This document shows, one piece after another, positions 1-64,000 of a DNA stretch of 64,000 nucleotides (position 1 is its first letter; every line of letters starts with the position of its first letter). Source of the DNA: a virus; the IMG/VR virus record IMGVR_UViG_3300045988_121102; one strand, given 5' to 3'. The position numbers were made by a program, and so were the translations under genes. Under the pieces are notes generated by a model, which was not told the origin of the DNA, did not search any database, and worked only from the letters and a program-made list of their open reading frames with translations.

Positions 1-11
1 TTCCACTCATC

Positions 12-53
12 AGCTCCCTGCCGGACTTGAACCGGCGACCTACGCATTACGAA
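12..53 (-). pseudogene. tRNA 3' half fragment (anticodon-loop-like 7-mer through acceptor 3' strand); possible att core or decayed tRNA
   Basis: The reverse complement reads TTCGTAA-TGCGT-AGGTC-GCCGG-TTCAAGT-CCGGC-AGGGAGC-T, giving a T arm and 3' acceptor strand. No complementary 5' acceptor strand or D arm is present at 54-90. Confidence 0.45.
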
Positions 54-99
54 AGAGGAATTTCTTTTTCTCCACATTTTTCTAAATCAGAGAAAGCCT

Positions 100-128
100 T
101 GATTTATAAGGCTTTCTCGACTTTCTAT
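100..128 (-). terminator. hairpin terminator candidate downstream of the HTH gene
   Basis: GAGAAAGCCTT / AAGGCTTTCTC 11-bp stem with T-rich flanks. Confidence 0.4.
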
Positions 129-226
129 TTTCTCTGTTTTTATCTACTTTTATCTATTGTTTTCTCTCTTTGGTCGACAAATGGTCGACAGAAGCGACCA
201 ACAATAAAAATGTAAAAGTCAAAAAA

Positions 227-400
227 TCACTGTTCACCTGTGTTCAAATATTCAATCAGCTTTTCTAAATTAATCAGAAATCTTCTTCCGGCTTTAATAT
301 GCACGATTTTACCTTCTAAACACAATGTTCGAATTCTACTGTATGAAATGCCAGTTTTTTCGGCAGCTTCTTTTATTGTAATCATGGTTGGAATCGTCAT
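227..400 (-). CDS. excisionase/MerR-type helix-turn-helix DNA-binding protein
   Basis: ITIKEAAEKTGISYSRIRTLCLEGKIVHIKAGRRFLI matches the excisionase-family HTH pattern. The start is moved to the ATG at 400, which follows AAGGGGG. Confidence 0.6.
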   Translation of the reverse strand: MTIPTMITIKEAAEKTGISYSRIRTLCLEGKIVHIKAGRRFLINLEKLIEYLNTGEQ

Positions 401-462
401 TTCCGTTACCCCCTTAATCATTTATTGTATAATTCCATGAATGTTTCTGAATAATACATTGG

Positions 463-714
463 CTACACTTCTTTCTGATTGTGCAAAGACATGGAATTCT
501 CGCCTGTGTTATGCAATTTTCTAAAGTCAACTTTATTGACTTTAGAATTCGTCAGCTTAACAACCTATTTCTCATTCATTTTTGCAACAGCCATCTTCAC
601 TGAACTGTCACCCAACTCCAGGCAAGCACCTACATGGTACGGATTAAATAATATCTGTCCATTCAGTTCAAATACCTCTACATCGTGTCATTCAAAAATC
701 ATTAAGTTATTCAT
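463..714 (-). pseudogene. Bro-N/antirepressor-like remnant with three in-frame stops
   Basis: A single frame reads MNNLMIFE*HDVEVFELNGQILFNPYHVGACLELGDSSVKMAVAKMNEK*VVKLTNSKVNKVDFRKLHNTGEN..EV*. The stops are TGA at 688-690, TAG at 565-567 and TAG at 463-465. Confidence 0.5.
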
Positions 715-730
715 AAAACATTCTCCCTTC

Positions 731-1186
731 TTATTTTAAATCCTGCATTACGAATTCGATTCCGAACTTTTGTGTAACTTCTTCTCCATATCGTCTGATG
801 TCAATGGCTTGATCGTCGCTGACTCTGTTTACTTCCTTTATAACTGCATCTACAAAACGCCACAGTTTGTTATGCATATCATTTTCCCATCGAGGGCTTT
901 TCCATCCAAAGTCTTCACACAAAACCTTGACCGGTACCGACATCAGTAAACAGAGTGCTTTCTGCATTCGTTCAGTCTCATCAGTTCCAGAGAAAAATTC
1001 TTCTCTCTTTCTCCATTCTTCATCGATATGTTTGTCAATTTCCGCTCTGGTTTTTGCCTTGATTCTTTCCGCGGCTTCGGCTACTGCCTGATTTTTAATC
1101 TGTTCAATCTGTTCGTTGGTATATTCATAGCGGGTCTGAGCTGCCTTATTTTCTCTTTCCGCTCTTCTTCTTTCTGCGCGTGTCAT
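731..1186 (-). CDS. hypothetical early protein
   Basis: 151-aa ORF in the co-directional operon with a charged N-terminus. Confidence 0.5.
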   Translation of the reverse strand: MTRAERRRAERENKAAQTRYEYTNEQIEQIKNQAVAEAAERIKAKTRAEIDKHIDEEWRKREEFFSGTDETERMQKALCLLMSVPVKVLCEDFGWKSPRWENDMHNKLWRFVDAVIKEVNRVSDDQAIDIRRYGEEVTQKFGIEFVMQDLK

Positions 1187-1205
1187 ACTTATACCTCCTC
1201 GTTGT

Positions 1206-1490
1206 TTAACTGTTCGACTTTTCCGAACTGTTCAATCTACGTTCCAAAATCTCTAAAAACCACATGATCATCGGAACTGCTGTCAAAACTTCTTGCATTT
1301 GACCATCTTTATAGGTACGGTGTGTAAATTCTTTATATTTTTCAGTGAGAGCTCCCACGTCATTTACAATTTCATCCCATTTCCCGTCTGACATATCCTC
1401 TGGCGTTAAATTTCGATATTTCAAGAAAAAGACGTTGTGCACATCGTTCATCAAGGACATTACATCCTCATTTTTCATTTCCTTTGTCAT
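1206..1490 (-). CDS. hypothetical early protein
   Basis: 94-aa ORF whose start is coupled (ATGA overlap) to the upstream gene. Confidence 0.5.
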   Translation of the reverse strand: MTKEMKNEDVMSLMNDVHNVFFLKYRNLTPEDMSDGKWDEIVNDVGALTEKYKEFTHRTYKDGQMQEVLTAVPMIMWFLEILERRLNSSEKSNS

Positions 1491-3307
1491 ACAAACACAA
1501 TCTCCCCTGCATCAATAAATCCATCGTTTTCGGCATCCAGCGATTTTTCCCATCCAAATTTGCGATGCAGCTCATCCGCATTGGAAAAAATACGCTTTGA
1601 TTTTTCATCATATTGTAAGATGTATCCCTCGTAATTCAGTTTCCCGACTATTCGACTCTTAGATAAGACCAATCGGCGCTGACTTTGGTCCAACTCTTTA
1701 TCCCGGTCGTAGCTGACTACTACAGTTGCCATGTTGGTAATGTCTCCAGAACCCGAAACTTCATCATTCACATCAGTAGTCATGTTGCTTTTCCGGCGAT
1801 GAGCTACTAACATGATGATAATGTTGAATTTGTAAGCCAACTTTCTTAATTTGTTCACGAATTTTGACTGCTTCTCAAACTTGTTTGATTCCTCTTCTGC
1901 ATCCAAATCTAATGCTGTCATGAGATTGTCAATCAATATTACTTTGATTCCATACTGCATGATGGCATCCGTGATTGTTTTAATTAAATCCTCCTGCTCA
2001 TCATCATCAATAATGGAATTGTCATAGAGGTACATTTTGTTCCAATACCAATCATTAAGTCTATTTTGAATCGGTGTAGTGACAAACTGGTACTTTGTGT
2101 TATCCGGATTGTAGTTTTCTGCTATATTGTTCGGACCGGCAGCCTGTAAATCCATCCAGTTTTTACACTGATTTTCTGTCATTTCTCCGGAATAGATAAG
2201 TGTTGGGTATCCTTGATCGATTGCGTTCAATGCAATTTGATTGGCAAATGTACTTTTTCCGTCGCCTCGTTTACCTGCTACCAGGAATATTCCACCAAAA
2301 AAAACGCCGCCACCAAGGATCCTATCCAATTCTCTAAACCCAGTTTTCATTTTTGGAAGATCGTTGAAGTCTATCTTTTTTATGTCTGCAAACTGTTTAA
2401 TTCGCTTTACTGGAAGTAACTCTGCGTGTTCCACAGCCGTTCTAACCGCATCTTTCCCATGCTTTTTCAATAATTCATTTGCATCTTTACAATTCTGATA
2501 ATCATCTGGCTGTACTACCCGAATTTTGTTTGGAAACCTGGATTTAATCTCTTCTAAAAGGGTCACGTGTTCTTTTTCGTAGTCTCCAAACACAACAATC
2601 TCTTCAAATTTTCTTACCCAATCCCAGCAATATGGAACCCATGTAAATCCTTTTGCCCCGGTTGGAACAGAAACAGCATTTTTGATTCCTGCCTCTGCTA
2701 CAGATAACGAATCTAGTTGCCCCTCTGTAATAACTAACTGATGGAAGTCTACACACTGTTTCATGCCAAATAAAATCGGTTTACAGTTGGACTCACACCA
2801 TTCTTTAGCTTTATCTTTTTCTTTATCAAAATCAGTTTTCCGATATTTGACGAACTGCATTTTACCTTTTTCGTCATAGAACGGAAATACCAAGACGTTT
2901 TCGTGACCATTCTGGACAGTTATCTCATACTGCTTGGCTGTTTCAGAAGAAATCCCTCTCGATTCCAAATAAGCTATTGCCGGATCTTTCGGAACAATCG
3001 GTGCATCTGGTGTTTTCAATTTTCTGAACTGCTTTGTCGGATGGATATATTCTCCGAAATCTCCGCTCAGTTTGAAATTAAAATCTTTTGCAAGTGTTAC
3101 CATATTACCTGTTGCACTGCATGATTCACGCAAGCACTTAAATTGACCTGTTTTCATGTTGATAGAGAATGTATTGCTGTCTCTGCTATCTCCACCTTTA
3201 CAGTATGGACAGATGCGGAAATGCAACTCATCTCCTTTCATCTTTGGCTGTTCCCCAATGGTTCTGGCAAAATCCCATGCATCCTGTTGATTGAATTTAT
3301 ACTGCAT
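1487..3307 (-). CDS. bifunctional DNA primase/replicative helicase (Zn-finger + TOPRIM + DnaB-like)
   Basis: Zinc finger CPYCKGG..FKCLRESC, TOPRIM-like ITEGQLDSL and Walker A GKRGDGKST, with a DnaB-like C-terminal half. Confidence 0.8.
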   Translation of the reverse strand: MQYKFNQQDAWDFARTIGEQPKMKGDELHFRICPYCKGGDSRDSNTFSINMKTGQFKCLRESCSATGNMVTLAKDFNFKLSGDFGEYIHPTKQFRKLKTPDAPIVPKDPAIAYLESRGISSETAKQYEITVQNGHENVLVFPFYDEKGKMQFVKYRKTDFDKEKDKAKEWCESNCKPILFGMKQCVDFHQLVITEGQLDSLSVAEAGIKNAVSVPTGAKGFTWVPYCWDWVRKFEEIVVFGDYEKEHVTLLEEIKSRFPNKIRVVQPDDYQNCKDANELLKKHGKDAVRTAVEHAELLPVKRIKQFADIKKIDFNDLPKMKTGFRELDRILGGGVFFGGIFLVAGKRGDGKSTFANQIALNAIDQGYPTLIYSGEMTENQCKNWMDLQAAGPNNIAENYNPDNTKYQFVTTPIQNRLNDWYWNKMYLYDNSIIDDDEQEDLIKTITDAIMQYGIKVILIDNLMTALDLDAEEESNKFEKQSKFVNKLRKLAYKFNIIIMLVAHRRKSNMTTDVNDEVSGSGDITNMATVVVSYDRDKELDQSQRRLVLSKSRIVGKLNYEGYILQYDEKSKRIFSNADELHRKFGWEKSLDAENDGFIDAGEIVFV

Positions 3308-4137
3308 TATATCGTCACTCCTGCCGCCCTTATTTTATCGGCCTGTTCTGTCGTTAATTTAGCGTAATTGATTGCTTGATTAACAATTACACCTGATTTT
3401 TCAAGTTCTGCACGGAAGTCTGCTGAAAGTACGGAAAATCTATCATTTGATGAATCATCAGACGCTAAATCCGCATCCTTTTTGAATTCATCCATTCGAT
3501 TCCAAACAATCCCCATGTAATTGGCTGATATTGCAGAATCAATTGCCAAGCGTACTGCCGTAATTCCAAATTTATCAGCATATCGAATCATCTGATTTAA
3601 CAGACGAGTCATAGATAGCTCTGAATTATAGTGATTCTGCGCTTTTGGCAGTTTCCCATCTTTGTGCTGCATCCACATCAATACGCTATTGTAGAAATCA
3701 GAATTGCTGGAAATGGCAGAAAAAGATTCATTCCCCGCAATAATTGCTTTGAAATTCTGTTCATTTGTGCGCAGTTTAACAAAATGTGTGCTTTCTTTTT
3801 CTGGTTTGACTTTGTCAGAAGTTTTCGATGCTACTATTTGTTTTTCCATGTCGCTTTCTTCATATTCAATGTCAATCATTCTCAGTTTATAAAAAGTATT
3901 CATGGCTTTTCTAATTAATTCTATCGGGCGATTGAACTCCTTAGATAACATCTGTTCAGAATATGCCATTTTATCATTGATAAGAAAAATTCCATCATTA
4001 ATCAGCCGTCCAGAAAAACGAATAAGTTTAAACCACATGCACTCTATTGAGTCCGCATCCGGCATTGTATCGATTTGCTTAAATTTAGCATCTAACGATA
4101 TGTTTGTTTTAATCCTAATCCATTTTACTCCAGACAT
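3307..4137 (-). CDS. phage replisome organizer-like protein
   Basis: The N-terminus VKWIRIKTNISLDAKFKQIDTMPDADSIECMWFKLI is typical of the replisome-organizer N-terminal domain, and the gene sits just upstream of the helicase. Confidence 0.6.
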   Translation of the reverse strand: MSGVKWIRIKTNISLDAKFKQIDTMPDADSIECMWFKLIRFSGRLINDGIFLINDKMAYSEQMLSKEFNRPIELIRKAMNTFYKLRMIDIEYEESDMEKQIVASKTSDKVKPEKESTHFVKLRTNEQNFKAIIAGNESFSAISSNSDFYNSVLMWMQHKDGKLPKAQNHYNSELSMTRLLNQMIRYADKFGITAVRLAIDSAISANYMGIVWNRMDEFKKDADLASDDSSNDRFSVLSADFRAELEKSGVIVNQAINYAKLTTEQADKIRAAGVTI

Positions 4138-4148
4138 TTCAACCCCTC

Positions 4149-4511
4149 CTACTCTTTATAAGGAACTCTCCATTTTGGTTTGTTTATCGCTTTATCATCA
4201 ATGTAAACGTCTGCGGATATCTTCCTGGGATCGTCACCCCAGAAATTGACAAGATCTGCTAGATTTTCGTTTACTGCATCAAATTCTAATCCGTACTTTT
4301 TGCAAAAATCGACCGCTTCTTTAAGCCTATCATTACAGCGACACGTCCAAAGAATCACTTTGTCTCCAGATGCCCTTTTCGCTATCAGATAACGAATCAA
4401 AGACATATTCGGGACTCCAATTCCAGGAAAGGCACTCTCACAAAGAGTCCCATCAAAATCCACTGCAAATACTGTATATTTTCTTCCCATCATTACTCCT
4501 ACATGATACAT
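4149..4511 (-). CDS. HAD-superfamily hydrolase-like protein
   Basis: DxDGT motif (FAVDFDGTL). Confidence 0.45.
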   Translation of the reverse strand: MYHVGVMMGRKYTVFAVDFDGTLCESAFPGIGVPNMSLIRYLIAKRASGDKVILWTCRCNDRLKEAVDFCKKYGLEFDAVNENLADLVNFWGDDPRKISADVYIDDKAINKPKWRVPYKE

Positions 4512-4984
4512 CTTCTACACCCTAGGGAACGATAGTACAATGCTAATTGTGCATAAGATACGCAACATCCATTACTCAATCTGACAAGGAATGGATACTT
4601 TGCAATAACAGTTGCCATTTCAACTTTCCCCCAAGAATCATCGTTTCGATTCCAGATTTTATTGTTGAATACACGAATATTACTGCCAATCTTGCATTTC
4701 TTTGCAGCTTGTACAAGTTCACTTTTATAAATTGGAATTGAAGCGGATTTAGCAAGCGTTTCTTCTACTGTTTTATCTGGCTCTGCTCGATAATAATACA
4801 GTTCTTTCTGGTGCGGCTTATTGGCTCTTACCAGAATTCCAGCAATCTCCATTCTATTAACAACTGGAGCTGTCTTTTTTCTTGGTAAATTCAGTCTGGA
4901 AGATATTTCCGTGATGCATAACGGCTCTTCGGTTTTCAGCGTTTCTAGAATATGTTTTCTTATATCTACTTCAATTGTAGGCAT
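4499..4984 (-). CDS. winged-helix DNA-binding protein (putative)
   Basis: The N-terminal ITEISSRLNLPRKKTAPVVNRMEIAGIL resembles a MarR-type winged helix-turn-helix. Confidence 0.4.
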   Translation of the reverse strand: MPTIEVDIRKHILETLKTEEPLCITEISSRLNLPRKKTAPVVNRMEIAGILVRANKPHQKELYYYRAEPDKTVEETLAKSASIPIYKSELVQAAKKCKIGSNIRVFNNKIWNRNDDSWGKVEMATVIAKYPFLVRLSNGCCVSYAQLALYYRSLGCRRCIM

Positions 4985-5028
4985 AGTGGTTTTTCCTTTC
5001 CTGTTTATCTTTTAATGGGGAGAACTTG

Positions 5029-5340
5029 TTACAGTTCTCCGCCATCATCTTCTGGGTCATCGACAATTCTACGTTCTTCCCACATTTTTTTAAATCTTTC
5101 AGCTGCCTGATTCTTCTGTTCTTCTGAAACCTTTTTTGGAGGACTGACCTTGATATATTTAACCGGCACATGATACAAAACTGAACCATCCACATTTTCA
5201 AACACCCGTTTCACTTCTTCTGGGCGTTTTTCTGCCAATGCGATCAGTTTGCTTTTTAATGCTGTTCCAGATGGCGCTGTTACTGTCGCATAATCTCTAT
5301 CTTTCGTCCATTCAATACAGAATTCGTTCATACTGCTCAC
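5029..5340 (-). CDS. hypothetical protein
   Basis: 103-aa ORF in the operon. Confidence 0.45.
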   Translation of the reverse strand: MSSMNEFCIEWTKDRDYATVTAPSGTALKSKLIALAEKRPEEVKRVFENVDGSVLYHVPVKYIKVSPPKKVSEEQKNQAAERFKKMWEERRIVDDPEDDGGEL

Positions 5341-5353
5341 TACTCCATACCTC

Positions 5354-5671
5354 CTAATTCATACTTTGTTTCCAATAAGACTTGTAGCTTCCGTCTCTTG
5401 ATTTAATACACTGGTTAATAGACAAAATTCTTTGTTTATAGCATTTTGGACAAACTTTCTTGTTTTTTATCACCTGCTCTTTCCCACAAATATAACAAAT
5501 TCCATAATTGGGTCTTTCCGAACGATGAACCGTCTTTTTTTCGCTGTCTCTCTTTGCTTTCATGGCGGATCTGCAAGATTTGCAGTAAACTTTACCGTTA
5601 ATTGATATTTTTCCGCACTTGGGGCAAATGCCTTTTTCCTTGCATTTTATGTAGTGCTCTCGACTTGCCAT
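5354..5671 (-). CDS. multi-CxxC zinc-ribbon protein
   Basis: Four CxxC pairs: CPKCG, CKSC, CYIC and CPKC. Confidence 0.5.
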   Translation of the reverse strand: MASREHYIKCKEKGICPKCGKISINGKVYCKSCRSAMKAKRDSEKKTVHRSERPNYGICYICGKEQVIKNKKVCPKCYKQRILSINQCIKSRDGSYKSYWKQSMN

Positions 5672-5685
5672 TTTGTATCACTTCC

Positions 5686-6540
5686 TTATTCTGTCCATAC
5701 TTCTAGAAAATCTGCAAAATCCATCTGTTCATTTTTCTCAAACACAAGCATTTCATTTTTGGCTCTTGTGTAGAAATTGCGGTCAACTTCAAAACCAAAT
5801 GCACTTCTTCCTAACTCCGCTGCAGCTCTTAAGGTTGAACCACTTCCGCAACACGGATCGATTACTACATCACCTAGGTCTGTGAAAATTTCAATCAGTC
5901 TCTTAATGACTGCTACTGGTTTCTGTGCTGGATGAATTTTCGGAATATCTTTTCCATCTTTTTCCCACGGGAACCAATTGAAAATCATGTGTCCGGTTCC
6001 TCGAATATTTTTGCCATTTTCATCAATCTGCAAACCGTTACGGAATTTTGGAAGTCTTCCACGATAGAACAAAAGAGCATATTCTGTCGCTCCTACAACT
6101 CTCATATTTGCTTTCAATACCTGAGGGCTGTAATTTTTAACGAAAACTAATGGGATGTAGTTCACGAATCCATGTTTTTTTGCTGCCGAAATAAGGACTG
6201 GGATTTGTTCAAAACTACAAAACACAATCATGCAAGGGCTGTCCGAACTTCTTCCTCTGGAAACCGGCTTTGTATCTTCTTTTTTCAACATTTTTGAACA
6301 GAAATGAAAATACTCGTACAGGTTAAAATTGAAGTCACTATTAAAAGCAGCTTTCCCGGCTAACTTACTTTCTCCATTTTTATTTTCTCCACCCTTGTAC
6401 CACATCGGGTTTGAACCATAGAAATTGTTTCCGATATTATAAGGTACGTCGGCAATGACAAGCTGCGCTGGCGGTATTGCGTATTTTTTGTAATTCTGCA
6501 TCGAATCACGATAGATTTCACATTTTAATTTCTTTTTCAT
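5686..6540 (-). CDS. DNA N6-adenine/N4-cytosine methyltransferase
   Basis: DPPY-like IADVPYN near the N-terminus and the AdoMet motif VIDPCCGSGST near the C-terminus. Confidence 0.75.
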   Translation of the reverse strand: MKKKLKCEIYRDSMQNYKKYAIPPAQLVIADVPYNIGNNFYGSNPMWYKGGENKNGESKLAGKAAFNSDFNFNLYEYFHFCSKMLKKEDTKPVSRGRSSDSPCMIVFCSFEQIPVLISAAKKHGFVNYIPLVFVKNYSPQVLKANMRVVGATEYALLFYRGRLPKFRNGLQIDENGKNIRGTGHMIFNWFPWEKDGKDIPKIHPAQKPVAVIKRLIEIFTDLGDVVIDPCCGSGSTLRAAAELGRSAFGFEVDRNFYTRAKNEMLVFEKNEQMDFADFLEVWTE

Positions 6541-6546
6541 TTGATA

Positions 6547-6593
6547 AAAGGAACCCGATATATCGTTACCCCGGCCGGAGGTTCGGTTCCTTT
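6547..6593 (-). promoter_or_regulatory. terminator-like hairpin immediately 5' of the methyltransferase start codon
   Basis: AAAGGAACC...GGUUCCUUU stem followed by UUAUCAA-AUG. No SD is visible in front of the ATG at 6540. Confidence 0.4.
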
Positions 6594-6681
6594 CTAAAGT
6601 ATTAAATTTTGGAATTTTTCGACAGAACTGCCGAACGTCTGAATAAAAAATCGCTATTACTCATAGCTGAGATTGTTTGAA

Positions 6682-6719
6682 GTATTTATATCTTCATGTG
6701 TAAATTTGTGGCTGTCAAG
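6682..6719 (-). promoter_or_regulatory. promoter-like conserved element, copy 1
   Basis: CTTGACAGCCACAAATTTACACATGAAGATATAAATAC is nearly identical to the element at 10431-10467. Confidence 0.5.
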
Positions 6720-6723
6720 TGTT

Positions 6724-7458
6724 TTATGAGTTCAAATAGCACATAATCCCACATTCTGGGAAAACTTCTGTATTCATGTTTCCTCTGTTTGGATCCAGTT
6801 CATCCAAGTAAATAGGAGATCCCTTACTGTCTTTCAAAATAGAATGTCCGACCAATCGTTCTAATTCGGATCTACTTTTGAAAACATCTGGAAAATCTTT
6901 TCTGATCTTATTCCAATATCCCATGCCTGCTTTCAAACAGCCAAGGCAATTGTTGTTCGGATAGCCTAAGTCATACATCAGCGGACGTTTGAATGAAAAT
7001 TTCTTTTCAAACAGTCCATGCACCTCTTCTTTCGATAAGTTACGGTCTATGAGCGGAAATTCGTGCTGTGCCTGCGGATTGGATTCTACTGCCCGTTCTG
7101 CTCGATTCTTTTCTTTTAAATCGAATCCCCACACATAGATTAAATCATTGTCTTTGTTCTCTTCTTCCCATTCCTTGCGAACTCTCTTTTTCAGCCAGTT
7201 TGTGCAAGGAGCGAAACTGTTATACGGATTTTTGAATCCTCCGAATGCTCTTACACACTCTTCTACTGAATGATATTCTCTGGAATGCAAAATTTTAATT
7301 GGTTTTCCGATGGCAGCTTCACAATCTTTAATGAACCTCATGCTATCTGGGTGCTGGTCCTGAATGTCAATGTAAATCCACTCATCTATATCTCCTGCAA
7401 GGTATCCCGCCATAAAGCTGCTTACTCCTGCCGATATCCAACACACTTTTTTTGTCAT
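6724..7458 (-). CDS. PP-loop / PAPS-reductase-like ATP pyrophosphatase family protein
   Basis: The N-terminal WISAGVSS resembles an SGGxDS PP-loop. Size and context match phage PAPS-reductase-like genes. Confidence 0.5.
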   Translation of the reverse strand: MTKKVCWISAGVSSFMAGYLAGDIDEWIYIDIQDQHPDSMRFIKDCEAAIGKPIKILHSREYHSVEECVRAFGGFKNPYNSFAPCTNWLKKRVRKEWEEENKDNDLIYVWGFDLKEKNRAERAVESNPQAQHEFPLIDRNLSKEEVHGLFEKKFSFKRPLMYDLGYPNNNCLGCLKAGMGYWNKIRKDFPDVFKSRSELERLVGHSILKDSKGSPIYLDELDPNRGNMNTEVFPECGIMCYLNS

Positions 7459-7613
7459 AACACCACGCTACAAATGCTGTATCGTGGATCACCATTCGTT
7501 TGCCCTTATACGACCTACGCCGTTTCCGGCGAAAGCCTTATGGCCACGGTGTTGAAATTTTTCGGTACGTCACCGCCGTTCACTACGCACCAACCCGGTT
7601 TACCGGGCATTCG
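7459..7613 (-). ncRNA. structured 5' leader / candidate cis-regulatory RNA
   Basis: 155 nt with no ORF and several GC-rich hairpins (CCCGG-UAAA-CCGGG, CGCCG-GAAA-CGGCG, GGCC-AUAA-GGCU). CCACG..CGUGG abuts the weak ribosome-binding site. Confidence 0.35.
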
Positions 7614-8216
7614 TTATTCCTTTCCTGTCAAATAATTGTCTTCATTAATCAAATTCATAAATTTTTCAAGCTGCCGTTCTGAAACCTTGTTCCCCTGCTT
7701 TTCTGGTTTCAAGCCGATAACAAGATGTTTTTCTGCGATTCCAGAAAGTTCCTTGGCAAGAGATTTCTTCCCCTGCTGGATGCCTTGATGATAGTTCTTG
7801 GGCGACTTGTACTGCCCTACTACCTGCTTTCCAACTCCTTGAGATCCGGCTGTGACGTTGTACATCTGATAGCCTGCATCAGCAAGTGCTTTAATAGTTG
7901 ACACTTCTTCTTCGTCAAGTTTGTTTTTAGGATAAACCTTGAATTTCAATGCCCATCCATACGGATTCTCTGTGCTGCGAAAACCATGTTTCTTCAAGCT
8001 CAATGCGATATGATCATACTCCGCAAGATGTGAAGCACAACGTTCGCATAATGAAACCGCCTGTCCGCAATAGGCTCTCCGGATTCCTGCTTCATCTATG
8101 CGATAAAAAACATAGATTCCGCTTTTGTATGGAATGCCGGGGCAGATAACCTTTATCTGCTTTTCACGCTTAGCCTTCATGGCGTAAATCTGCTTATAAT
8201 TTGGTTTATTCATCAC
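7614..8216 (-). CDS. GIY-YIG nuclease-domain protein (free-standing homing-endonuclease-like)
   Basis: GIYVFYRIDEAG..RRAYCGQA matches the GIY...YIG pattern. Confidence 0.6.
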   Translation of the reverse strand: MMNKPNYKQIYAMKAKREKQIKVICPGIPYKSGIYVFYRIDEAGIRRAYCGQAVSLCERCASHLAEYDHIALSLKKHGFRSTENPYGWALKFKVYPKNKLDEEEVSTIKALADAGYQMYNVTAGSQGVGKQVVGQYKSPKNYHQGIQQGKKSLAKELSGIAEKHLVIGLKPEKQGNKVSERQLEKFMNLINEDNYLTGKE

Positions 8217-8232
8217 TTAAATTACCTTTTCT

Positions 8233-8646
8233 TTACATCCCTTTATCTGGTTCCAGTTTGACTGTTTCAGACTCTTCCACTGGATAGATTGCCTTGAAAT
8301 CGGACGAATTTCTTCTATCGGCAAAATATGTTACTTTTCCACCGATCAGACCCGCAAAATGTCTTGCTATTGTAAAGCCATCTTTGTTTGTGATGTGAAT
8401 TAATGTATCTATTGGAATTGAATTCCAATCCATATCTGATGTATCAGAATCTGATTCCAATCCCAACCATACTTTTCTCGACTCTGAACAATAATCAGCA
8501 GCATTAAATCGACAATGTTCACAGTCCTGCGTTTCGCTGCAATCAAACAAACGACCAGTTTCATTGTTTATTCCAAAATCAAATTGGTGTAAAGAAGTGT
8601 TTATGATCTGTTCTCTGTATTTCTCTCTGTTTATCAACTTTACCAT
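8233..8646 (-). CDS. hypothetical Cys-containing protein
   Basis: 137-aa ORF containing CSETQDCEHCRFNAADYC. Confidence 0.45.
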   Translation of the reverse strand: MVKLINREKYREQIINTSLHQFDFGINNETGRLFDCSETQDCEHCRFNAADYCSESRKVWLGLESDSDTSDMDWNSIPIDTLIHITNKDGFTIARHFAGLIGGKVTYFADRRNSSDFKAIYPVEESETVKLEPDKGM

Positions 8647-9910
8647 CCCCTTCTTTCAATTTTTCTGCGATCGCTTGGATAACAGAAACGGTCACACCAT
8701 TTCCAGCCTGCTTATAAAGCTGACTATCAGAATTCACAAATTGTGCTTTTTCGAAATAATCATCCGTCCATCCTTGAAGTCTAAAGCATTCTTTTGGCGT
8801 CAATTTTCGAAGGGCAATATAGCATTGGTATTTCTCATACCATACTGCATAAACTGTCAATTCTTCGGATATTTTGATGAAAATTCCATCAGAATCTTTC
8901 TCTATCGGATTTCCAATGCCAATTCCTACACCATGCCGATCCTGAGCTGTTAAAGTAAACATTGGTTCTCCATTCTCTTTGAACCGACGTCCATTTTGAC
9001 GTTTTTCTGCTCGATCTGGTGTTAATACTGGAATCGCAATTCCACTGTCTTGCCCAGCATGATTCGCCATTCCTTTGTAATATCTTGCTTTCAAGCACCG
9101 GGCAATATCAGTCATTTGAGAGCCTTGGTAGCACAAATCTATGAAACACGGTAAAGCAACGTGATGTCCACGACCGCCTCCTTGCCCTGTATCAAGTGTC
9201 TCTGTGATTCCATCAAATGAAAATACTTGTGTATTTCTTCTGTATCCATCTTTATGACCGATTATTGAAATGCGATTTTCTCCACCTGCTCCTTCGATAG
9301 GAAATACTTCTGCGCTACTTCTTCCTCTAAGATGTCCGATAATGAAACATCTTTCCCGGTTCTGTGGCACTCCGAAATCTTTGGAGTTAAGCACCTGCCA
9401 TTCAACATCATACCCCCCCTCATCCATTTCAATGAGCAGTCTGGCGAAATCCCATCCACCATTAACACTAAGCAGATTTTTAACGTTTTCAATGAAAAGG
9501 TAAGTGGGTTTATTTTCTTCTTCGAGCTGTCTGATAAGGTACATAACTCTGAAAAACAGGCTTGAACGGTTTCCTCGAAATCCGAGTTGTTTTCCTGCAA
9601 CTGATATGTCATTACATGGGAATCCGAAGCACCAGCAATCTGCTTTTGGAATGTCTCCGGCATACACGCTGCGAATGTCATTTGCATACCATTCTCCATT
9701 TCGATACTCCTCTTTAAGAATCTCTTTTTGCCGTTTATTTAATGGAAGAGTGCTTAAATATTTTCTCTGTTCTTCTGTCAATAAATGCATAGAAGTGTAA
9801 CTAGCTGTAGCAAATTTATCAAATTCGCAAAATCCGACGCATTTATGACCGGCTAACTCCATCCCTCTTCGGAATCCTCCAATACCGGCAAAAAAGTCTA
9901 AAAAATCCAT
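8579..9910 (-). CDS. DNA (cytosine-5) methyltransferase
   Basis: Motif I FFAGIGGF, motif IV GFPCNDIS (N where Q is usual), motif VI ENVKNL, motif VIII QNRER, then TPKECFRLQGW and motif X GNGVTV. Confidence 0.85.
   Translation of the reverse strand: MDFLDFFAGIGGFRRGMELAGHKCVGFCEFDKFATASYTSMHLLTEEQRKYLSTLPLNKRQKEILKEEYRNGEWYANDIRSVYAGDIPKADCWCFGFPCNDISVAGKQLGFRGNRSSLFFRVMYLIRQLEEENKPTYLFIENVKNLLSVNGGWDFARLLIEMDEGGYDVEWQVLNSKDFGVPQNRERCFIIGHLRGRSSAEVFPIEGAGGENRISIIGHKDGYRRNTQVFSFDGITETLDTGQGGGRGHHVALPCFIDLCYQGSQMTDIARCLKARYYKGMANHAGQDSGIAIPVLTPDRAEKRQNGRRFKENGEPMFTLTAQDRHGVGIGIGNPIEKDSDGIFIKISEELTVYAVWYEKYQCYIALRKLTPKECFRLQGWTDDYFEKAQFVNSDSQLYKQAGNGVTVSVIQAIAEKLKEGDGKVDKQREIQRTDHKHFFTPI
9262..9699 (-). 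CDS. nested alternative-frame ORF inside the C5-MTase gene (145 aa)
   Basis: ATG at 9697-9699 lies 7 nt after AAAGAGGAG. The C-terminal SLSDILEEEVAQKYFLSKEQVEKI looks like real protein. Confidence 0.35.
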   Translation of the reverse strand: MENGMQMTFAACMPETFQKQIAGASDSHVMTYQLQENNSDFEETVQACFSELCTLSDSSKKKINPLTFSLKTLKICLVLMVDGISPDCSLKWMRGGMMLNGRCLTPKISECHRTGKDVSLSDILEEEVAQKYFLSKEQVEKIAFQ

Positions 9911-9966
9911 ATATTCCTCTTTCTTCCAGACCCACAGAAATGCGTCTGGAAAACTTGCTGATCGAT

Positions 9967-10404
9967 TTAGTTGAACGGCAATCCTGCATCTTCCACGTTA
10001 TCTGGAATGTTCATGAACCCATCATTTGGCGTTGCCGTAGGTGCACTCTGCTCGTTCTGAACGTTGTTCTCTGACAACAATTTGCTTTCTGCAAACTCTA
10101 TACGCTCAATATAGACCTCTGTGGTATAAACTTTCTTTCCATCACGATTGGTATAGCTACCAGTCTGAATATGTCCTTCGACAATAACTTTGGTTCCTTT
10201 ATGGAGATACTTTTCTGCGAATTCTCCGTTTTTTTCAAAAGCAACGCAGTTGATAAAATCAGCCTTCTGTTCATTGCCATCTTTATTCTTGTTGGCACGA
10301 TCTATCGCCAATGAAAAACTGGCAATTGCCATTGGCTTTTCTCCCTGGGTGTATCTGACTTCCGGATCTCTTGTTAATCTTCCCATCAGTATTACTTTGT
10401 TCAA
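9967..10404 (-). CDS. ssb: single-stranded DNA-binding protein
   Basis: (M)NKVILMGRLTRDPEVRY..., an OB-fold pattern and an acidic tail ending DAGLPF. TTG start at 10402-10404 follows AGAAAGAGAGG. Confidence 0.85.
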   Translation of the reverse strand: MNKVILMGRLTRDPEVRYTQGEKPMAIASFSLAIDRANKNKDGNEQKADFINCVAFEKNGEFAEKYLHKGTKVIVEGHIQTGSYTNRDGKKVYTTEVYIERIEFAESKLLSENNVQNEQSAPTATPNDGFMNIPDNVEDAGLPFN

Positions 10405-10430
10405 TGTTCTGTTACCTCTCTTTCTTAAAT

Positions 10431-10467
10431 GTATCTTATCCTCATGTGTTAATTTGTGGTTGTCAAG
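10431..10467 (-). promoter_or_regulatory. promoter-like conserved element, copy 2
   Basis: CTTGACAACCACAAATTAACACATGAGGATAAGATAC, located about 30 nt upstream of the ssb start. Confidence 0.5.
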
Positions 10468-10478
10468 ATGTTTCTGCC

Positions 10479-11204
10479 TTAAAACGGAATTTCTGACAAT
10501 TCGCAAATCAAACCAGAATGCGCAATTTTCACAGACACTTCATCTCCAACAACAGTTTCAATCTCATGTTGCATTATTTCTGGATTTCCCCAGCTTTCTG
10601 ATAAGTGACATAAAATCGCATTTGACAGATTAGGTGATTTGTTAATCTGCATGATCTTCTTTACTGTTGATAACGAAGAATGCCCTTTAATACTATGCTT
10701 ATACTTGCCAGATGTTTTATCTGGTGCCATATCCAGATGATTACACTCAATTAAAAAATGATTGATTTTGGTTTTTTTGAACGTATATGGCAAATACCCA
10801 AAGTCTGTTGCATATAGCAGTTTTTCTCCATTTGGAAGTGTTATCATGTAAGCATAATTGGGTGTATTATCATGTGGAACATAAAACGGAATCACTGAAA
10901 ACTTACCAAGCGATAACTTCTCTTTTTCAAGCGCAATCCTTGTATTCCCCAGCTGTTCGGCCGTCTCCTTGTTGCTGTATATCGGAATACCGGAACGATT
11001 AATTTCCTTATAGGATTTGGCATGATCTCCGTGAATGTGAGTCAATAAGCCACCCACTACATCAGAAATACGAAAATCAATACTTTCCAAAATTTTCTGG
11101 TAACGACATCCAAAATCCAATAAAAGAATCTCGTTCTCTGAAAATACTGCATAGCAATTTCCGTTTTGGCTACCGGTGCTGATTACTTTTAGATATGTTT
11201 TCAT
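10479..11204 (-). CDS. metallo-beta-lactamase-fold hydrolase
   Basis: HxHxDH motif (THIHGDHA). Confidence 0.7.
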   Translation of the reverse strand: MKTYLKVISTGSQNGNCYAVFSENEILLLDFGCRYQKILESIDFRISDVVGGLLTHIHGDHAKSYKEINRSGIPIYSNKETAEQLGNTRIALEKEKLSLGKFSVIPFYVPHDNTPNYAYMITLPNGEKLLYATDFGYLPYTFKKTKINHFLIECNHLDMAPDKTSGKYKHSIKGHSSLSTVKKIMQINKSPNLSNAILCHLSESWGNPEIMQHEIETVVGDEVSVKIAHSGLICELSEIPF

Positions 11205-11608
11205 CCGCCATCTCCTCTTTCAAGTATGTTCGACAGATACGCTTTACATTTTTTATACACTTCTGGATCAAACGGTTTCCGCTCATGCTCGTATGCGCTG
11301 TATTGTGCTGGACTACATCTAGCAATCTGCGACATTTTCATCATTGTAATTTTTGAATTTCTCCGCAATGCTGCTATTTTCTCTGCATACATTCCATGCT
11401 TACCATTGATTTCCTGTATCTTCATACTTTTCTGGATATTCTCAGATTCTGCTAAGCGGAAAATCTGATTGAGCGAACAGCTCGAGTTTTTACAATCAAA
11501 CAGACAACCATGATTCCATTTCGGACCATCATAGAACCCCACCACAAATTTAGTTGGTTCTTCACAGTCGATGCATTCTCGGTTTATTAGCATTTTTAGT
11601 CTTGTCAC
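11201..11608 (-). CDS. Cys-rich N-terminal domain + XRE-type HTH protein
   Basis: C-terminal ITMMKMSQIARCSPAQYSAYEHER resembles an HTH. The start may instead be the internal ATG. Confidence 0.45.
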   Translation of the reverse strand: MTRLKMLINRECIDCEEPTKFVVGFYDGPKWNHGCLFDCKNSSCSLNQIFRLAESENIQKSMKIQEINGKHGMYAEKIAALRRNSKITMMKMSQIARCSPAQYSAYEHERKPFDPEVYKKCKAYLSNILERGDGG

Positions 11609-11916
11609 CTCCCTCTATTTTCCTACGCGAACCTTAACTGCCCGCCCGCATCCTCGCCCAGACGATCCGCGCGGCAGTTTGGCAGCCGCTTCGCAACGCA
11701 TAATTCTTTCAGATTTGCTTTTACCAGTGCCGTCGGTATCGGTTGTCTACAATCAGCTCTCCGTTAATCATCGACCTCATTCTCCTCTGGTATTCTCTTT
11801 TCTAACGCCTCTTTTAAAGCTGCAATAATCGTATAGTCAGAAAGTTGGTTGTTTTATTGTTTTCAGAATTCTTCACTCTTCTTCCTCCTGTATAAATTCA
11901 TCACTGGCTTCCTTTC

Positions 11917-12198
11917 TCAAAACGAATATTTAACGTACATATACATATTGCTTCCCTCAATAGGATAATAATATGTGCCGTCTCCAGAATCCTCCCATAT
12001 CATGATTTGATCACACCATTCACCATCCGATTGTTCTTCCCCATGCACTTCCTTCGAAACTCCAAACGAATGTGCGTAAATGCCATCAAAGCCGTTTTCG
12101 TTGACCCATTCGTCAAGTTCCTTGAAAAGTTTATTTGCCTCATTCACTAATTTTTCATAACGAGCTGCTTTCTCAGCTATTTCCTTCGATACAGTCAT
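11917..12198 (-). CDS. hypothetical protein
   Basis: 93-aa ORF. Confidence 0.45.
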   Translation of the reverse strand: MTVSKEIAEKAARYEKLVNEANKLFKELDEWVNENGFDGIYAHSFGVSKEVHGEEQSDGEWCDQIMIWEDSGDGTYYYPIEGSNMYMYVKYSF

Positions 12199-12313
12199 TT
12201 TCTATTGCCCTCCTCCGGTACAAATTCTTCGCACGCATCCTCATCGCCCGCCGGATGCCAGTCACAAAACTCGTCATACCAGCAGTTCCAGCACGCTCTA
12301 TTGCATTTTTCGC

Positions 12314-12664
12314 TCATACTTCCCCCTTGCTTATTAACTCATTGATTTCATGCCCCTTCGGCTTCCAAAGATGCAGGCAGTTCTCCACAGCATTGACATA
12401 TTCACTCTTTTTCGGATGGATCTGATAGGCTTCTTCCTCATCTTCGAAAAAGACGTCTTTCAGCACGCACATATCGTCCCGAGTGGGAACTCTGAACTTT
12501 TTCTTCGGAGACACGGATACATGCTCCATTCCGTCCTCGTTTTCACTCCATATCACACTGCACGTCCCACAATCAGGAAGTTTGATCCATGCGCTATGAA
12601 CCGGAAATACGATGGTGTGCCCCCAAATCCGCTCGCTGTTTAATATTTCTTCGATTTTTTTCAT
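12314..12664 (-). CDS. hypothetical protein
   Basis: 116-aa ORF. Confidence 0.45.
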   Translation of the reverse strand: MKKIEEILNSERIWGHTIVFPVHSAWIKLPDCGTCSVIWSENEDGMEHVSVSPKKKFRVPTRDDMCVLKDVFFEDEEEAYQIHPKKSEYVNAVENCLHLWKPKGHEINELISKGEV

Positions 12665-12672
12665 TCTATGAC

Positions 12673-13077
12673 CTACCTTCCTGCAACTTTTTCCGCGATC
12701 ACATCACACGCAGCATCAAAGCCTTTCGAGAACTCATCCGATGCATCGCAACCGCCCATCTCTTTCACTTCCTCGAGGATTTCATCACGAATCCGGGCTC
12801 TCTCCTTATTCAGCACTATCTCATCCATGCGCTGTTTAAAACGTCGGTTTTTCGCGTCAATCTGCCGCCAGTCAGTTTCCAGTTTTAATTCTCCGGCGCA
12901 GTGCTGCACATCTGTAAATTCCTCCGTCAGATTCATTTTTGCCTCTTCTAGTGTCACAGGCGTCGGATTTTCCGCTCTTAACACCCGCGCCAGCTTAAGC
13001 GCCGCCTGTGCCAGCTCCGCTGCTTCTTCTGCCATCTGCTCCAGCATGGCAGGCGTACCGATTTTCTCAATCATCAT
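12673..13077 (-). CDS. MazG-like NTP pyrophosphohydrolase (putative)
   Basis: EEAAELAQAALK ... LTEEFTDV, an all-alpha EExxE-type pattern. Confidence 0.45.
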   Translation of the reverse strand: MMIEKIGTPAMLEQMAEEAAELAQAALKLARVLRAENPTPVTLEEAKMNLTEEFTDVQHCAGELKLETDWRQIDAKNRRFKQRMDEIVLNKERARIRDEILEEVKEMGGCDASDEFSKGFDAACDVIAEKVAGR

Positions 13078-13089
13078 CGTTCTGACCTC

Positions 13090-13389
13090 CTAAATGTTTT
13101 TCAGACGAATTTTAATTTCTTTCGAAACTGAATCGTCCAACCCGCATGAAACAGACAACGCATCCGCACTGATGATTAAATCTGCTAACAACCCAACAAA
13201 ATTTTCTCTGTCAGCACTTTCTAAAATTTTACCTGATTTCTTTTCCTCTTTTGTTTTGCTCAATAGATGCACCAAATCTGATGCGCTACTTTTCACATAA
13301 CGCCTCCAGTATGTTTCATCTCCATATTCTGACAGTTTGTCAATTGCATCTCCTAACATATTTAGCCTCCTCTTTCTTAATCCAACCAA
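13090..13389 (-). CDS. hypothetical helical protein
   Basis: 99-aa ORF. Confidence 0.4.
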   Translation of the reverse strand: MVGLRKRRLNMLGDAIDKLSEYGDETYWRRYVKSSASDLVHLLSKTKEEKKSGKILESADRENFVGLLADLIISADALSVSCGLDDSVSKEIKIRLKNI

Positions 13390-13862
13390 TTATTCTGTAG
13401 GTAACAGAATCCATAAATTGCAAAGCCTGTAAGTATTATCCAGAAAATCCAAAACATTACTATCCACCAAAATCCGCCATATTCTATAGATTTAACCACT
13501 TCTTTCGGACTTTCGTTTTTATAGAAAATCGAATGTTCCGATATTGTACCGTCTGACATATTGGTAAAAATCGTACCCGTATGGACTGAATCCACTCCAA
13601 AGAATTCTTCCCTTAAATGGTAGCCTGTGTCTACTGTGTCAATGTAATGGCTTTCTGGTGTATCTATTTTTGAACGCTGAAATTCTGAGCCGCAGAAGCT
13701 GATCGTTTCACAGTGTTTGGACTCTGAGTCGATTGTGTCCCAAGTCCAATATGTTTCTGTATGGGAAGATTTACCGTTTGAAACCGTCCTAGTATGCATC
13801 GTATATTTCTGGGTTTCGATATACAAGTCCATCCATTCTCCATCGATGTTTGGATCGCTCAC
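13377..13862 (-). CDS. membrane-anchored hypothetical protein
   Basis: C-terminal transmembrane segment WWIVMFWIFWIILTGFAIYGF. Confidence 0.45.
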   Translation of the reverse strand: MSDPNIDGEWMDLYIETQKYTMHTRTVSNGKSSHTETYWTWDTIDSESKHCETISFCGSEFQRSKIDTPESHYIDTVDTGYHLREEFFGVDSVHTGTIFTNMSDGTISEHSIFYKNESPKEVVKSIEYGGFWWIVMFWIFWIILTGFAIYGFCYLQNNWLD

Positions 13863-13876
13863 GGTATCAATTGCTT

Positions 13877-14782
13877 TTAGTCCTCCATAAACTCCGGAAC
13901 TTCTTTTGGAATGCTTTCCGCGTTTACAACTTCCGGTTCAATTGTTTCAGCTTCTACCGTATCTGGCACATCTTCCATGAACTCCTCTTTGTTGGCTTTC
14001 GTTTCGATATCGTATGCCATATCCTTTGCTGTCATATCATCGGATGATACAGTTTCGCTTCTGTCGCTTGCCTCCTGCATGTACCCATCTCCATACGTAT
14101 TCATGAACATTTTCAATGCACGATTAATAACCGTTTTCTTTACCATCTGATCGGTAAATTTGGCATGCGTGCCGTTTCCGCCCTCTTTGTATCCGAACCC
14201 CTGTGCCCAGGCTTTCTTAATCTGGTTCATGTTCATTACTTCCAAATAATGCTCTCCAGACTTAGTGATGGAAATCGCATATGCACCTTTAATTTTGTCT
14301 GTATCAATGTTCATAAAATCCTGCTTATGAGAATCGAAAACCTTTTTTCCGTCTTCGATATGATAAGAAAACTCATCTCCCTCGTAGATAACTTCTGCAC
14401 GAATTTCTTTCAATCCGTAGCGTCTGGCAATGGTAATATTTCCGAAGTATGAACGCTGGAACTGACACTGACCTCCGTAAGCAATGAAATACCCCTGCTT
14501 TTTCTGGACAGAAAGCCCTAATGTTGCCATATCCATTAAGCTGTTGGCGATACTTGCCTGTGAACAACTTTCAAGGATTGGCTTATTGTTTCTATCCTTG
14601 GTTTCTTTTAACACCAGATATGCGCCTGTCAATGCATTGGCTAGATTGTAATCTGCCGGAAATGACATTCCGTATTTACACTTTTCTTCCAGCTGATGAG
14701 TTAAACCGTTAATAAATGAATTGTTTACCACCAAATCAGTTGCTGTCTGCTGTTTCTGAATTTCCTGCTTTACTGCTGCCAT
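13877..14782 (-). CDS. recT: RecT-family single-strand annealing protein
   Basis: The size, the N-terminal pattern (..CSQASIANSLMDMATLGLS..) and the context with ssb and nuclease-fold genes fit RecT. Confidence 0.6.
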   Translation of the reverse strand: MAAVKQEIQKQQTATDLVVNNSFINGLTHQLEEKCKYGMSFPADYNLANALTGAYLVLKETKDRNNKPILESCSQASIANSLMDMATLGLSVQKKQGYFIAYGGQCQFQRSYFGNITIARRYGLKEIRAEVIYEGDEFSYHIEDGKKVFDSHKQDFMNIDTDKIKGAYAISITKSGEHYLEVMNMNQIKKAWAQGFGYKEGGNGTHAKFTDQMVKKTVINRALKMFMNTYGDGYMQEASDRSETVSSDDMTAKDMAYDIETKANKEEFMEDVPDTVEAETIEPEVVNAESIPKEVPEFMED

Positions 14783-14783
14783 C

Positions 14784-15059
14784 TTATTTTTCCTCCATTT
14801 TTCTTAATTCTTCCGCAAGTGCGCGGAGCGCTTTTTCCATGTTGCGCGAATCTGAAGACATATGCTTTTCAACTTTGCTTTTATCAGCCATACTCTCTCC
14901 CAAAAGCATTGCGTGTTTAACTATTATTTCTGGAAATGTTTCAAACATACTTCTAGCAATGCTAGAAAACTCTGTAAGAATATCTCCCCCTTTACCAGAG
15001 ATTTCAACTCCACAACTATCCTCATTTACCGTTGCCTTAATCATTTTTATCCTCCTCAT
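14784..15059 (-). CDS. hypothetical protein
   Basis: 91-aa ORF. Confidence 0.4.
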   Translation of the reverse strand: MRRIKMIKATVNEDSCGVEISGKGGDILTEFSSIARSMFETFPEIIVKHAMLLGESMADKSKVEKHMSSDSRNMEKALRALAEELRKMEEK

Positions 15060-15158
15060 ATAATGTTTTTAGTTGACTGAACCGATCATCTCCTAACAAA
15101 ACAGTTCCTTTTCATTTCGAATCGGTACTCTTCCGTTACATCGCTTTACTTCTCTACT

Positions 15159-15761
15159 CTATTCCGTTGCAGAAATATCAGTCCAAGTAAATCTTCCTTT
15201 CCCGGAATTATGCCACTGACCTATTCCATTCAGCTGCCCGTAATCCAGCCATTCAATGACATTTTTCATAAGCGAATCCACCATAACCATAATGGTAAAT
15301 TCCACTTGCGTACCTGCCGGAACAGTTTCACTGTTTGCTAATGAAATCCGTTCTCCCTGTGCTGTCTGTGCTCTAAGTGGGCGCTGGCAATCTCCAATTT
15401 CTTCTCCATCAGGAATAATAAATGGGATGCGTCTCTCCCGGATAAACACCAGATTATCAATTTTTGTTTTGTATGCAGGTAATTTACTGCTGCCACCAAC
15501 ATAGCCAAATGCTTTTGCCGCATTTTTGAAGAATCCCTTAATCTGATAATCGAACAGAAATGGATGCCCGTTTTCATCCTTTGGGAATACGGTCTTTCCT
15601 TTTGCAATCGCCTCATCTACACCAATCGCTGCAATTTCCTCCTCTCTGGACAGTGCGTCCGGCGCTTTAGAAGCAATGAACTCTGCATGAATCTCCTTAT
15701 CATTGCTTGCTGTTCCTAACACTTCCTCTGTGAATGTTAATCTAACTTTCATTTCTTTCAT
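15159..15761 (-). CDS. hypothetical protein with glycine-rich C-terminal loop
   Basis: 200-aa ORF ending ..GIGQWHNSGKGRFTW. Confidence 0.45.
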   Translation of the reverse strand: MKEMKVRLTFTEEVLGTASNDKEIHAEFIASKAPDALSREEEIAAIGVDEAIAKGKTVFPKDENGHPFLFDYQIKGFFKNAAKAFGYVGGSSKLPAYKTKIDNLVFIRERRIPFIIPDGEEIGDCQRPLRAQTAQGERISLANSETVPAGTQVEFTIMVMVDSLMKNVIEWLDYGQLNGIGQWHNSGKGRFTWTDISATE

Positions 15762-16150
15762 TTTTCTGATTTCCTTTCAATTTTTATTTTTTAGCAAAAC
15801 ACTACTTCTCTACGCGATTCCTTTTCAATACATCGTCAAGCTTTTCCATTTCACTACGAATCTAGGCGATACTATTCCTCTGCATTACTCGTCAAAACTT
15901 CTCTTTTTCTTAACGGTTCAAATCCACACCACACTATTCCTCCACAGATCCAAACTTTACTGTTCCTTTTCTAATCATCACTTCGCCAATCCATCCATAC
16001 AATTCCGATGCAAAACTAAACGAGACTCATCCCTGCTTCACCGTTCTTTTCCACAACTATTCTGTTCAAAACGCAGCTTCTCCCTTGCTTCGCAGAACCG
16101 GACTTTTCTATACCTCTCCACTACCTAACAGAGCAAAGTAAATGTGCCTT
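15762..16150. other. 389-nt non-coding, strand-asymmetric region with degenerate ACTAY iterons
   Basis: No ORF longer than 15 codons in the gene direction. The plus strand is pyrimidine-rich and carries about six ACTA(C/T)+pyrimidine repeats, including two copies of ACTATTCCTC. Confidence 0.5.
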
Positions 16151-18181
16151 TTATACTGCTGATACAGACAAGTCCTGATTTGTTACTTTTAAAAAGATGA
16201 TCTGGCAATCGGCATTGATGCTTTTCATATTGGAATCATCCAACTCTGCTGCGTAATCAACAAATACTGGTAAATGCATTCCAAAATAATTCTGCAATCC
16301 ATTGATAATTGCGATCTTCCCTTTAATCGCCAGAGCAGTATTTGCACATCCAATCAGCTTTGTCCATTTCTTGTTGGAATCATCAAATACAAACCAATCA
16401 CAGGCATCCATAGCATTTCCATTTTTCTGGTACGTGTAAAGCTGTACCTTTACACCAGAAAAATAAGAATTCACTTCTTCGTCCAGTGTTTCGTTTTTCT
16501 TCATACGGATCGTTTTAACCTGGAAGAGAATCCTATCTGCATCAGCACTTCTTTGTGCGTTTTCCCGTAAGGCCTCTTTCAACTGAGAAATCTGCTCATC
16601 AATTGATTCATTATTCCATGATTTTGAGATTTCCTGTTCTACTGAAATTAACTCTGATTGTTTCTCGCTCAGCAGATGATTATATTCTGCTTTTTTATCT
16701 GCCAAATTAGGAAGACTCTGAACTTCCGCTTTTAAAGATTCAAGCTGCTTTTTGTATTCTTGATATTTTCTGTTTCCATTCATTGATACGGCTCTTTGGA
16801 AATTTTTCATAACAACTGCTGCCGCTTCGTTTCTGCTGGTGATTTGAATCAATTCATCTTCCAGTATCGAGATGGAACTTTCTGCTTCTTCTTTGGCTTT
16901 CTGAGATTCTTCTAATGCTGCTTTCACCGCATTTCCTTCTGTTGCGATTGAATTTAATTGCACCTTTTTTCGCAATTCCCAATCTTCTTTCGCTTTCTGA
17001 GCCACATTAATCCGCTTTTTCTTAGAAGATTCAAACTGTTCTTTAGCTCGAGCAATCTGGTCTTCCGGCATTCTCTGCCCACAAGTAGGGCAAATGGACA
17101 GTTCATCTCCAAAGGATTCTGCTTCAATCTTCTGGATTTCAGAATTATCATATGTAGAATCTCGAAGTGCTTTATATCTTCCTCTTGCATTCTGCAATTC
17201 AAGCGCATTTCTGGTAATGCCACTCTCGGCATGTCTTAAATCTATACGAAGATTTGAGAGCTTGATTTCTACCTGTTCTTTCTCAGAAGTAGATTGAAGA
17301 AACTCTTCATTTTTTCGCTTATATTCTTCGTCTACCTTTTTCTGCGCCTTTTCCTCTTCTGCGATCATCAATGATTTGACTTCATTCATTTTTAAACGAA
17401 GATCATCCACCCGGTTATCATCAGAAAGAGAATCCAACTGTTTCTGAATCTGACTGATTTGCTCTTTAATTGCATTTTTCTGCAACTCAAGTTCAGCCAC
17501 ATCAATATTAACTTTTGCCATTTCCAAACCTTTAATCTGGTCTGGTATCGAATCAATCCGCTCGTCAGCATTTTTCTTCTTGGTTTTATTCATCGCTTCA
17601 ATTTCATCCAGACGATAATCATTCAGCAATTTAGCCACTTCTTCACAGTCCGCACATTCCTGTGCAATCTCTAAATCAGGATGCGTACTTGCCATAGAAA
17701 AAACAACACTTCTCATATCTGCTAATTTCTGATTCGTAAAAGCATCAATGTGGGATAATACAATGAAATTGTCAAAATCAATCCCTTTGATTGCCATATC
17801 CTCTCGAAAGGCTTTCTCGGTTTTTGCCACACCATTGATTTCATATTTGTTGGACAATGTAACCCGAACCGTTCCATCCGCTTTTGGCTTGCTAACGCTC
17901 TTTTTCTGATATTTAGCAATATTGAGCGGTTTTCCATCGATTTCCAGTTCCATGTCTACCCGAGGAACACAATCTCTTTCATCATCTGGTCGAATATCTG
18001 GATTATTCTTTAATAAGTAGTCCTTGTCATCCATCGTCCAATACCAACTATCGGCCAATGTTGTTTTCCCACTTCCATTCTTACCTGCCACAATAGCATT
18101 GCTTCCATTTAACAAGATTTCTTTTTCATGCTGCCCCTTGAAATCGGTCAGTTTGATTCTTTTAATTGATACCCTGCTCAT
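16151..18181 (-). CDS. SbcC/Rad50-like AAA ATPase with coiled coil and CxxC hook
   Basis: Walker A GKNGSGKTT, a long coiled coil and a central CPTCGQ zinc-hook-like motif. Confidence 0.7.
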   Translation of the reverse strand: MSRVSIKRIKLTDFKGQHEKEILLNGSNAIVAGKNGSGKTTLADSWYWTMDDKDYLLKNNPDIRPDDERDCVPRVDMELEIDGKPLNIAKYQKKSVSKPKADGTVRVTLSNKYEINGVAKTEKAFREDMAIKGIDFDNFIVLSHIDAFTNQKLADMRSVVFSMASTHPDLEIAQECADCEEVAKLLNDYRLDEIEAMNKTKKKNADERIDSIPDQIKGLEMAKVNIDVAELELQKNAIKEQISQIQKQLDSLSDDNRVDDLRLKMNEVKSLMIAEEEKAQKKVDEEYKRKNEEFLQSTSEKEQVEIKLSNLRIDLRHAESGITRNALELQNARGRYKALRDSTYDNSEIQKIEAESFGDELSICPTCGQRMPEDQIARAKEQFESSKKKRINVAQKAKEDWELRKKVQLNSIATEGNAVKAALEESQKAKEEAESSISILEDELIQITSRNEAAAVVMKNFQRAVSMNGNRKYQEYKKQLESLKAEVQSLPNLADKKAEYNHLLSEKQSELISVEQEISKSWNNESIDEQISQLKEALRENAQRSADADRILFQVKTIRMKKNETLDEEVNSYFSGVKVQLYTYQKNGNAMDACDWFVFDDSNKKWTKLIGCANTALAIKGKIAIINGLQNYFGMHLPVFVDYAAELDDSNMKSINADCQIIFLKVTNQDLSVSAV

Positions 18182-18803
18182 TCTTCTTTCTTACCCTCGC
18201 TTTCCTTTTGATAACAGTAAAATGATTGACTGCTATTTCGTTTACTATCCTCCACAACCTTATTTTTTTGTCAAAAAAACTCCGGCTCTGCATTCTTCCA
18301 CAAATTGTAACAGTATCTCCATCGCGCAAGAAAGCCGCTGATTTCGCCACATTCGACCAAAGAACACATGGGATGCAATCTATTATTTTCTCATTGCCAT
18401 GACGATCGATACTGACGGATAAATTAACAACCATATTTGAGGGAAGCAAATCCTTAATCATTGGCATCCCTTTTATGCTTCCAAAAATGGTAATTTGATT
18501 TTCGCCCACTGCTGATTCTTCAATATTCTTGATTTCACTGACGTAAACGTAAATTCTCAATCGTGTACGACCATATTCAATAACCTGTCTACTTCTCAGC
18601 AAACCAGAAACTTGAACCCATTTTATGGAACGATCAATCCCATCAAGCAAGCCGTTAGGAATGACCACTTGAATAAAATCAAATTCGCCATTTTTACGTT
18701 TTACCGCTATCGTAGATTCGTACATACTAGGGATATAATTGATGGGAGTAGAAACCCCTGAAAGAATGCCAGAAAGAGTCACTTTGCTTTTTAATTCTTC
18801 CAT
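18162..18803 (-). CDS. hypothetical protein
   Basis: 213-aa ORF overlapping the ATPase start. Confidence 0.45.
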   Translation of the reverse strand: MEELKSKVTLSGILSGVSTPINYIPSMYESTIAVKRKNGEFDFIQVVIPNGLLDGIDRSIKWVQVSGLLRSRQVIEYGRTRLRIYVYVSEIKNIEESAVGENQITIFGSIKGMPMIKDLLPSNMVVNLSVSIDRHGNEKIIDCIPCVLWSNVAKSAAFLRDGDTVTICGRMQSRSFFDKKIRLWRIVNEIAVNHFTVIKRKARVRKKNEQGIN

Positions 18804-18821
18804 TTTTCACTCCACCAATTT

Positions 18822-20087
18822 TTATCTAACTTCACAAAAATTCCCGTCAACAAGGCGATAAAATACATCTTCTTTGATCCTCGTTCCGTCAACATGTTCC
18901 GTTTTTACGCACTTAGGAATCCATTCCCCATCTTCTTGAACCCATTCTGCTAAAGTAATCCAACTTCCGATTTTTGCCTTTGCAATAGACTTGTATCCAG
19001 CTGCCATTACAACAGCGTTTTTGCCAGTTGATTTAATCTGGGCGGAATCTCCAGAACTTCCAATCTGGGCGGAATTTCCAGAACTTCCAATCTGGGCGTA
19101 ATCTCCAGAACTTCCAATCTGGGCGTAATATCCAGAACTTCCAATCTTGGCGGAATATCCAGAACTTCCAATCTGGGCGTAATTTCCAGAACTTCCAATC
19201 TGGGCGTAATCTCCAGAACTTCCAATCTGGGCGGAATTTCCAGAACTTCCAATCTTGGCGTAATCTCCAGAACTTCCAATCTGGGCGGAATATCCAGAAC
19301 TTCCAATCTTGGCGGAATATCCAGAACTTCCAATCTGGGCGTAATTTCCAGAACTTCCAATCTGGGCGTAATCTCCAGAACTTCCAATCTTGGCGGAATC
19401 TCCAGAACTTCCAATCTTGGCGGAATCTCCAGAACTTCCAATCTTGGCGGAATTTCCAGAACTTCCAATCTGGGCGTAATCTCCAGAACTTCCAATCTTG
19501 GCGGAATTTCCAGAACTTCCAATCTGGGCGTAATCTCCAGAACTTCCAATCTTGGCGGAATTTCCAGAACTTCCAATCTGGGCGTAATCTCCAGAACTTC
19601 CAATCTTGGCGGAATTTCCAGAACTTCCAATCTGGGCGTAATCTCCAGAACTTCCAATCTTGGCGGAATTTCCAGAACTTCCAATCTGGGCGTAATCTCC
19701 AGAGTCTGTTTCTGGGAGATCTTCAAGAGTCTTTGTATTAAGTTCTAATTTCTCAAACGATGTTTTTTCAATCGTGAAATCAACAGCAGCATTGATAAAA
19801 CCTTTCAGCCCCAATTTCGCCCCAATGTGAATTTTATTTGTCGCTGATTTGGTTCCGTCTCTTTTTATGTCTCCCAGAGCCTCGACCTCGGCAAAATCAG
19901 AAAATTTCCCGTCTGAATTTACCAAATCATAATGATTCAGGCAATCAAATGGATTCTGGCAATAATGCATCATTCCCTCTTTGCACGCTGCGACATTTCC
20001 AGACTCCTCAAAGGTTGTGTTTTCGGTGTACTGTTTTCCACGGCAAATTAATCCTGGATCAAATGCCTTGTATCCTTTTTCTCCCAA
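18822..20087 (-). CDS. repeat protein: globular N- and C-terminal domains flanking ~25 x 9-aa IGSSGxxA(Q/K) repeats
   Basis: The translation shows IGSSGDYAQ/IGSSGNSAK units. From memory only, the N-terminus (YKAFDPGLICRGKQY) resembles a phage-associated DUF. Confidence 0.6.
   Translation of the reverse strand: MGEKGYKAFDPGLICRGKQYTENTTFEESGNVAACKEGMMHYCQNPFDCLNHYDLVNSDGKFSDFAEVEALGDIKRDGTKSATNKIHIGAKLGLKGFINAAVDFTIEKTSFEKLELNTKTLEDLPETDSGDYAQIGSSGNSAKIGSSGDYAQIGSSGNSAKIGSSGDYAQIGSSGNSAKIGSSGDYAQIGSSGNSAKIGSSGDYAQIGSSGNSAKIGSSGDSAKIGSSGDSAKIGSSGDYAQIGSSGNYAQIGSSGYSAKIGSSGYSAQIGSSGDYAKIGSSGNSAQIGSSGDYAQIGSSGNYAQIGSSGYSAKIGSSGYYAQIGSSGDYAQIGSSGNSAQIGSSGDSAQIKSTGKNAVVMAAGYKSIAKAKIGSWITLAEWVQEDGEWIPKCVKTEHVDGTRIKEDVFYRLVDGNFCEVR
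19030..19705 (-). repeat. 27-nt tandem coding repeat (~25 copies)
   Basis: ccagaacttccaatct(g/t)ggcg(g/t)aat(c/t)t is reiterated head to tail. Confidence 0.9.
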
Positions 20088-20090
20088 TTT

Positions 20091-20354
20091 TTATTTCCCC
20101 TTTCTGATTTTTTCATCCAAGTATCTGGTAAGTGTGTAGCAATCAATGAAATCATGTACATCTGCCAGATCCTCTGTTTCAAATTCCCAAAACGACGAAA
20201 CGCCATATTCGCGTTTGATCTGGGAATCAATATCAAACTGGACATCCCGGCAGAACTTCACATATGCAGCCGTTCGAATTTCTCCGAATATCTTGAATGT
20301 TTTTCTTTTGATGTGGCTGTAAATCTCTTCTACCTCTTCCCTAATCAAAGACAT
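20091..20354 (-). CDS. hypothetical protein
   Basis: 87-aa ORF. Confidence 0.4.
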   Translation of the reverse strand: MSLIREEVEEIYSHIKRKTFKIFGEIRTAAYVKFCRDVQFDIDSQIKREYGVSSFWEFETEDLADVHDFIDCYTLTRYLDEKIRKGK

Positions 20355-20374
20355 TCTCTTCTTTACCTCCTAAA

Positions 20375-20695
20375 TTAACTGATTTTTTCTGCGATTTCAT
20401 CAATATCAATCACATAACCAGCCCAAACGTCCGTCTTGCCGTTAGCCCCATAAATCTCGAACGTACCATCTATTTTTCTGTAAACATCCATGCCATCGTA
20501 CTTTTTCATGGAATCCAGACAAAACTGGACATTACGGAAATAGATACCGTCATCAACTATCTGCTCATAATCTTCATATGTAAAAAGATTCACTCCGCAG
20601 AACTGTTCCGCTTTCATTTCACTTTTCATTTTTTCTCCTATCCTATCAGTTATTGAGACTGGCACTTGTCTTTTAAAGTCCTCTCTGCACCACAC
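20375..20695 (-). CDS. hypothetical protein
   Basis: 106-aa ORF. Confidence 0.4.
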   Translation of the reverse strand: MWCREDFKRQVPVSITDRIGEKMKSEMKAEQFCGVNLFTYEDYEQIVDDGIYFRNVQFCLDSMKKYDGMDVYRKIDGTFEIYGANGKTDVWAGYVIDIDEIAEKIS

Positions 20696-20816
20696 AATGC
20701 ATTGAGTGCCACGATTTCAATTCCAAGTCTATCATCTGGACTCTTGTTTTCAGCTCTTACAGCCTCGATGTCTGCCATGATGTAGTCGGCAAGTTTTTTG
20801 ATATTTTCCTGCATGG

Positions 20817-21566
20817 TCATAATGTCTCGCTTCCTTTCTTGTTGAGAAATTTGTTTACAAAATAAACTTGTGCTTTACCGGTCACTTTTGGAGTTCTGGT
20901 TATGATATTGCAACCGTTTCCATTGATATGGGTACTTTCCTTAATTTCAAAAAGCCCCATTTCCATCGCTTTTTGCGTTGGCATATTCCAGTCTGCGCCT
21001 TTTCTTTTTATGAGATATCCATTCTCTCTCATCCACTCAAACAAGCGTCTCTGCCCGATTTTCACACCGTTCTGTTTGATCAGCTTTGCCAGGTCTCCAA
21101 CAAGAATAGATGTATGGCTTGTCGAAACTGCATCTGCGAAGATTTCCTTTGGCTTCATTCGCTCGTTATCTTCAAGTAAGATTGCATTACTAGATTTCAG
21201 CTTTTCTATCTCCCGATCTGCCATCTTCAAGGCTCTTGCAAAAATCTGTTCCGGTGTGTTCCACGCCTTTTCAAGATCGATGAAATACTGACGGTACAAT
21301 CTGCCTTTTTCAGATCTCTGGATCATGCAAATCTGCTTTGCCATATCAACAGAAATCTGGTAATCAACCATGTTCTGATTACCGCCAAGGGTAGGACATT
21401 TTTGGTACACCCTTTTCCAATCTACATTTTCTGTAAATCCATATTCAGCCATACGCGGAAACCATTTTCTAAAATCAGTACCAATTTCTAACCCCGCGTG
21501 CAATTCTCTTGCTGATACGGTAGGCTGCTCTCCGTCGTAGTTGACAGGAATTAGTGCTGTGGTCAT
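20817..21566 (-). CDS. antirepressor (AntA-like N-terminal domain, KilA-C-like C-terminal domain)
   Basis: VSARELHAGLEIGTDFRKWFPRMAEYGFTENVDW and LAKLIKQNGVKIGQRRLFEWMRENGYL. Confidence 0.65.
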   Translation of the reverse strand: MTTALIPVNYDGEQPTVSARELHAGLEIGTDFRKWFPRMAEYGFTENVDWKRVYQKCPTLGGNQNMVDYQISVDMAKQICMIQRSEKGRLYRQYFIDLEKAWNTPEQIFARALKMADREIEKLKSSNAILLEDNERMKPKEIFADAVSTSHTSILVGDLAKLIKQNGVKIGQRRLFEWMRENGYLIKRKGADWNMPTQKAMEMGLFEIKESTHINGNGCNIITRTPKVTGKAQVYFVNKFLNKKGSETL

Positions 21567-21584
21567 TTAATCACCTCTTTCTTA

Positions 21585-21803
21585 TCAGTCTTGTACAATG
21601 AAGTTTTCCAATGGCACTCCAAAATGTTTTGCAATCAATAAGATTTTATCTGCTTTTGGTACATAGCCACTTTTCCCATCCGTTTCGGAATGCTTTTTCC
21701 AGTTAGCAATCGTAGCGGACTGTACTCCCGTTTCTTTACATACCTGATAAGTTGTTTCTCCTTTTTCTTTGCAGAGATTTTCATATACAAGATAGTTAAA
21801 CAA
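21585..21803 (-). CDS. Cro-like XRE-family HTH regulator
   Basis: 72 aa containing TTYQVCKETGVQSATIANWKK, divergent from the CI-like gene. Confidence 0.7.
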   Translation of the reverse strand: MFNYLVYENLCKEKGETTYQVCKETGVQSATIANWKKHSETDGKSGYVPKADKILLIAKHFGVPLENFIVQD

Positions 21804-21818
21804 TCTTAGACTCCTTTC

Positions 21819-21847
21819 TTGACATTAACTAAGATTTCTTATATAAT
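21819..21847 (+). promoter_or_regulatory. consensus sigma-70-type promoter toward the CI-like gene, overlapped by an operator half-palindrome
   Basis: TTGACA, 17 nt, TATAAT. The spacer contains CTAAGATTTCTTA. Confidence 0.6.
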
Positions 21848-21933
21848 GAAGTTGCCAACAAACAATTACATAAGTCACTTAATTTTAGCCATGATGTTTT
21901 GCTAATTTATCTTAGTGTTACAATTTGATTTTA

Positions 21934-21947
21934 CTAAGATTTCTTAG
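21934..21947. promoter_or_regulatory. operator palindrome CTAAGATTTCTTAG
   Basis: Perfect inverted repeat. Additional (T)CTTAG half-sites occur at about 21805, 21911, 21974 and 22007. Confidence 0.55.
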
Positions 21948-22031
21948 TTCTTGTATAGAATATCATAGTTTTCTTAGTATGTCAATAATTTTAAATTAAG
22001 TTATCTTAGTTTTTTTACAAAGGAGGATCGT

Positions 22032-22373
22032 ATGTACTACGAAAATTTTGAACGTCTATGCAAGGAAAATTCTGTAAGTCCTGGTCAAGTTTCGACAAAT
22101 ACTCAGATTTCTACGGCAACATTAACTAGCTGGAAAAAAGGAGCTTATACGCCCAAGATTGATAAGCTGCAAAAAATTGCTGATTATTTCAACGTATCTA
22201 TTTCCTATCTTTTAACAGGTAAGAATCCAGAAGATTTTTCAGACGAGGCAGCGCATTTGGCAGAGAAAATAAGAAAAGACACCGGACTGTCCGATGCATT
22301 GAAGAAATACTTCGAGCTGTCCGATGCCAAAAAGAAGCACGTTGTTGAATTGATTAACTTATTTAGCGAATGA
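22032..22373 (+). CDS. CI-like XRE-family repressor
   Basis: VSPGQVSTNTQISTATLTSWKKG HTH. This is the only convincing plus-strand operon, and the gene has a GGAGG ribosome-binding site. Confidence 0.7.
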   Translation: MYYENFERLCKENSVSPGQVSTNTQISTATLTSWKKGAYTPKIDKLQKIADYFNVSISYLLTGKNPEDFSDEAAHLAEKIRKDTGLSDALKKYFELSDAKKKHVVELINLFSE

Positions 22374-22762
22374 GGTGTATTATGGGGTATTTTGATGATT
22401 TTTCCAAAATTGATATTAGTCAAATCAAGTTGCCTAATATAGAACCGTTGCCGTTAGCGTATTCATATTCAGACACTCAATTCGAAATTCTTACTCGGCA
22501 TATAAAAGAATTCGAATCAAAACTTGATTCGGAACACGAAGTAGGACTTCTTCTTACTAATTTTGGTCAAACTGTTACTATGCAAGTTACTGAAATCAGT
22601 TATGAAAAATCCGTACTCATGATTTTTAAAGGCTACGTTGATGGCAAAATATCTACTCTTATACAACATATAAATCAGTTGAATTTTTTGCTCACATCAT
22701 TGGATAAGAGCGATGATCAACCCAAAAAACCTATCGGATTTGTTCTTCCATCCGAACAATAG
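22370..22762 (+). CDS. hypothetical protein co-transcribed with the repressor
   Basis: 130-aa ORF with an ATGA overlap with the CI-like gene. Confidence 0.5.
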   Translation: MRCIMGYFDDFSKIDISQIKLPNIEPLPLAYSYSDTQFEILTRHIKEFESKLDSEHEVGLLLTNFGQTVTMQVTEISYEKSVLMIFKGYVDGKISTLIQHINQLNFLLTSLDKSDDQPKKPIGFVLPSEQ

Positions 22763-23003
22763 ATTCTTGTAATGCTTGGATCATGTTTGCCTGCTGACCT
22801 ATCAGGTCAATAATCAAATACATAAGCGCCGCAGATGGAAGTCCCGTTCTGTTTAATGGGTCTTCCATTTTTGCTTGCACTTGTTGATGCATCTCCATTG
22901 TGTATGCTGCGTGTTTCCCAAAACACTTCTCAGTAACAAAACTATCCTCAGCCATTCGAAGCTCTTCGCCACTGGCTTCTATCACCCTATTGGTCATCTT
23001 CAT
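22731..23003 (-). CDS. hypothetical protein
   Basis: The start is moved to the MKMTNRV ATG, which follows GGGAGGAGAGG. Confidence 0.4.
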   Translation of the reverse strand: MKMTNRVIEASGEELRMAEDSFVTEKCFGKHAAYTMEMHQQVQAKMEDPLNRTGLPSAALMYLIIDLIGQQANMIQALQESIVRMEEQIR

Positions 23004-23109
23004 CCTCTCCTCCCACAATATCGTTAACAATAATGTAAATGTATCTTAGCTTTTTCTCTTCATCAATGCGCTGAAGAAGCTGCGCGATCTGTTCCCTGTA
23101 ATTTTCCAT
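22987..23109 (-). CDS. small acidic protein (40 aa), paralog of 40229-40348
   Basis: MENYREQIAQLLQRIDEEKKLRYIYIIVNDIVGGEDEDDQ compared with MDYKKNINKMLEDIDDPKILRYIHIIVKDIYDDVEEDKD. Confidence 0.4.
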   Translation of the reverse strand: MENYREQIAQLLQRIDEEKKLRYIYIIVNDIVGGEDEDDQ

Positions 23110-23363
23110 GTTCAACCCTCCCCGTACTAGGCTGCCTGTTCTTGTTTTAAGAACACTTGTTCGATGTTGATATTCTACATCATCTGACCGTTACTGTCAA
23201 GTTAGGTCTTATTCCTAGTATATGCATCGAAAGCGGGTTTATTCTTGGAAACTAAACTTTTATGAATATTTTACACCGAAACTGTTGGATGTGGGAAGTC
23301 ACTTGATTCTTAACGAAATAGTGAGAGTTTTTTTATTCCAATATCATATTTTAAAACCAATAT

Positions 23364-23406
23364 AAATAAAACAAAAGCGGATCAACCAATTAAGGAAGAT
23401 CCGCTT
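23364..23406 (-). terminator. rho-independent terminator after the endolysin gene
   Basis: AAGCGGATC...GATCCGCTT stem followed by a U-rich tract. Confidence 0.7.
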
Positions 23407-23409
23407 CTT

Positions 23410-24258
23410 TCATGATTTATATTCATGATTCTGGAAATCATATTCTCCAACGATTTGCAATGCACCTGTTTTATCAGTTACCATGCATTGTCCTTCATGT
23501 ATTGTTTTGTCTGGGCAAAGAAAATATTTTTTCCCATCTGGTCCGTTATGATAACCAGTCAGCATATATCCCTCATCGTCAAACAGATACCATCCAGAAG
23601 TCCCGCCTGTTTTTTCTGTCAGCCAAAACCATCCGCTGTGCGCATAGCTTCCATCACTGTAGCGATACCACCAACGATTTCCGTCGGCGGCTTGAACGAA
23701 TCCTTCCGGCACTTTTACCGGCTCTTTTTGAGAGATTGCAGCTTTGAAATCTGCCCATGTATGTTTTGTATGATTATAGACATACGGATTCGGGCAAATT
23801 TTTCTAGTAACATCATAATGGCGAATAACTCTATCAGCTGGAACGTTGTATTTCTTCATCAATTCCCTGGTAAGTTGAATTGCGCTTTGAACTGTATCAT
23901 CCTCAAAATACCAATCTCGGCTGGTATCCGCCTTACTGCCTTTGTTTCTTACGCATAATTCGATGCCGATTGAATTAGAATTTCTACATTCTGGATGCAA
24001 ATATTTCCCCCTGGTTCCGCAGTGCCAAGCAATATTTTTAGCTTCAACTGATTGCCAGATTTCTCCGCTGAATCCAACATAGTAATGAGCGGATGCGCCT
24101 ACATATTGGCTTGCATAATAATTGCAGTTTGCTTCTGCACCGCCTGTTGCACCTACATAATGAATTACAATATATTTGATTCGATTGATACTCCCCGGTT
24201 TATAATTATATGGTGTCAGCTTTTTTTTAATCTCCATCATTAACACCTTCTTCTCCAT
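23410..24258 (-). CDS. N-acetylmuramoyl-L-alanine amidase endolysin with C-terminal cell-wall-binding repeats
   Basis: Amidase_2-like IVIHYVGA..SAHYYVG..NIAWHCG and GW/YF repeats (GWFWLTEKTGGTSGWYLFDDEGYMLTG). The true start may be the MMEIKKK ATG. Confidence 0.8.
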   Translation of the reverse strand: MEKKVLMMEIKKKLTPYNYKPGSINRIKYIVIHYVGATGGAEANCNYYASQYVGASAHYYVGFSGEIWQSVEAKNIAWHCGTRGKYLHPECRNSNSIGIELCVRNKGSKADTSRDWYFEDDTVQSAIQLTRELMKKYNVPADRVIRHYDVTRKICPNPYVYNHTKHTWADFKAAISQKEPVKVPEGFVQAADGNRWWYRYSDGSYAHSGWFWLTEKTGGTSGWYLFDDEGYMLTGYHNGPDGKKYFLCPDKTIHEGQCMVTDKTGALQIVGEYDFQNHEYKS

Positions 24259-24391
24259 GAGCGCCCATTTTATCAGGATTTAGTGCATTTAAAAACTCTT
24301 CCAGTTCTTCTGGCTTTGCATCCTTTACTTCTTGCTGTAATTTGGAAAATGATTTTTCTCCAATCTCAAGCCTTTGTTCACTTTTTATCAT
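24227..24391 (-). CDS. small soluble protein (54 aa) upstream of the endolysin
   Basis: GGAGG ribosome-binding site and no transmembrane segment. Confidence 0.4.
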   Translation of the reverse strand: MIKSEQRLEIGEKSFSKLQQEVKDAKPEELEEFLNALNPDKMGAHGEEGVNDGD

Positions 24392-24458
24392 TCTTACCTC
24401 CAAGAAAAAACGGACGATTCAAAAAATTAGAACCGCCCGCATATAAGTGGAAAACAGA

Positions 24459-24686
24459 CTATTTGCAATCGTCAGCCGGTCCCGGCTTTTTTGTTTCTGC
24501 TCCCGGACCTACTGGTGTATTCCCTTTCCCCTCTTTTGCTGGACCAGTACATCCAACATCACAGGTACAATCTGGATCCACGGTCATTTCCGGGTGCCCC
24601 AATTTTACTGCTTTCTTTGCCGAATAGTTATGTGCGTCATTTGCATTTGTTGTGCCATGAACAGGGCATACATTTTTATCGCTCAT
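24459..24686 (-). CDS. small Cys/Gly/Pro-rich protein (75 aa)
   Basis: Has a ribosome-binding site and a downstream G.U-containing hairpin plus U6 terminator. The region is locally GC-richer. Confidence 0.45.
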   Translation of the reverse strand: MSDKNVCPVHGTTNANDAHNYSAKKAVKLGHPEMTVDPDCTCDVGCTGPAKEGKGNTPVGPGAETKKPGPADDCK

Positions 24687-24772
24687 ATTTTATACCTTAC
24701 CTTTCTTCTGTGCGTATAATATGTTTTAAATCGGGATTCTGCCCGATCCAGAGATAAAGGATCACCGCCTTT

Positions 24773-24901
24773 CTAAGCAAGTGAAAGAATCTCGTTTTCC
24801 TGCTCCAGGGAAATCCATCCCTTTAAAACCGCTTTATCTAAGCCTGCTTTATCAATCTTTTGAGGCTTGGATAAGTACATTCTTCTTAAAATGTTATACA
24901 T
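24773..24901 (-). CDS. XkdX-like small protein (42 aa)
   Basis: ..LDKAVLKGWISLEQENEILS resembles the XkdX family pattern. Confidence 0.45.
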   Translation of the reverse strand: MYNILRRMYLSKPQKIDKAGLDKAVLKGWISLEQENEILSLA

Positions 24902-24906
24902 GATTT

Positions 24907-25293
24907 TCACGCTCCTAACTGATCCAGAATCAGCATATCGACAGCACTTTGGAGATCTGCATATTTTTGCTGCAAATCCGGTTTCGACATGGTAACAATT
25001 AATACAGTTACAGCCTTTTCGTTTCCATCTTCATCGGTACCTACCGAATAATCTGGTTCCTTTTTCATGCCTTTGTACTGTGTGTATCCTACAATAGACC
25101 GCATTACTTCATTTGCAGAATCCAAAACATAGATTTTTTCTGTATTTGATTCGCTTGTGAACTCTGCTTCTACTTGCTCGAATGTCTTAGATGAATCTGG
25201 AATGAATACAAAATTGATTTCGTCTCCATTTTCCTGCACTCCATTTGCAACAAGCTCATAAATCTGTCCGCCAGAAAGTTTTAATGATTCCAT
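24907..25293 (-). CDS. hypothetical tail-fibre-associated protein
   Basis: 128-aa ORF between the fibre region and the XkdX-like gene. Confidence 0.4.
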   Translation of the reverse strand: MESLKLSGGQIYELVANGVQENGDEINFVFIPDSSKTFEQVEAEFTSESNTEKIYVLDSANEVMRSIVGYTQYKGMKKEPDYSVGTDEDGNEKAVTVLIVTMSKPDLQQKYADLQSAVDMLILDQLGA

Positions 25294-25364
25294 CGTGTTC
25301 CCCTTTCTGAATTTGATAAAGTTATCATACGATAAAAGCTTTTCTTGTAAAAAGTCATTTTAGA

Positions 25365-25375
25365 TTAAATAGCGA
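25365..25375 (+). repeat. recombination-core copy A (TTAAATAGCGA)
   Basis: Identical over 11 nt to the minus-sense core inside gene 27406-27951. Confidence 0.55.
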
Positions 25376-25733
25376 GGCTTTTTTTGTTCCTGTATCCTAT
25401 TTCAGAGACAAAATAAATAAAACCTATTCAAGAATAGAAGTTTTCATCTTCGGAAAACTTGTAGTGATAAGGGTTAACGTACTTGTTGATGATTTTGATA
25501 AATATTACGGTGAAGCAACGGATGACTTAAGAAATATCCCAGCTTTGGCACATTTAAGTGATACTCTTGAAGTTCGAACACCCGGAAGCCTTAGAACAAG
25601 TGACAACGTTACCACCCTGAAACAATGCGGAACCGTCCTAATAAGTGGCGGAAAAATATTCGCCGCTATTCCTGAAAAGATAATTTCATCAGGATATATA
25701 AGTGGTCAAATCATCACATATTTATTACAGTGA
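25368..25733 (+). other. silent tail-fibre C-terminal cassette 1 (121 codons, no start codon or ribosome-binding site)
   Basis: Open frame from AAT AGC GAG (N-S-E) to a TGA that abuts core B, in the same codon phase as the core in the expressed gene. Confidence 0.6.
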
Positions 25734-25744
25734 AATAGCGACCT
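25733..25744 (+). repeat. recombination-core copy B (AAATAGCGACCT)
   Basis: 12/12 identity to the minus-sense core at 27596-27607. Confidence 0.6.
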
Positions 25745-26027
25745 CAAAACCGCTAAAGGCATCACTGTTGTTAAAACTTCCGCTTCGAAAGATATAACTG
25801 CCGGATCTTCAGGATTTTGGCACGCGAAAATAACAATTCCGGATGGATACAAGGTTCTGTATGTGTCCGCTGCATTTAATAATGCAGATTCTTGTGTTTT
25901 GTCCCCTTATGGATCTTGCGTTGATTTGATAGGGCACACTCAGGACATTGAACCCTGGTTTGGATACTATGCAACAAGAAGCGGACCGGGAACTTTAATA
26001 GTGTATGCAGTTTGCTCTGCTATTTAA
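25734..26027 (+). other. silent tail-fibre C-terminal cassette 2 (97 codons, no start codon or ribosome-binding site)
   Basis: Begins N-S-D-L, as in the expressed gene, and is open to the TAA at 26025-26027. Confidence 0.6.
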
Positions 26028-26028
26028 C
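26019..26028 (-). repeat. possible fourth core copy D (GCTATTTAAC on the plus strand)
   Basis: GCTATTTAAC(G)GAG compared with GCTATTTAAC(C)GAG at core C, in the same orientation as C. Confidence 0.35.
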
Positions 26029-26189
26029 GGAGATGTTGCTATATTTAATAACAATTTTACAAATCATTTTTAAGCCTATTCATTACTCTCATACCATAAT
26101 TATTTGCTCAATAACTGAGTTTACTATATTTTTGTACACAAAACAAACCACCTTTTCAGCTGGCTAAAAAACATATATCTCAATTTCGC

Positions 26190-27212
26190 TTATGCAGCAT
26201 ATCGTCTGTATGATTCCCGTATGTTATCTTGCCGAATATTGCAATATATCAATGTAGTCTCAACTTTACTATGTCCCATTAAAACCATTACCTCTTCTAT
26301 TCTCATTCCTCGATTCAAAAGATCAGTAGCAAATGTTCTTCTAAATCTATGTGGATGTACATTTTCTACATTGGCTCTCTTGCCTATTTGTTTTAATAGA
26401 TACTGCACGCCCGCTACAGTAAGGCGTTGGAATGGCTTTTTTGCTGTCACAAACAACGGTTTCTCTCCTAGCTGCGATAACGTCAAATCTTCTTTTTCCA
26501 TTCTCCATAAGTAATATTTTTCAATCCATCTTAACGCATTATCATGGATATACACAATTCTTTCTTTTCTGCCTTTCCCGATAACACGGAACTCCTGTTT
26601 CTGCATATCAATATCTTTCACATTAAGACTACACAATTCTGATACGCGTAATCCAGTTGCATATAAAAATTCGACAATAGCTGTCTCTCTAACGTCTTTA
26701 CACGCTGCACGCAAATCTGTCATTTCTTTCCCGGAAAAAGCCTTTTTCAACTTGTTTTCAAGTTTGAATGCCTCTATTCTTTCCACTGGATTGCTTTTTA
26801 CTAAACCTTCCTGCTCCAAAAATGTCCAAAATGAGTTTAGATATCTTCTGCGCCCCTGCAATGTACGCATGGAAATCTTGTCACGTTCTCTTAGAACTCC
26901 AAAGTACCATCGTAAATCCATTGTTGTGATATCTTCAAAACTTTTATTGATGGTATTTCTACATGTCATAATCTCTCTTAGATATTGTTTCAATGTACTC
27001 TCCTGCCGCCCAGAAACCAATTTACTGGCTCTGAATAGCTGCATTTTTCTTACGTCACTGTCTGCTCCTAATGGGATTATTTCGCACTTATCTTCCACTA
27101 TCTTTTTCCCGTGGAAATTAATGTACAAAACATTTTGCAACTGTTCTAGTTGCTCTTTCTCCAAACTGTGACTCATAGCTTGGAGTACATTGGTAATGAT
27201 CTTCTCTAACAT
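26190..27212 (-). CDS. tyrosine site-specific recombinase (XerC/D/integrase family)
   Basis: ATGLRVSE (R), GKGRKER (K), HPHRFRRTFAT (HxxR) and LMGHSKVETTLIY (H..Y). Confidence 0.85.
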   Translation of the reverse strand: MLEKIITNVLQAMSHSLEKEQLEQLQNVLYINFHGKKIVEDKCEIIPLGADSDVRKMQLFRASKLVSGRQESTLKQYLREIMTCRNTINKSFEDITTMDLRWYFGVLRERDKISMRTLQGRRRYLNSFWTFLEQEGLVKSNPVERIEAFKLENKLKKAFSGKEMTDLRAACKDVRETAIVEFLYATGLRVSELCSLNVKDIDMQKQEFRVIGKGRKERIVYIHDNALRWIEKYYLWRMEKEDLTLSQLGEKPLFVTAKKPFQRLTVAGVQYLLKQIGKRANVENVHPHRFRRTFATDLLNRGMRIEEVMVLMGHSKVETTLIYCNIRQDNIRESYRRYAA

Positions 27213-27405
27213 AAAGATACCTCCTGTTTTTTATATTGCACGCAGGAGACTCTTGTTGTATAATAAAGACAGATCTCCCCCTGTGGGTGCATCTATGATA
27301 TTTGAGGCATCGGTAGCCGCCAAGCAAAGCCGATGTCTCTTTTATTTTACCTTATTTTAGAGCATTTTCAAGATTTTTTACTTTGTAAAATTACGATTTC
27401 ACCCT

Positions 27406-27951
27406 TTAATCATATGCGTCAGGGTTCGGCGGTAAATAATTTTTATTAACATTATCGAATAACAAAGCGCCAAAAAAATTTCCATTATAAGAAAAACACA
27501 AACTAGTCCTCTCATCTCTTGTATCGATGTATAATTTTATTCCGCTCTGGTTGGTTCCGGACAGGAGCAAATACCGTTTACTTTGAGCGACCGACAGGTC
27601 GCTATTTAACCGAGTAATCGCATTGGCATTTGCTGTGATTGCCTGTTGCATCGCATACGCCAATGCCGAAGTCGGCACATGGTCTCCATCATTAACTTGC
27701 ACACCACTCATCATAGATTTTGTCACATAATCAGCAATCGCCGTGTTAAAAGCATCATTGGTCATGAGCTTATTGGCAATCGCATCAGCATGATCCGAAA
27801 TCAATTTATCCATAGCATCCAGTTTATCTTTGAGCAATATATTTTTTGCTTTATCATAAAAAATCGCCTTGACATGAGACCAGGCGAATCGTTCTTTAAA
27901 ATCTTTTGCATCTGTCGGAAGTCTTAACCATCCTGTTGGGTATGTTGCCAT
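27406..27951 (-). CDS. tail-fibre tip protein with exchangeable C-terminus (currently expressed variant)
   Basis: 181 aa. The core TTAAATAGCGACCT lies at codons 115-119 (L-N-S-D-L), and VPTSALAYAMQQAITANANAI is fibre-like. Confidence 0.55.
   Translation of the reverse strand: MATYPTGWLRLPTDAKDFKERFAWSHVKAIFYDKAKNILLKDKLDAMDKLISDHADAIANKLMTNDAFNTAIADYVTKSMMSGVQVNDGDHVPTSALAYAMQQAITANANAITRLNSDLSVAQSKRYLLLSGTNQSGIKLYIDTRDERTSLCFSYNGNFFGALLFDNVNKNYLPPNPDAYD
27596..27609 (-). repeat. recombination-core copy C (TTAAATAGCGACCT in gene sense)
   Basis: Inverted relative to copies A and B. Confidence 0.6.
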
Positions 27952-27968
27952 TATATCTCCTCCTATTC

Positions 27969-28133
27969 TTAATCTGATATATCTGCTCCATCAACAACCA
28001 TTAATTTTGCCTCTTCAATTTTTTCGTTTAGAAGTTTTCCTTGTACTGCATCTAACGCATATTTCCCTGCGGTTGTTGTGGTGGTATTGTTGGCGAGTGG
28101 GGGACGAACATTTCCAATTTTGATTTTAGGCAT
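27969..28133 (-). CDS. small fibre-associated protein (54 aa)
   Basis: ..TTAGKYALDAVQGKLLNEKIE.., a fibre-type motif. Confidence 0.4.
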   Translation of the reverse strand: MPKIKIGNVRPPLANNTTTTTAGKYALDAVQGKLLNEKIEEAKLMVVDGADISD

Positions 28134-28154
28134 TACGCATAATCACCTCCATAT

Positions 28155-28340
28155 TTACTCCGAAATTATTACATAGAGATCTCCCGTTGATTCATCTAAC
28201 TCAAACTCTGGAATGTGATCCCCTTCTTCATAATACAGATATAAAATTCCAGTGTCCTCATCTACTGATAAGGCAAAAAGAGAATTTCCTTTATCTCCTC
28301 TGGGGCCTACAACAGACCCCAAGTCAACCTCTCTTGCCAT
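28155..28340 (-). CDS. short paralog of the collagen-like fibre protein
   Basis: Shares the MAREVDLG..GP.G N-terminus and a ..PEFE...G.LY.. C-terminus. Confidence 0.4.
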   Translation of the reverse strand: MAREVDLGSVVGPRGDKGNSLFALSVDEDTGILYLYYEEGDHIPEFELDESTGDLYVIISE

Positions 28341-28361
28341 ATATACATCCTCCTTAAAAAG

Positions 28362-29015
28362 TTACGATGTATACACCGCATATAAATGACCATTGCTGAT
28401 TTTAAACGTTGGGACTTCTCCTGTGTCTCCTTTGGGACCCTGTGCCCCCGTTTCTCCTTGTGGTCCTATAGGCCCCTGTATACCTTGTTCTCCCTTTGGA
28501 CCTTGAGGACCAGTCAAACCAGTTGCACCAGAAAGATCGGTAACGAATTCATAAGCAGATGAACCTTTTCTATACAATTTTGAGTTGTCAACATGATTGA
28601 CATCCCCAGTATCAATCATAACAAATTGACCTACTTTTACTCCATCGGATGAGTATCCGCTGTTCATTAATGATATGGATTTATATACCTTGGCAATCGT
28701 AAAAGGTTCTCCCGCTGGTCCCTGTGGTCCTTGTATCCCTTGTTGTCCTTGAGGACCTTGAGGACCTGTTGCGCCCGCAGAACCGGTATCACCCTTTTCA
28801 CCTCGATCTCCTTTATCGCCTTTAGCTCCTTTTAAGGATGCTATATATTGTGCTTCTGTCTTTCCAGAATTTCCACTTTGCGATAGCCAAACTTCATAAG
28901 CTGATTTTCCTTGATCTCCCTTTGGGCCTTGCGGCCCTGTTGGACCAGTTTCTCCCTGCTTTCCTTGTGGACCTTGCGGACCAATGATATTTCCTAAATC
29001 AACTTCTCTTGCCAT
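28362..29015 (-). CDS. collagen-like (G-X-Y repeat) tail-fibre protein
   Basis: Two G-X-Y blocks (GPQGPQGKQGETGPTGPQGPKGDQG and others). The start is set at MAREVDLG, which follows AAGGAGG. Confidence 0.7.
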   Translation of the reverse strand: MAREVDLGNIIGPQGPQGKQGETGPTGPQGPKGDQGKSAYEVWLSQSGNSGKTEAQYIASLKGAKGDKGDRGEKGDTGSAGATGPQGPQGQQGIQGPQGPAGEPFTIAKVYKSISLMNSGYSSDGVKVGQFVMIDTGDVNHVDNSKLYRKGSSAYEFVTDLSGATGLTGPQGPKGEQGIQGPIGPQGETGAQGPKGDTGEVPTFKISNGHLYAVYTS

Positions 29016-29032
29016 TACAACCATCCTCCTTA

Positions 29033-29707
29033 TCAATCATTTTGGTAAATTGCATATAAATGTCCTTCTCTTATCTCAAATTCCGGTGTTTCTCCCGCGG
29101 GACCTCTAATTGATTCCAGATCTATTAATTTTATCCAGTCATTACTATCGGTATACCTCCATTGAATTTCCACCCCATTATTTTTTAATTCAATTTCTCT
29201 GCCAGACGTACCAACCGGCAATCTCACTCTGGACAATTCCACTTCTCCTGACAACAAAGTCAATACCTTATCATTCAATTGCAGATTATCTGCCCGGTAC
29301 CCCCATTCAACTCCATTTATGGCATCATCAATTCGAACCGGAACTTGATTGATACTTCCTCCCAATGGAAGTAATCTTTTATATCCGTCATAATCAGATG
29401 GCTCAATATAGTCTTCTGGTTTGTTTCGCTCTTTTATTGGAAAATATCCCGTTAATATTATTCCCTTATCTTCGTTCAAATAAACAATCACTTTGATTTG
29501 AGCGTTTATTTGGAGCATTTTATCCGGTATCGAAAAAGAAGAATTTATAATTGAAGTATTGTACAACTTATTCTGTTGAAATATTTGAACTCCTGTGCCA
29601 TCAGGTATTGGATCTTTATATAAAACAGTCACAGTTTGGTTATATGCCCACTGATCCAGTTCATAAAAAGAACCAACCGTATTAGAACCAAAATTCGCAT
29701 AAATCAT
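29033..29707 (-). CDS. tail-fibre/baseplate protein
   Basis: 224 aa. The C-terminus ..GPAGETPEFEIREGHLYAIY is shared with the neighbouring fibre proteins. Confidence 0.5.
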   Translation of the reverse strand: MIYANFGSNTVGSFYELDQWAYNQTVTVLYKDPIPDGTGVQIFQQNKLYNTSIINSSFSIPDKMLQINAQIKVIVYLNEDKGIILTGYFPIKERNKPEDYIEPSDYDGYKRLLPLGGSINQVPVRIDDAINGVEWGYRADNLQLNDKVLTLLSGEVELSRVRLPVGTSGREIELKNNGVEIQWRYTDSNDWIKLIDLESIRGPAGETPEFEIREGHLYAIYQND

Positions 29708-30522
29708 TCGGATATATTCCCCCCATTAACAACAAAGTCTGTAGCTGAAAGTGTTCCCGCTGCATCAATCGTTATACTGGTCCCATCTGGTTTGCTAATA
29801 CCATTTTTGGATGTAGTTGCAATCACAGCACCGCCAGATGCCAATACATCGTCTCTGGCTTTCTCCGCCGCCGTCTTTGCTGATTCAGCCTGCTCCTTGT
29901 AATACTTGGCATTATCGGTACTGCTACCTTCATAAGACGCATCTCCCACAGCCCAACGCTTAGCATCCTTAGAATACGTCAATGCATCATTTGCAGCTGT
30001 TTGCGCGGTATTTCGATAGTTCAGTATATCAGCTCGATAATCCGGATTAAGATGATTTTCGTTGATACTTCCTGCTTTAACATCGGCAGTAACATGATAT
30101 TCATCGTTCGAAAAGCTCTTATTAAATGCGATTGTGTCTGTATCGTCAAAGCTATATGCTTTTATAAGTTCCGCTATATTACATTCCCATTTTGTCCCAT
30201 CATCTGTCGTCATAGTTAAAATTCCAGCTTCACTTAGCGAAAATGACACAGGAATTTTTTCAATGTTCTGATCGAATGTCTGGGTTGTTCCGTCTAACTG
30301 CCGAAAAGTCCAAACACCTGTTTTTTGGTCATATTCAACACTTTTCAACATAGAATTTCCAACAGATACATTCAATTTTTCTGCATCCATTGTCACCAAC
30401 GCGTCATCTACCTCATTCAAGAACACATCCATGTGATTCAGATTGGTTGCTCCAAGGGCAGTTGCTGTAGATGGTCGATTTTTCCAGTTGATTCTATTGT
30501 ACTTTTTTGTCGTGTACGGCAT
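29704..30522 (-). CDS. tail-fibre/baseplate upper protein-like
   Basis: The N-terminus INWKNRPSTATALGATNLNHMD is typical of fibre N-terminal domains. Confidence 0.5.
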   Translation of the reverse strand: MPYTTKKYNRINWKNRPSTATALGATNLNHMDVFLNEVDDALVTMDAEKLNVSVGNSMLKSVEYDQKTGVWTFRQLDGTTQTFDQNIEKIPVSFSLSEAGILTMTTDDGTKWECNIAELIKAYSFDDTDTIAFNKSFSNDEYHVTADVKAGSINENHLNPDYRADILNYRNTAQTAANDALTYSKDAKRWAVGDASYEGSSTDNAKYYKEQAESAKTAAEKARDDVLASGGAVIATTSKNGISKPDGTSITIDAAGTLSATDFVVNGGNISE

Positions 30523-30685
30523 TTTGATTTTCCTCCTTTTCTAAAACCTCCCCAAGAGTTCCAGAATCCAAAATATCAGCTATTTCTGCAATGATACGTG
30601 CCTGTGCTATTCCACAAATCGAAATAGTATTCAATAGCTGTACTGCTCTTTGCATTTTTTTATAATCATACGTTAATGTTTTCAA
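30494..30685 (-). CDS. hypothetical small protein
   Basis: 63-aa ORF. Confidence 0.35.
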   Translation of the reverse strand: MKTLTYDYKKMQRAVQLLNTISICGIAQARIIAEIADILDSGTLGEVLEKEENQNAVHDKKVQ

Positions 30686-30687
30686 TG

Positions 30688-32910
30688 CTATTTGCCTTTC
30701 CGCTTCATTAAGCTATTAAGTCTGCGACTCATGTTTTGAACACCGGAAATTAAAATTCCAATATAGTTGTTGTAATCGATAACGAGATGATCGTCTTTTC
30801 CAAACTGATACAATGCATTTCCATATTCTTCTGATAGAACATTCTCTGCCACGTCCTGTGCAATTAGTCCAGCACTGCTGATTCCGTTTCTCTTATACTC
30901 AAAAAAAACAGGCGTCAAAGAATTTAGAAATTCTTCTGATTCCTGTGTAGACAAACTTGTTATATTCCGTTTTAGACGCGAATCCGAGTCCTCTTTGGGG
31001 ATCGGACCCGAATATTTTTTTGCAATAACCCAGTCAATCTGAGATGGATCATCACCTTTGCAAAGAATGATGCCAGCGGTAATATTTTGAATATTAATCT
31101 GTGCGCTATCGTCTGCACCAATTTCATCATCGGTTTTTAACTGAACCACATCAAGACTACCCAGTTCAAAATTTGTACCATCTATTGTGGATGCTGATAT
31201 TTCATTTGCTGTGATAAAATTACCTTTTATCTCAATACCAGTTAATGTGGAACCAGATATATTTGTACCTGTTATTGTGCCACTGAAATTACCACGGCTA
31301 GCAATGATCCCATTACAAGTCAATGTACCATCAGCTGTCATGCTGGAATTATTCGCTTTCCAAGTAAAGCGGTTTCCGGTTATAGAAATTTGCCCTGATT
31401 CCTGAGAAATTGCTGCTGATAATCCGCCTTGACTAACTAGCAACGAAATATTCTTTGCATTCTGGCTGATTTGACTCTGCAAATTTTCATTACTTTTTGT
31501 CAAAACGGTTGTGATCTCCGATTCAGTCTGCGTTATGTTGTTAGATATCTCTCCCTCCGCATCAGTAGCTCTTTTGACTTCAGCCGATATATTCCGATTT
31601 GTTATCTCAAATTTAGATGATATATCTTTGCTCAAATCATCCATCGAAAGAACAATTTTGTCCGCTTGCTCCATCAACAGATATGACTTTCCATCAACTT
31701 CTTTGATTGAATTGTACAAATCATTGGTTGCATTTTCACTTTCATCAGCTGATGATTCTATGGAATCCATCATGGCTTGACATCCGCTCATGGTTCGTTT
31801 CATGCAAAATGTTTCTATGATGTCATCGCGAGTTATAATCCGTAGCGCATCTCCGGGTTCTATCCAGGGCATTGCTCGGCATTCCAATGTGCATGGTCTG
31901 TATGTTCTTCCATAGACATATGGGAATATTGACTGTGCTATATTAAGCAGCTCAACAACAGTTTTGCCATAAAGTAAGAAGTTCCCAGAAATTGTATAGA
32001 GATTTCCCGCATCTCCTACACTAGCGCCAATCTCTCCGTTCTGTTGAAAAATCTGTAATCCAGTATATCCTTCAATCATCTTATCTTCATATTCCAAAGA
32101 TTTGAAGGACATAATCTGCTGCACACTTCTGCCATCACTTCCCAATTCAGACGGGTAAAGTTCATTGTCATCTGGGTATAATGTTTCAGATGGATATAAT
32201 CCCGTCTGTTGAATCTGAATGTATTTAAGCAATCCATTCTTATCTATGTACCCAAAGGATACGTTGATCTGGCAGATGGCTTTTAATATTTCCATGCCAG
32301 AAATTTCAACTGGGTTGATTGTCTTTTCAACTTTTAGGGAATCAAAAAGCAGATCCGTTTGAATCTGCCTTACTCCAATATATTCACACAAAGAATCTCG
32401 CATCTCACGAATGCTTATCGGAAATGTTAAGCCATTGTACCAGCTTGATACATCCGTATTGAAAAGCCGCATTCGATTGTATGCTGTGATTTTTCTCTTT
32501 CGCCTGTCTGACTGCCTCACATATGACTCTACGGTATAATACCCTAATGGAATCTGGTATTCCCCCACTTCTTCTGTCAGAAAAAATTCTTTTCCAGTTA
32601 AATCTTCAATGACATCTGCCACCACAATTTCCAATAATGCAGAGGAGCATGAGCCAAATTCCAGATTACTGTTATCACACAATGACTCAGTGATTGTCAA
32701 ACTCTCACTTTCAATACGATCGTTTTCAATAAGCACCCATACTTCATTCTGTTCGGACGGGAACAAACTATCTTCTGGGAACAATGTCTCTGCCGGAAAT
32801 AATGAATCATACCCTTTGCTGTAAAAAGATAGCTTAAATTTTCTTGCATCAGATGGAGTAACATTGTCGCTGACTAATACTTTTTTGAATTCATCAGATA
32901 TATTAATCAT
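30688..32910 (-). CDS. tail protein with C-terminal S74 intramolecular-chaperone domain (paralog 2)
   Basis: SDSRLKRNI..AGLIAQDV.. is an S74-type C-terminus. The N-terminal ~400 aa are homologous to 32903-35095. Confidence 0.65.
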   Translation of the reverse strand: MINISDEFKKVLVSDNVTPSDARKFKLSFYSKGYDSLFPAETLFPEDSLFPSEQNEVWVLIENDRIESESLTITESLCDNSNLEFGSCSSALLEIVVADVIEDLTGKEFFLTEEVGEYQIPLGYYTVESYVRQSDRRKRKITAYNRMRLFNTDVSSWYNGLTFPISIREMRDSLCEYIGVRQIQTDLLFDSLKVEKTINPVEISGMEILKAICQINVSFGYIDKNGLLKYIQIQQTGLYPSETLYPDDNELYPSELGSDGRSVQQIMSFKSLEYEDKMIEGYTGLQIFQQNGEIGASVGDAGNLYTISGNFLLYGKTVVELLNIAQSIFPYVYGRTYRPCTLECRAMPWIEPGDALRIITRDDIIETFCMKRTMSGCQAMMDSIESSADESENATNDLYNSIKEVDGKSYLLMEQADKIVLSMDDLSKDISSKFEITNRNISAEVKRATDAEGEISNNITQTESEITTVLTKSNENLQSQISQNAKNISLLVSQGGLSAAISQESGQISITGNRFTWKANNSSMTADGTLTCNGIIASRGNFSGTITGTNISGSTLTGIEIKGNFITANEISASTIDGTNFELGSLDVVQLKTDDEIGADDSAQINIQNITAGIILCKGDDPSQIDWVIAKKYSGPIPKEDSDSRLKRNITSLSTQESEEFLNSLTPVFFEYKRNGISSAGLIAQDVAENVLSEEYGNALYQFGKDDHLVIDYNNYIGILISGVQNMSRRLNSLMKRKGK

Positions 32911-35095
32911 CGTTTCCCTCCAGTCTTTTCAATCTGCTATCCAAATACTGAAAGCAGGCAATCAAAATTCCAATAAAATGCATATATGGGATTCCATAAT
33001 AACCTGTTTTTGGATCAACATCATACAACGGCCAGTCAAGGTTATTTTCCATCAAAACTGTTTCAACCTCCTGTGCAATCAGTCCGATTGCTTCATCTCC
33101 GGACGATTTGAACTGATATTTCACTGGCCTTAACGCGTCAACCACTTTCATTGCTATTTCTGGCGGAATATCCCGTATATTCTTCTTTAAACGTCTGTCA
33201 GAATAATACGTAAACTTCGAACATTGCAAATAACTGAATTCCCCTCTGGTTGCATTAACATACGTGCATTCCTCTATGGATTTTACACTTAATACACCAA
33301 GGTTCAACTCTCCTGTGGCCGTTACTTTACTAGCTTTTATATCGGAACCAGTGATCGTGGAACCTTTAATTGTTGCACCAGATACAGTGCCACCGCTTAT
33401 CGTATTACCAGTAATCGTTGCGCCGGTAATCGTTCCACCACTAATCGTTGAGCCCGTGATAGTTCCAGAAAAAGTTCCGTTCGTAGCTTTGATATTCTGG
33501 CAAGTCAACGTGCCATCCGAAGTCATGTTGGAATATGTAGAATTCCAAGAAAAGCGATTGCCTTGGATATTAACTCCGCCACTTTCCACGGAAATTTCCG
33601 AAGAAACACTTCCCTTGCTAACTTTTAGCTTGATTGCATCCGCATTCTGTGTAATTTGTGACTGCATCTGATTTGCAGAATCGGCGACTTGTGTTTTTAA
33701 AGATTCTGCTGTCAACGTAATTTGCGATGAAAGTTTATTTTCTGACTCTGTCGCTCTTGTCACTTCTGCGGATATCTGATCCGCGGTAACTTTAAATTGT
33801 GCTTCTGTTTTCTCTCCTAAATCCGTTACTTTCGCAGAAACCTCTTCGATATTTCGCGTAATAACTGCTGTCTTACCAAGGAGCTGGATAATCTGCTTAT
33901 TGACTCCAAATACTTCTTCTCTAGTCTGACCTCCTGTTGCCTCGTATGTGTCCATCATAGCTTGACATCCGCTCATGGTTCGTTTCATGCAAAATGTTTC
34001 TATGATGTCAGTTTGAGTGACAGCTTGAAGATAATCTCCTACCTCAATCCAGGGCATCGCATAACATTCGATATTTGCCGGGCGATACGTTCTCCCAGAA
34101 ATATATGGTAATAATGTTTGGGCTATGCTTATCATTTCCGCAGCGCTTTTCCCATATACCAAAAAGTTCCCTTCGATGGTATAAACAGAATCACTTGTTC
34201 CTACGCTAGAACCTATATCTCCTTCTTCCTGTCGAATCGTCAACCCTGTGATGCCATCGATCATGTAATCTTCATACTCCAATGGCTGTTTATAGTAGTT
34301 GATATGTTCAACTGCTCGATCATCACTACCTTTTTCCGATGGATACAATTCTTCCTCTGGATAAAGAGATTCTGACGGATACAATCCAGTTTGTTGCAAC
34401 TGAATATACTTCAAGGCTCCGGTTCTATCCATATGACCAAAGCATCCATTCAACTGGCAAATTGCCTTTAAGACTTCCAACCCAGAGATTTGTTCCGGTT
34501 CAATAGTCTTTTCAATTTTTAACGAATCAAATGGCAGCGAAATCTGAATCTGACTAATTCCAATGTACTCACATAAGGAATTTCGAAATTCAAACAATGT
34601 CATTGGGAACGTCAGTTCATTGTACCATACAGCCACATCTACATCGAATAATCGCATATTGTCATACGCTGTAATCTTCCGTTTCCTGCGATCGGATTGT
34701 CTTGTGTATGATTCTACGGTATATACACCAAGAATCATTTCATATCCGCCGCATTCTACGCTCAGGGTAAAAGTCCGTCCAGTCAGATCCTCGATAACAT
34801 CTGCAACCACAATTTCCATGCTGGATGCTTCACAAGCGCCAAATTCCAATTCATCCGAATCACAAAGAGCTTCTGTGATAGTCAACGACTCACTCTCGAT
34901 CCGATTGTTTTCAATCGTTACCCAGGGAATGCCATTCTCAGCCGGAAATAGTGTATCTTCCGGAAATAACGTCTCATAAGGGTACAATGTATCAGCAGTC
35001 TCATCATAAAACGTTAGTTTAAATTTTTTTTGCGTTTCTACACTGGTATTCCCGGAACGATATAGGTCTTTGATTTTTTCTGGCATATCAAGCAT
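32903..35095 (-). CDS. tail protein with C-terminal S74 intramolecular-chaperone domain (paralog 1; Tal-like position)
   Basis: SDRRLKKNI..IGLIAQEV.., with TGxTISG beta-helix-like repeats. Confidence 0.65.
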   Translation of the reverse strand: MLDMPEKIKDLYRSGNTSVETQKKFKLTFYDETADTLYPYETLFPEDTLFPAENGIPWVTIENNRIESESLTITEALCDSDELEFGACEASSMEIVVADVIEDLTGRTFTLSVECGGYEMILGVYTVESYTRQSDRRKRKITAYDNMRLFDVDVAVWYNELTFPMTLFEFRNSLCEYIGISQIQISLPFDSLKIEKTIEPEQISGLEVLKAICQLNGCFGHMDRTGALKYIQLQQTGLYPSESLYPEEELYPSEKGSDDRAVEHINYYKQPLEYEDYMIDGITGLTIRQEEGDIGSSVGTSDSVYTIEGNFLVYGKSAAEMISIAQTLLPYISGRTYRPANIECYAMPWIEVGDYLQAVTQTDIIETFCMKRTMSGCQAMMDTYEATGGQTREEVFGVNKQIIQLLGKTAVITRNIEEVSAKVTDLGEKTEAQFKVTADQISAEVTRATESENKLSSQITLTAESLKTQVADSANQMQSQITQNADAIKLKVSKGSVSSEISVESGGVNIQGNRFSWNSTYSNMTSDGTLTCQNIKATNGTFSGTITGSTISGGTITGATITGNTISGGTVSGATIKGSTITGSDIKASKVTATGELNLGVLSVKSIEECTYVNATRGEFSYLQCSKFTYYSDRRLKKNIRDIPPEIAMKVVDALRPVKYQFKSSGDEAIGLIAQEVETVLMENNLDWPLYDVDPKTGYYGIPYMHFIGILIACFQYLDSRLKRLEGNDD

Positions 35096-35109
35096 AAATC
35101 CACACCTCC

Positions 35110-35520
35110 CTATCTCGCTGCGCCGTACTCAATAAACGCAACTCTGGTAGGATTGTACAGTATGTCATTTATCTCGCGATACACCATATAAGGCTCAAAC
35201 TCAATGTCTGGCATATACATTTCCCCGGTACAATAGCTCATTGTCCAGTCATTCCAGTATTCTACCGTCATTTTCTGCCTATCCGCAGGAAGAATGGATT
35301 TAATTACTGCCATATCAGCCAGTCGTACAGGTTTAATGTCAAATTCTATCTTGGTTGCTTTCGCCGGAAGTACATTCCTGTGGAAGACTCCGTCATTGTC
35401 GGTGTAATCGTCCAAGTCTGTCTCTTGATCTGGCGTACACTTATAAGAACCGGCATGGATGTATTTGTTGGGAAACTCCACGCCATTCACTTTCAGCAAC
35501 CATCCCTCAAATCCATGCAT
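35110..35520 (-). CDS. distal-tail-protein-position gene
   Basis: The start is moved to the ATG at 35520 (MHGFEGW) after GGAGGT. The call is positional. Confidence 0.45.
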   Translation of the reverse strand: MHGFEGWLLKVNGVEFPNKYIHAGSYKCTPDQETDLDDYTDNDGVFHRNVLPAKATKIEFDIKPVRLADMAVIKSILPADRQKMTVEYWNDWTMSYCTGEMYMPDIEFEPYMVYREINDILYNPTRVAFIEYGAAR

Positions 35521-35527
35521 AAAATCT

Positions 35528-35553
35528 ACCTCCATAACTGTTCGAGGTTAGCG
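35528..35553 (-). promoter_or_regulatory. late 5'-UTR hairpin motif, copy 1
   Basis: CGCTAACCTCGAACAGTTATGGAGGT. Confidence 0.5.
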
Positions 35554-35663
35554 GCCAACACGTATTCGCTGGTCGGTTTCCAAAGCAGACGGATAAACCT
35601 TATTCTGCATGATACAATCATAGCATGATTTTATAAGGCTTAAAGACTCACATACAGCAGTCT

Positions 35664-36719
35664 TTACACAATGTGCGTGATGTGCATAAAAATATACTCT
35701 CTGACATTTCCAGACATGAAGTGTGGCAGTTCCCAGTTGATCCGGATTCTCGGACCGCGAGTTCTAGTTTTCGAGCCAAATTTGGTTTTAAAGTATCGGT
35801 CAATCATCTCTTTGTACATTTCCAGGTCATAAACATTGTACTGCAATAATCTTCCAGTCGGATTGAGGTACTGCTTGATAATCTGCTTGTAGGCTTTATC
35901 GCTAAGGATTCTATGAGGGCTTCCAACATATTGCTGGTACTTGTCGTAGAAATACAGGATGATTTTAACAAGCTCTTTCTTTCGGTTATCATTGTCTGTC
36001 TTTCCAATCATGAAGTATGGAATCTTTTCCGAGATGTATGCCCGGAGCTGTTCGTTGGTGTATTTGGTATGAGGACAAGTACACTGCCCCGTTACACCCC
36101 TATTGGAAATATAATTAGTTTCTCTGCTACTCTGAAATTGAGTAGTATACTTTCTCTTTTTGACATCTTTTTGTGTCAAAGTATACGTTTCCCCTATATT
36201 GAGATCTTTATCGCGATCCCGGTAGGAATCTCTGGCCGTCGTATAAGTGAAGTTAGTCTCTGTTGTAGTCTCTGGTAATGGTTGGGTCAAATTGACCTTT
36301 CCATTGGTGCAAATTGATCTCTCCATTTTCTCCTTTTTTCGATCAATTTCAGAGGTCTGAACCGGCTGCTCTGCTTTAGTTGGAATCGATGGTTTCTCCA
36401 ATTTTTCCAGTGCCTTATAATTTATGGAATACCACAGAGTCTTGTCGTTTTTCATCCGGTTAAAATTAGCAACCAGAATAAGCCCTTTCTTTTTCAGTGA
36501 CTCGAACGCACGTTTTACTGTTGCCACTGAATAGAACGGGAAATTTGTTTTCTGCCAATTCTCGATGGAATTATACACCCACTTTTTACCGCGGATTATA
36601 TGTTCTGTTTTCTCCAGCCAATAATGTAGCTGCTGTAAAATCAACGCCTCTTTCACTCCGATCTTACATGCCAGCGACGGCGAAAGTAACAATGGATATT
36701 CGTTTAATAACAAGCCCAT
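35664..36719 (-). CDS. DnaD/replication-initiator-like winged-helix protein
   Basis: EALILQQLHYWLEK...WVYNSIENWQKTNFPFYSVATVKRAFESLKKKGLI. The start is set at MGLLLNE, which follows AGAGGAGG. Confidence 0.5.
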   Translation of the reverse strand: MGLLLNEYPLLLSPSLACKIGVKEALILQQLHYWLEKTEHIIRGKKWVYNSIENWQKTNFPFYSVATVKRAFESLKKKGLILVANFNRMKNDKTLWYSINYKALEKLEKPSIPTKAEQPVQTSEIDRKKEKMERSICTNGKVNLTQPLPETTTETNFTYTTARDSYRDRDKDLNIGETYTLTQKDVKKRKYTTQFQSSRETNYISNRGVTGQCTCPHTKYTNEQLRAYISEKIPYFMIGKTDNDNRKKELVKIILYFYDKYQQYVGSPHRILSDKAYKQIIKQYLNPTGRLLQYNVYDLEMYKEMIDRYFKTKFGSKTRTRGPRIRINWELPHFMSGNVREYIFMHITHIV

Positions 36720-36861
36720 AAATTTTCCTCCTCTTGTTCTATTATGGTAAAAATCAGATTCCCAGATCGGGAACCATATATCACGAATCATGATGTATTT
36801 CTCTAATTATAAGTAATTTCGTATTTCCAGCGCAAGTAAAAAATTTCCTATTTTTTTCTAC

Positions 36862-36890
36862 TTGACTTTTTAATGCAAATTACTTATAAT
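36862..36890 (+). promoter_or_regulatory. consensus promoter on the plus strand
   Basis: TTGACT, 17 nt, TATAAT. Confidence 0.4.
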
Positions 36891-36896
36891 GACATC

Positions 36897-36960
36897 AATA
36901 ACAATCCTATAATTTTTCCATCAAAAGTCCGGGTGTGAGGCGATCGCATTCCGGGCTTTT
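36897..36960 (+). ncRNA. candidate ~60-nt sRNA (promoter to terminator unit)
   Basis: No ORF. It ends in a GUCCGG..CCGGGC hairpin plus UUUU. Confidence 0.3.
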
Positions 36961-36981
36961 GGTATATCATGACATAAAGAA

Positions 36982-37007
36982 AGCCCCGGCCAATAATGAC
37001 CAGGGCT
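36982..37007. terminator. bidirectional hairpin terminator
   Basis: AGCCCCGG..CCAGGGCT with T- and A-rich tracts on either side. Confidence 0.5.
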
Positions 37008-37023
37008 GTTTTAATCTATGAAA

Positions 37024-37854
37024 TTATTTATCTGCGCGTCCAGTAATATGTACTTTTACATCGTCATAAGTTCCTGATGTTGAGTACATTTCAGCTGTAT
37101 AAGATTCTCCAGCCTGTAAACTAGCGCTTGCACCCATATAGACACGATAAAGATCTATCGGTTCTCCGTTTTTATAAAATACAGCAATCGCTTCTGGAAA
37201 ATCAATTTTAACAGAACCATTGTTCGTTGCTGCAACTATGGCTTTTTTGCTCTTCTTGATAACATTGGTTGAAATGTTCTGGAAAACAGGTTGCCAATAT
37301 TTTGTCTGCGTTACTTTTACTGTTGAATCAAACTCAGCTACATCTGGCGAATCAGAACAAATACTATACATGAAAAACGTAGTACCTGCCGGAATATCAC
37401 ATTCACTTAAGCTATCGGCGCTTACTGTCGAACCAACATGATTTTTTCCAACCTCGTTGATGGAAATATCTATAGTAAGAGCGCTATTATTGGTGATTTC
37501 GTACAGATGATATGTCGTATAATCATTTCCAAAAATCCAGTCAGAAATCATCAGATCCTTTGTGACTGAATCCGCCGAATACGTGATATGGGACCGGTTC
37601 TGAGTCTTGATTAACGCTCCATCAGCTCCAACACGCTGTCCATCCGGTGCTACTCCATTCGACAGCATATAGCCATCAGCTCCGAAGTAATAGTATTTTC
37701 CCTTGATTTCTTTCCAGGTATTCGTAGGATAGGAACCATCGTCCTCTTGATACCACCATCCCTTATCATCCTGTTTCCAGGAACCGGCAAATGCTGTTGA
37801 CGCCATGCTCAATGAAAGAGCTGCTGCTAATGCTAAAACTTTTAATTTTCTCAT
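37024..37854 (-). CDS. secreted protein with cell-wall-binding repeat
   Basis: Signal peptide MRKLKVLALAAALSLSMASTAFA followed by the repeat GWWYQEDDGSYPTNTWKEIKGKYYYFGADGYMLS. Confidence 0.65.
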   Translation of the reverse strand: MRKLKVLALAAALSLSMASTAFAGSWKQDDKGWWYQEDDGSYPTNTWKEIKGKYYYFGADGYMLSNGVAPDGQRVGADGALIKTQNRSHITYSADSVTKDLMISDWIFGNDYTTYHLYEITNNSALTIDISINEVGKNHVGSTVSADSLSECDIPAGTTFFMYSICSDSPDVAEFDSTVKVTQTKYWQPVFQNISTNVIKKSKKAIVAATNNGSVKIDFPEAIAVFYKNGEPIDLYRVYMGASASLQAGESYTAEMYSTSGTYDDVKVHITGRADK

Positions 37855-37880
37855 GCTGTACACCTCCCTACAATTTATAG

Positions 37881-38966
37881 CTATTGAAGTCCGTAAATTT
37901 CATATAAGTCATAATCTGAAAAACCTGAATAATTTTCAACTTCAAAAGGAAGAGTCTGCCCACTCGCTATTTCCATGACAGGGCTTGTATATCCTCCGAC
38001 CAATTTACCATCTTTTTTAAATATAATATCAACTCCGCCAAAATCTAAATCAACAGTACTATTGTTAGTAATTTCTCCTGTATAACTTCTGGTATTACTA
38101 TTGATATTTTCTGAAACATTAGTAATTGCCAGTTGATCTTGACGTATGATGTCAGAGCCTTCTTGATACATATAATCATCTTTTCCATTTTTAACAGAAA
38201 TATCTACTTGAGTCCCCGGTTCTCCTTCATATGTAAGATAATTTCCATACACTACTGTATCTTGTGCTGCTATTCCTCTAAACGTAGCTTCATCAGTAGT
38301 TAAAATTTTACCGTCATCAGATTTTACGGTTACGACAATCGAAGGATACTCAATCGCATATTTTTCATTCGGATTGTAAATTTCAGCTGCATAATAAACT
38401 AAGACAGTATTTCCAGACTGATAAAATGAATATCCGCTATCTTTTAGTTCAATCTGTTCTCCGTCTTGAGCTCTTCCAGAGTGTCCACCAGGGGCAGAAA
38501 AACTGCTATAATCAGTTTCTGTTTGGACTAAAGTAATCGTACTTTCTTGTCCCTGTATAGACATCTTATATGAAATCTTTCCGTCTTTATATGAAAATGT
38601 TTTCGTATCATCTTGTGATGATAATAATGCAGAATCTGTTTTAATTCTATCATTTTGAGATTCCCATCTGTATTCCTTTGAATCATCGGTTGGTGCATCA
38701 TACGAACCAGCCCAATACAGGCTATGGGAATTACCGCCATCGGTTATCCAGTAAATCTCTATAACGCCATCTTTGATAAATCCGGCTTGATATGTGTCTT
38801 TCTCTCCCTCTTTTCCAGACTGAACCCAATTTCCAGTAAGATCTAATGGTTCCACTTTTTCGGTTTCCGCCACAACGCTTGAACTATTATTTCCGCCACA
38901 AGCAGAAAGAGAGATTGCATTTAATAGCATTACTCCTGCAACTCCCAATAATGATATTTTTCTCAT
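37881..38966 (-). CDS. lipoprotein
   Basis: MRKISLLGVAGVMLLNAISLSAC lipobox. The start is placed after GGGGAGG. Confidence 0.7.
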   Translation of the reverse strand: MRKISLLGVAGVMLLNAISLSACGGNNSSSVVAETEKVEPLDLTGNWVQSGKEGEKDTYQAGFIKDGVIEIYWITDGGNSHSLYWAGSYDAPTDDSKEYRWESQNDRIKTDSALLSSQDDTKTFSYKDGKISYKMSIQGQESTITLVQTETDYSSFSAPGGHSGRAQDGEQIELKDSGYSFYQSGNTVLVYYAAEIYNPNEKYAIEYPSIVVTVKSDDGKILTTDEATFRGIAAQDTVVYGNYLTYEGEPGTQVDISVKNGKDDYMYQEGSDIIRQDQLAITNVSENINSNTRSYTGEITNNSTVDLDFGGVDIIFKKDGKLVGGYTSPVMEIASGQTLPFEVENYSGFSDYDLYEIYGLQ

Positions 38967-39055
38967 TGTATACCTCCCCATGTTTTTCTTACATTATACC
39001 ATACGACATGGAATCCGTCATTTGGAAACCTTGACAAAAAACAAAAAAATTCTTG

Positions 39056-39085
39056 TTGACTTTTTCTGTTAGAGTTCCGTATAAT
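39056..39085 (+). promoter_or_regulatory. consensus promoter on the plus strand
   Basis: TTGACT, 18 nt, TATAAT. Confidence 0.4.
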
Positions 39086-39091
39086 TTAATT

Positions 39092-39187
39092 GTGCATTTA
39101 GCATAACCCCTAATAAATCAAGTTTTCATTTTTTTGATCCTTTCAAAACAAGCCTCGGAGTAAAAACCGAGGCTTGTTTTGTTTTTT
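39092..39187 (+). ncRNA. candidate ~95-nt sRNA
   Basis: No ATG. It ends in a 12-bp AACAAGCCTCGG/CCGAGGCTTGTT hairpin plus a U-rich tract. Confidence 0.3.
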
Positions 39188-39219
39188 AAGCCCCAGCCAA
39201 GAACGACCGGGGCATTCTT

Positions 39220-39456
39220 TTACTGAATGAGAGAACGAATATCACTGATTTTTAAGTTTTTCTCTTCCATCAGGTCTAAGAGGGATGCAAGCTCCGCGTC
39301 TCTCTTCTCTTCCTGCGCCTTTTTCAGATCAGCTTTTAATTTCTCTAATTCTGCTTTTTTCTTCTCAATCTGGTTTTTCAGCTTCTCAATTTCCGTGTCA
39401 AAGTTTTTCTGTCTTGCCATGATACAATCCTCCAGTTTTTCTTTTGAGTATACCAC
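39220..39456 (-). CDS. small coiled-coil protein
   Basis: 78 aa, K/E-rich heptads. Confidence 0.45.
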   Translation of the reverse strand: MVYSKEKLEDCIMARQKNFDTEIEKLKNQIEKKKAELEKLKADLKKAQEEKRDAELASLLDLMEEKNLKISDIRSLIQ

Positions 39457-39494
39457 GGCAGAGTAGAAAATTGAAGCAGAAGTTTGTTTCCAGG

Positions 39495-40229
39495 CTACAG
39501 CGCCATAACCTGTTGAGCATTGGCGTTCCGGATCTCTTCTTCCAGAAAATACGGCGGCTGGTACGAATTGATGATATCGATCGCTTTATCACACTGACTC
39601 CGCTTAATGCTCTTATACGAACGCACTCCAAAATTATATTTCAGATTCGAATATAGGTTGCTGTATAATTTCTGTCGTAACCCTTTGTTCCTATACGCGC
39701 TGGAATTGATTCCGCCCAAAACCTCGACGCCCTTTTTCTTGGTCGCTGTCGTGATCCGCTCCGCCTCGATCGGGAGAATTGGAAGATCTGCTTTGATAGC
39801 TTCCACATCAGACTGAATCGTATCGATCCTTCGTTCCAATTCCACATTTCCCCTCGCAAGAAGCTGAATCTGCTCTGGGATCGTCAGCGGAATGCCATAC
39901 GAACCGGTTCTACGGATGCTTGGAAGCACCTCCGATGTTACCCAGCGTTTGAAACGTTTTGCAGAATCCAGTTTGCTGCCGAAGATCAATGAGTATAAAC
40001 CAGACTCATTGATAATTGTCATTTTCTGTTTTCCGCCAGGGGTCACTAATTCAGTGACCCCTTTATCTTCTTCTGAAACATGGTTCAAAATTGCATTATT
40101 GAGAGATTTCCCTTCTCCGTACCCTAATGCTTTAGCCACATCCTTACCGACAAACCACGGCTCATTATTAATAGTCGTTGTCCGGATGTCTCCGAACTCT
40201 TTGCTATTGAAAATCTGCATCTCTTCCAT
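39495..40229 (-). CDS. Bro-N-domain antirepressor-like protein
   Basis: QIFNSKEFGDIRTTTINNEPWFVGKDVAKALGY. Confidence 0.7.
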   Translation of the reverse strand: MEEMQIFNSKEFGDIRTTTINNEPWFVGKDVAKALGYGEGKSLNNAILNHVSEEDKGVTELVTPGGKQKMTIINESGLYSLIFGSKLDSAKRFKRWVTSEVLPSIRRTGSYGIPLTIPEQIQLLARGNVELERRIDTIQSDVEAIKADLPILPIEAERITTATKKKGVEVLGGINSSAYRNKGLRQKLYSNLYSNLKYNFGVRSYKSIKRSQCDKAIDIINSYQPPYFLEEEIRNANAQQVMAL

Positions 40230-40348
40230 CAGTCTTTGTCCTCCTCCACATCGTCATAAATATCCTTCACAATGATGTGAATGTATCTCAGGATCTTCGG
40301 GTCGTCGATGTCCTCTAGCATTTTATTGATGTTTTTCTTGTAATCCAT
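40229..40348 (-). CDS. small acidic protein (39 aa), paralog of 22987-23109
   Basis: MDYKKNINKMLEDIDDPKILRYIHIIVKDIYDDVEEDKD. Confidence 0.4.
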   Translation of the reverse strand: MDYKKNINKMLEDIDDPKILRYIHIIVKDIYDDVEEDKD

Positions 40349-40474
40349 TTAAAATTTACCTCCAAAAACAAAATTTTATTGCCATCAGAGGTACGCAGTG
40401 TTATAATTTACTTACACTCTGATGGGTGTGGCGGTAGCTGATTTGATTGGTAGTCTGAACAGTTGCCGCTTTCT

Positions 40475-40651
40475 TTATTCTCTGAGTTCCTCATCTATCT
40501 TTTCGTTTAACCAGGCTGTTTTTGATTTCCCTTTTTCCTTTAACTTTTCAGTCAAGGCATTCAACTTTTCTCTGGAAACAGGAACATTAAATTGTCCTAT
40601 GGTTTTACGACGTTCCTTGAAGTATTCAGAATTTGTTTTTTTTGCAATCAT
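40475..40651 (-). CDS. ribbon-helix-helix-like small regulator (58 aa)
   Basis: ..GKSKTAWLNEKIDEELRE. GGAGG ribosome-binding site, with a palindromic operator upstream. Confidence 0.45.
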   Translation of the reverse strand: MIAKKTNSEYFKERRKTIGQFNVPVSREKLNALTEKLKEKGKSKTAWLNEKIDEELRE

Positions 40652-40682
40652 TATATAACACCTCCTCGTGATTGCTAGCTAA

Positions 40683-40711
40683 AATATAATTCATTTGCTA
40701 GCAAATGTCAA
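40683..40711 (-). promoter_or_regulatory. consensus promoter with GCTAGC palindromic operators
   Basis: TTGACA, 17 nt, TATATT. ATTTGCTAGCAAAT (40693-40706) and TTGCTAGC (40672-40679) overlap or flank it. Confidence 0.6.
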
Positions 40712-40721
40712 CCCCTAAATT

Positions 40722-40751
40722 AAAAAATCCCCCAGAAATTTCTCCGGGGGA
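40722..40751 (-). terminator. rho-independent terminator after the tape-measure gene
   Basis: UCCCCCGGAGAAAUUUCUGGGGGA followed by U6. Confidence 0.7.
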
Positions 40752-40760
40752 CTTTTACCG

Positions 40761-43700
40761 CTAAAATGATACGCCTAATTGTTTACCGGTCCGCTTCCGA
40801 TACGAAGTGGCGGCTTTCTTATACTTACTCTGAAAAGCATTGTCATCAAAGACAAGACCTTTACTATTCATTTCTTCCAAAATCTGATTCTGTTCACTTA
40901 TCGTGCTTTGCAACTGCCGCATCTGATACGTGTACTCTGCCATTTTTACGTCCATCTCTCCCTGCATATTCAAGGAGAGAGCATCCATGTCAAGAGATGC
41001 AGATTTGAGATTCGGTTTTTTCGGCAAGTCAAAGTTTACCGTTGGAGTCTGCAAGGCGAAATTCTTGTTTATGCCTTTTGCCCATCCTTTTACCGCATCA
41101 TATGTGGAATCAGCGTTATCCGTAATTCCAAGATTGAATCCTTCGACGAAATACGCGCCAACTTTTTTCATGACCTTAGATGGGGATGCAACTCCACCTT
41201 CTTTTTCTGTTTGGCCAACTACAATAGATGCCAAATTCCTAGCGGCTGCTCCAATACTTCCCAATAATCCATTGTTTTGAAGACCCCTAAGAAATCCTTC
41301 TAGCATGAACTTTCCGACGCTTTCCATGCTATTGCCCTCTTCGTTACTAGCCGAATTCGCACTGTCATGAACAGTCCTGGGCAAATCCTTAGATGCATCC
41401 GATAACTGCCCTTTGAGCCCTTCATCTTTAATACCTTCAATCAGGTTCTGATCTACATCCAGGCCTAATTGTTTCAGTTTATTCACCAATGGTCCGCGCT
41501 CACTAGCTTCTGCCTTATCAATTTGCTGCAACAGGTTAATGGCGGTTGTTTGTGTCTCTGATTCCTTGCCTGCAATCGCTTTAATCAATTCATCCGGCAC
41601 ATCCAGGCCAAGACCATTAAACAGATTAATCAACTCTGGCTGTTTCAGTTGAACACCATTATTTACCTCCGTCAGCAGACCAATCACCGTGCTTTGAACT
41701 CCGGCATTCTGACTGGCGAGGTTTGTAATCAAATCTGACGGAAGTGTGATTCCCAAACTCTTGAACAAACTTTCAAGCTGTGGCTGTGTTGCCTGTACAC
41801 CAGAAGAAATATTTGCCAACAGTGTTGTTACACTCAACTGAACTTCTGGGGACTTATTGGCAAGAACTCCGATAAACTCATCAGTCATTTGCGGAGCAAT
41901 CTGTCCAAACAAAGTTTTCAGTTCTTCCGCTGATAACTGTGTCTGCTCCATCATCTTAGAGAACATCCCCTCAATAGCCGTGACTGAAATACTGTCGCTG
42001 GTTGCAATTTTCTGGGCGAAATCATCGGTAATCGTGATACCAAGATTCTGGAACTCTGTTTTGAGCCCTTCAATACCAGTTTGAATGGTTTGATTGTTTG
42101 TTGCTACTCCTGTAGCCGCGTTTTGATAGGCGGTACTGAAATATTCGATATCTCCATTAACATCTGACAACGCTTGTCTGGTATTTCCCAGTGTTTCCGT
42201 TGCTTGGTTAAACGCATCATTTGCTGCCTGGTATTCAGCGTCAATTTTTCTCCATTCTACACCGAACGGATCGTAGGTGGTTGTCATACTACCCTCTCCA
42301 CCAATTCTGCCAGCTTCTGCCTTTTTCTTATATTCATCAATTTTCTTTTGCGACTCCAAAAGTTTCTTCCTGGCTTCTGTCTGGGCATCAACCGCATCCG
42401 CAACTGCTTTTTCGCCCTTAATCTGCTTTTCATAAGACTCTTCCAAAGAACTCATAGCAGCTTTAGCTTGTGCTAACTCTTTCTGCTTATCAATGGTTTT
42501 TTGAAGTTCATCACGGTTGACTTCCAAAAGACCTGTTTCCCCGTTAAAGTACTGCTCCAGTTCCGGGTACATCTGAACCAGGTCCTTGCTATACTGTTTC
42601 ATTAAAGAAATGTCTTCTGCGGTTGGGTTGGCTTTACTATGAAGCGCTTCATACTTATTAGCCATATCTTCTGCCATTTTGGCTTGTGCTTCTCCGGCAG
42701 TTCCAAAATCATCCTTCATCTTTTGCGTGGAATCTCTCAGATCCTCGATACGCTGATTGATGTCTTTTTGGTGGGAATCGAAATTGCTTACCCATTCGTC
42801 AAGTTCTGGTGTTTCTGATAAGCCTTTGAGAAAACCACTCCACAGAGAAACAATGCCTGTAATTGCTGACACTGCTAATCCGGCTGGTCCAAACGCTGTA
42901 TAAAGAGCTGCGCTTGCCAATCCGGCGGCAGTAATGATAGCCATAATATTGGTGCTAAGATTTCCAACACCTGTTGCCAAATTCTGTGCGGCATTGTAAC
43001 AAGTAAGGAATTCTCCCGCAATAGCTCCAATACCTAATGCATATCGAGCAAATGTGGATAATTGACTTCCGATAGCCTGTAATGTTGTTGGTAATGCGCC
43101 AAGCCAATTTCCACTCTGTACGGAATCTCTAAATGTAGTAAATGCAGTTCTAAGCAAAACCACAACTTTTTCAGCTTTCGGCGCTGCTTCTTTTAACGCC
43201 ACAATGGCATCTGTACTACCTCCTAAAGCCGTTATAAACAGTTTCGCTTTTCCAACACTGTTTCCTAAAGCATTCGCAAATTTCTGAATGTTTCCGGTTT
43301 TCAACATCGCCGTTACACCAACCAATGTGAGCAACGCCGTCTGTAATGGTGCTGTTTCAAATGTTCCTTTGTAAAGGTTAAAAGCTGCGTTAATTCCGTT
43401 CCAAATTGCCTTTCCGACACTTGCTAGGATTTTGGCATAATCAATACTATTGAGGAATTTTCCGATCTGCTGACCGATCATCTCCCATTTGATTTTTGAC
43501 AGTGCCTCATTAATTGCTGTCAATAAGCCAAGCGCCCACGTGCTAATCGTATGCCCTAATAATCCAAAATCAAAAGTGGAAAAAAACTGGTTTACGCCTG
43601 CCGCTATGGAAGCACCAAAGTTTTTCCAGTCAAATGTAGTTCCGAATGAATCAAGGAAATGCAGTGCTGTATTCAGCGCTCCGGCAATCGTTCGACCTAA

Positions 43701-44312
43701 TGCCCCGAACAAATCTGGAGAAATCAGACCGTTCAAAAAATCTGCCAGACCTTTACCGAAATTCTCTGCACTTTGATAAATACTATCCCAGTCGATTCCG
43801 TTCATAGCATTTGTCAGTGTGGTTCCAATGTATTTTCCCAGTTCATACAGAGAATCTATCTCACTCTTATATTTCTCCAGAATAGAGTCTCTCTTAACCA
43901 GTTTAGCATCCGCACCATTGGCATTTCCGCCGCCTGCACCGCCACCTCCGCCAGAACCGCCAGATCCAGAGCCGTCATCTGATGTCATGTTGTTTACTTC
44001 ATGCCATGCTGCAATATAGCGGTTCAGCTTCTTTGCATTATCCGCAGCCTTGCCGGTTCCATCCGCCATATCCTCTGCACCTGCACCAGCCGCATCGAAA
44101 TCATTTGCCAGTCCTCCGGCATCGATTTCTATTGTCCAGCCGAAGATCGCGCCAAGCGCATTTGCTACCGTTTTTGCAAAAGCAATTACCGATTTCATGA
44201 CGCTATTCAGTGCTGTGATAAACGGCTTGAATGCATTAACTAAAACGCCACCAACAATTCCGCCTAATTGCTGGAATTGCTGTACTAAAATTCGCGTCTG
44301 ATTCGCCCATGT
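40761..44312 (-). CDS. tape measure protein, exon 2
   Basis: Begins (T)WANQTRILVQQFQQLGG, which continues the motif interrupted at the end of exon 1. Long helical protein with a Gly-rich stretch. Confidence 0.75.
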   Translation of the reverse strand, partial: TWANQTRILVQQFQQLGGIVGGVLVNAFKPFITALNSVMKSVIAFAKTVANALGAIFGWTIEIDAGGLANDFDAAGAGAEDMADGTGKAADNAKKLNRYIAAWHEVNNMTSDDGSGSGGSGGGGGAGGGNANGADAKLVKRDSILEKYKSEIDSLYELGKYIGTTLTNAMNGIDWDSIYQSAENFGKGLADFLNGLISPDLFGALGRTIAGALNTALHFLDSFGTTFDWKNFGASIAAGVNQFFSTFDFGLLGHTISTWALGLLTAINEALSKIKWEMIGQQIGKFLNSIDYAKILASVGKAIWNGINAAFNLYKGTFETAPLQTALLTLVGVTAMLKTGNIQKFANALGNSVGKAKLFITALGGSTDAIVALKEAAPKAEKVVVLLRTAFTTFRDSVQSGNWLGALPTTLQAIGSQLSTFARYALGIGAIAGEFLTCYNAAQNLATGVGNLSTNIMAIITAAGLASAALYTAFGPAGLAVSAITGIVSLWSGFLKGLSETPELDEWVSNFDSHQKDINQRIEDLRDSTQKMKDDFGTAGEAQAKMAEDMANKYEALHSKANPTAEDISLMKQYSKDLVQMYPELEQYFNGETGLLEVNRDELQKTIDKQKELAQAKAAMSSLEESYEKQIKGEKAVADAVDAQTEARKKLLESQKKIDEYKKKAEAGRIGGEGSMTTTYDPFGVEWRKIDAEYQAANDAFNQATETLGNTRQALSDVNGDIEYFSTAYQNAATGVATNNQTIQTGIEGLKTEFQNLGITITDDFAQKIATSDSISVTAIEGMFSKMMEQTQLSAEELKTLFGQIAPQMTDEFIGVLANKSPEVQLSVTTLLANISSGVQATQPQLESLFKSLGITLPSDLITNLASQNAGVQSTVIGLLTEVNNGVQLKQPELINLFNGLGLDVPDELIKAIAGKESETQTTAINLLQQIDKAEASERGPLVNKLKQLGLDVDQNLIEGIKDEGLKGQLSDASKDLPRTVHDSANSASNEEGNSMESVGKFMLEGFLRGLQNNGLLGSIGAAARNLASIVVGQTEKEGGVASPSKVMKKVGAYFVEGFNLGITDNADSTYDAVKGWAKGINKNFALQTPTVNFDLPKKPNLKSASLDMDALSLNMQGEMDVKMAEYTYQMRQLQSTISEQNQILEEMNSKGLVFDDNAFQSKYKKAATSYRKRTGKQLGVSF

Positions 44313-44606
44313 CACATAATGTTATCGTAAAGGCTTTTTATCCTCTACTTCTTACAGTTTCCTGTAAGGTCGGCGTACATATTCGACCCAGTAGGTCGTC
44401 GGTCACTCTTGGGGATATTTTATTCTATAACTCTTTCCAAAATAGAAAGAGCATAGGTTCAATCCCTACGCTCTACAATGTACTATATCTTTTATGATAT
44501 AGTCTTATCTCGGTATTAACTTATTGACAATAGACATCAACTTAGCCTTCACCGATTTTAACCGATTTTATCATAACGCATTACTGCGTTAGGCGGCACA
44601 CATTCT
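44313..44606 (-). mobile_element. group I intron (~294 nt) in the tape-measure gene
   Basis: P1 pairs exon GCGGU with the internal guide GCCGC, placing a U.G pair at the 5' splice site. GNRA hairpins ACGCA-GUAA-UGCGU and CUUACAG-GAAA-CUGUAAG are present, the intron ends in G, and the exons join in frame. Confidence 0.7.
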
Positions 44607-46166
44607 ACCGCTTGTTCTGGCGAAGTCTCCTTGCGCGATAGCAGTATTAGCCATAACATATTGATAACGCAACATCGTTTTTTGTGCCTGCGTCATCGAA
44701 GATATGTTCGCGTCAAGTCCGTTTTTCAACGCATATTCTTTTAAGGTCGTTTGGGTTAAGTCTAAGCCGTACTTACGCAGCGGCTCTGTCTCTCCTGAGA
44801 ATACAGCTTGTAAACTTCTCGCAACCTCTTTCTGTGACACATTGTAGAAAGAAGCCATATCCGCTGCCAGCTTAGTCAGTTCGATGGACATATCAGACAT
44901 CTTACCTTGTGCAAATCCCATCGCCATTCCCATTGCCTGGAAACGACCAGAAATTTGTTTCGCAGTCAACTCAGACATGCCGAAGTCCTGGATAGAATGC
45001 TGAGTCAGTTCATCAACCTTGCTTGCGTAATCGCCGAATGCGTTATCTACAACGTTCTGAACCTCTGTTAGGTCTGAAGAAATATCGACCGCTTTCTTAA
45101 ACCCTTGTAATGCCCTAAGCAACATCCAATAAGTCGCATAGAATTTTCCAATCGCACCGGCCAGACCAGAGAAGGATTTCTTAGCCTTGCTAGATGCACT
45201 TGGCAATGACAACAAGCCTTTTGACAGATTTCGAGAACTGTTTCCAGCCTTATTACCTGCATTTGCCAAATTTGCCAACGCCTGTGTCATTTCAAGCACA
45301 TTTTTGCTGACTTTCGGTGCGGTTGACAATGTTGTCAGCATCTCCTTCAGTGCTTTTGCCAGACTGGTAATATTTCCACTGGCAGCTCTGGTAGCCGTTA
45401 CTGTTCCAAGCTTTGAAATTCCATTAGCAAGTTCAGTCAATCCCTGTACATCAAACCCACTAAAATCCAATCCCTTTAATTCTGAGGACAGATTTTTGAT
45501 AGGTGCAATCAGTGCTGGAATATTGGCTGCCGCTTGAGTGACTGTCTTTCTGCCAAGCGTTCCGATCGCCGTCGCGATGTTTCTGATTCCAGTATCATCA
45601 AACTGGATTCCATTCAGCATTGCCAAATTGGATGCTAATTGCTGGATCCCGGCTGACGTCTGCCCGATCTCCTGCATTCCAGCCGCGGACGAAATACCAT
45701 TGGTGGCATTTGCCCCCTGCGCTGACATTCCACTGAGCATGGAAGTGATTCGCTGAATCGTGCTTTCCATCGACGTCAGAGAAGTGATTTCATTTTTCAC
45801 AGACGCAGAAACGACGCTGCCCTCTTGCTGAAATGCTTTGGTTTTCTCTTTTACTGCACTCGTTACTTCAGAAACTGTAGCTTTGAGATTTCCAAGCTCG
45901 GAACTTATTGTATTTTTTCCACCCGCTTGACTAGACAAATCAATACCTTTCATAGTATTTTGAAGCTCTGTTGCGGATCCTGATAACTTTGTAAATGTAG
46001 ATGATAAATTCGTCAGCTTACGAATATCAATCATATTCACACTGGATGCCAGTTTCTCCAGCGCATTTGACATTCGCTCAATTGATGCGTCCGCTCCCCC
46101 TACATCACTGGCTATTTCCAATAATAAAGAATCTATAACATTATCTGCTGCCATTTCTACCTCCAT
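44607..46166 (-). CDS. tape measure protein, exon 1
   Basis: Ends ..ANTAIAQGDFARTSG. The read-through ORF adds only RMCAA* from intron sequence. Confidence 0.75.
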
Positions 46167-46228
46167 TTGTTTGAGGTCAACAGTTACATTTCATTTCATG
46201 TACTGGTAATAAAAAAAGCGGACAAACA

Positions 46229-47130
46229 TTACTGTTCATCCGCCTCTTTCTTTTTATAGCTTCGCGCCATGAAATCCAATTGAAGTAAATATTTCTCCTG
46301 CATATCTGCCAATTGTTCCTCATTCAGATTTGAAATATCAACAGGTTTGTTTTGCTCCAATGGATTTTTGGGGTATTTGGCTTTTTTAGAAAAAGCCGCC
46401 GCAATGGCATTCATGGTATATGCTCCAATTAGCCACGCTTGATATTCAGTTCTTTCCCACTCGTTTTTGCGACGTTTCCAATATGCATCAATATGCCGTT
46501 TAACTGCACCAAATGTCATATGGAAAGCATCTTTTTCGGATAAACCACATTCCAAAGCCGATGGGATTAACTCATTGAGAATTAATTCTCTGAAAGTTTT
46601 TTGACTTTGGATGTTGCCCGTCTCTGCGCCCGATTCGGTTTCGGTTCGCTCGATTCTTCCGTGTTCATAGCCTGACTCATGATCTTGTTCAGACCGGTTC
46701 GAACGAAAAAATCATCTTCCGCCATCTGATTAAGGCAAATTGTGAACAAATCATAAAAATTTCCAGTACCATCCTCGGAGTGCTCTTGGATATACTGCTT
46801 TGCAATTTTCTTGGCGTCATGCATGGAGGATACGGTTCCATCTCCATCCATTCCATGATACTCCTGCAATCCAGCATAAAGCATCAAAATTGCAGTCTGA
46901 GGCAATTTTGAAATCTCATTTTTAATTCCCTGCACAGATTCTTTAATCACTTTTTTTCGTGAATCCGGATCGAGTTCTGCAAGAGCATCATCAGCCAAAT
47001 ACGCAGAACCGGAGACTCCGCCCAAAAACTCGATTAATCTATCGATGCAATCGGAACACAAAGAAGCCTCCAGAGTGTATTCAAGATGATAATCCTTACC
47101 ACCAATAGTTAATGTCTTGTACATAATCAA
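46229..47130 (-). CDS. tail assembly chaperone G-T fusion (via -1 frameshift)
   Basis: The -1 frame is open from the A6 run at 46597-46602 through to 46229. Confidence 0.55.
46582..47130 (-). CDS. tail assembly chaperone (G-like)
   Basis: Lies between the major tail and tape-measure genes and has an acidic/basic C-terminus. Confidence 0.6.
   Translation of the reverse strand: MIMYKTLTIGGKDYHLEYTLEASLCSDCIDRLIEFLGGVSGSAYLADDALAELDPDSRKKVIKESVQGIKNEISKLPQTAILMLYAGLQEYHGMDGDGTVSSMHDAKKIAKQYIQEHSEDGTGNFYDLFTICLNQMAEDDFFVRTGLNKIMSQAMNTEESSEPKPNRAQRRATSKVKKLSEN
46596..46603 (-). promoter_or_regulatory. -1 programmed frameshift slippery site C-AAA-AAA-C
   Basis: GTC AAA AAA CTT lies 5 codons before the G stop, and the -1 frame continues into the T ORF. 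Confidence 0.55.
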
Positions 47131-47158
47131 GATACCTCCCTATCCTTGATTTTATGAT

Positions 47159-47656
47159 CTACACATCTTCTCCATCTGTTGTCGGTTTAATCGCTGTCAA
47201 CATACCTTTATACTCATCGATTGCCAGAGACAGCTCTGCTACCAGCAATTCATTCTGATCAACCGCAGGCATCGGGATTTTACCGCCCGGCTGAGCAACA
47301 ATGAAGAATGCCTTAGTAAGATTCGGACTCCAAACAGTAAACCAGGTTCTCTTGTTGGCTTCCAGTCCTTCTGCCGCATCTTCCAACATTTTCTGGTAAA
47401 TCGTTTCTGTTTCGTTTGTCAAGTTGAACGAAATTGTCCAGTCTCCGCCGGTATCCTGTCTGCCTGCAACATTTCTTGTCTGCTCATCTTCGATGGCAGA
47501 TGCATCAATTGTCTCTGTACTCAAAGAAATCTCTCCGATAGAGTTACATCTTTGCAGCCATGTATACGCAGTCGGAGCTACACCAGGCGTTGTTTCTACG
47601 GCATAACCAGCTCTCATTTTAAGGGTAGAAATACCAGGAATATTTGCTATTGCCAT
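47159..47656 (-). CDS. major tail protein
   Basis: 165 aa. The call rests on position and a strong AAAGGAG ribosome-binding site. Confidence 0.55.
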   Translation of the reverse strand: MAIANIPGISTLKMRAGYAVETTPGVAPTAYTWLQRCNSIGEISLSTETIDASAIEDEQTRNVAGRQDTGGDWTISFNLTNETETIYQKMLEDAAEGLEANKRTWFTVWSPNLTKAFFIVAQPGGKIPMPAVDQNELLVAELSLAIDEYKGMLTAIKPTTDGEDV

Positions 47657-47670
47657 TTAATCTCCTTTCC

Positions 47671-47696
47671 ACCTCATTAATTGTTAGAGGTTAGCG
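47671..47696 (-). promoter_or_regulatory. late 5'-UTR hairpin motif, copy 2
   Basis: CGCTAACCTCTAACAATTAATGAGGT. Confidence 0.5.
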
Positions 47697-47724
47697 ATCA
47701 CTTCATTTTCAGTGACCGGATTTT

Positions 47725-47982
47725 TTATTTTGTAAACTGTTTCTTTGTTTGATCAATCCATGTTGCCGATGCACCAGATACCATTCCGATCGCGACGGCA
47801 TTCAGAATATCAGTTGCCGGATAGTTTGGCATGACATACATTCCGACTATTCCCAATATGCCACCAATGGCAGCTACGATAACAGTAATCCACTTATTGT
47901 CAATTCCGGATGCCTTAACGCCGAGTCCGATGAAATAGCAAATCGCCACAATGGCAGCTACACTAGCAATTCCAAAATCCAT
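47725..47982 (-). CDS. holin-like membrane protein
   Basis: 85 aa with 2-3 transmembrane segments and a charged C-terminus. The start is set at MDFGIAS, which follows AAGGAGG. Confidence 0.5.
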   Translation of the reverse strand: MDFGIASVAAIVAICYFIGLGVKASGIDNKWITVIVAAIGGILGIVGMYVMPNYPATDILNAVAIGMVSGASATWIDQTKKQFTK

Positions 47983-48089
47983 TGTCCTACCTCCTTTCCG
48001 TTTAATTGCACGAAAAAAGAGCATTAACATTAATGCCCTTATTCCCTTATACTATTTTAACTTATGTTGTTGTTTTGTAAAAAGTCACA

Positions 48090-48479
48090 TTAAAAGGATT
48101 CTCCGCAATAAAGCCTATTGTAACGACTGACAACGCGAACAACCGTCTTGTCCGAACCCTCTATCTGTTCTGGTCCGTATGTTCTCCTAAATCCCATTTC
48201 CGTCATAGCTTGATGACTAATATTGTCAATTTCATACGCTTTACTTAATGCCTTTTGCCCTTTAGCATAAGAATCCACTTGAAATGCCGGAATGATTGCC
48301 GATTCATTTCCATCTAAATCCCATTTATTCCCAGGTGCACCCATCATATAGATATTAGAATATGGATATTTATTTGGTATTGCGCTCTTTTGCATGGAGC
48401 ACGTAATGCCTTTTATGCTCTGCATATTTGATAACCATTTTTCAAAAACATCAAGAACAGGATTTTTTACTGTTACCAT
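48090..48479 (-). CDS. tail-completion-position protein
   Basis: Positional call. Confidence 0.35.
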   Translation of the reverse strand: MVTVKNPVLDVFEKWLSNMQSIKGITCSMQKSAIPNKYPYSNIYMMGAPGNKWDLDGNESAIIPAFQVDSYAKGQKALSKAYEIDNISHQAMTEMGFRRTYGPEQIEGSDKTVVRVVSRYNRLYCGESF

Positions 48480-48997
48480 TAAATTCCACCTCCGAACACT
48501 TCCTTGGCAATTTCATGTATTTTCTGTATAATCTCTACACTAGCTTTATACATTGGCATCGTTGCTTCCGTACCGAAGGATCTAACACTTTCTCCGGTAT
48601 CAGCTGTATAAAACCATGAATCGTTTTTTCCGTTTCCTTTTCCGTAAGAACCGATTGTATAACCCATTTCCGCACCTTTAGGATTAGGGCTGGTTCCCGG
48701 AGAAGTATTGTAATGCACACCGGCACCAAACTCTATAAACAGGATATCTGAGCCCTCGCAAACAAGCGTTGCCTGCGCATAATCTTGGAACGAATTAATT
48801 TTTATATATGTGTTGTGTGTTTTATCTGAATCGCCTTGTGCTGCATCCACGTTTTCATTGACAATAGGAATTCCTATTTCCGCTAGTTTCTGCACAAACT
48901 CCACATTCTTACTTTTTAACGCCTGTCTATATCGTTCCAATTCTTTTTGAGCGTTTCGAATGCTTGATACAGACAGATTAATCTTGATTTTCTTCAC
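48479..48997 (-). CDS. HK97 gp10-like head-tail joining protein
   Basis: The N-terminus MKKIKINLSVSSIRNAQKELERY and the position support the call. Confidence 0.45.
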   Translation of the reverse strand: MKKIKINLSVSSIRNAQKELERYRQALKSKNVEFVQKLAEIGIPIVNENVDAAQGDSDKTHNTYIKINSFQDYAQATLVCEGSDILFIEFGAGVHYNTSPGTSPNPKGAEMGYTIGSYGKGNGKNDSWFYTADTGESVRSFGTEATMPMYKASVEIIQKIHEIAKEVFGGGI

Positions 48998-49394
48998 GAT
49001 TTGCTCCTATCTTTTCTATTCCGTATCTGTGAACCAATCCCTTTTCCGCTCCGATACATTTTTTTAAACGGTAATCCGGCAATACTATTGGTTCTAATGT
49101 TTCTTCATCCATTTTTAAAGTTCCATCTTCATTTAATTCTGGTTCTTTGTCTACCCATAACAGCATTCCTTCTTGTGGCTCAAATGAATCCCATCTGTTT
49201 TTCCATCGTGTTAAGTATCGATCGTAGTTAGGTACTAAACCGGCAGCTATTTCTTCTGGCGTCCCAGATGTAGAAGATACTGTCATATACCTAATCTCTG
49301 GTTTTGAAAAAGTTTTTATCGTATCTATTCCGTTCAACTTTTCAGTTACCATTGAAAAATAAATTTTCTGTTGTTCTCGATTATTACTTCTCAC
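48978..49394 (-). CDS. head-closure/head-tail adaptor-position protein
   Basis: Positional call. Confidence 0.4.
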   Translation of the reverse strand: MRSNNREQQKIYFSMVTEKLNGIDTIKTFSKPEIRYMTVSSTSGTPEEIAAGLVPNYDRYLTRWKNRWDSFEPQEGMLLWVDKEPELNEDGTLKMDEETLEPIVLPDYRLKKCIGAEKGLVHRYGIEKIGANREENQD

Positions 49395-49813
49395 TACGAA
49401 ACCATCCTTTCTATTATCGTGGGTATATAAAAGATTGCTTTTCCTCCTAGACTCTCATAAACCGATTTGAATATTAAATATCCATAATTGGCAACAATAT
49501 TGCACACCAGTTCTTCCATGTCAATTACATATTTTGGTTTGGAATATCTATGTATATCACTGATTATATCATATTCCCATAATACTGTATGAGTCATTTC
49601 ATGAATAAACACAGTAATCAATTCTCTTCCATATAAATCGTTTGAAAGGTAAATCGTATGTTCTGATGGAACAGTAACTCCAAGCGTATAACTTCCCGTT
49701 CTATCAATCAATTCTGGATTATATGGACTAACAAATTTCACTTTCCAATCATGATTATTTACCATTAAATATCTGTCCATAGCCCCTCCAATAGCAGAAA
49801 AGACCCATGCCAC
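49394..49813 (-). CDS. HExxH zinc-metallopeptidase-like protein
   Basis: VFIHEMTHTV. Confidence 0.55.
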   Translation of the reverse strand: MAWVFSAIGGAMDRYLMVNNHDWKVKFVSPYNPELIDRTGSYTLGVTVPSEHTIYLSNDLYGRELITVFIHEMTHTVLWEYDIISDIHRYSKPKYVIDMEELVCNIVANYGYLIFKSVYESLGGKAIFYIPTIIERMVS

Positions 49814-49842
49814 AAAAATGTAACACAGGTCCCTCTTATAAC

Positions 49843-50406
49843 TTACTGCATCTGTTGTACTAATTTAGTTATGTCTGCTTTCATCGTCTGGCGCAATGTA
49901 GGATCTGCATCCGACCACATTTCTTTCAGATTTCGAATTACATCATCTGTATATTCCTTTGTGCTATTATCCATCATTCGTTTTGATTCTGCATCTTTGG
50001 AATCATGATAATGTCTTCTGTACTCATCGTAACGATCATAAGACTCTCCATATCTGGAATTTTTCTTATCATCTTTTCCTTTGTATGTCAGATAATCATC
50101 CATCCACTCATCATCTTGTTTGTACAGATAGGGACGATATCCCATTCTATGGCCTCTGCCTTTTGGGGCAAATCTGCCGTTATCATAGCGATAACGGTCA
50201 TAGCCCATTCGTTCCATGAAGTCATCCGAATTTTCCTCATCCATTGCATCGATGATTCTCATATCTTTATCATATTGAGCTAAATCTTTAGCAATATCAA
50301 TCCACTGTCCAAAAACCATCAGTTCCGCAGGGGAAACATGGTCTAATCCTTTAGATTCGATTTCTCTTTTTACGCATTCTGCTATCTGTTTTGCGAATCT
50401 ATGCAT
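49843..50406 (-). CDS. highly charged Y/D/R/K-rich protein
   Basis: ..YDRYRYDNGRFAPKGRGHRMGYRPYLYKQDDEWMDDY.. Confidence 0.45.
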   Translation of the reverse strand: MHRFAKQIAECVKREIESKGLDHVSPAELMVFGQWIDIAKDLAQYDKDMRIIDAMDEENSDDFMERMGYDRYRYDNGRFAPKGRGHRMGYRPYLYKQDDEWMDDYLTYKGKDDKKNSRYGESYDRYDEYRRHYHDSKDAESKRMMDNSTKEYTDDVIRNLKEMWSDADPTLRQTMKADITKLVQQMQ

Positions 50407-50409
50407 AAA

Positions 50410-50832
50410 TTACTTTCCCCCTTTTAAACTCTGTGTAACTACTGTTTCAGTTGTTGGTGCTGTGCCATCAATCGATGCCAGCGTATTATTCGGCATACAT
50501 GACGGATTCCCTAACATCTTAAAGGTTCCTCCGGTCGCGCTCGTCTGTACTACTGTAGCATATCGAGTTCTTGTTCTAACTCCGCACGCTGTGACTTGAC
50601 GGCAACAACGATTTACCAGAGGATATTGAACTGTCCCGGCGCCAATCTGGAACACAACCGGAGCGCCGATCGTTGCTGTGGTTGGAATTGTCTGACCTAA
50701 TATAATGCAGTATTTCTGCCCATCGTTATAACTTCCTGCCGGAAGCGTAACAACCAGGTTCCCGTCCGTAAAAGTAATCGCCGTGGAAACAACCAAGTTA
50801 TCACACATGCGGCAAACATTTCTACAAGCCAT
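50410..50832 (-). CDS. Cys-rich beta-rich small protein
   Basis: N-terminal MACRNVCRMC, an internal NRCCRQVTAC and a T/V/G-rich sequence. Confidence 0.5.
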   Translation of the reverse strand: MACRNVCRMCDNLVVSTAITFTDGNLVVTLPAGSYNDGQKYCIILGQTIPTTATIGAPVVFQIGAGTVQYPLVNRCCRQVTACGVRTRTRYATVVQTSATGGTFKMLGNPSCMPNNTLASIDGTAPTTETVVTQSLKGGK

Positions 50833-50902
50833 ATTTTACCTCGCAATCTAAAAAAGAGGCGGAGATACCGCCTCTCTGATATTTGTCAACCATAAAAGGC
50901 GA

Positions 50903-51709
50903 TTAGCAACAACCGGTATTAGCTGTGCAGCAATTTCCATAGTATCCGTACAGATTGGATGCTGGGTATGCCGGAACCGGTAACGGTGCTGTTCTGCGAA
51001 GAATCTCTGCCGTATTCGCATCCATTGCCGCCTGCAATACTGCATTCTGGTTAGACTGCGATGCTGCCAGTTTAAGCGACTGGTTCTCTGCCCGAAGATC
51101 TGCAGTTTCTTTCTGACACAGATAATCAAGAATTGCTCTCGTTCCCGCATTTTGGTTGTCGATGATATCTCTTGTGTTGTTGTTCATGGTGTTCTGCAAA
51201 GCACATGTATTCTGTGCCATGTTAAAGTTGACGCCCTGAATCGCTTCGCGTGTCTCACAGCAGCAATTAGATAACTGTGCCTGAAGAGCGTTTGTATTCT
51301 GCATTCCGGCTACGGTATCTGCATTGATGGATTGCTGAATTCCGTTGAATCCTTGCAGCATTCCCACATTCAAACCGTTAAATCCACTCTGCATTGTGTT
51401 GTTTAATGCATAAGTACTGTCACAAATCCCCTGCTGAATACCGCGGATGCCGTTTTGAATGTCATTAAGGGCAAATCCCTCATTTATATCTGCTCGTGTC
51501 GCCCAGCCCTGGAAACCGGCTCCATTAGTGCCATTGGCACCATTTCCGCCCCAGCCGCCATAGCCGTTTCCCCATCCGCCAAAAATAGCAAAAATCAGGA
51601 ACAGCCAAATAAACCAGCCGCCATCTCCCCAGCCATTACAGCCATTATCTTTGGAGTTACCTGTTGCGGCAGCAATGTCCGCTAACGAGTATCCGCTTGA
51701 AGTCATCAT
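50903..51709 (-). CDS. membrane-anchored G/W/N/Q-rich protein with Cys-rich C-terminus
   Basis: Transmembrane segment GGWFIWLFLIFAIFGGWG, N/Q-rich repeats, SNCCCE, and an ending YGYYGNCCTANTGCC. The start is placed at MMTSSGY, which follows AAGGGGG. Confidence 0.5.
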   Translation of the reverse strand: MMTSSGYSLADIAAATGNSKDNGCNGWGDGGWFIWLFLIFAIFGGWGNGYGGWGGNGANGTNGAGFQGWATRADINEGFALNDIQNGIRGIQQGICDSTYALNNTMQSGFNGLNVGMLQGFNGIQQSINADTVAGMQNTNALQAQLSNCCCETREAIQGVNFNMAQNTCALQNTMNNNTRDIIDNQNAGTRAILDYLCQKETADLRAENQSLKLAASQSNQNAVLQAAMDANTAEILRRTAPLPVPAYPASNLYGYYGNCCTANTGCC

Positions 51710-51782
51710 AATTTCAAGCCCCCTTAAATATATTTGTAAATCAAGAGGAATCCTAGGCTTTCCACTCAATCTTACAGCAAAG

Positions 51783-52022
51783 TTATTTCATGCCAAATTG
51801 ATTTTTGAGCTGAGATAATGCTTTGTCCGGATCGATATGGCGCTCTTCACATAGATTTCTAGCCAATCTCTCTATTCCGGTACTATCTCCATTTTTCATC
51901 ATTTGTATAGCATTGTTGAGCACAGGATTGTTCCCGGCTTCCTTTTGTAAGATGGTATTTAATGCTTCTTGAGGATTTCCACCACTTCGCATTAATTGGA
52001 TTAACTGCATAGGATTAATCAT
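51783..52022 (-). CDS. small helical protein
   Basis: 79-aa ORF. Confidence 0.4.
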   Translation of the reverse strand: MINPMQLIQLMRSGGNPQEALNTILQKEAGNNPVLNNAIQMMKNGDSTGIERLARNLCEERHIDPDKALSQLKNQFGMK

Positions 52023-52528
52023 TTTTGACCTCCTCCCCTCTGTATGGGTTTGGACGCTTCCGTGTGCTGTTGATTATTTTTATTTACCAAATCTTTAATT
52101 CCAGATATCTCCTCGAATATATCTTGCCTTAACTGTTCAAACAACGTATTTAGCGTTTCTTCATTTATTCCAGTATTGAGTTGTTCCGATTTATTTTGAG
52201 ACTCTGGTTGCATCAATCGATATACGCAAATCTGACTTTTCCCATCTGCCTGCAACTGCTTTCTGTATATTTCAGTCCCATCAGATTTTGGATACCAGAC
52301 TGGATTCCCACTCATATCAACGTCTTTTGCCTTTACCGCATCGATTCCATCGACAATCTGCCCAGAAAGGAACTGATTCTGCTGATTCACTTGCTGTTGT
52401 ATGGGAACGTACTGCATCTGTGGTTGGTAATTATTGTTTGGTAATTGGGACAATCTTTCCTGATATGGATTGATTGGATTCTGATATGTAGGATATGCCA
52501 TATTAGGCCATGTTGGATAAGGTTGCAC
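52019..52528 (-). CDS. P/Q/N/Y-rich protein
   Basis: (M)QPYPTWPNMAYPTYQNPINPYQ... GTG start follows GGGAGG. A TATAAT box lies upstream. Confidence 0.45.
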   Translation of the reverse strand: MQPYPTWPNMAYPTYQNPINPYQERLSQLPNNNYQPQMQYVPIQQQVNQQNQFLSGQIVDGIDAVKAKDVDMSGNPVWYPKSDGTEIYRKQLQADGKSQICVYRLMQPESQNKSEQLNTGINEETLNTLFEQLRQDIFEEISGIKDLVNKNNQQHTEASKPIQRGGGQK

Positions 52529-52603
52529 CTATCTTTCCTCCCTTCTTCCTACCTCTATTATACTTAACCAGATAGGAAGAAAACAGGACAGAATATAGAC
52601 ACT

Positions 52604-52843
52604 TTATGGACATGATTTGAAAATTACTTTTCGAATTTTGTTTTTGATTTTTATGTTTATTCTATAAGCAGTTTTAGACGATATATTCATTCGTTCTGCT
52701 GACTGTTCAAGGGTAAAATTTTGAGCTCTTAATAGAAAAAGTTCGTTCTCATCGGGTGTAAAATTGCATTCACTTTCTAGCACTTCTATCTCTGATTTTG
52801 TGAAGTCACTAATATTCATTCTCTTGTTACCCATAAAATCCAT
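52604..52843 (-). CDS. small sigma-70 region-4-like HTH protein
   Basis: FTLEQSAERMNISSKTAYRINIKIKNKI. Confidence 0.4.
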   Translation of the reverse strand: MDFMGNKRMNISDFTKSEIEVLESECNFTPDENELFLLRAQNFTLEQSAERMNISSKTAYRINIKIKNKIRKVIFKSCP

Positions 52844-52860
52844 TCCTCCCTATATGGATC

Positions 52861-53175
52861 TTATCCGGGGAACGTTCCACCTTTGAGAAAATAGGCGACT
52901 ACTGCGCCTATAACGGCTCCGATAATGCCAGTAATGGCCGATTCGTATCGTTTGCTTGGCACTGACATTAAGGATTTTACATTATTATTTACTTCATCCA
53001 CAGCATCTCGAATATGCTGTAAATCATTGGATACGACATCCATACGACGTTCCAATTCTTCAATTCTGGAGTAAAACTTTTCATGCTCCTGACTGATTTT
53101 TTTCTTTAAATCCCGAAAGTCATTTTCAAGGGATTCGATTCGATGTATATTTACGCATTCTGATTCACATCCCAT
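52861..53175 (-). CDS. XhlA-like coiled-coil protein with C-terminal TM
   Basis: Coiled coil SRIEELERRMDVVSNDLQHIRDAVDEV followed by the transmembrane segment ITGIIGAVIGAVVAYFL. Confidence 0.5.
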   Translation of the reverse strand: MGCESECVNIHRIESLENDFRDLKKKISQEHEKFYSRIEELERRMDVVSNDLQHIRDAVDEVNNNVKSLMSVPSKRYESAITGIIGAVIGAVVAYFLKGGTFPG

Positions 53176-53284
53176 CGCCATACCTCTTGGGCCCTTTCTC
53201 TCCCGTAAGACTATACTTCTCCCCACCACCGCGCGAAGTATCCCTGCAACACAACGGGAGGAATTGTGTCACGCACCGTCTGTG

Positions 53285-53629
53285 TTATAAAATTTTTGCA
53301 ACCGGGATGATTCCTCGAAGATAACTTGCTGGCGTTCCAGCGCTGTTATATGAAACCGATACTCCAGATTCAGAATAACTCGTAACACCTTCTTTGCCCT
53401 GCTTATCATAGTGATACTGGGCGATTTTTCTGATTTTACTTTTGTATCTTTTCATTGCTACATTTTTCGCAATATCTTCATCTTCCTCATTTGTGAAACC
53501 AAATGGGAACATTTCCTGGACAACATCATCAATTGCATCATCGATCAGCATAAGCAAAAAAGAATCCTGTTCTGGAATATAATCGTGTCCAATATATTCA
53601 ATTAATTCTCTCAAAATTTGTTCTTTCAA
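53285..53629 (-). CDS. gp6-like head-tail connector protein
   Basis: Typical size and pattern (..DSFLLMLIDDAIDDV..). Confidence 0.55.
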   Translation of the reverse strand: MKEQILRELIEYIGHDYIPEQDSFLLMLIDDAIDDVVQEMFPFGFTNEEDEDIAKNVAMKRYKSKIRKIAQYHYDKQGKEGVTSYSESGVSVSYNSAGTPASYLRGIIPVAKIL

Positions 53630-53646
53630 GCCTATACCTCCATCAT

Positions 53647-53817
53647 TTATTTTTTCGACGGTCTGCCTCTTTTTGCTGCCGGGGCAGGTGTCTCAATATC
53701 TCCATCGTTAGAAGAAAACGGAGAAACTGTGCTCTCCGCCTTAACCTCATCATCTGGAACCATCTCTCCGGCCGCATAGTAAATACCATCGTGTTTTACA
53801 ACGTGATCGTATGTCAT
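53647..53817 (-). CDS. small protein after the capsid gene (56 aa)
   Basis: Ends ..AAKRGRPSKK, which is AT-hook-like. Confidence 0.35.
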   Translation of the reverse strand: MTYDHVVKHDGIYYAAGEMVPDDEVKAESTVSPFSSNDGDIETPAPAAKRGRPSKK

Positions 53818-53828
53818 GCAATGCCTCC

Positions 53829-54899
53829 TTATTCCTTTACTTTCAGAACATAGATGCTGTCCATGCCCTCAAAGGACGGCAGTGCAATCATAGACGCTGT
53901 AGTGAAATACTCTACCGGCGGTCCGTAGATGGTTTTTGTTGCAACTGCGATTCCGCTGTCCAGTACAGTTACATCTACATCAGCATTTCCTCTCAGGGTT
54001 CTCTCCTCCGGAGTTACGCCAGCCCAAGTATTACCAAGCGTACCATCGCCAATGATTGTTACGTAATCATCTGGGAAGAATCCTTTCTTGGTTCCGTCAA
54101 AATCCTGGTATTTCTTATCGTACAAAACCGGAATAAGACCTGTCTGCAACCGAAATACTTCTTTTGCCTTTGCCTGAGACATGAAGTCTACATTGACACC
54201 AGATGTGGTAATAAATGCATTCTTCATTTGTTTGCTCTTGATTAAGTAATTGAATGTCTTACTTGTCATAAGAGCATATCTCGGTGCTTCTCCGATACTT
54301 GTCAAGTAATCATAACCATTCTGAATGTCATCCAGAGGAGCAGCGCTATCTGCTTTATCCCATGTACTCGTTCCGCTCAGAGATGCATAGTGCTCGCCCT
54401 TCCAAGAAGAATCCTCATCGTAGTTGTACGCATAAATGGTATTGTCAGCTGCGCCAATGGTGATTTTCATTGCTCCATCAAGCGGTGCCAACAAGCTCAT
54501 TCTCATCTTTTCCATAGAAATTTCAGCACCGTTTACCAAGCTATTTACATCATCATAAATGTGGTTTAAAACCTCGTCGATATACGGATCATTGGAATCC
54601 TGCGCTCTCTGAATGTCCATCAGATCACGTTCATCAATCTTCATGGACTCACGGAAGATCGGCATCTCCTCTGTTTTGATTTGGAAACCTCCACGGGTTC
54701 TAATGGTTGCCATGCTGTCCAATGCAGACGGTTTCAGTGCAACGCCCAACCCCTTGTGCGCTTTGATCCATTTCAGGTCTATACCATTTTTCTTTCTAAC
54801 CGGGAACCATGTAGTACCCAGGAAAGGAATCGCATTACTTGCTTCTTCTGTTCTACGAAATGCAACAGCAGCCGTAGAGAAAACATCTGTTAAATTCAT
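53829..54899 (-). CDS. major capsid protein
   Basis: 356 aa. The call rests on its position after the scaffold and a strong AAAGGAG ribosome-binding site. Confidence 0.65.
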   Translation of the reverse strand: MNLTDVFSTAAVAFRRTEEASNAIPFLGTTWFPVRKKNGIDLKWIKAHKGLGVALKPSALDSMATIRTRGGFQIKTEEMPIFRESMKIDERDLMDIQRAQDSNDPYIDEVLNHIYDDVNSLVNGAEISMEKMRMSLLAPLDGAMKITIGAADNTIYAYNYDEDSSWKGEHYASLSGTSTWDKADSAAPLDDIQNGYDYLTSIGEAPRYALMTSKTFNYLIKSKQMKNAFITTSGVNVDFMSQAKAKEVFRLQTGLIPVLYDKKYQDFDGTKKGFFPDDYVTIIGDGTLGNTWAGVTPEERTLRGNADVDVTVLDSGIAVATKTIYGPPVEYFTTASMIALPSFEGMDSIYVLKVKE

Positions 54900-54913
54900 A
54901 AAACTCCTTTCTG

Positions 54914-54937
54914 CCCCTTAACTATTTGGGGTTAGCG
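54914..54937 (-). promoter_or_regulatory. late 5'-UTR hairpin motif, copy 3
   Basis: CGCTAACCCCAAATAGTTAAGGGG. Confidence 0.5.
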
Positions 54938-54960
54938 AATGTTATATTCGGTGTAATTAA

Positions 54961-55377
54961 TTATGATTGAGCTGCCGGGATAGTTCCAACAATCGGTGTA
55001 GCAGCCTCTTCAAAAACAATGCGGCATCCGGCATTTACCAGTGCAGCTACAAGCGCAGCATCATAGGTTAATCCACTGTTTTCCTGTGCTCTTTTTGTAT
55101 GGATATATGCTTTTTTAAGCACTGCCGCCTGCGGTCTACTCTCATATATATCATGACGCAGAAGACCAATTGCGCCTGTCCACGGTGTAGCAGATACCGG
55201 TCTGCCATCTTTGTCTACCGGTGTACCTGCCGGAACAATTTTTTCTCCATTGTCCGCAGTTTTTACCACTGACGTAAAATCAACGGTCATTGCCGTAGCT
55301 TCGCATTCTTTACGATTTAACACTTCTTTCTCCAAACCGACAGAAATGTTTTTTACTTTCATATCGCCTCTTGCCAT
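54961..55377 (-). CDS. capsid-associated (decoration-position) protein
   Basis: Positional call. Confidence 0.35.
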   Translation of the reverse strand: MARGDMKVKNISVGLEKEVLNRKECEATAMTVDFTSVVKTADNGEKIVPAGTPVDKDGRPVSATPWTGAIGLLRHDIYESRPQAAVLKKAYIHTKRAQENSGLTYDAALVAALVNAGCRIVFEEAATPIVGTIPAAQS

Positions 55378-55398
55378 CGTTAAACCTCCTTATTGGTT

Positions 55399-56079
55399 TT
55401 ACATATAATGTTTAATAATATCTGCATTGGCTGTTTTTTTTGATGAACCAGCGGATAACTGCTTTGCTTTCTGCATTGCAAGAGATTCACTTCCATCTCC
55501 ATGACCAGCAGAGAAATCTTTACGGGACGCTACGAATTCCTGCTCCCAAGCAGCCTTTAATGCTTTAATATGAGTTCCAATAGCTGAAAAAATCTTATCA
55601 GCATCCTGTTCCGTAATGGCTTGTGCAAGCTCTCTTGCCTCATCTTTTGCCATCCCGATCTCCTGACTCATACATCTTTCCGTGTACTCTCCAATCTGAA
55701 GCTTGTTTTCCAGCTCTTTAATCCGATTCTCACGTTCTTGCTCATGCTCTTGTTTGGCCTGCTGCTCTGCTTCCTCGGCTGTCATTTTGGCTCTTAATTG
55801 CTTTTTGAAGTTTGCCGCTTCTGTAGATGCGGTATTCTTTTCATTCTGCAATTTGGCACTTCTGGCTCTTTCTTCTGCCAACTGTGCCATCAATTCTTCT
55901 ACAGTCGGCTGTTTGTCGCCATCGCCTTCGCCACCACCACTACCATCATCGCCATCACCTACACCAGAATTTCCACCATCAGCACCAGTGCCGCCACCAT
56001 CAGCAAAAATCTGTAAGTGCATTGGAAACTTGTTACGTGTCTCGGAATTAAAAGTTCTACTGATTCTATTCAGCTTCAT
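55399..56079 (-). CDS. scaffolding protein
   Basis: ..MHLQIFADGGG.., a Gly/Asp-rich linker and a coiled coil. Confidence 0.6.
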   Translation of the reverse strand: MKLNRISRTFNSETRNKFPMHLQIFADGGGTGADGGNSGVGDGDDGSGGGEGDGDKQPTVEELMAQLAEERARSAKLQNEKNTASTEAANFKKQLRAKMTAEEAEQQAKQEHEQERENRIKELENKLQIGEYTERCMSQEIGMAKDEARELAQAITEQDADKIFSAIGTHIKALKAAWEQEFVASRKDFSAGHGDGSESLAMQKAKQLSAGSSKKTANADIIKHYM

Positions 56080-56224
56080 AATAAAAACCACCTTTCTAAA
56101 TTAGCTCTGTTTAAGCACATTTCTCTTGTGCCGACTCTTTAACGCCTTGTCGCAGGCGTTCGCTCCTTAAGGTTCTTCTCCAACCATTTATATAAAACGT
56201 CCAGTTCCCCGAACGTTATTTTTA

Positions 56225-56860
56225 TTACATGTATTTGATTGAGCATCGGCAGTTCACAATCTGACTTGTACTTGCTCCATATGAAGTGTCTTTAGGATAA
56301 TCCATGACGGAATCTCCTACCAAAAACGGCTCTGTAATTGGCTTAATGGTACCGCCGACTTCACGGTGATCCTTCCGCTCTCTTTTGTCCCGGATATCAA
56401 CCCATTTCTTTAAAGTGAATCCAGCAGCTATCGCATCCATGAAATCTTGATGATTCAAAGATGTATTTGATTCGTTCTCTGCCATATATTTAGCTCGGTC
56501 TGGAGAAACATAATACGGATCATCTGGATTATTCTGCGTTGCTTCAATGACATCATACGATAATGACTGAATGTAATTTTCCATATAGTCATCCAATGCT
56601 ACTGCACCAGCTATAGCACTACGATATTGATAAATGAATTGAGAACGCACAAATTCAAAATCTACAGTTCCATATTCTTGCATTGAAAACAGAAGTGCAA
56701 TTACAATTAAAAAGCTCTCTTCCATCTTCTTTGCAAGTTCTATTCTCTTTTTCTTATCCTCTTCGGATAAATCCATGTCTCCGAAATATTTTTCAAAATC
56801 AACGCTTCGCTTATTTTCAACAAAATCGTTGACTTCGTCAAAATTTCTAATTCCAATCAC
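56225..56860 (-). CDS. SPP1 gp7/Mu F-like head morphogenesis protein
   Basis: C-terminal ..IVNCRCS.. Confidence 0.6.
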   Translation of the reverse strand: MIGIRNFDEVNDFVENKRSVDFEKYFGDMDLSEEDKKKRIELAKKMEESFLIVIALLFSMQEYGTVDFEFVRSQFIYQYRSAIAGAVALDDYMENYIQSLSYDVIEATQNNPDDPYYVSPDRAKYMAENESNTSLNHQDFMDAIAAGFTLKKWVDIRDKRERKDHREVGGTIKPITEPFLVGDSVMDYPKDTSYGASTSQIVNCRCSIKYM

Positions 56861-56874
56861 AAGGCATTCCTCCT

Positions 56875-58440
56875 TTACGACTGAACTTTACTATCATCAG
56901 TATTCATTCCGTCAATAATGGGAGAATTTCCAGTCTGATTGATTGGATCGCCCGAAGTATTAAAATTATGTTCCTGAGATGCATCAGAAGCAGATCCGCT
57001 ACTCTTCATATTCTCTTGGAGAGCATCTAACATATCCTTGGAATCCAGATATACTTGCTCAGTATCCTCGAACGCATCCACCATTTTAAGAATATGTCGC
57101 GGATGTATTCCGGCATTGAAATATGTCGCAAACGTATTCGCCTTAACACTCATGTCTGTGTTTTTCTTGCGCGTGAAGTGCAAATCGATATCACTGGTAT
57201 GAATCAATCGAATTGGCGCATCCATCGGAAGTTTTCTTTCTGGCACTTTAGCAATCGCTTTCAAAATCAGTGATAATTCTTCACGTTTACCATGTGCGAT
57301 CATCTGTTGCTCACGAACCGCATCCAGTTCTGTGGCACTCCAGCCTGCTGACATATCTGTGGCGCTTCCTGTTGAACCACCACCAGAATTGTCATATTGA
57401 AGAGGGATCTTACAATCTTGCAGAATTTCTGTTCTGGTAGTCTGAATAGCATTCAATGTACTAGAACCATCAAACGTACTGGAAAGCGGTTGTATCTTAG
57501 ATACTTTTCCATCGTCAGAAAAGGTGCACACCCATTCTCCACTCTTAGGACTTCTGCTTTTTCCGTCTTTATCTATAAACGATACGTTATCAGCCCACCA
57601 TATTTCCTGTGTGCGTTGTGCTACATCATTGGTGAAATCCGAAAGCAGAACATTCAGTGCATCCATTCTGGCTATTTCTCGTTCAAAACATCCAGTGCGG
57701 TCGAAAGCACGTTCATACTCAACAATCGGTATTTTCTCAAGCGGATTTTTTTCTTCGCTAACAATTTCTCCGTTTTCTACTTCAAATCTGCTCTTATCTG
57801 TATAGCAGGTAAAGTATTCCGAACCATCACGGCAGGAAAAACTCACACCTAATACTTTTTTTTGACCAGGACCATCATAATAAACCACAAAAGCATACTG
57901 TGAATCCAATGTATATAAATCCACCAGAGAACCATCGTCCCAATCATCCGTCTTGATATCAACCATTCGATGACCAATACCACACACTTCAACAAATTCT
58001 GCCATGCACTGATCTAGCCATCCAATGTTTTCCCCGTTGATTAGAGTTTCATTCAAGGCAGAAATTCCAGAATCGTCTGTATTGGAATCTGTATCGTGCA
58101 ACTCTTTATTACCGCGCTGCACCATCGTAACCGGGTTTCCCCAGTTATACGCGATTTTGAACTCTTTCACATAATTCGCCAAATTTGCATGTACTCGGAT
58201 GTCGATATCTGGACGTATTGTTTTTGGACGAACAAGAGGCTGTTTTCCACGTTCATACTCAATCAGGAACTTCATCTCTTTGACATTTTCTCTGTGGATA
58301 TTCATTGCTTTATCCAATACTTCCAAAAGATTGTTTCTGTCTATATTTTTATACCTGCTATAAATTCTTTTTCTCCCTATCAACTGTCTTGGCCTACCAT
58401 TGATGGCAATTACTTTCTCTTCTGATTCCATGCAAAACAC
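56875..58440 (-). CDS. portal protein
   Basis: 521 aa, between the terminase and the head morphogenesis gene. Confidence 0.7.
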   Translation of the reverse strand: MFCMESEEKVIAINGRPRQLIGRKRIYSRYKNIDRNNLLEVLDKAMNIHRENVKEMKFLIEYERGKQPLVRPKTIRPDIDIRVHANLANYVKEFKIAYNWGNPVTMVQRGNKELHDTDSNTDDSGISALNETLINGENIGWLDQCMAEFVEVCGIGHRMVDIKTDDWDDGSLVDLYTLDSQYAFVVYYDGPGQKKVLGVSFSCRDGSEYFTCYTDKSRFEVENGEIVSEEKNPLEKIPIVEYERAFDRTGCFEREIARMDALNVLLSDFTNDVAQRTQEIWWADNVSFIDKDGKSRSPKSGEWVCTFSDDGKVSKIQPLSSTFDGSSTLNAIQTTRTEILQDCKIPLQYDNSGGGSTGSATDMSAGWSATELDAVREQQMIAHGKREELSLILKAIAKVPERKLPMDAPIRLIHTSDIDLHFTRKKNTDMSVKANTFATYFNAGIHPRHILKMVDAFEDTEQVYLDSKDMLDALQENMKSSGSASDASQEHNFNTSGDPINQTGNSPIIDGMNTDDSKVQS

Positions 58441-58541
58441 ACCTCCCTTCTATTCAAAAAGAAAAGCGCCTGGAATTCTCCAAACGCTCTAAATACATTT
58501 TTACGATATTATTGTACAATAGTTATATGTATGCTAAAAAG

Positions 58542-58955
58542 TCACTTTTTTCGAACATTTAATAAAGCAAGAAAATATCTTCTCCTATCATTCATCGCAC
58601 TCTGTGAACAAGGAACTCCCATCACTCCACGCAAATAGGCATACGAACAATCACGGTCACAAACGAACTTAATGATAAATTTCCATAAGTCTGCATCTAC
58701 TTCTTTTGCCGTATTTTCAATCAAATCAATCTTTTGCTGTAAAGCCGTGTGTCTCATTGCGAGTTCTGCCGTTGGATCGCTTTTATTGTTGGTCCTTGAA
58801 AATGGCATACCATTAAATCCGGTACTATGAACGGTATCTTTGTTATACAGCAATTCGTCTTTCCATTCCTGGTACTGTTCGCAAAAGGCGATCAATTCTC
58901 TCCTACGTGCCGGTGTCATGTTGTAATCTTTATAAGTGAATTTTCGTTTATTCAT
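58542..58955 (-). CDS. hypothetical protein (possible ArpU/RinA-like late regulator)
   Basis: 137 aa between terL and the portal gene. The family assignment is a weak resemblance from memory only. Confidence 0.3.
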   Translation of the reverse strand: MNKRKFTYKDYNMTPARRRELIAFCEQYQEWKDELLYNKDTVHSTGFNGMPFSRTNNKSDPTAELAMRHTALQQKIDLIENTAKEVDADLWKFIIKFVCDRDCSYAYLRGVMGVPCSQSAMNDRRRYFLALLNVRKK

Positions 58956-58963
58956 GATACCTC

Positions 58964-61705
58964 CTAAAATGGACTTGTCATAATTCTGGTTCGTGAAACT
59001 CCACTGCCCTTATTCAAAAATACTGCTAATGCCGCCAATGAGTCCGGTGCATCATCATGCTTATTTTTACCAGTGATTGTAAAACTGTAAACTTGATTAA
59101 GAAACTTTCGATATTCTTTTGATTGACAACCTGAATCTCGAAAATAAAAGCTCCGAATAGCTTGTGCATTATCCCATATTCTTTGTTCCTTTCGTTGCGA
59201 TGTTTTTTTTCCTCCTTTTCCGGCATTGACGATCATCTGTTGTGCAAATCTGGAAATCAAATTGATTTGAACTCCACGTTCTTTCAGCATTCCATTTATA
59301 TCATCCTTGTAACCTTCGCCACCATTATTCGCCTCAAAAAAGGCATTCGACACATGATTCCTGATTAACGCATCCAAGACTTTCGGCTGTGTAATCATCT
59401 TTTCGCTGCTATCAAACACAACGTCATGAATGTAAACCGAACCATCTTCATATACATAAGCAATTGGCATGGAAAGATAGTCTGTTCCGCCCAAAGCCAC
59501 ATCACACGCAGCGACCACTTTCAGCGGTGCCACATCAGGCAACACACCATTGTAAAAATTCATATGCTCTGGGTTAAATACCGCGCCATCACGTTCAATC
59601 GGTTCCTGCTGACATTGTGCGAACCACGATGCCATATCGTCATTTTCTTCAAATTTTGCACGTTCAATTCGATAATATTTCGTACTGAACCCGACATTAT
59701 AATCATAATCAAAGTTGGATTCATCTGTTTCTGGGTCTAGCGCCGGTATCTTTAAAACTTCCCATCTGATTCCTTTTGCCTCTGGATTGTTCTCCAGAAA
59801 TCCCATACGATTCATATAGATATCATGCAGACTCCAAATGGTTCCGTTATAAAGGACCTTGCATTTCTCTTTTTTACGTTTCATAAGGTTGTTATCAAAC
59901 AACATCTGCTTTCGTGCTAAAACATCCGGACTCAAAACATCCTCAATACCTGCCAAAATATCATCCGCTACCAGCCATCCGGTCGCATCGTACAAACCGT
60001 TCAAACCAGATGTCAGACCTTTTCCAGACAATGACTTGTATTTCTTCTTGCGCTCCAAATCAACGGTATTAGCTTTAGCATCAGTGGATACGATTCTGGC
60101 ATTTGGAAAAACATCTGTATGTAGATAAATCGGATCTGTCCATATTTCCTTTACGCCATCAAGAAATGCCCCTCCAGCATCCTCTTTATATGAACAGTAA
60201 AGATTACTCAGCTCTGTATTTCGGCAGCAATGCCATGCCATTCCAAGTGTGATTATCTGCGTATTATGTGTTGGAACCATTGTTTTCCCAACCAAATACA
60301 AACCATCACTATTTGAAACCGTAATGCAGTTGCCTTGTTTTGGAATGCTTCTTGTGATTGATTTGATAGAAATCCTATGTTTCTTTGAAAATTCTTTTAG
60401 TTTCTTTCGTTCGATTGTACATGGTATTTCAATTGTTGGATTAAATCCAATGGTATATACTGCATTTCTACCAATTACACCACTGCTTGATATTTTCGGT
60501 TCTTTCTTTTTTATAGATGCTCTCCATCCAAACGTGGATATTAAAGAAACAAAGTCGTTTTTTAACGTTTCATTTGCGGTTGAAAACTGATATCTTCTTT
60601 CTTTTCTAATCAAACATCCATCCGTGTCCAGCAAGCCCGCCAAAAGTTCCAGTCGCTGCTTTACAGAAGCACATAAATATTCTTTCGGTATGTGTTTATT
60701 ACAAATTTTCGTATAATAACACATATCATAAGTTCTTAAATCGTCTACCAGTTCCCTGCCAAATACTGTTGTTATTACCCCTGTCGTTTTATGAACGTAT
60801 TGATGTTTTATTGGATATCCATACTTTACAATTTTATCGACAATAGCAGAATCCGATTGAGGCCCAGAAATGGCAGGCTTTTTATTGGTTCCATCACCCA
60901 ACCAGGCCCCTAAAACATACGGATGTACTTTTAGTTGCATTTCCGTTCCTGCCATTATCGGCTTTTGAGGAAGATAAAATCTATATCTATCATTAAATCG
61001 TTCTTTTCCTATTAAGTTTTGAGTTTCTTCTGTTTCCCAGACACCTCTTTTTTTGTCATAGACAGTCCATTCGTGTCTAAAGTGGCATTCAATCTTTGTG
61101 CCATCGGACAATTCCACTGTATGAGTTGTATGATATTTAGGATGAACGCAAATCACTGTAGTAAACTTTCCATCGCTACCAATGACTTGATCTCCTAATT
61201 TTAATTCTCCGTGAGTTTTCCATCCACTCTTTGTAAACACTGGCGTATCATCGGCTAATAGCTTACCAACACGCGCCGGCATGTGAATAAATCCCTCATC
61301 CAGCTGATCATCTTCCAGTCGTTGAAGCAGATTGACAACCTTTATCAATGTCTTGCGTCTAGGCTGATAAAAGCGTTCCTGGGGTTTTCTATCCTTTTCA
61401 ACATACAAAGCATAAGAATCCAACAGATCTGGAGCTTCAAATAAAAGCAACTGCCAGTACAAATCATCAAAATTTCCACTTCCTGTTTGTGCTGCCCTAT
61501 AAGCCGCCATCTGATGCAAATATTGACTGATTTTCAACGCACAGTCTTTAACATCCTTATGTTCAGCGAATACATAATCGCTACGCATATTCAAAATAAG
61601 CTGAAACAAATCTTCCTGGCTTTGATAATCTTTCAAACCACATTTCATAATCCGGTCCGCAATGTATTTATACCATTCAAGACTGCCCTCTATTAATTTT
61701 GACAT
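58964..61705 (-). CDS. terL: terminase large subunit (intein-containing precursor)
   Basis: The exteins rejoin to give PARVGK|TQIITLG (Walker A GKT). The nuclease half lies downstream. Confidence 0.8.
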   Translation of the reverse strand: MSKLIEGSLEWYKYIADRIMKCGLKDYQSQEDLFQLILNMRSDYVFAEHKDVKDCALKISQYLHQMAAYRAAQTGSGNFDDLYWQLLLFEAPDLLDSYALYVEKDRKPQERFYQPRRKTLIKVVNLLQRLEDDQLDEGFIHMPARVGKLLADDTPVFTKSGWKTHGELKLGDQVIGSDGKFTTVICVHPKYHTTHTVELSDGTKIECHFRHEWTVYDKKRGVWETEETQNLIGKERFNDRYRFYLPQKPIMAGTEMQLKVHPYVLGAWLGDGTNKKPAISGPQSDSAIVDKIVKYGYPIKHQYVHKTTGVITTVFGRELVDDLRTYDMCYYTKICNKHIPKEYLCASVKQRLELLAGLLDTDGCLIRKERRYQFSTANETLKNDFVSLISTFGWRASIKKKEPKISSSGVIGRNAVYTIGFNPTIEIPCTIERKKLKEFSKKHRISIKSITRSIPKQGNCITVSNSDGLYLVGKTMVPTHNTQIITLGMAWHCCRNTELSNLYCSYKEDAGGAFLDGVKEIWTDPIYLHTDVFPNARIVSTDAKANTVDLERKKKYKSLSGKGLTSGLNGLYDATGWLVADDILAGIEDVLSPDVLARKQMLFDNNLMKRKKEKCKVLYNGTIWSLHDIYMNRMGFLENNPEAKGIRWEVLKIPALDPETDESNFDYDYNVGFSTKYYRIERAKFEENDDMASWFAQCQQEPIERDGAVFNPEHMNFYNGVLPDVAPLKVVAACDVALGGTDYLSMPIAYVYEDGSVYIHDVVFDSSEKMITQPKVLDALIRNHVSNAFFEANNGGEGYKDDINGMLKERGVQINLISRFAQQMIVNAGKGGKKTSQRKEQRIWDNAQAIRSFYFRDSGCQSKEYRKFLNQVYSFTITGKNKHDDAPDSLAALAVFLNKGSGVSRTRIMTSPF
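60263..61261 (-). mobile_element. intein (333 aa) with LAGLIDADG homing endonuclease
   Basis: N-terminal LLADDTPV, block B ..CHFRHEW, LAGLIDADG motifs LGAWLGDG and LLAGLLDTDG, block F GNCITV, and a C-terminal VPTHN|T. Confidence 0.75.
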
Positions 61706-61785
61706 ATAAAAAGAACCACGCTCCCCCTTTATCAAAAAGTGAAGTCATGGCTCTCTAAATATTGGCTCTCTTGACTAACTATCCA

Positions 61786-61983
61786 TTATTCTGTTAATGA
61801 TTGGCATAGTGAAACAAAATCGTTTCTACTCAAATTTTTCAATTGCTTAGTTGCCAATTCGTGTGTGTATACTGGTCTCCCCATTAACTTGTATGCGTAC
61901 TGATAGACATATTTCCTATCCTCTCCCGTCAGCATACAAATTCCCGTATAAACTTCCACAATAGCTGCTTCCTGTTTTGTCAT
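61786..61983 (-). CDS. hypothetical protein
   Basis: 65-aa ORF. Confidence 0.4.
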   Translation of the reverse strand: MTKQEAAIVEVYTGICMLTGEDRKYVYQYAYKLMGRPVYTHELATKQLKNLSRNDFVSLCQSLTE

Positions 61984-62303
61984 TTAAGCAGATTCCCCCA
62001 TTCCAATAATCCATTGAAATCTATTAAATCAGTGTTGCATATTTTCCCATCATCAGTGCAATAGCAATAACCCGTAATAGGCTGCTGCAATAGTTTATGC
62101 CGCATGATGCATTTGGAAAAGCCATTGAACGATCGTTTCTTGTCTCCATATGGAATAAATGAAATTAATACCTTTCCAGGATCAGTGCGATTAGAACGAA
62201 TAATGAGTTTTCCCCACAAATTCACAACTCCGCTATTGTAGGTTATTCCTATTCTTGCCATACCTAAGATGACCTTGTATTTTGATTGAACATCATTCGA
62301 CAT
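61980..62303 (-). CDS. hypothetical protein
   Basis: 107-aa ORF. Confidence 0.4.
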   Translation of the reverse strand: MSNDVQSKYKVILGMARIGITYNSGVVNLWGKLIIRSNRTDPGKVLISFIPYGDKKRSFNGFSKCIMRHKLLQQPITGYCYCTDDGKICNTDLIDFNGLLEWGNLLK

Positions 62304-62553
62304 TAATAATAAACTTTCCTTTGCATTTACTGCCCCGACAAATATAGGGCATCATATGTATCTTTGTTTCATAAAAAATTCGAATAGCCTTTTTATGACA
62401 AAATGGACAGATGATCCACACCTGTCCATCCGAAAGTATTTTTTTATCAGCTATTCTATTCCATCCCTCTTCTGGTGGATTCATGTTTTTTGAAAAATCA
62501 CTCATAGCTTTCCAGCCCTTAAAGTAGACCGGCCGTTTCCTGTAAATTCGCAT
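62293..62553 (-). CDS. zinc-ribbon protein
   Basis: CPFCHKK...CRGSKCKGK. Confidence 0.4.
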   Translation of the reverse strand: MRIYRKRPVYFKGWKAMSDFSKNMNPPEEGWNRIADKKILSDGQVWIICPFCHKKAIRIFYETKIHMMPYICRGSKCKGKFIINVE

Positions 62554-62851
62554 ACATACAAGCCAGCGTATTGACAGTTACTCGTAGCTGATTGATTCTA
62601 ACGCAGTCTTCTTGATATCTACTTTCCAAATACTTACCTCTGTCCTTAAGATCGGTCAACTGCTTTTGAGTCTCCAACAGGTCCTTATTAGCTTTGTTTA
62701 GTTGTTCCTTTAAATCAGAAATTAAAATCTCTGAGTCAAGATTCTGTGCTATCACTGTTCCCCTCCCATTGTTCGCAAGCATCGTCCCAAAAACGAAAGT
62801 CTGCACGATACTCTGAATCTCCATTACAGCATACGCCCTCATAGTGAGCAT
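62519..62851 (-). CDS. coiled-coil protein (start uncertain)
   Basis: ..LKEQLNKANKDLLETQKQLTDLKDRGKYLESRY.. Confidence 0.35.
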   Translation of the reverse strand: MLTMRAYAVMEIQSIVQTFVFGTMLANNGRGTVIAQNLDSEILISDLKEQLNKANKDLLETQKQLTDLKDRGKYLESRYQEDCVRINQLRVTVNTLACMYANLQETAGLL

Positions 62852-63081
62852 AGCATTTACAAGTGCAACAATATCGTTTTTCTTTTTGTTTTTCCATAAT
62901 CCAGCAAGTGGAGTCGAACCACCTAAAAATACGTCTCCACCGCCTGGAGCTTGCCGGAATACACAACATTCGTATTCCGTTCCGAACTGTTGTGTTATAT
63001 GTACGTTTCCCCGGTATATCGCACACGTTCCTCATTTTAGGCATTATCATAACCCAACTTTTATTTTGCCGGACAAGGAAA

Positions 63082-63155
63082 TGGACCATCAGGGAATTGA
63101 ACCCCGGACACACGGCTTATAAGGCCGCCGCTCTAACCGTCTGAGCTAATGGTCC
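63082..63155 (-). tRNA. tRNA-Ile (anticodon UAU)
   Basis: Perfect 7-bp acceptor stem GGACCAT/ATGGTCC, a D arm, the anticodon loop CTTATAA and a T arm CGGGG-TTCAATT-CCCTG. Confidence 0.85.
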
Positions 63156-63295
63156 TTAGCAGAAGGCAGATTGGGTAAAATCCTTCTGCTGTTGCAGTTC
63201 ACAAACCACCAGCCGCAACAAAGGTATTATCCACAGAGGGTATCAATGTGAATAATCGGGCACCCTGTTAGCCGGGAAGCACAGAGTATCCCGAA

Positions 63296-63368
<73 letters not shown>

Positions 63369-63382
63369 AAAACGAATATCTA

Positions 63383-63658
63383 CTATTCGTTTAATGACTC
63401 TCTGAATGGCTGATGCGTCCAGAATTTGATGTCATGATGAGCTGGAACATCATACACAATGCCGGTGGTCGGAACTTTGCACGAACGTGCCTTTCTGACA
63501 ACCTTCTCAAAGCTACCAAATTTATCAATCTGAATGCGTTTTCCCTTTTTCAGTTCACGCCGCATGACTTCCAGAAACTTATCAACGATGATCTTGGTCT
63601 CATTTTCCTCAATGCCAGTTTCTTTAGCAACCATTCTAATCATTTCTAGTCTGTGCAT
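63383..63658 (-). CDS. HU/IHF-family DNA-binding protein
   Basis: ..IQIDKFGSFEKVVRKARSCKVPTTG.. matches the HU beta-arm pattern. Confidence 0.75.
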   Translation of the reverse strand: MHRLEMIRMVAKETGIEENETKIIVDKFLEVMRRELKKGKRIQIDKFGSFEKVVRKARSCKVPTTGIVYDVPAHHDIKFWTHQPFRESLNE

Positions 63659-63690
63659 ACTCTTTCACTTCCTTTCCTTAATGCTGTTAA

Positions 63691-63771
63691 TACAGATAGT
63701 GGGACTTGAACCCACATGATGTAAATCGTCAGATTTTGAGTCTGATGCGTCTTCCATTCCGCCATATCTGC
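63691..63771 (-). tRNA. tRNA-Leu (anticodon CAA), class II
   Basis: Anticodon loop CTCAAAA, a long variable arm and the T arm GTGGG-TTCAAGT-CCCAC. Confidence 0.8.
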
Positions 63772-63941
63772 ACATGTAAGTGTAAACCCTGTAAATCACT
63801 TACCATTTATTTTTTTACCGACCATGAACTTTACCCAACACATCAAACACTTAATGCGACTACACAAAGCTGTTGCAAGTATTTATATATAAACCTCTAG
63901 CCTCTCCATAACGAGATTTATTCTAAGGATTTTTGGTCAAA

Positions 63942-64000
63942 CTGGAGCAGTCAGACTTAAACTGACGACATCTTGATTAAAAGTCAAGCGCTCTAACCAA
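63942..64000 (-). tRNA. tRNA-Lys (anticodon UUU), 5' end truncated by the window edge
   Basis: Part of the D arm, the anticodon loop CTTTTAA, the T arm GTCAG-TTTAAGT-CTGAC and the 3' acceptor strand. Confidence 0.7.

What the first reader, a model, noticed from the sequence alone, without database searches (positions are those of the whole stretch)
44313..44606. Group I intron splitting the tape-measure gene
ORFs 44589..46166 and 40761..44315 are two halves of one tape-measure protein. The first ends ..QGDFARTSG and the second begins (M)TWANQTRIL. From memory, TP901-type tape-measure proteins carry a contiguous ..FARTS..WANQ.. motif.

The 294 nt between the halves has no ORF and shows group I hallmarks:
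- The exon 3' end GCGGU pairs with the internal guide GCCGC 9 nt downstream, forming P1 with a U.G pair at the splice site.
- GNRA-capped hairpins are present: ACGCA-GUAA-UGCGU and CUUACAG-GAAA-CUGUAAG.
- Several further stems are visible, for example AGAGCGUAGG..CCUAUGCUCU and CUCUUUC..GGAAAGAG.
- The terminal nucleotide is G.

Splicing at GGU| ... AUG|ACA gives an in-frame TSG-TWANQ junction.
Basis: partly seen in the sequence, partly recalled or inferred. Interest (0 to 1): 0.7.

Follow-up and report, generated by a model that had tools for sequence, protein, structure and literature searches.

The report
Group I intron in phage tape-measure gene
A 294-base self-splicing (group I) intron without its own endonuclease gene interrupts the tail tape-measure gene of an uncultured gut phage; the call is correct, but phage introns in tape-measure genes are already known, so this is a well-supported new example and not a new kind of element.

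Summary
On the minus strand, ORFs 46166..44589 and 44315..40761 are two halves of one tape-measure gene, separated by exactly 294 nt (44606..44313).

- **Insert is dispensable:** four IMG/VR contigs encode the same protein (99-100% identical over the 310 aa spanning the junction) with no insert (…AGCGGT|ACG TGG…). Two others carry the same 294 nt.
- **Junction:** splicing gives GDFARTSG|TWANQ, gap-free against ten uninterrupted homologs. One tape-measure profile covers both halves (positions 133-355 and 357-911).
- **Group I evidence:** Rfam Intron_gpI matches full length (40.4 bits, E 7.5e-7), below its gathering score of 50.
- **Structure:** 35 related introns support P6, P7, P7.1, P8 and P9 by covariation, and nine support P3. 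P1 (U·G), P10 and the terminal G are present.
- **Relatives:** some carry a GIY-YIG endonuclease ORF in the P5a loop at the same site. This copy is ORF-less.

Corrections:
- The 3' junction is GUG|ACA, not AUG|ACA.
- The proposed stem AGAGCGUAGG/CCUAUGCUCU is not supported.
- The TP901-family label is not supported by Pfam or NCBIfam.

Group I introns in prophage tape-measure genes were described in 2008, so this is a new member of a known kind. Splicing itself is untested.

The parts
44607..46166 (-). Tape-measure gene exon 1. The likely true start is ATG 46154, which has GGAGG 5 nt upstream. The exon ends ..GCC AGA ACA AGC GGT (ARTSG).
   Evidence: PHROG 1535 tape-measure profile positions 133-355.
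44313..44606 (-). Group I intron, 294 nt, no ORF, 37% G+C against 44-45% in the exons.
   Evidence: Rfam RF00028 at 40.4 bits, E 7.5e-7, model positions 1-253. Absent from L007-L010 and present in L015/L017. Composition.
40761..44312 (-). Tape-measure gene exon 2. It begins ACA TGG GCG AAT CAG (TWANQ).
   Evidence: PHROG 1535 positions 357-911. No usable ribosome-binding site before the in-frame GTG at 44315.
44593..44611 (-). P1. The last five exon-1 bases GCGGU (44611..44607) pair with the internal guide GCCGC (44597..44593), with a U.G pair at the 5' splice site and a 9-nt loop.
   Evidence: Exon/guide covariation GGU:GCC versus GAU:GUC in relatives.
44598..44602 (-). 5' part of the internal guide (UGUGU), able to pair with the first bases of exon 2 (ACAUG, 44312..44308) as P10, directly next to P1.
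   Evidence: Read from the sequence. The same arrangement is seen in L289.
44576..44589 (-). P2 hairpin ACGCA-GUAA-UGCGU (GNRA loop).
   Evidence: Relatives have different GNRA-capped stems at this position.
44559..44565 (-). P3 5' strand UCGGUUA, pairing with 44405..44399.
   Evidence: 100% of cells paired in 9 introns, and 6 of 7 pairs show compensatory changes.
44510..44555 (-). P4-P5-P5a domain. Its terminal loop (UGUCUAUUG) is where relatives carry a GIY-YIG endonuclease ORF.
   Evidence: L005/L006 gene table.
44482..44503 (-). P6 hairpin ACUAUAUC/GAUAUAGU.
   Evidence: helix 1: 7 of 8 pairs have changes on both sides.
44467..44471 (-). P7 5' strand GCGUA, pairing with UACGC at 44377..44373. 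P7 forms a pseudoknot with P3.
   Evidence: helix 2: 100% paired, with G-C to A-U at one pair in 14 of 35 sequences.
44412..44466 (-). P7.1 (GGGAU/AUCCC) enclosing an optional hairpin, P7.2 (CUCUUUC/GAAAGAG). This extension lies between P7 and P3', as in subgroup IA.
   Evidence: helix 3: all 5 pairs compensatory, 100% paired. The inner hairpin is present in only about a third of relatives (helix 4).
44399..44405 (-). P3 3' strand UGACCGA.
44384..44398 (-). P8 hairpin CGACC-UACUG-GGUCG.
   Evidence: helix 5: 4 of 5 pairs compensatory.
44373..44377 (-). P7 3' strand UACGC.
44351..44368 (-). P9 hairpin CUUACAG-GAAA-CUGUAAG.
   Evidence: helices 6-8: four pairs show compensatory changes.
44327..44348 (-). 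P9.1 hairpin GUAGAGG/CCUUUAC. It lies within a 28-nt block, GTAGAGGATAAAAAGCCTTTACGATAAC, that is invariant across the intron family.
   Evidence: The stem is invariant, so it gives no covariation information (helix 9).
44313..44313 (-). Terminal G (omega-G), the last intron base.

Best explanation
The 294 nt at 44606..44313 (minus strand) are a subgroup-IA-like group I intron inside the tail tape-measure gene of an uncultured siphovirus-type phage. The host is probably a gut Clostridia/Lachnospiraceae bacterium.

**Splicing (inferred).** The late transcript is made through the intron and the RNA folds into the group I core: P1-P2, P3-P8 with the P3/P7 pseudoknot, a P7.1 extension, P9 and P9.1. 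An exogenous guanosine attacks after the U of the U.G pair in P1. The freed exon-1 3'-OH then attacks after the terminal G, with exon 2 held by P10. This joins ..ACA AGC GGU to ACA UGG GCG.., so that one tape-measure protein of about 1,700 aa is translated.

Unspliced RNA would give only the first half plus five intron-encoded residues (RMCAA, then a stop). The second half has no ribosome-binding site of its own.

**Origin (inferred).** This copy is an ORF-less form of a mobile intron. Its relatives at the very same site carry a GIY-YIG homing endonuclease gene in the P5a loop. The patch of synonymous differences around the insertion site suggests it entered this phage lineage by recombination or homing, bringing flanking exon sequence with it.

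**Shown here:** the exact boundaries, the dispensability of the insert, the restored frame and motif, and the covariation-supported structure.
**Inferred:** catalysis, splicing in vivo, and the route of acquisition.
For: 1. **Insert-free alleles.** L007-L010 encode the junction region at 99-100% amino-acid identity with no insert. L015 and L017 carry the same 294 nt at 98-99% identity.
2. **Gap-free junction.** The spliced junction aligns without gaps to ten uninterrupted homologs, with G47 D48 F49 R51 T52 W56 N58 invariant. Of 163 related loci fetched, 155 could be scored for both flanks: 151 have no insert, 2 have 294 nt and 2 have 1215 nt.
3. **One profile covers both halves.** PHROG 1535 tape-measure profile: exon 1 matches positions 133-355 and exon 2 matches 357-911. 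The spliced 310-aa segment matches 204-479 in one stretch at E 1e-47. Annotated tape-measure genes of isolated phages are contiguous here.
4. **Rfam.** Intron_gpI aligns over model positions 1-253 at 40.4 bits, E 8e-9 for the region and 7.5e-7 for the whole window. It is the only such hit in the window.
5. **Covariation.** On 35 distinct related introns, 95.5% of cells pair, 23 pairs have changes on both sides, 0 of 500 shuffles reach this, and slid controls give 32-47% paired. P3 is 100% paired with 6 of 7 pairs compensatory.
6. **P1 covaries with the exon.** Exons ending in Gly (GGU) go with guide GCC in 29 of 30 cases. Exons ending in Asp/Asn (GAU/AAU) go with GUC in 8 of 8. This was checked at nucleotide level in L289.
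7. **Relatives with an endonuclease.** L005/L006 have a 1215-nt insert at the same site. It is 86% identical over the 3' 215 nt and carries a GIY-YIG ORF in the P5a loop.
8. **Other features.** The stop codon falls 5 codons into the intron, there is no Shine-Dalgarno before exon 2, and the fold z-score is -6.3.
9. **Imported exon patch.** Intron-carrying alleles share a private patch of synonymous differences from about -174 to +9 around the site, roughly 10% divergence against under 1% further upstream. This includes L017, whose backbone otherwise matches the insert-free L008.
Against: - No RNA or protein data: splicing is inferred, not observed.
- The Rfam score is below the family's gathering score (40.4 against 50), so the default Rfam scan does not report it.
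- P4, P5 and P9.1 do not vary among the relatives, so they get no comparative support.
- The sequences used for covariation were collected through a 28-nt exact motif, so they are a biased and related sample.
- The synonymous patch shows recombination. It does not by itself prove endonuclease-driven homing, and no endonuclease related to the GIY-YIG of L005 is encoded anywhere in the window.
Confidence: 0.93

Rival explanations
1. A decayed intron that no longer splices. On this reading the tape-measure gene is a pseudogene in a defective prophage or phage remnant, and the two ORFs are debris.
For: There is no homing endonuclease gene, the Rfam score is below the gathering cut-off, and no expression data exist.
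Against: - Every core helix is intact and obeys the covariation pattern of the family. P1, P10 and the terminal G are all in place.
- Both exons are open over about 1,700 codons.
- Near the intron the exons differ from insert-free alleles only at synonymous sites.
- The same intron-carrying allele occurs in many independent assemblies: the P0002 cluster has 59 member sequences on 19 contigs, and L015 and L017 also carry it.
- The rest of the window is a complete-looking phage genome.
Confidence: 0.04
2. Two separate proteins by design. The tape-measure function is split into two genes, and the 294 nt are a structured intergenic element, for example a regulatory RNA or a terminator region.
For: Gene callers report a separate first-half protein in 60 of the best 120 homologs, so on the surface 'two ORFs' is the commonest state.
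Against: - Near-identical phages have a single uninterrupted gene.
- The truncated homologs end in residues encoded by the intron's internal guide. Where the DNA was read, they carry a homologous intron.
- Exon 2 has no ribosome-binding site.
- The same RNA core interrupts terminase, DNA polymerase and other tape-measure genes in unrelated phages.
Confidence: 0.02
3. Another kind of insertion: a group II intron, a miniature transposable element, or an assembly artefact.
For: None specific. This rival is considered only because any 294-nt insert in a gene could in principle be one of these.
Against: - No other Rfam family matches the region at E up to 10.
- There is no target-site duplication and there are no terminal inverted repeats at AGCGGT|AGAATG..TTATGTG|ACATGG.
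- The identical insert is present in independent assemblies.
- The group I core is supported by covariation.
Confidence: 0.01

Closest known systems
Group I introns TMP-IVS1/2/3 in tape-measure genes of Bacillus cereus-group prophages (Tourasse and Kolsto 2008, PMC2504315)
   Same: - Group I introns of subgroup IA1/IA2 inside the tape-measure gene of Firmicute (pro)phages.
- Some copies lack a complete endonuclease gene.
- Intron-less homologs exist.
- The introns sit in the most conserved stretch of the gene, and P1/P10 are adapted to the site.
- B. cereus 03BB108 plasmid prophages share the 3' core of the present intron at 88% identity.
   Different: - The tape-measure family, the host group (uncultured gut Clostridia phages) and the insertion site (GDFARTSG|TWANQ) are all different.
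- Whether any of IVS1-3 corresponds to this site could not be checked, because the figures are not held.
The same intron family with a GIY-YIG endonuclease at the same tape-measure site (metagenomic contigs L005/L006, protein cluster P0088)
   Same: - Identical insertion point.
- 86% identity over the 3' 215 nt and 94% over the P3-P4 segment.
- The same P7.1/P7.2 architecture.
   Different: - It is 1215 nt long, with a 293-aa GIY-YIG/NUMOD ORF in the P5a loop and an extra hairpin in the P1 loop.
- The window's copy has a 9-nt loop there and no ORF.
Related introns in isolated phages: Staphylococcus phage IMEP5 (terminase), Arcanobacterium phage TPWB06 and 6ec-like Staphylococcus phages (tape-measure), Alicyclobacillus phage MMB025 (DNA polymerase), Clostridium phage c-st (tape-measure CST131/CST130), phiCP39-O, phiCD211
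   Same: - Shared core sequence, 70-93% identical over P6-P9.1, including the invariant 28-nt P9.1 block.
- They split essential phage genes, and several carry endonuclease ORFs.
   Different: - Different host genes and sites.
- Mostly not annotated as introns in the records.
- Different P1/P2 and peripheral loops.
Classical phage group I introns (T4 td/nrdB/sunY, SPO1 DNA polymerase, Twort orf142, S. thermophilus lysin intron with deletion derivatives, Lactobacillus LL-H terminase)
   Same: From established knowledge:
- self-splicing subgroup IA introns in phage genes;
- endonuclease ORFs in peripheral loops;
- natural ORF-less deletion derivatives;
- homing with co-conversion of flanking exons.
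   Different: No detectable nucleotide similarity to these was sought or shown here. The comparison is by architecture only.

Membership tests
Group I intron (Rfam RF00028) | P1 helix between the end of the 5' exon and an internal guide sequence, with a U.G pair at the splice site | tested here: met
   GCGGU (44611..44607) pairs with GCCGC (44597..44593), with U.G at the cleavage site. The exon and guide covary in relatives.
Group I intron (Rfam RF00028) | Conserved catalytic core P3-P8 including the P3/P7 pseudoknot | tested here: met
   All helices are placed. P6, P7, P7.1, P8 and P9 covary in 35 introns. P3 covaries in 9 introns. P4 and P5 are present but invariant.
Group I intron (Rfam RF00028) | Terminal G at the 3' end, and P10 pairing of the guide with the 3' exon | tested here: met
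   The last base, 44313, is G. Exon 2 ACAUG can pair with UGUGU at 44602..44598, adjacent to P1.
Group I intron (Rfam RF00028) | Score at or above the curated gathering threshold of the covariance model | tested here: inconclusive
   40.4 bits against a cut-off of 50, so the intron is absent from the default scan. The alignment is nonetheless full length, with E 7.5e-7 for the 64-kb window. Relatives containing an endonuclease gene give no hit at all.
Group I intron (Rfam RF00028) | Precise removal restores the host gene | tested here: met
   Insert-free alleles L007-L010 and 151 uninterrupted loci. The junction aligns gap-free with homologs.
Group I intron (Rfam RF00028) | Guanosine-dependent self-splicing | not testable with these tools
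   Needs in-vitro transcription with GTP, or RNA from infected cells.
Subgroup IA | Extra pairing(s) P7.1/P7.2 between P7 and the 3' strand of P3 | tested here: met
   GGGAU/AUCCC (44466..44462 with 44416..44412) has 5 of 5 compensatory pairs. The inner hairpin is optional. IA1 versus IA2 was not resolved.
Mobile intron with homing endonuclease | Endonuclease ORF inside the intron | tested here: not met
   There is no sense ORF in the 294 nt and no relative of the L005 GIY-YIG protein anywhere in the window. Relatives at the same site do carry one.
Tail tape-measure protein | Profile match and position in the tail gene block | tested here: met
   PHROGs 1535, 1686, 5493 and 7025 all match. Annotated tape-measure genes of Roseburia, Streptococcus and Flavonifractor phages match across the junction. 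The gene lies after the tail tube and chaperone-like ORFs.
TP901-family tape-measure core (Pfam PF10145 / TIGR01760) | Match to the family model | tested here: not met
   No Pfam family matches either half or the spliced junction. NCBIfam gives only a weak LIC12611 hit at 20 bits.

The most novel reading that the evidence does not exclude
The ORF-less intron is not a passive passenger. On this reading it is still spreading among near-identical gut phages, and the GDFARTxx|TWxNQ codons of this tape-measure family are a hot spot.

- **Frequency.** Of the best 120 homologs, 89 contain the motif; about two thirds of these (60 of 89) carry an intron of this family.
- **Imported exon patches.** The roughly 110-175-nt upstream and under-60-nt downstream patches of imported synonymous changes would then be co-conversion tracts of recent homing events. 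These events would be driven in trans by the GIY-YIG enzyme of sibling introns during co-infection.
- **Asymmetry.** The imbalance between the two sides would reflect cleavage upstream of the insertion site.

If so, a large fraction of tape-measure genes in gut-virome catalogues are mis-called as two genes.
Probability: 0.35. Interest if true: 0.45.

Novelty: new member of a known kind. Interest (0 to 1): 0.35.

Why it matters
- **Annotation.** Gene callers split this essential gene into two 'hypothetical proteins'. That is what the databases hold: half of the best homolog clusters are truncated first halves. Recognising the intron restores a tape-measure protein of about 1,700 aa, and tape-measure length is what predicts tail length.
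- **Detection.** The case shows that Rfam's default threshold misses this widespread phage intron family. A 28-nt block finds it in at least 120 viral contigs.
- **Biology.** The pairs of nearly identical phages with and without the intron, and with imported exon patches, are a natural data set for studying intron gain and loss in gut phage populations. It does not change what is known about group I introns.

Tried and rejected
- **Rfam, default thresholds, whole window:** only tRNAs were reported and the intron was missed.
- **Rfam at E up to 0.01 on five loci with related introns (L001-L005):** nothing found, probably because endonuclease ORFs break the model.
- **Pfam on each half and on the spliced junction:** no family. 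NCBIfam gave only a weak, sub-threshold LIC12611 hit. The TP901 label was therefore dropped.
- **Megablast of 7 kb around the gene against GenBank phages:** only the intron core matched, so there is no close cultured relative of the phage.
- **tblastn of the L005 GIY-YIG protein against the window:** no homolog, so no endonuclease of that kind is encoded by this phage to act in trans.
tested on 35 sequences. It is present in only about 13-15 of them, has no compensatory changes, and does no better than shuffles. It was rejected in favour of P7 plus P7.1.
- **Structure prediction and profile searches of the protein:** not run. The question was settled at the DNA/RNA level.

Full report
**1. What is in the sequence**

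All genes in the window run on the minus strand. Read on that strand, a 525-codon ORF (46166..44589) ends ..AQGDFARTSG followed by RMCAA and a stop. After 273 nt, a 1184-codon ORF (44315..40761) starts at a GTG and reads (M)TWANQTRIL...

Deleting 44606..44313 (294 nt) joins ..ACA AGC GGT to ACA TGG GCG.. in frame. This gives one product of 1703 aa, or 1699 aa if the better-placed ATG at 46154 is the start, since it has GGAGG 5 nt upstream. The intron has 37% G+C against 44-45% in the exons. It folds much better than shuffled versions (-95 kcal/mol, z = -6.3).

**2. The two ORFs are one tape-measure gene**

- Pfam finds nothing in either half. The PHROG 1535 tape-measure profile is matched by exon 1 at profile positions 133-355 and by exon 2 at 357-911.
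- A 310-aa segment spanning the spliced junction matches positions 204-479 of that profile as a single stretch (E 1e-47).
- Ten uninterrupted homologs align across GDFARTSG|TWANQ without a gap. G, D, F, R, T, W and N are invariant around the junction.
- Annotated tape-measure genes of isolated phages (Roseburia phage Jekyll, Streptococcus phage Javan351, Flavonifractor phage Cormatin and others) are contiguous here.

**3. The insert is dispensable and its ends are exact**

A scan of IMG/VR returned four contigs (L007-L010) that encode the junction region at 99-100% amino-acid identity with no insert. Two contigs (L015, L017) carry the same 294 nt at 98-99% identity.

The insert-free alleles read ..ACT AGC GGT|ACG TGG GCC... 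The insert is therefore exactly 294 nt, with a 1-nt ambiguity because both candidate boundaries begin with A. The group I rule of a U before the intron and a G at its end selects 44606..44313.

Of 163 related loci fetched, 155 could be scored for both flanks:

| Insert at the junction | Loci |
|---|---|
| none | 151 |
| 294 nt | 2 |
| 1215 nt | 2 |

**4. It is a group I intron**

The default Rfam scan reports only tRNAs. With E-value reporting, Intron_gpI aligns over its full length (model positions 1-253) to 44616..44351 at 40.4 bits. That is below the gathering score of 50, but the E-value is 7.5e-7 for the whole window, and it is the only such hit.

The elements can all be placed:
- P1: GCGGU/GCCGC, with U.G at the splice site and a 9-nt loop
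- P10: exon 2 ACAUG with UGUGU, next to the guide
- P2: a GUAA-capped hairpin
- P3: UCGGUUA/UGACCGA
- P4-P5-P5a
- P6
- P7: GCGUA/UACGC
- a P7.1 stem (GGGAU/AUCCC) enclosing a small hairpin
- P8
- P9: GAAA-capped
- P9.1
- a terminal G

**5. Comparative support for the structure**

The 3' two thirds of the intron are 70-93% identical to sequences that split other genes in isolated phages:
- the terminase of Staphylococcus phage IMEP5
- the tape-measure gene of Arcanobacterium phage TPWB06 and of 6ec-like staphylococcal phages
- the DNA polymerase of Alicyclobacillus phage MMB025
- the tape-measure gene of Clostridium phage c-st
- prophage terminases on Bacillus plasmids

On 35 distinct 3' halves, the drawn structure gives these results:
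- 95.5% of cells are paired.
- 23 pairs have changes on both sides.
- None of 500 shuffles reaches this.
- Pairing falls to 32-47% when the partners are slid by 1-3 columns.

P7.1 has 5 of 5 compensatory pairs, P6 has 7 of 8 and P8 has 4 of 5.

P3, which spans more than 1 kb in relatives that carry an ORF, is 100% paired in nine introns, with 6 of 7 pairs compensatory.

P1 also covaries with the exon. Among truncated homologs with short tails, exons ending in Gly (GGU) go with a guide reading GCC in 29 of 30 cases. Exons ending in Asp/Asn (GAU/AAU) go with GUC in 8 of 8. This was confirmed at nucleotide level in L289.

The P7.1 extension between P7 and P3' is the mark of subgroup IA. I did not resolve IA1 from IA2.

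**6. Relation to mobile copies**

In contigs L005/L006 a more distant tape-measure gene is interrupted at the same codon boundary by 1215 nt. This insert is 86% identical to the window's intron over the 3' 215 nt. It contains a 293-aa GIY-YIG/NUMOD ORF in the loop of P5a. The window's intron has a 9-nt loop there and no sense ORF. No relative of that endonuclease is found elsewhere in the window.

Among the best 120 homologous protein clusters:

| State | Clusters |
|---|---|
| stop 5-11 residues after GDFxRTxx, with tails encoded by the intron's 5' end (RMCAA, KLCAA, KLCVA, KRNFCFMCRAA) | 60 |
| run on through xWxN | 29 |
| motif not found | 31 |

So 'two ORFs' is common in this family, but because of the intron and not by design. 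L289 shows another ORF-less copy in a different lineage.

**7. Signs of acquisition by recombination**

The intron-carrying and insert-free phages are almost identical upstream, with 0-3 differences per 250 nt. In the roughly 175 nt before the site they differ at 16-35 positions, and at +2 and +8 after it. Those between -106 and +8, which fall inside the 310-aa junction segment, are all synonymous.

The three intron-carrying alleles are identical to each other from -111 to +58. L017 has the backbone of the insert-free L008 outside -174..+58.

This is what co-conversion of flanking exon sequence during intron transfer would leave. It shows recombination. Endonuclease-driven homing is an inference.

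**8. How it most likely works**

This section is inference from the anatomy above and from established knowledge of group I introns.

The late transcript runs through the intron and the RNA folds. Exogenous guanosine cleaves after the U of the P1 U.G pair. Exon 1 is then ligated to exon 2 after the terminal G, guided by P10. The ligated message is translated into the full-length tape-measure protein.

Unspliced RNA yields only the first half, because the stop falls five codons into the intron. Exon 2 has no Shine-Dalgarno sequence: the only GAGGA lies 24 nt upstream, inside P9.1.

The main rival is a dead intron in a pseudogene. It is unlikely given the intact core, the open exons with only synonymous differences, and the recurrence of the allele in many assemblies (the P0002 cluster is on 19 contigs).

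**9. Comparison with what is known**

Group I introns in tape-measure genes of Bacillus cereus-group prophages were described in 2008 (PMC2504315). That work reported:
- three insertion sites
- subgroups IA1 and IA2
- some copies without a complete endonuclease gene
- intron-less homologs
- P1/P10 adapted to each site

Introns in phage capsid, tail, terminase, lysin and polymerase genes are also documented (PMC3706429, PMC4299906).

The present case is therefore a new member of a known kind: another tape-measure family, another site and another host group (uncultured gut Clostridia phages). It belongs to an intron family that is very common but falls below Rfam's threshold.

**10. Verdict**

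- Three details are corrected: the 3' junction is GUG|ACA, one proposed stem is wrong, and the TP901 label is unsupported.
- Confidence that this is a group I intron that is spliced to give one protein is about 0.93.
- Interest is moderate to low (0.35). The value is practical, for annotation and for natural intron-plus and intron-minus pairs, and not conceptual.

Noticed in passing
window 60263..61261 (-), inside ORF 58964..61735: The terminase large subunit (PHROG 38 and others) carries an insert of about 333 aa between the Walker-A GK and T: ..PARVGK|LLADDTPV...VPTHN|TQII...
- It has LAGLIDADG_3/Hom_end domains.
- Its best matches among solved structures are DnaB inteins (6bs8, 6rix).
- It has no Cys/Ser at position 1. 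It does have a Trp in block B (HEW), a Cys in block F (NCITV) and THN at the end.

From my own knowledge, this is the pattern of class 3 inteins. If so, the phage would carry both an intein and a group I intron in essential late genes.
   Followed up: partly
window 39495..40229 (-) and 40475..40651 (-): A Bro-N + ORF6C (antirepressor-like) gene and a 58-aa ORF (PHROG 3896) sit between the tape-measure gene and the distal tail genes, like an inserted accessory gene. A Bro-N gene also lies in the tail block of the related contig L006.
   Followed up: no
window 46154 vs 46166 (-): The tape-measure gene more likely starts at ATG 46154 (GGAGG 5 nt upstream) than at the first ATG, 46166. Database gene calls (P0002, 521 aa) agree.
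   Followed up: partly
window 63082..64000 (-): A cluster of tRNA genes: Ile-TAT, Thr-TGT, Leu-CAA and a fourth one cut by the window end. They lie upstream of the packaging genes.
   Followed up: no
L167-L286 (IMG/VR loci from the 28-nt motif scan): The invariant block GTAGAGGATAAAAAGCCTTTACGATAAC marks an intron family present in at least 120 viral contigs and in many different host genes. About 25 loci share a different 3' exon, ACAATGTATGAAGATCAAGG (..TMYEDQG..), and that gene was not identified. A further set at the tape-measure site (3' exon ACATGGGCGAATAG) has a different P7.1/P8 layout.
   Followed up: partly
L287 (Clostridium phage c-st NC_007581, 123817..124188): The published c-st genome annotates its tape-measure gene as an 'N-ter part' (CST131) and a 'middle part' (CST130), separated by 369 nt. 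That gap ends with the 3' end of a related intron (86% identity over 51 nt). It is probably an unannotated group I intron.
   Followed up: partly
L004 8001..11643: The closest uninterrupted homolog (P0001, 76% identity) has no intron at the site, yet it is called as two overlapping ORFs (8001-9599 and 9580-11643). This suggests a frameshift or assembly error about 100 codons downstream of the junction.
   Followed up: no
window 8579..9910 (-), 1487..3307 (-), 30688..35095 (-): Other recognisable genes:
- a C-5 cytosine DNA methylase
- a primase/DnaB-like helicase fusion
- two tail-fibre-like proteins of about 730 aa, each with a C-terminal Peptidase_S74 chaperone domain

   Followed up: no

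What the first reader, a model, noticed from the sequence alone, without database searches (positions are those of the whole stretch)
49394..53229. 3.9-kb block of compositionally bizarre genes inserted between head-connector and head-closure genes
Where a siphovirus morphogenesis operon normally runs connector, head closure, then tail, eight unrelated genes intervene:
- an XhlA-like coiled-coil protein with a transmembrane segment
- a 79-aa sigma region-4-like HTH protein
- a P/Q/N/Y-rich protein preceded by its own TATAAT box
- a small helical protein
- a transmembrane-anchored G/W/N/Q-rich protein ending ..NCCTANTGCC
- a Cys-rich beta-type protein (MACRNVCRMC.., ..NRCCRQVTAC..)
- a hyper-charged Y/D/R protein
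- an HExxH peptidase

The low-complexity composition, the Cys-rich termini and the paired peptidase recall disulfide-cross-linked surface, coat or fibre assemblies such as spore-coat or exosporium-type proteins. That comparison is inference only. The block may be a lysogenic-conversion or virion-decoration module with no assigned function.
Basis: inference. Interest (0 to 1): 0.7.

Follow-up and report, generated by a model that had tools for sequence, protein, structure and literature searches.

The report
Portable uncharacterised phage fibre-knob gene cassette
The odd block is real: it is a lysis-associated gene plus a seven-gene cassette of unknown function that is very common in gut phages of unrelated bacteria, so it is not spore-related, and it probably builds a cysteine-knotted, membrane-anchored stalk with an exchangeable knob.

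Summary
Eight minus-strand genes do lie at 49394-53229, between a gp6-like connector gene and the head-completion genes. Five of them are among the 12 most compositionally unusual of 81 ORFs in the window.

The genes are not unrelated. g1 is an XhlA-like lysis-associated protein. g2-g8 form a syntenic cassette: HTH - g3 - g4 - g5 - terminator - g6 - g7 - peptidase.

Its core recurs in about 80 further loci. In the window's own lineage it sits at this same place. In other phages it lies after the endolysin and before the integrase, after tail genes, or between head genes.

Homologues of g5 occur in Clostridia prophages, C. perfringens and Butyrivibrio phages, crAss-like phages and virulent enterobacterial siphoviruses. 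They share a Gly/Trp-flanked hydrophobic helix, N/Q-rich helices, an invariant CCC motif and a C-terminal Cys knot.

g6 models confidently as a beta-sandwich that resembles tail-fibre tips. In sister lineages a probable BclA_C-like protein replaces it.

No family, solved structure, defence model or paper assigns a function. The spore-coat and lysogenic-conversion reading is not supported.

Best guess (0.35): a late-expressed, membrane-anchored stalk-and-knob complex that works with the lysis genes. A virion fibre (0.22) remains open.

The parts
52861..53181 (-). g1: XhlA-like coiled-coil protein with a C-terminal transmembrane helix. It is lysis-associated and often travels upstream of the cassette. 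The longest ORF begins at the GTG at 53229.
   Evidence: phrog_937 'hemolysin' E 2.5e-8 and phrog_1193 E 1.1e-7. Homologues lie next to a holin or amidase in other loci (L019, L057, L022, L081). Relatives are 103-104 aa.
52604..52843 (-). g2: 79-aa HTH protein resembling sigma-70 region 4 only. Probable dedicated regulator at the 5' end of the cassette.
   Evidence: phrog_1190 E 8.5e-8; TIGR02937 E 6e-5 and PRK06930 'positive control sigma-like factor' E 1.4e-3; Pfam Sigma70_r4_2 E 0.011, below cut-off. Lies directly upstream of g3 in at least 24 loci.
52557..52562 (-). TATAAT hexamer upstream of g3 with no good -35 element.
   Evidence: Read in the sequence. Sigma-70-type promoters are not enriched upstream of g3 across loci, so its function is unproven.
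52019..52528 (-). g3: 169-aa protein. A P/Q/N/Y-rich N-terminal stretch, a conserved roughly 55-aa central domain (K90 and G96 invariant), a helix and a basic tail.
   Evidence: phrog_21718 E 1.3e-16; alignment A4. Found in 77 loci directly upstream of g4-g5. No PDB relative.
51783..52022 (-). g4: 79-aa Met/Gln/Asn-rich helical protein.
   Evidence: Two sequence variants together occupy this slot in 71 loci. A homologue is in C. perfringens phage XP41-N3, E 2.6e-9.
50903..51709 (-). g5: 268-aa core protein. Acidic N-tail, Gly/Trp-flanked hydrophobic helix, N/Q-rich helical region, invariant CCC (C149-151) and a C-terminal Cys knot (..NCCTANTGCC).
   Evidence: phrog_16490 E 5.8e-66. At least 8000 90%-identity clusters. 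Alignment A6 across Clostridia, crAss-like and E. coli phages. Family statistics: N-tail net negative in 98-99%, CCC in 99-100%.
50853..50877 (-). Intrinsic-terminator-like hairpin plus T-run between g5 and g6.
   Evidence: 10-bp stem with 6 GC pairs. An equivalent hairpin is present in 27 of 44 distinct g5-downstream spacers, against 3 of 53 upstream of g5 and 62 of 252 other spacers.
50410..50832 (-). g6: 140-aa Cys-rich beta-sandwich 'knob' with an N-terminal Cys cluster and a P/T-rich tail.
   Evidence: 3300 homologues with no Pfam domain; 351 50%-identity clusters. AlphaFold2 pLDDT 89.7. Foldseek matches the distal domains of phage tail fibres at TM 0.44-0.49. At least 2 Cys in the first 12 residues in 92% of 212 members.
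49843..50406 (-). g7: 187-aa hyper-charged protein. Two helical ends flank an R/G/Y/D/M-rich low-complexity centre.
   Evidence: Alignment A5. Follows g6 in 37 loci; in 27 others the slot holds a DUF7841 protein with a similar charged region. No homology to DUF7841 by hhalign.
49394..49813 (-). g8: small HExxH metallopeptidase-like protein.
   Evidence: H71, E72, H75, E100 and E101 invariant (A8); phrog_1233 E 1.7e-7 and phrog_13742 'peptidase' E 2.7e-5; SprT-like E 0.003, below cut-off. Follows g7 in 17 loci.

Best explanation
The block is a composite of two things. The first is an XhlA-like lysis-associated membrane protein (g1). The second is a portable, phage-restricted cassette (g2-g8).

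Shown by the data:
- The order g3 - g4 - g5 - terminator - g6 - (g7 or a DUF7841 protein) - terminator is conserved.
- The cassette is co-directional with late genes.
- It usually lies just downstream of XhlA, holin or endolysin genes.
- It occurs in phages of Firmicutes, Bacteroidota and Enterobacteria.

Inferred mechanism:
- g5 is the abundant subunit, because transcription is attenuated after it.
- Its short acidic N-tail and Gly/Trp-flanked hydrophobic helix anchor it in the host cytoplasmic membrane.
- Its N/Q-rich helices form an oligomeric, probably trimeric, stalk locked by the invariant CCC motif and the C-terminal Cys knot, through disulfides or bound metal.
- g6 is a minor subunit. 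It is a beta-sandwich knob whose N-terminal Cys cluster docks on the Cys tail of g5.
- The knob is exchangeable: a probable BclA_C-like knob sits on a 67%-identical stalk in a sister lineage. That pattern suggests the knob sets a binding specificity.
- g3, g4 and g7 are low-complexity assembly or partner proteins. g8 (or, in other lineages, a Cys-peptidase-like protein) processes a component. g2 regulates the unit.

Proposed role: the complex acts late in infection at the cell envelope together with the lysis proteins. It might mask or engage envelope structures, exclude superinfecting phage, or condition lysis and release. The exact target is unknown.
For: - Synteny and mobility.
- Linkage to lysis genes whatever the insertion site. 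XhlA precedes the cassette in the window, in L003 (between head genes) and in many post-lysin loci. In crAss-like cr53_1 the order is holin, LysB-like protein, DUF7841 protein, g5 homologue.
- Cross-phylum homology of two components: g5 (phmmer E 5.8e-19 to crAss gp66, 3.7e-9 to E. coli phage egaa gp28, 2.6e-16 to the C. perfringens phage) and DUF7841 (E 1.9e-42 in crAss, 5.6e-28 in Clostridia loci).
- g5 architecture and invariant Cys.
- Conserved internal and terminal terminators.
- g6 fold.
- Knob swapping.
- No signal peptide is visible on g3, g4, g6 or g7 (sequence).
- Phage-restricted distribution.
Against: - No experiment and no homologue of known function exists. Every functional step is inference.
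- The hydrophobic core is only marginal in the enterobacterial homologues (mean Kyte-Doolittle 1.56 against 2.4).
- Membrane orientation is undetermined: the N-tail is acidic but the C-side is not basic.
- Known exclusion or lysis-control functions are usually single genes, not five-gene cassettes.
- In the window lineage, Dulem virus 35, crAss-like phages and T1-like phages the cassette sits among or beside virion genes. The g6 fold resembles virion fibre tips. Both fit a virion role equally well.
Confidence: 0.35

Rival explanations
1. Virion-associated accessory fibre. g5 would be a Cys-knotted coiled-coil stalk and g6 (or a BclA_C-like protein) its distal knob, attached to the neck, head or tail as a whisker, decoration or side fibre that binds glycans or host surfaces. 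Alternatively g5 would be an ejected membrane-active protein.
For: - The g6 model matches the distal domains of tail fibres and collagen-like fibres (BFVD TM 0.44-0.49; PDB 9b45 baseplate/tail fibre, probability 0.96).
- Position between the connector and head-completion genes in the window lineage, between head genes in Dulem virus 35, directly after the lateral tail-fibre gene in T1-like phages, and among tail and virion genes in crAss-like cr53_1.
- Restricted to phages, including virulent ones.
- A terminator-set major/minor stoichiometry, and knob swapping as seen in receptor-binding proteins.
Against: - In most temperate phages the cassette lies after the endolysin and before the integrase, outside the structural module.
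- It travels with XhlA/holin-type genes.
- A conserved hydrophobic helix is unusual for an external fibre.
- The knob is not paralogous to the phages' own fibres.
- One IMG/VR relative has g6-g7 deleted.
- No virion proteome was found that lists these proteins.
Confidence: 0.22
2. One reading: a lysogenic-conversion module that makes disulfide-cross-linked spore-coat or exosporium-type surface proteins on the host.
For: - Cys-rich, Gly/Tyr-rich and hyper-charged low-complexity proteins without signal peptides.
- A sub-threshold BclA_C hit in the alternative knob (E 4.4e-7, 30.3 bits against a cut-off of 38).
- Many hosts are spore-forming Clostridia.
- The usual position between lysin and integrase.
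Against: - g5 and DUF7841 homologues occur in crAss-like phages of Bacteroidota, and g5 in virulent enterobacterial siphoviruses.
- No CotY/CotZ, BclA, collagen-repeat or other spore family hit for any window protein.
- No chromosomal, non-prophage copies were seen.
Confidence: 0.03
3. A killing or competition factor released at lysis. g5 would be a bacteriocin-like precursor: an N-terminal leader resembling a double-glycine leader, a Gly-rich membrane-inserting segment, a partner knob acting as a receptor-binding module, and a cognate peptidase.
For: - 37 of 100 distinct g5 N-termini carry (Y/L)S(L/A)xD(I/V)AAxTG(N/S), which resembles LSxxELxxIxGG.
- A recurrent peptidase partner: g8, or a 125-aa protein that looks like a Cys peptidase.
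- A Gly/Trp-rich hydrophobic segment and Cys pairs, as in class II bacteriocins and microcins (my own knowledge).
Against: - The motif is absent or degenerate in most subfamilies.
- The protein is far larger than such bacteriocins.
- No immunity gene or exporter is identifiable.
- The Cys-peptidase assignment has no family support.
- No PADLOC, NCBIfam or Pfam bacteriocin hit.
Confidence: 0.06
4. Not a functional unit: a chance accumulation of unrelated small morons and ORFans in a permissive intergenic site.
For: No known domains. The low-complexity composition could suggest spurious or fast-evolving ORFs.
Against: - The same order is kept in about 80 loci from different phage lineages and at different insertion sites.
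- There are thousands of homologues with conserved motifs.
- The g6 fold is confident.
- Terminator placement is conserved.
Confidence: 0.02

Closest known systems
PBSX-type lysis cassette (XhlA - XhlB holin - XlyA amidase) of Bacillus subtilis
   Same: g1 matches the XhlA-type 'hemolysin' PHROGs and has the coiled-coil plus C-terminal TM layout. In other loci it lies next to a holin and an amidase, with the cassette following.
   Different: In the window the holin (47725-48030) and the amidase (23410-24258) lie elsewhere. g2-g8 have no counterpart in PBSX.
Two-component spanins (Rz/Rz1) and class I viral fusion proteins
   Same: Like an i-spanin, g5 has an N-terminal hydrophobic helix followed by a long helical domain with conserved Cys, and it is encoded next to lysis genes. 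Its crAss-like homologue is annotated 'spike protein/glycoprotein'.
   Different: Most hosts here are monoderm Clostridia. No lipoprotein partner is present. The partners lack signal peptides. There is no sequence or profile similarity to spanins.
Trimeric fibre-plus-knob proteins (phage tail-fibre tips, T4 fibritin, BclA/C1q-type heads)
   Same: The g6 beta-sandwich matches fibre distal domains at fold level. In sister lineages the slot holds a BclA_C-like protein. Knob exchange occurs on a conserved stalk.
   Different: Stalk and knob are separate polypeptides. TM-scores are only about 0.45-0.5 and there is no sequence homology. There are no collagen repeats. The stalk carries a hydrophobic membrane-type segment. 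There is no similarity to the phage's own fibres.
Cys-rich spore-coat/exosporium proteins (CotY/ExsY, CdeC, BclA)
   Same: Cys-rich proteins without signal peptides, low-complexity partners, and Clostridia hosts.
   Different: No family hit. The cassette occurs in phages of non-sporulating Gram-negative hosts and in virulent phages.
Phage 'morons' (autonomous promoter-gene-terminator insertions in late operons)
   Same: An insertion at variable sites in late regions, with terminator-like hairpins after g5 and after g7/DUF7841.
   Different: It has seven genes rather than one. No conserved sigma-70 promoter is detectable. It is present in virulent phages, so it is not a lysogen-expressed fitness gene in any obvious way.

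Membership tests
XhlA family (g1) | Sequence match to XhlA-type profiles; a coiled coil followed by a C-terminal TM helix; encoded with a holin and an endolysin. | tested here: met
   phrog_937 E 2.5e-8 and phrog_1193 E 1.1e-7. The TM helix ITGIIGAVIGAVVAYFL is at the C-terminus. Adjacent to a holin or amidase in L019, L057 and L022. Pfam XhlA itself was not among the 25 of 44 Pfam hits shown. In the window the holin and amidase are not adjacent to g1.
Sigma-70 family sigma factor (g2) | Regions 2 and 4 both present. | tested here: not met
   Only 79 aa. The matches cover region 4 only (TIGR02937 positions 117-163 of 165; phrog_1190 positions 93-159 of 167) and fall below the curated cut-offs. 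It is a region-4-like HTH protein, not a sigma factor.
BclA / exosporium nap proteins (g6 and the block) | A collagen-like GXX repeat region plus a BclA_C (TNF/C1q-like) C-terminal domain. | tested here: not met
   No Pfam hit for g6 at E <= 0.1, and there are no GXX repeats. BclA_C is matched only by the alternative knob of Dulem virus 35, below threshold (30.3 against 38 bits). It is not matched by the L160 or Ceridwen knobs. hhalign of g6 against that knob is negative.
CotY/CotZ/ExsY Cys-rich spore-coat proteins | Match to the Spore_coat_CotZ-type profile; restriction to spore-formers. | tested here: not met
   No such hit in Pfam or NCBIfam. Cassette components are found in crAss-like and enterobacterial phages.
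Spanins (i-spanin / o-spanin) | An N-terminal TM plus a periplasmic coiled coil, paired with an outer-membrane lipoprotein (lipobox), in a diderm host. | tested here: not met
   g5 has the first feature by sequence inspection. No lipobox-bearing partner is present among g1-g8. Hosts are mostly monoderm Clostridia. No PHROG spanin hit.
Phage tail-fibre distal (receptor-binding) domains | Fold match to a fibre-tip domain, and covalent or genetic linkage to a fibre shaft in the tail module. | tested here: inconclusive
   Fold similarity TM 0.44-0.49, best PDB E-value 0.11. No sequence similarity to the phages' own tail proteins. Encoded outside the tail module in most phages.
Zn metallopeptidase, HExxH type (g8) | An HExxH motif plus a downstream third ligand, conserved across homologues. 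| tested here: met
   H71, E72, H75, E100 and E101 are invariant in 10 sequences. Assignment to SprT-like/DUF6782 is below the cut-offs. Catalysis is untested.
Double-glycine-leader bacteriocin precursors (g5) | An LSxxELxxIxGG leader, a C39 peptidase/ABC exporter and an immunity gene. | tested here: inconclusive
   A leader-like motif is present in 37 of 100 distinct N-termini. No exporter or immunity gene was recognised. The candidate Cys peptidase has no family hit.
Known anti-phage defence systems | Match to PADLOC models. | tested here: not met
   g2-g8, a DUF7841 protein and egaa gp28 have no hit. g1 has only coiled-coil noise.
Moron (autonomous transcription unit) | Its own promoter and its own terminator. 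| tested here: inconclusive
   Terminator-like hairpins are enriched after g5 (61%) and after g7/DUF7841 (85%), against 25% background. Promoter-like sites are not enriched upstream of g3.

The most novel reading that the evidence does not exclude
The cassette encodes a previously unrecognised, cross-phylum class of phage apparatus. It would be a membrane-anchored, Cys-knotted stalk with an exchangeable binding knob and low-complexity (Q/N/P/Y-rich and R/G/Y/D-rich) partners, made at the time of lysis.

Because its cross-links depend on conserved cysteines, it could be a redox-switchable structure. It would be cross-linked in air outside the gut and reduced in the anoxic colon. Its job would be to tether, shield or release progeny, or to mask receptors on debris. 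That would be a transmission device specific to gut phages rather than a virion part or a host-conversion gene.
Probability: 0.15. Interest if true: 0.85.

Novelty: categorically new. Interest (0 to 1): 0.62.

Why it matters
There are more than 600 IMG/VR loci. This makes the cassette one of the commonest unannotated gene sets in gut phages. It spans phages of Firmicutes, Bacteroidota (crAss-like) and Enterobacteria.

A module this widespread, phage-restricted and tied to the lysis region probably serves a general step of the phage life cycle that current models do not contain.

It is also directly testable. Homologues sit in culturable, genetically tractable phages: E. coli T1-like phages such as egaa and the BASEL isolates, C. 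perfringens phage XP41-N3 and Butyrivibrio phage Ceridwen.

At the least, the result removes a tempting mis-annotation (spore or exosporium conversion). It also links PHROGs 16490, 9288 and 21718 and Pfam DUF7841 into one unit.

Tried and rejected
- **Family libraries:** Pfam, PHROGs, NCBIfam and PADLOC scans of all eight proteins gave only the XhlA-like, sigma-r4-like and weak peptidase hits. Everything else was 'unknown function'.
- **PDB sequence and profile searches** for g5, g6, g3, g7 and the alternative knob found nothing.
- **First AlphaFold2 run of g6** on a shallow alignment failed (pLDDT 48). The second run, with 67 diverse sequences, succeeded.
- **hhalign** of g6 against the BclA_C-like knob, g6 against DUF7841 proteins, g7 against DUF7841 proteins, and g3 against crAss gp67 was negative in every case.
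- **'The knob mimics the phage's own receptor-binding protein':** no paralogy in the window, Ceridwen or Dulem virus 35.
- **Apparent fusion proteins** containing g6 (P0276, P0259, P0352, P0374 and others) look like assembly chimeras, not real fusions.
- **A conserved sigma-70 promoter upstream of g3:** not enriched.
- **Rfam scan of the block:** nothing.
- **Megablast of the region against GenBank phages:** no match.
- **Literature searches** on BclA and prophages, sporulation genes in gut phages, Hanrivervirus proteomics, crAss 'spike protein', the C. perfringens phage names, 9NA-like phages and DUF7841 found no statement about these proteins.

Full report
**1. Observation**

All genes in this part of the window are on the minus strand. 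Reading 5' to 3' on that strand, the order is:
- portal (58440-56875);
- a Mu-F/SPP1 gp7-like protein;
- scaffold;
- a 138-aa protein;
- major capsid protein (54899-53829);
- a 56-aa ORF;
- a gp6-like head-tail connector (53629-53285; PF05135 E 8.6e-7, phrog_132).

After them come three conserved head-completion-position genes (49394-48978, 48997-48479, 48479-48090), a holin (48030-47725; phrog_1129 E 1.4e-17), the major tail protein and the tape-measure protein.

The window is a temperate phage or prophage. It has an integrase at 26190-27212, an amidase at 23410-24258, anti-repressors and a repressor-like HTH.

- g1 hits XhlA-type 'hemolysin' PHROGs.
- g2 hits sigma region-4 profiles only.
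- g8 has an HExxH whose H, E, H and a downstream EE are invariant in homologues.

Compositionally, g3, g4, g6, g5 and g7 rank 2nd, 4th, 6th, 7th and 12th of 81 ORFs in the window. Refined starts are g1 at 53181 and g5 at 51709.

**2. The genes form a conserved, portable cassette**

Searching with g6 and g5 returned 3300 and at least 8000 (capped) 90%-identity clusters. None has a name or a Pfam domain. A full HMMER scan found 351 50%-identity clusters for g6.

I fetched 74 loci from species-representative genomes, loci from metagenome contigs and annotated phage records. I then mapped the window proteins onto them and clustered all ORFs. The recurrent order is:

(TM protein c12) - g2 - (125-aa Cys-peptidase-like protein c8) - g3 - g4 - g5 - g6 - (g7 or a DUF7841 protein) - (g8 or c11).

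Counts by number of loci:

| Component | Loci |
|---|---|
| g5 | 81 |
| g3 | 77 |
| g4 (two variants) | 71 |
| g6 | at least 67 |
| g7 | 37 |
| DUF7841 protein (PF25223, E 5.6e-28) | 27 |
| g2 | 24 |
| XhlA | 24 |
| c8 | 22 |
| g8 | 17 |

In the window's own lineage the whole eight-gene block sits at exactly this place. This lineage comprises 45-85-kb contigs, including Blautia MAGs L047 and L060, and most of the 80 best IMG/VR loci.

In other lineages the same cassette lies elsewhere:
- after the endolysin and before the integrase or serine recombinase (for example Dulem virus 33, L057, L068);
- after tail genes and before replication genes (L007);
- after holin and lysin in Bajarodcaudo virus 5 and Butyrivibrio phage Ceridwen;
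- between the Mu-F-like gene and the capsid gene in Dulem virus 35.

It is always co-directional with the late genes.

Named hosts are Oscillospiraceae, Lachnospiraceae, Anaerotruncus colihominis DSM 17241, Flintibacter, Acutalibacter and related taxa.

**3. The cassette crosses phyla and lifestyles**

g5 homologues were found by tblastn and phmmer in:
- six C. perfringens phages, where XP41-N3 carries g3, g4, g5 and g6;
- Butyrivibrio phage Ceridwen;
- crAss-like Suoliviridae, where they are annotated 'spike protein/glycoprotein';
- virulent enterobacterial siphoviruses: T1-like egaa, grams, pSf-1 and BASEL phages, Salmonella phages Sasha and Solent, Yersinia P400, Aeromonas SD04 and Hafnia yong3.

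In crAss-like cr53_1 (TAG read as Gln) the gene order is: holin, LysB/FtsL-like protein, gp67, gp66, gp65, gp64.
- gp67 is DUF7841 (E 1.9e-42).
- gp66 belongs to the g5 family (E 5.8e-19).
- gp65 gives a weak hit to the g6 profile (p 3.5e-5).

Two independent families are therefore linked in both Bacteroidota and Clostridia phages.

In T1-like egaa the g5 homologue (gp28) directly follows the lateral tail-fibre gene.

The cassette is essentially absent from 72,556 plasmids and from 5,426 E. coli genomes. It matches no PADLOC defence model.

**4. Anatomy of the proteins**

*g5 (alignment A6; statistics):*
- a short N-tail that is net negative in 98-99% of members;
- a 12-14-residue hydrophobic core flanked by Gly/Trp/Phe-rich stretches (mean Kyte-Doolittle 2.4 in the gut-phage homologues of the window protein, 1.56 in the enterobacterial ones);
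- a long N/Q-rich region;
- an invariant CCC (usually CCCET);
- a conserved L-x-x-SQ-x-x-Q and P-x-P-V-P-A-Y stretch;
- a C-terminal Gly/Tyr/Cys knot (NCCTANTGCC here; GCGCGC or GCCG elsewhere).

*g6:* with a 67-sequence alignment, AlphaFold2 gave pLDDT 89.7 and an eight-strand beta-sandwich. Beyond family members, Foldseek finds the distal domains of tail fibres, collagen-like fibres and a T7-type fibre (BFVD TM 0.44-0.49). The best PDB match is a chain of the Pa193 baseplate/tail-fibre complex (E 0.11, probability 0.96). It also matches a crAss-like protein annotated as DUF7841-containing (TM 0.53). Of 212 members, 92% have at least 2 Cys in their first 12 residues.

*The knob slot is exchangeable.* In a lineage whose g5 is 67% identical to the window's, and in Ceridwen and Dulem virus 35, the slot holds an unrelated 136-151-aa protein instead. 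One member of that family hits BclA_C below threshold (E 4.4e-7).

*g3:* a P/Q/N/Y-rich head, a conserved roughly 55-residue domain, a helix and a basic tail.

*g7 and the DUF7841 proteins:* they share an R/G/Y/D/M-rich disordered stretch but are not homologous.

*Signal peptides:* none of g3, g4, g6 or g7 has one (sequence).

**5. Regulation**

A GC-rich hairpin plus T-run lies between g5 and g6 in the window (50877-50853). Equivalent hairpins, with different sequences, occur at these rates:

| Spacer | Hairpins | Rate |
|---|---|---|
| after g5 | 27 of 44 distinct spacers | 61% |
| after g7/DUF7841 | 17 of 20 | 85% |
| before g5 | 3 of 53 | 6% |
| other spacers | 62 of 252 | 25% |

This argues for a unit [g3 g4 g5] T [g6 g7] T, in which g5 is made in excess over the knob.

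Sigma-70-type promoters are not enriched upstream of g3. The region-4-like g2 could be the regulator; that is inference.

**6. Interpretation**

The spore-coat/exosporium and lysogenic-conversion reading fails on distribution and on family tests.

Two readings remain.

(a) *An envelope complex of the infected cell, coupled to lysis.* I favour this one, for four reasons:
- The cassette travels with XhlA, holin or LysB-like genes whatever its insertion site.
- In most temperate phages it lies outside the structural module.
- g5 keeps a membrane-type helix.
- A natural deletion of g6-g7 exists.

(b) *A virion accessory fibre.* This is supported by:
- the g6 fold;
- knob swapping;
- phage restriction;
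- placement among or beside virion genes in the window lineage, Dulem virus 35, T1-like phages and crAss-like phages.

The stalk-and-knob architecture, the Cys docking and the major/minor stoichiometry are common to both readings. All of them are inferences from sequence, one model and operon structure. None is demonstrated.

A bacteriocin-like reading rests only on a leader-like N-terminal motif in 37 of 100 distinct N-termini and on the peptidase partners.

**7. Novelty**

Apart from XhlA for g1, a sigma-like HTH for g2 and weak peptidase matches for g8, the only labels attached are 'unknown function' (phrog_16490, phrog_9288, phrog_21718, DUF7841). No solved structure and no paper in the searchable library addresses these proteins (and the literature calls).

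I therefore rate the cassette as lying outside every known kind of system, while stressing that its function is unknown.

Its abundance, its cross-phylum spread and the availability of tractable host-phage pairs make it a worthwhile target.

Noticed in passing
window 44351-44616 (minus strand), between ORFs 46166-44589 and 44315-40761: A group I intron-like RNA (RF00028, 40.4 bits, E 8.3e-9, whole model matched, below the gathering score of 50). It fills the roughly 270-nt gap that splits the tape-measure gene into two ORFs. Relatives have either an uninterrupted tape-measure gene (L084) or a GIY-YIG endonuclease gene at that place (L087).
   Followed up: partly
window 58964-61735 (minus strand): The 923-aa ORF upstream of the portal is about 350 aa longer than the 564-578-aa terminase-like protein of relatives. 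It carries a LAGLIDADG_3 homing-endonuclease domain at residues 360-417 (E 1.9e-6). It is probably an intein-containing large terminase.
   Followed up: partly
window 47725-48030, 52861-53181, 23410-24258, 37024-37863: The lysis genes are scattered. The holin sits between the head-completion genes and the major tail gene. The XhlA-like gene sits after the connector. An amidase lies near the integrase, and a second endolysin-like gene lies 13 kb away. The same holin position is kept in relatives.
   Followed up: partly
L094 7001-8002 (IMG/VR UViG_3300045988_071086): In one close relative the g5 ORF runs straight into the C-terminal half of g8 (..NLYG|ELLNRVFIHELGHC..). g6, g7 and the Cys knot of g5 are deleted, and an unrelated 608-aa gene follows. 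This is either a natural deletion mutant or an assembly artefact.
   Followed up: no
L087/L088 10878-11717; L089 11078-12222: Mobile elements target the g5-g6 spacer. In two relatives a 279-aa gene sits there; it clusters with Cys-rich proteins that look like HNH/AP2-type homing endonucleases (no family hit). In a third relative an IS (rve transposase) has inserted at that place.
   Followed up: no
g5 N-terminus, window 51709-51640, and homologues: Many g5 proteins begin with (Y/L)S(L/A)xD(I/V)AAxTG(N/S). This resembles a double-glycine bacteriocin leader (LSxxELxxIxGG). It is present in 37 of 100 distinct N-termini.
   Followed up: partly
L004 12554-13705: A relative of the window phage carries a reverse transcriptase (RVT_1) next to a DUF6273 protein a few kb downstream of the cassette. 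This is a likely diversity-generating retroelement. crAss-like cr53_1 also has a reverse transcriptase just upstream of its holin and cassette.
   Followed up: no
window 30688-35095 and 28362-29707: Two adjacent paralogous tail-fibre-like genes of 730-740 aa (phrog_18190). Downstream lie two adjacent 224-aa ORFs. One (28362-29036) matches collagen-like tail-fibre families; the other (29033-29707) has no PHROG or Pfam hit.
   Followed up: no

What the first reader, a model, noticed from the sequence alone, without database searches (positions are those of the whole stretch)
60263..61261. Intein with non-nucleophilic first residue (class-3-like WCT signature) and LAGLIDADG endonuclease in the terminase P-loop
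The 923-aa terminase ORF contains a 333-aa insertion placed exactly between the K and T of the Walker A motif (..PARVGK | LLADDTPVF ... TMVPTHN | TQIITLG..). The insert has Hint blocks and two LAGLIDADG motifs (LGAWLGDG and LLAGLLDTDG).

Its first residue is Leu rather than Cys, Ser or Thr. At the same time block B carries Trp (HFRHEW), block F carries Cys (GNCITV) and block G has Thr before His-Asn (PTHN). This Trp/Cys/Thr combination is the described signature of class 3 inteins, which splice through a block-F cysteine branch intermediate.

Together with the intron and the GIY-YIG gene, this phage carries at least three selfish-element types.
Basis: partly seen in the sequence, partly recalled or inferred. 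Interest (0 to 1): 0.65.

Follow-up and report, generated by a model that had tools for sequence, protein, structure and literature searches.

The report
Class 3 intein in terminase P-loop
A gut phage's DNA-packaging enzyme gene is interrupted, inside its ATP-binding loop, by a self-splicing protein element of the rarer "class 3" type that also carries a homing nuclease; the call is correct, but this arrangement is already known from other phages.

Summary
Window 60263-61261(-) encodes a 333-aa insertion in the large terminase (TerL), exactly between Lys and Thr of PARVGK|T.

The boundary is now empirical. A metagenomic allele (P0121/L001) has the same exteins and lacks precisely these 999 bp.

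The insert is a Hint domain split by a LAGLIDADG endonuclease:
- AlphaFold2 model: pLDDT 93.7.
- Best structural match: PI-SceI, TM 0.78.
- Closest solved sequence relatives: the class 3 DnaB mini-inteins 6BS8 and 6RIX.

It meets every sequence criterion of class 3: Leu1, His63/Trp65 in block B, Cys312 in block F, Thr331-His-Asn333, and Thr+1. All 81 full-length relatives also lack a position-1 nucleophile and keep the Cys and Thr; Trp is kept in all but one.

The arrangement is not new. Gordonia phage APunk (also Leu1) and Bacteroides phage B124-14 carry homologous class 3 inteins at the same TerL site. The 2010 paper that defined the class already named terminase P-loops.

What this analysis adds: closely related gut (Lachnospiraceae-type) phage contigs carry empty, 152-aa mini-intein, 333-aa and 347-aa alleles at this site. 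They show a ~31-bp flank patch and strong purifying selection on the endonuclease, which points to active homing.

Verdict: a new member of a known kind, of modest interest.

The parts
58964..61705 (-). Terminase large subunit (TerL) precursor gene, 913 aa from the ATG at 61705. The mechanical ORF extends to a TTG at 61735, giving 923 aa.
   Evidence: ORF list. Homologous gene calls start at MSKLIEGS. The spliced product hits PHROG phrog_38 'terminase large subunit' at E = 7e-51. tblastn finds annotated TerLs. The gene lies next to an SPP1-type portal gene at 56875-58440(-).
61262..61705 (-). N-extein (148 aa), ending in the Walker A/P-loop residues HMPARVGK.
   Evidence: It differs from the N-extein of the intein-less allele P0121 by one residue (N to D).
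60263..61261 (-). Intein, 333 aa (Leu1 to Asn333), with the class 3 signature.
   Evidence: Translation. These exact 999 bp are absent from L001. PDB phmmer hits class 3 DnaB inteins 6bs8, 6rix and 6riy. AF2 pLDDT is 93.7 and Foldseek finds PI-SceI at TM 0.78.
60977..61261 (-). N-terminal half of the Hint domain (about intein aa 1-95). Block A is LLADDTPV, with Leu1 at codon 61259-61261. Block B is ..ECHFRHEW, with His63 (B10) at codon 61073-61075 and Trp65 (B12) at codon 61067-61069.
   Evidence: Aligns to residues 2-69 of the 6bs8 chain. In 82 aligned inteins, H is 82/82 and W is 81/82. dN/dS is 0.014.
60392..60976 (-). LAGLIDADG homing-endonuclease domain (about intein aa 96-290). Motif 1 is LGAWLGDG at 60890-60913 (Asp123). 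Motif 2 is LLAGLLDTDG at 60617-60646 (Asp214). The block D NKHIP lysine is also present.
   Evidence: Pfam LAGLIDADG_3 at E = 1.9e-6, above its cut-off. PI-SceI matches by sequence (E = 2e-6) and by fold. The catalytic Asp residues are conserved 82/82 and 80/82. dN/dS is 0.072.
60263..60391 (-). C-terminal half of the Hint domain (intein aa 291-333). Block F is GNCITV, with Cys312 (F4) at codon 60326-60328. Block G is MVPTHN, with Thr331 at 60269-60271, His332 at 60266-60268 and Asn333 at 60263-60265.
   Evidence: Aligns to 6bs8 residues 106-139 with MVPTHN identical. C, T and H are 82/82 and N is 81/82.
58964..60262 (-). C-extein (432 aa plus stop), starting with Thr+1 (codon 60260-60262), the Walker A Thr and the splice acceptor.
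   Evidence: It is 100% identical in protein to the intein-less allele.
60245..61274 (-). The intein plus the 13 nt (5') and 18 nt (3') of extein that travel with it. This is the inferred co-conversion tract or homing-site patch.
   Evidence: In a second phage lineage, the intein-bearing alleles (L014, L015) differ from the intein-less allele (L013) by 7 substitutions in the last 13 nt before the site and 6 in the first 18 nt after it. Mismatches are 0-1 per 30 nt over the next 120 nt upstream and 0-3 over the next 60 nt downstream.

Best explanation
This is a mobile class 3 intein with an embedded LAGLIDADG homing endonuclease. It is inserted between Lys and Thr of the Walker A (P-loop) motif of the large terminase of a roughly 90-kb siphovirus-like phage of gut Clostridia/Lachnospiraceae.

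Protein level (inferred from sequence and from characterised relatives). The precursor cannot bind ATP because the P-loop is split. Leu1 has no nucleophilic side chain. Cys312 (block F position 4), activated by His63 and Trp65 of block B, therefore attacks the Lys(-1)-Leu1 peptide bond and forms a thioester branch on the intein. Thr+1 then takes over the N-extein by transesterification. Asn333 cyclises, helped by His332, and releases the intein. An O-to-N shift restores ...GK-TQ..., giving an active 580-aa TerL.

DNA level (inferred from population data). The free intein's two-motif LAGLIDADG nuclease cuts intein-less TerL alleles at the P-loop codons during co-infection. Repair copies the intein together with about 13 + 18 nt of flanking extein. 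Endonuclease-less 152-aa mini-inteins and empty sites co-circulate, as the homing-cycle model expects.
For: Shown by computation:
- Exact boundaries, from an intein-less allele with the same exteins.
- Hint plus LAGLIDADG fold: pLDDT 93.7; PI-SceI TM 0.78; class 3 DnaB mini-inteins TM 0.76-0.83 normalised to the target.
- The best solved sequence relatives are the biochemically characterised class 3 inteins Msm and Mch DnaBi1, with HEW/HQW, C and MVPTHN aligned (PMC6195587, PMC7664689).
- In 82 aligned inteins (this one plus 81 relatives), position 1 is A/L/G/Q and never C/S/T. B10 His is 82/82, B12 Trp 81/82, F4 Cys 82/82, G5 Thr 82/82, G7 Asn 81/82 and +1 Ser/Thr 82/82.
- Both LAGLIDADG Asp residues are present and conserved.
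- dN/dS is 0.05 over the whole intein and 0.07 over the endonuclease. Intein dS is about 2.3 against 0.08 in the adjacent C-extein, so the intein alleles are much older than the phage backbones they sit in.
- The same TerL family holds empty, 152-aa, 333-aa and 347-aa alleles.
- A 31-bp flank patch is specific to intein-bearing alleles.
- The host protein is TerL.

From the literature: the class 3 mechanism and its signature (PMC2807308, PMC5222942).
Against: - No biochemical evidence exists for this particular intein. Splicing, the Cys312 thioester and endonuclease cleavage are all inferred.
- Pfam does not recognise the Hint halves.
- The flank patch could reflect cleavage-resistant target variants rather than co-conversion; the data do not separate the two.
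- dS for the intein comparison is saturated, so the dN/dS values are approximate.
- Block B position 7 is His, not the Asp seen in most relatives or the Thr of class 1 inteins. The consequence is unknown.
Confidence: 0.88

Rival explanations
1. The intein splices by a class 2-like route. Thr+1 attacks the N-terminal scissile bond directly, and Cys312 only positions or activates it without forming a thioester branch.
For: Like class 2 (KlbA) inteins, it lacks a position-1 nucleophile. No experiment here tells the two routes apart.
Against: Class 2 inteins lack the WCT triplet and have Asp at F4 and Cys at +1 (PMC2807308). This intein has the complete triplet and Thr+1, and it is homologous to inteins in which the F4 Cys is obligate. 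Cys F4 is invariant in 82/82 aligned inteins.
Confidence: 0.05
2. The intein splices, but its endonuclease is inactive. The element would then be inherited only vertically or moved by general recombination, not by homing.
For: Many intein endonucleases are degenerate. HEN-less mini-inteins are the commonest intein-bearing allele among the close relatives: 23 of the 120 best TerL cluster representatives, against 3 with full-size inteins. No cleavage assay exists.
Against: Both catalytic Asp residues and the block D Lys are intact. Endonuclease dN/dS is 0.07 over a saturated dS. Divergent intein alleles sit in near-identical exteins, and a tight 31-bp flank patch accompanies the intein in a second lineage.
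Confidence: 0.12
3. The segment is a non-splicing insertion domain or decayed intein, and this TerL copy is non-functional or works with the insertion in place.
For: Pfam finds no Hint or intein-splicing domain.
Against: All catalytic residues are intact and under strong purifying selection. The insertion splits GK|T of the Walker A motif of an essential packaging ATPase. It is the only TerL-like ORF seen in an otherwise intact head-morphogenesis module. The predicted fold is a complete Hint horseshoe.
Confidence: 0.02
4. It is a canonical class 1 intein whose true boundary lies elsewhere and begins with Cys or Ser.
For: None found. Some relatives have Cys at position 2 (LCADDTPV).
Against: The intein-less allele reads PARVGKTQIITLG, and the DNA alignment breaks exactly at 60263/61261. 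Any other boundary would leave extra residues inside the Walker A motif.
Confidence: 0.01

Closest known systems
Gordonia phage APunk TerL intein (actinobacteriophage cluster DE4; treated as class 3 in bioRxiv 10.1101/2025.01.02.630785)
   Same: - 39.8% identity over all 333 aa.
- Same insertion point, ...SQVGK|LVAHDTPV...TPTHN|S.
- Leu at position 1, HEW, a block F Cys (GRCVEV) and a LAGLIDADG endonuclease.
   Different: - Actinobacterial host with a high-GC genome.
- Unrelated TerL extein family.
- +1 is Ser, not Thr.
- F3 is Arg, not Asn.
Bacteroides phage B124-14 TerL intein
   Same: - 37% identity.
- Same GK|S P-loop site.
- WCT triplet (HEW, GNCIQV, VPTHN).
- Gut phage.
   Different: - First residue is Glu.
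- Bacteroidota host.
- The genome record annotates only 'terminase large subunit', with no intein feature under the match.
Mycobacterium smegmatis and M. chimaera DnaBi1 class 3 mini-inteins (PDB 6BS8, 6RIX, 6RIY)
   Same: - Best solved sequence relatives (E = 6e-13).
- P-loop GK|S-type insertion.
- Non-nucleophilic residue 1, HQW/HEW, F4 Cys and an identical MVPTHN.
- Splicing by the class 3 route is experimentally supported (PMC6195587; PMC7664689).
   Different: - Mini-inteins of 139-146 aa without an endonuclease.
- Host protein is a cellular replicative helicase.
- First residue is Ala.
- B7 is Asp, against His here.
Mycobacteriophage Bethlehem DnaB intein (MP-Be DnaB), the class 3 prototype
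   Same: - Phage-borne.
- LAGLIDADG-containing and of similar size (341 aa against 333).
- WCT triplet and Thr+1 (PMC2807308).
   Different: - First residue is Pro.
- Host protein is a DnaB-like helicase, not a terminase.
- Its sequence was not compared directly here.
Mycobacteriophage TerL1-a 'classic' P-loop intein site (Kelley et al. 2016, PMC5050341)
   Same: The intein lies between the invariant Lys and the Thr of the TerL Walker A motif. TerL inteins of that study were shown to splice and to have active endonucleases.
   Different: In that paper the inteins explicitly placed in class 3 are TerL1-c, -d and -e, at other sites. I could not establish the class of TerL1-a from the text available to me.
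PI-SceI (yeast VMA1 intein)
   Same: Best structural match to the whole model (TM 0.78, E = 4e-18). It has the same Hint plus two-motif LAGLIDADG architecture.
   Different: It is a class 1 intein (Cys1) with 16-19% identity, and its extra DNA-recognition region makes it about 120 aa longer.

Membership tests
Class 3 intein (Tori et al. 2010, PMC2807308) | The N-terminal residue of the intein is not Cys, Ser or Thr. | tested here: met
   The first residue is Leu. The boundary is fixed by the intein-less allele P0121/L001. Relatives have A, L, G or Q at this position.
Class 3 intein (Tori et al. 2010, PMC2807308) | WCT triplet: Trp at block B position 12, Cys at block F position 4 and Thr at block G position 5. 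| tested here: met
   Trp65, Cys312 and Thr331 align to the corresponding residues of 6bs8 and 6rix. Conservation is 81/82, 82/82 and 82/82 in aligned inteins.
Class 3 intein (Tori et al. 2010, PMC2807308) | [quoted passage not shown] | tested here: met
   Thr+1. It is also the Walker A Thr.
Class 3 intein (Tori et al. 2010, PMC2807308) | Block B His (B10), the penultimate His and the C-terminal Asn. | tested here: met
   His63, His332 and Asn333 are conserved 82/82, 82/82 and 81/82.
Class 3 intein (Tori et al. 2010, PMC2807308) | Hint (horseshoe) fold, with homology to validated class 3 inteins. | tested here: met
   phmmer E = 5.7e-13 to 6bs8. AF2 pLDDT is 93.7, and Foldseek TM normalised to the target is 0.76-0.83 for 6bs8, 6rix and 6riy.
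Class 3 intein (Tori et al. 2010, PMC2807308) | Mechanism: an obligate block F Cys thioester branch, and N-terminal cleavage that does not depend on the +1 nucleophile. | not testable with these tools
   This needs expression and mutagenesis (C312A/S, T+1A, N333A).
Intein-associated LAGLIDADG homing endonuclease | Two LAGLIDADG motifs, each ending in a catalytic acidic residue, in one chain. | tested here: met
   LGAWLGDG (Asp123) and LLAGLLDTDG (Asp214), conserved 82/82 and 80/82.
Intein-associated LAGLIDADG homing endonuclease | A profile match above the curated threshold, and the matching fold. | tested here: met
   Pfam LAGLIDADG_3 scores 28.5 bits against a cut-off of 22.5. Hom_end scores 20.6 against 21.1, just below. 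Foldseek finds PI-SceI, TliVMA, PI-PfuI and I-DmoI.
Intein-associated LAGLIDADG homing endonuclease | Site-specific cleavage of the intein-less allele, followed by homing. | tested here: inconclusive
   The support is indirect only: dN/dS of 0.07, intein dS far above extein dS, polymorphic empty, mini and full alleles, and a 31-bp flank patch. There is no cleavage assay.
Phage terminase large subunit | Homology to TerL ATPase and nuclease domains, and a position in the packaging/head gene module. | tested here: met
   phrog_38 at E = 7e-51 on the spliced protein. 38.8% identity over 94% of the query to the TerL of Clostridium phage Maintenon. An SPP1-type portal gene lies immediately downstream. 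Pfam alone is weak: Terminase-T7_RNaseH-like scores 13 bits against a cut-off of 27.
Phage terminase large subunit | An intact Walker A motif (xxxxGK[ST]) after splicing. | tested here: met
   The spliced junction PARVGK-T equals the sequence of the intein-less alleles.

The most novel reading that the evidence does not exclude
The intein may be more than a passenger. It could be a conditional, redox-sensitive switch on DNA packaging in a phage of strict anaerobes.

Its closest solved relative, Msm DnaBi1, is reversibly locked by a disulfide between the catalytic block F Cys and a second Cys (PMC6195587). This intein and 9 of the 13 inteins in its TerL clade carry an extra Cys in block B, at position 6 (Cys59), four residues before the catalytic His. 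Oxidation could trap the TerL precursor until reducing conditions return.

Nothing here tests this. No model coordinates were available to measure the Cys59-Cys312 distance.
Probability: 0.08. Interest if true: 0.6.

Novelty: new member of a known kind. Interest (0 to 1): 0.3.

Why it matters
For annotation, this TerL must be read as a 580-aa mature protein plus a 333-aa intein. Pfam-based pipelines will miss the Hint part.

For intein biology it adds no new principle. Class 3 inteins in terminase P-loops have been described since 2010 and number in the hundreds in actinobacteriophages.

The useful by-products are:
1. A clean natural allelic series at one site in nearly identical human-gut phage genomes: empty, a 152-aa mini-intein, and two lineages of full-size inteins. 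It comes with a sharply delimited ~31-bp flank patch. This makes a good test bed for the homing-cycle model using public metagenomes.
2. A naturally minimised 152-aa class 3 mini-intein with Leu1 and Thr+1 from a mesophilic, low-GC background. It could be tried as a protein-engineering tool.

Tried and rejected
- Megablast of the TerL gene against 50,697 phage records found nothing. There is no close cultured relative at the DNA level.
- The Pfam scan of the whole precursor gave no Hint, intein-splicing or terminase ATPase domain. Only LAGLIDADG_3, a sub-threshold Hom_end and a weak T7 RNaseH-like hit appeared. PDB phmmer, database homologues and structure prediction were needed instead.
- A Cys/Ser-first alternative boundary was considered and rejected on the evidence of the intein-less allele. 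The position-2 Cys in some relatives (LCADDTPV) cannot be the start without corrupting GK[ST].
- I looked for the first residues and terminase members listed in the supplement of Tori et al. 2010. No supplementary text is held.
None was found, but not every ORF was scanned with a profile.
- Rfam at gathering thresholds found no intron. The permissive search found a sub-threshold group I match.
- The mini-intein is not a recent deletion derivative of the window's own intein. Synonymous divergence in the shared Hint parts (dS 0.7-1.6) far exceeds that of the flanks (dS 0.08-0.16).
Full report
**1. Observation**

The finding's coordinates are exact, but the feature is on the minus strand. The mechanical ORF 58964..61735(-) is 923 aa from a TTG. 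Gene calls on homologous contigs start at the ATG ten codons later (61705, MSKLIEGS...), giving a 913-aa precursor.

Window 60263-61261(-) translates to 333 aa, LLADDTPVFTKSGW...GKTMVPTHN. It is flanked by ...FIHMPARVGK and TQIITLGMAWH.... All quoted motifs are present (intein numbering):
- HFRHEW at 60-65
- GAWLGDG at 118-124
- LLAGLLDTDG at 206-215
- GNCITV at 310-315
- PTHN at 330-333

**2. Boundary**

I searched the conceptually spliced protein against 5.8 billion proteins. This returned P0121, a 580-aa protein that differs from the spliced product by one residue (N to D) and reads ...HMPARVGKTQIITLG.... Its contig (L001) is about 97% identical to the window at the DNA level. The alignment breaks exactly at the 999 bp of 60263-61261.

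The host protein is a large terminase:
- The spliced form hits PHROG phrog_38 at E = 7e-51.
- It is 38.8% identical to the annotated TerL of Clostridium phage Maintenon.
- The gene sits upstream of a 137-aa ORF of unknown function and an SPP1-type portal gene.

**3. What the insert is**

Pfam recognises only the endonuclease part: LAGLIDADG_3 at 28.5 bits against a cut-off of 22.5, and Hom_end just below its cut-off. It finds no Hint domain.

phmmer against PDB sequences identifies both Hint halves. The best hits are the class 3 DnaB mini-inteins of M. smegmatis (6BS8, E = 5.7e-13) and M. chimaera (6RIX, 6RIY). In these alignments query HEW aligns to HQW, nCitV to rCveV, and MVPTHN is identical. 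The middle of the insert matches PI-SceI.

An AlphaFold2 model built on a 34-sequence alignment is confident (pLDDT 93.7, pTM 0.90). Foldseek against the PDB gives:
- PI-SceI as the best overall match (TM 0.78, E = 4e-18).
- Then the TliVMA, PhoVMA and PI-PfuI inteins.
- The class 3 DnaB mini-inteins at TM 0.76-0.83 normalised to the target.

**4. Class 3 membership**

The class is defined by three sequence features (PMC2807308): a non-nucleophilic first residue, a co-varying Trp(B12)/Cys(F4)/Thr(G5) triplet, and Ser/Thr at +1. All are met here: Leu1, Trp65, Cys312, Thr331 and Thr+1. His63 (B10), His332 and Asn333 are also present.

Among 81 full-length relatives plus the query:

| Position | Residues |
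|---|---|
| 1 | A 71, L 8, G 2, Q 1; never C/S/T |
| B10 His | 82/82 |
| B12 Trp | 81/82 |
| F4 Cys | 82/82 |
| G5 Thr | 82/82 |
| G7 Asn | 81/82 |
| +1 | S 80, T 2 |

The relatives fall into three groups:
- Metagenomic TerLs of several families with the intein at the same GK|[ST] point (40-52% identity).
- dCTP deaminases (EGK|ALALDTP...PTHN|SS).
- DnaB helicases (GVGK|ALSLDTP...).

The mechanism itself (Cys312 thioester branch, transfer to Thr+1, Asn cyclisation, O-to-N shift) is inferred from characterised relatives (PMC2807308, PMC5222942, PMC6195587, PMC7664689). It is not shown here.

**5. Novelty**

The arrangement is already known.
- The paper that defined class 3 states that such inteins occur in helicase-like proteins, including phage terminase large subunits, and mostly in the P-loop (PMC2807308).
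- Kelley et al. 2016 describe class 3 TerL inteins and the 'classic' K|T P-loop site in mycobacteriophages (PMC5050341).
- A 2025 survey counts 287 class 3 inteins in actinobacteriophages, largely in TerL and Cas4 (10.1101/2025.01.02.630785).

tblastn of the intein against 50,697 phage records finds 832 records. I read two of them:
- Gordonia phage APunk TerL has ...SQVGK|LVAHDTPV...HPRHEW...GRCVEV...TPTHN|S. It also has Leu1 and is 39.8% identical.
- Bacteroides phage B124-14 TerL has ...PQTGK|ELSDSTLV...HGKHEW...GNCIQV...VPTHN|S and is 37% identical.

This is therefore a new member of a known kind, in a new host background. No DNA-level relative exists among cultured phages.

**6.

Among the 120 best TerL relatives (cluster representatives), allele states at this site are:
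- At least 28 are intein-less.
- 23 carry a 152-aa endonuclease-less mini-intein with nearly the same Hint halves.
- 2 carry 333-aa inteins.
- 1 (P0158) carries a different 347-aa class 3 intein (AEPLDALVLT...HLW...QCIMV...VTHN|T).

I compared the window with L005, which has a full-size intein in a closely related backbone. The intein's synonymous divergence is saturated (dS about 2.3), while the adjacent C-extein has dS 0.08. dN/dS is 0.014 for Hint-N, 0.072 for the endonuclease and 0.057 for Hint-C. The intein alleles are therefore much older than the phage backbones that carry them. Both the splicing and the endonuclease functions are under purifying selection.

In a second TerL lineage I compared L013 (empty), L015 (mini) and L014 (full). 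The intein-bearing alleles differ from the empty one by 7 substitutions in the last 13 nt before the site and 6 in the first 18 nt after it. Mismatches are 0-1 per 30 nt over the next 120 nt upstream and 0-3 over the next 60 nt downstream. The patch changes ARTGK/SQMITMG to ARVGK/TQIITLG.

This ~31-bp patch has the size of a LAGLIDADG recognition site. It is best read as a short co-conversion tract, or as the difference between cleavable and resistant target sites. Either reading implies homing. This part is inference; no cleavage was measured.

**7. Host and genome context**

- All large ORFs lie on the minus strand, and GC content is 40%.
- The window encodes an Amidase_2 endolysin, a choline-binding-repeat protein, RecT, antirepressors, a replisome organiser and an N6/N4 methylase.
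- Related contigs are 86-94 kb and come from human-gut metagenomes.
- Intein-less TerL relatives at 79% identity lie in genomes of the gut isolates Clostridium sp. OF03-18AA and AM30-24.
- A TerL at 69% identity with a related class 3 intein (GK|LIEDDAPV...PTHN|S) lies in a Lachnospiraceae MAG.

The host is therefore probably a gut Clostridia/Lachnospiraceae species.

**8. Rival explanations**

- A class 2-like direct attack by Thr+1 cannot be excluded without mutagenesis. It is unlikely given the invariant F4 Cys and the homology to inteins in which that Cys is obligate.
- An inactive endonuclease is possible but disfavoured by the selection and population data.
- A non-splicing insertion or a shifted class 1 boundary is effectively excluded.

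**9. Verdict**

The feature is ordinary for specialists, with modest added value from the allelic series and the natural class 3 mini-intein. Interest is 0.3.

Noticed in passing
window 44351-44616 (-): There is a full-length (model positions 1-253) but sub-threshold match to the Rfam group I intron model (40.4 bits against a gathering score of 50, E = 7.5e-7). It lies between the end of a 525-aa ORF (44589-46166) and the start of an 1184-aa ORF (40761-44315) on the same strand, as if it split one long gene. Neither ORF had a Pfam hit.
   Followed up: partly
window, all ORFs: No GIY-YIG gene was found. Strict and loose GIY...YIG motif scans over all ORFs of at least 60-70 aa gave nothing convincing, and Pfam on 20 ORFs gave no GIY-YIG hit.
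   Followed up: partly
window 63082-64000 (-): A tRNA cluster lies upstream of the packaging module: tRNA-Ile(TAT), tRNA-Thr(TGT), tRNA-Leu(CAA), and a fourth tRNA cut by the window end (63942-64000). An HU-like DNA-binding protein gene lies among them at 63383-63658.
   Followed up: no
L002-L004 (gene 6001-8199 in L002); proteins P0122-P0130, P0137-P0152: A natural 152-aa class 3 mini-intein (LLADDTPVFTKDGW...HFRHEW...GNCITVSNSDGLYLVGKTMVPTHN) sits at the same TerL site. In it, window 60368-61055 (the endonuclease) is replaced by a 145-nt linker. It is the commonest intein-bearing allele among close relatives; P0125 alone is indexed in 50 blocks of the collection.
   Followed up: partly
P0158 (924 aa): A second, unrelated-looking class 3 intein (347 aa; AEPLDALVLT...KEHLW...CQCIMV...IVTHN|T; only about 30% identical to the window's intein in alignment A1) occupies the identical K|T site in a TerL whose best local alignment to the query is 78% identical. 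This suggests independent invasions of one site.
   Followed up: no
window 61085-61087 (-), intein Cys59 (block B position 6): An extra Cys lies four residues before the catalytic block B His. It is present in 9 of 13 inteins of the TerL clade and 23 of 82 overall. The closest solved relative uses a second Cys for redox control of splicing (PMC6195587).
   Followed up: partly
window 58964-61735 (-): Pfam-A finds no Hint or intein-splicing domain and no terminase ATPase domain in this precursor. Pipelines relying on Pfam would label it only as a LAGLIDADG protein.
   Followed up: yes
P0154 (589 aa, NCBI source): This database protein looks chimeric. A TerL N-terminal fragment runs to ...RAKFEE and is then followed by a second, more divergent TerL segment restarting at ...TLSGKGLESGLNG. 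It is probably an assembly or recombination artefact in a related phage.
   Followed up: no
window 39495-40229 (-), 20817-21566 (-), 13877-14782 (-), 23410-24258 (-), 37024-37863 (-): Context genes: Bro-N/ORF6C, an AntA/ANT antirepressor, RecT, an Amidase_2 endolysin and a choline-binding-repeat protein. These fit a phage of a Gram-positive host, possibly temperate in origin.
   Followed up: no
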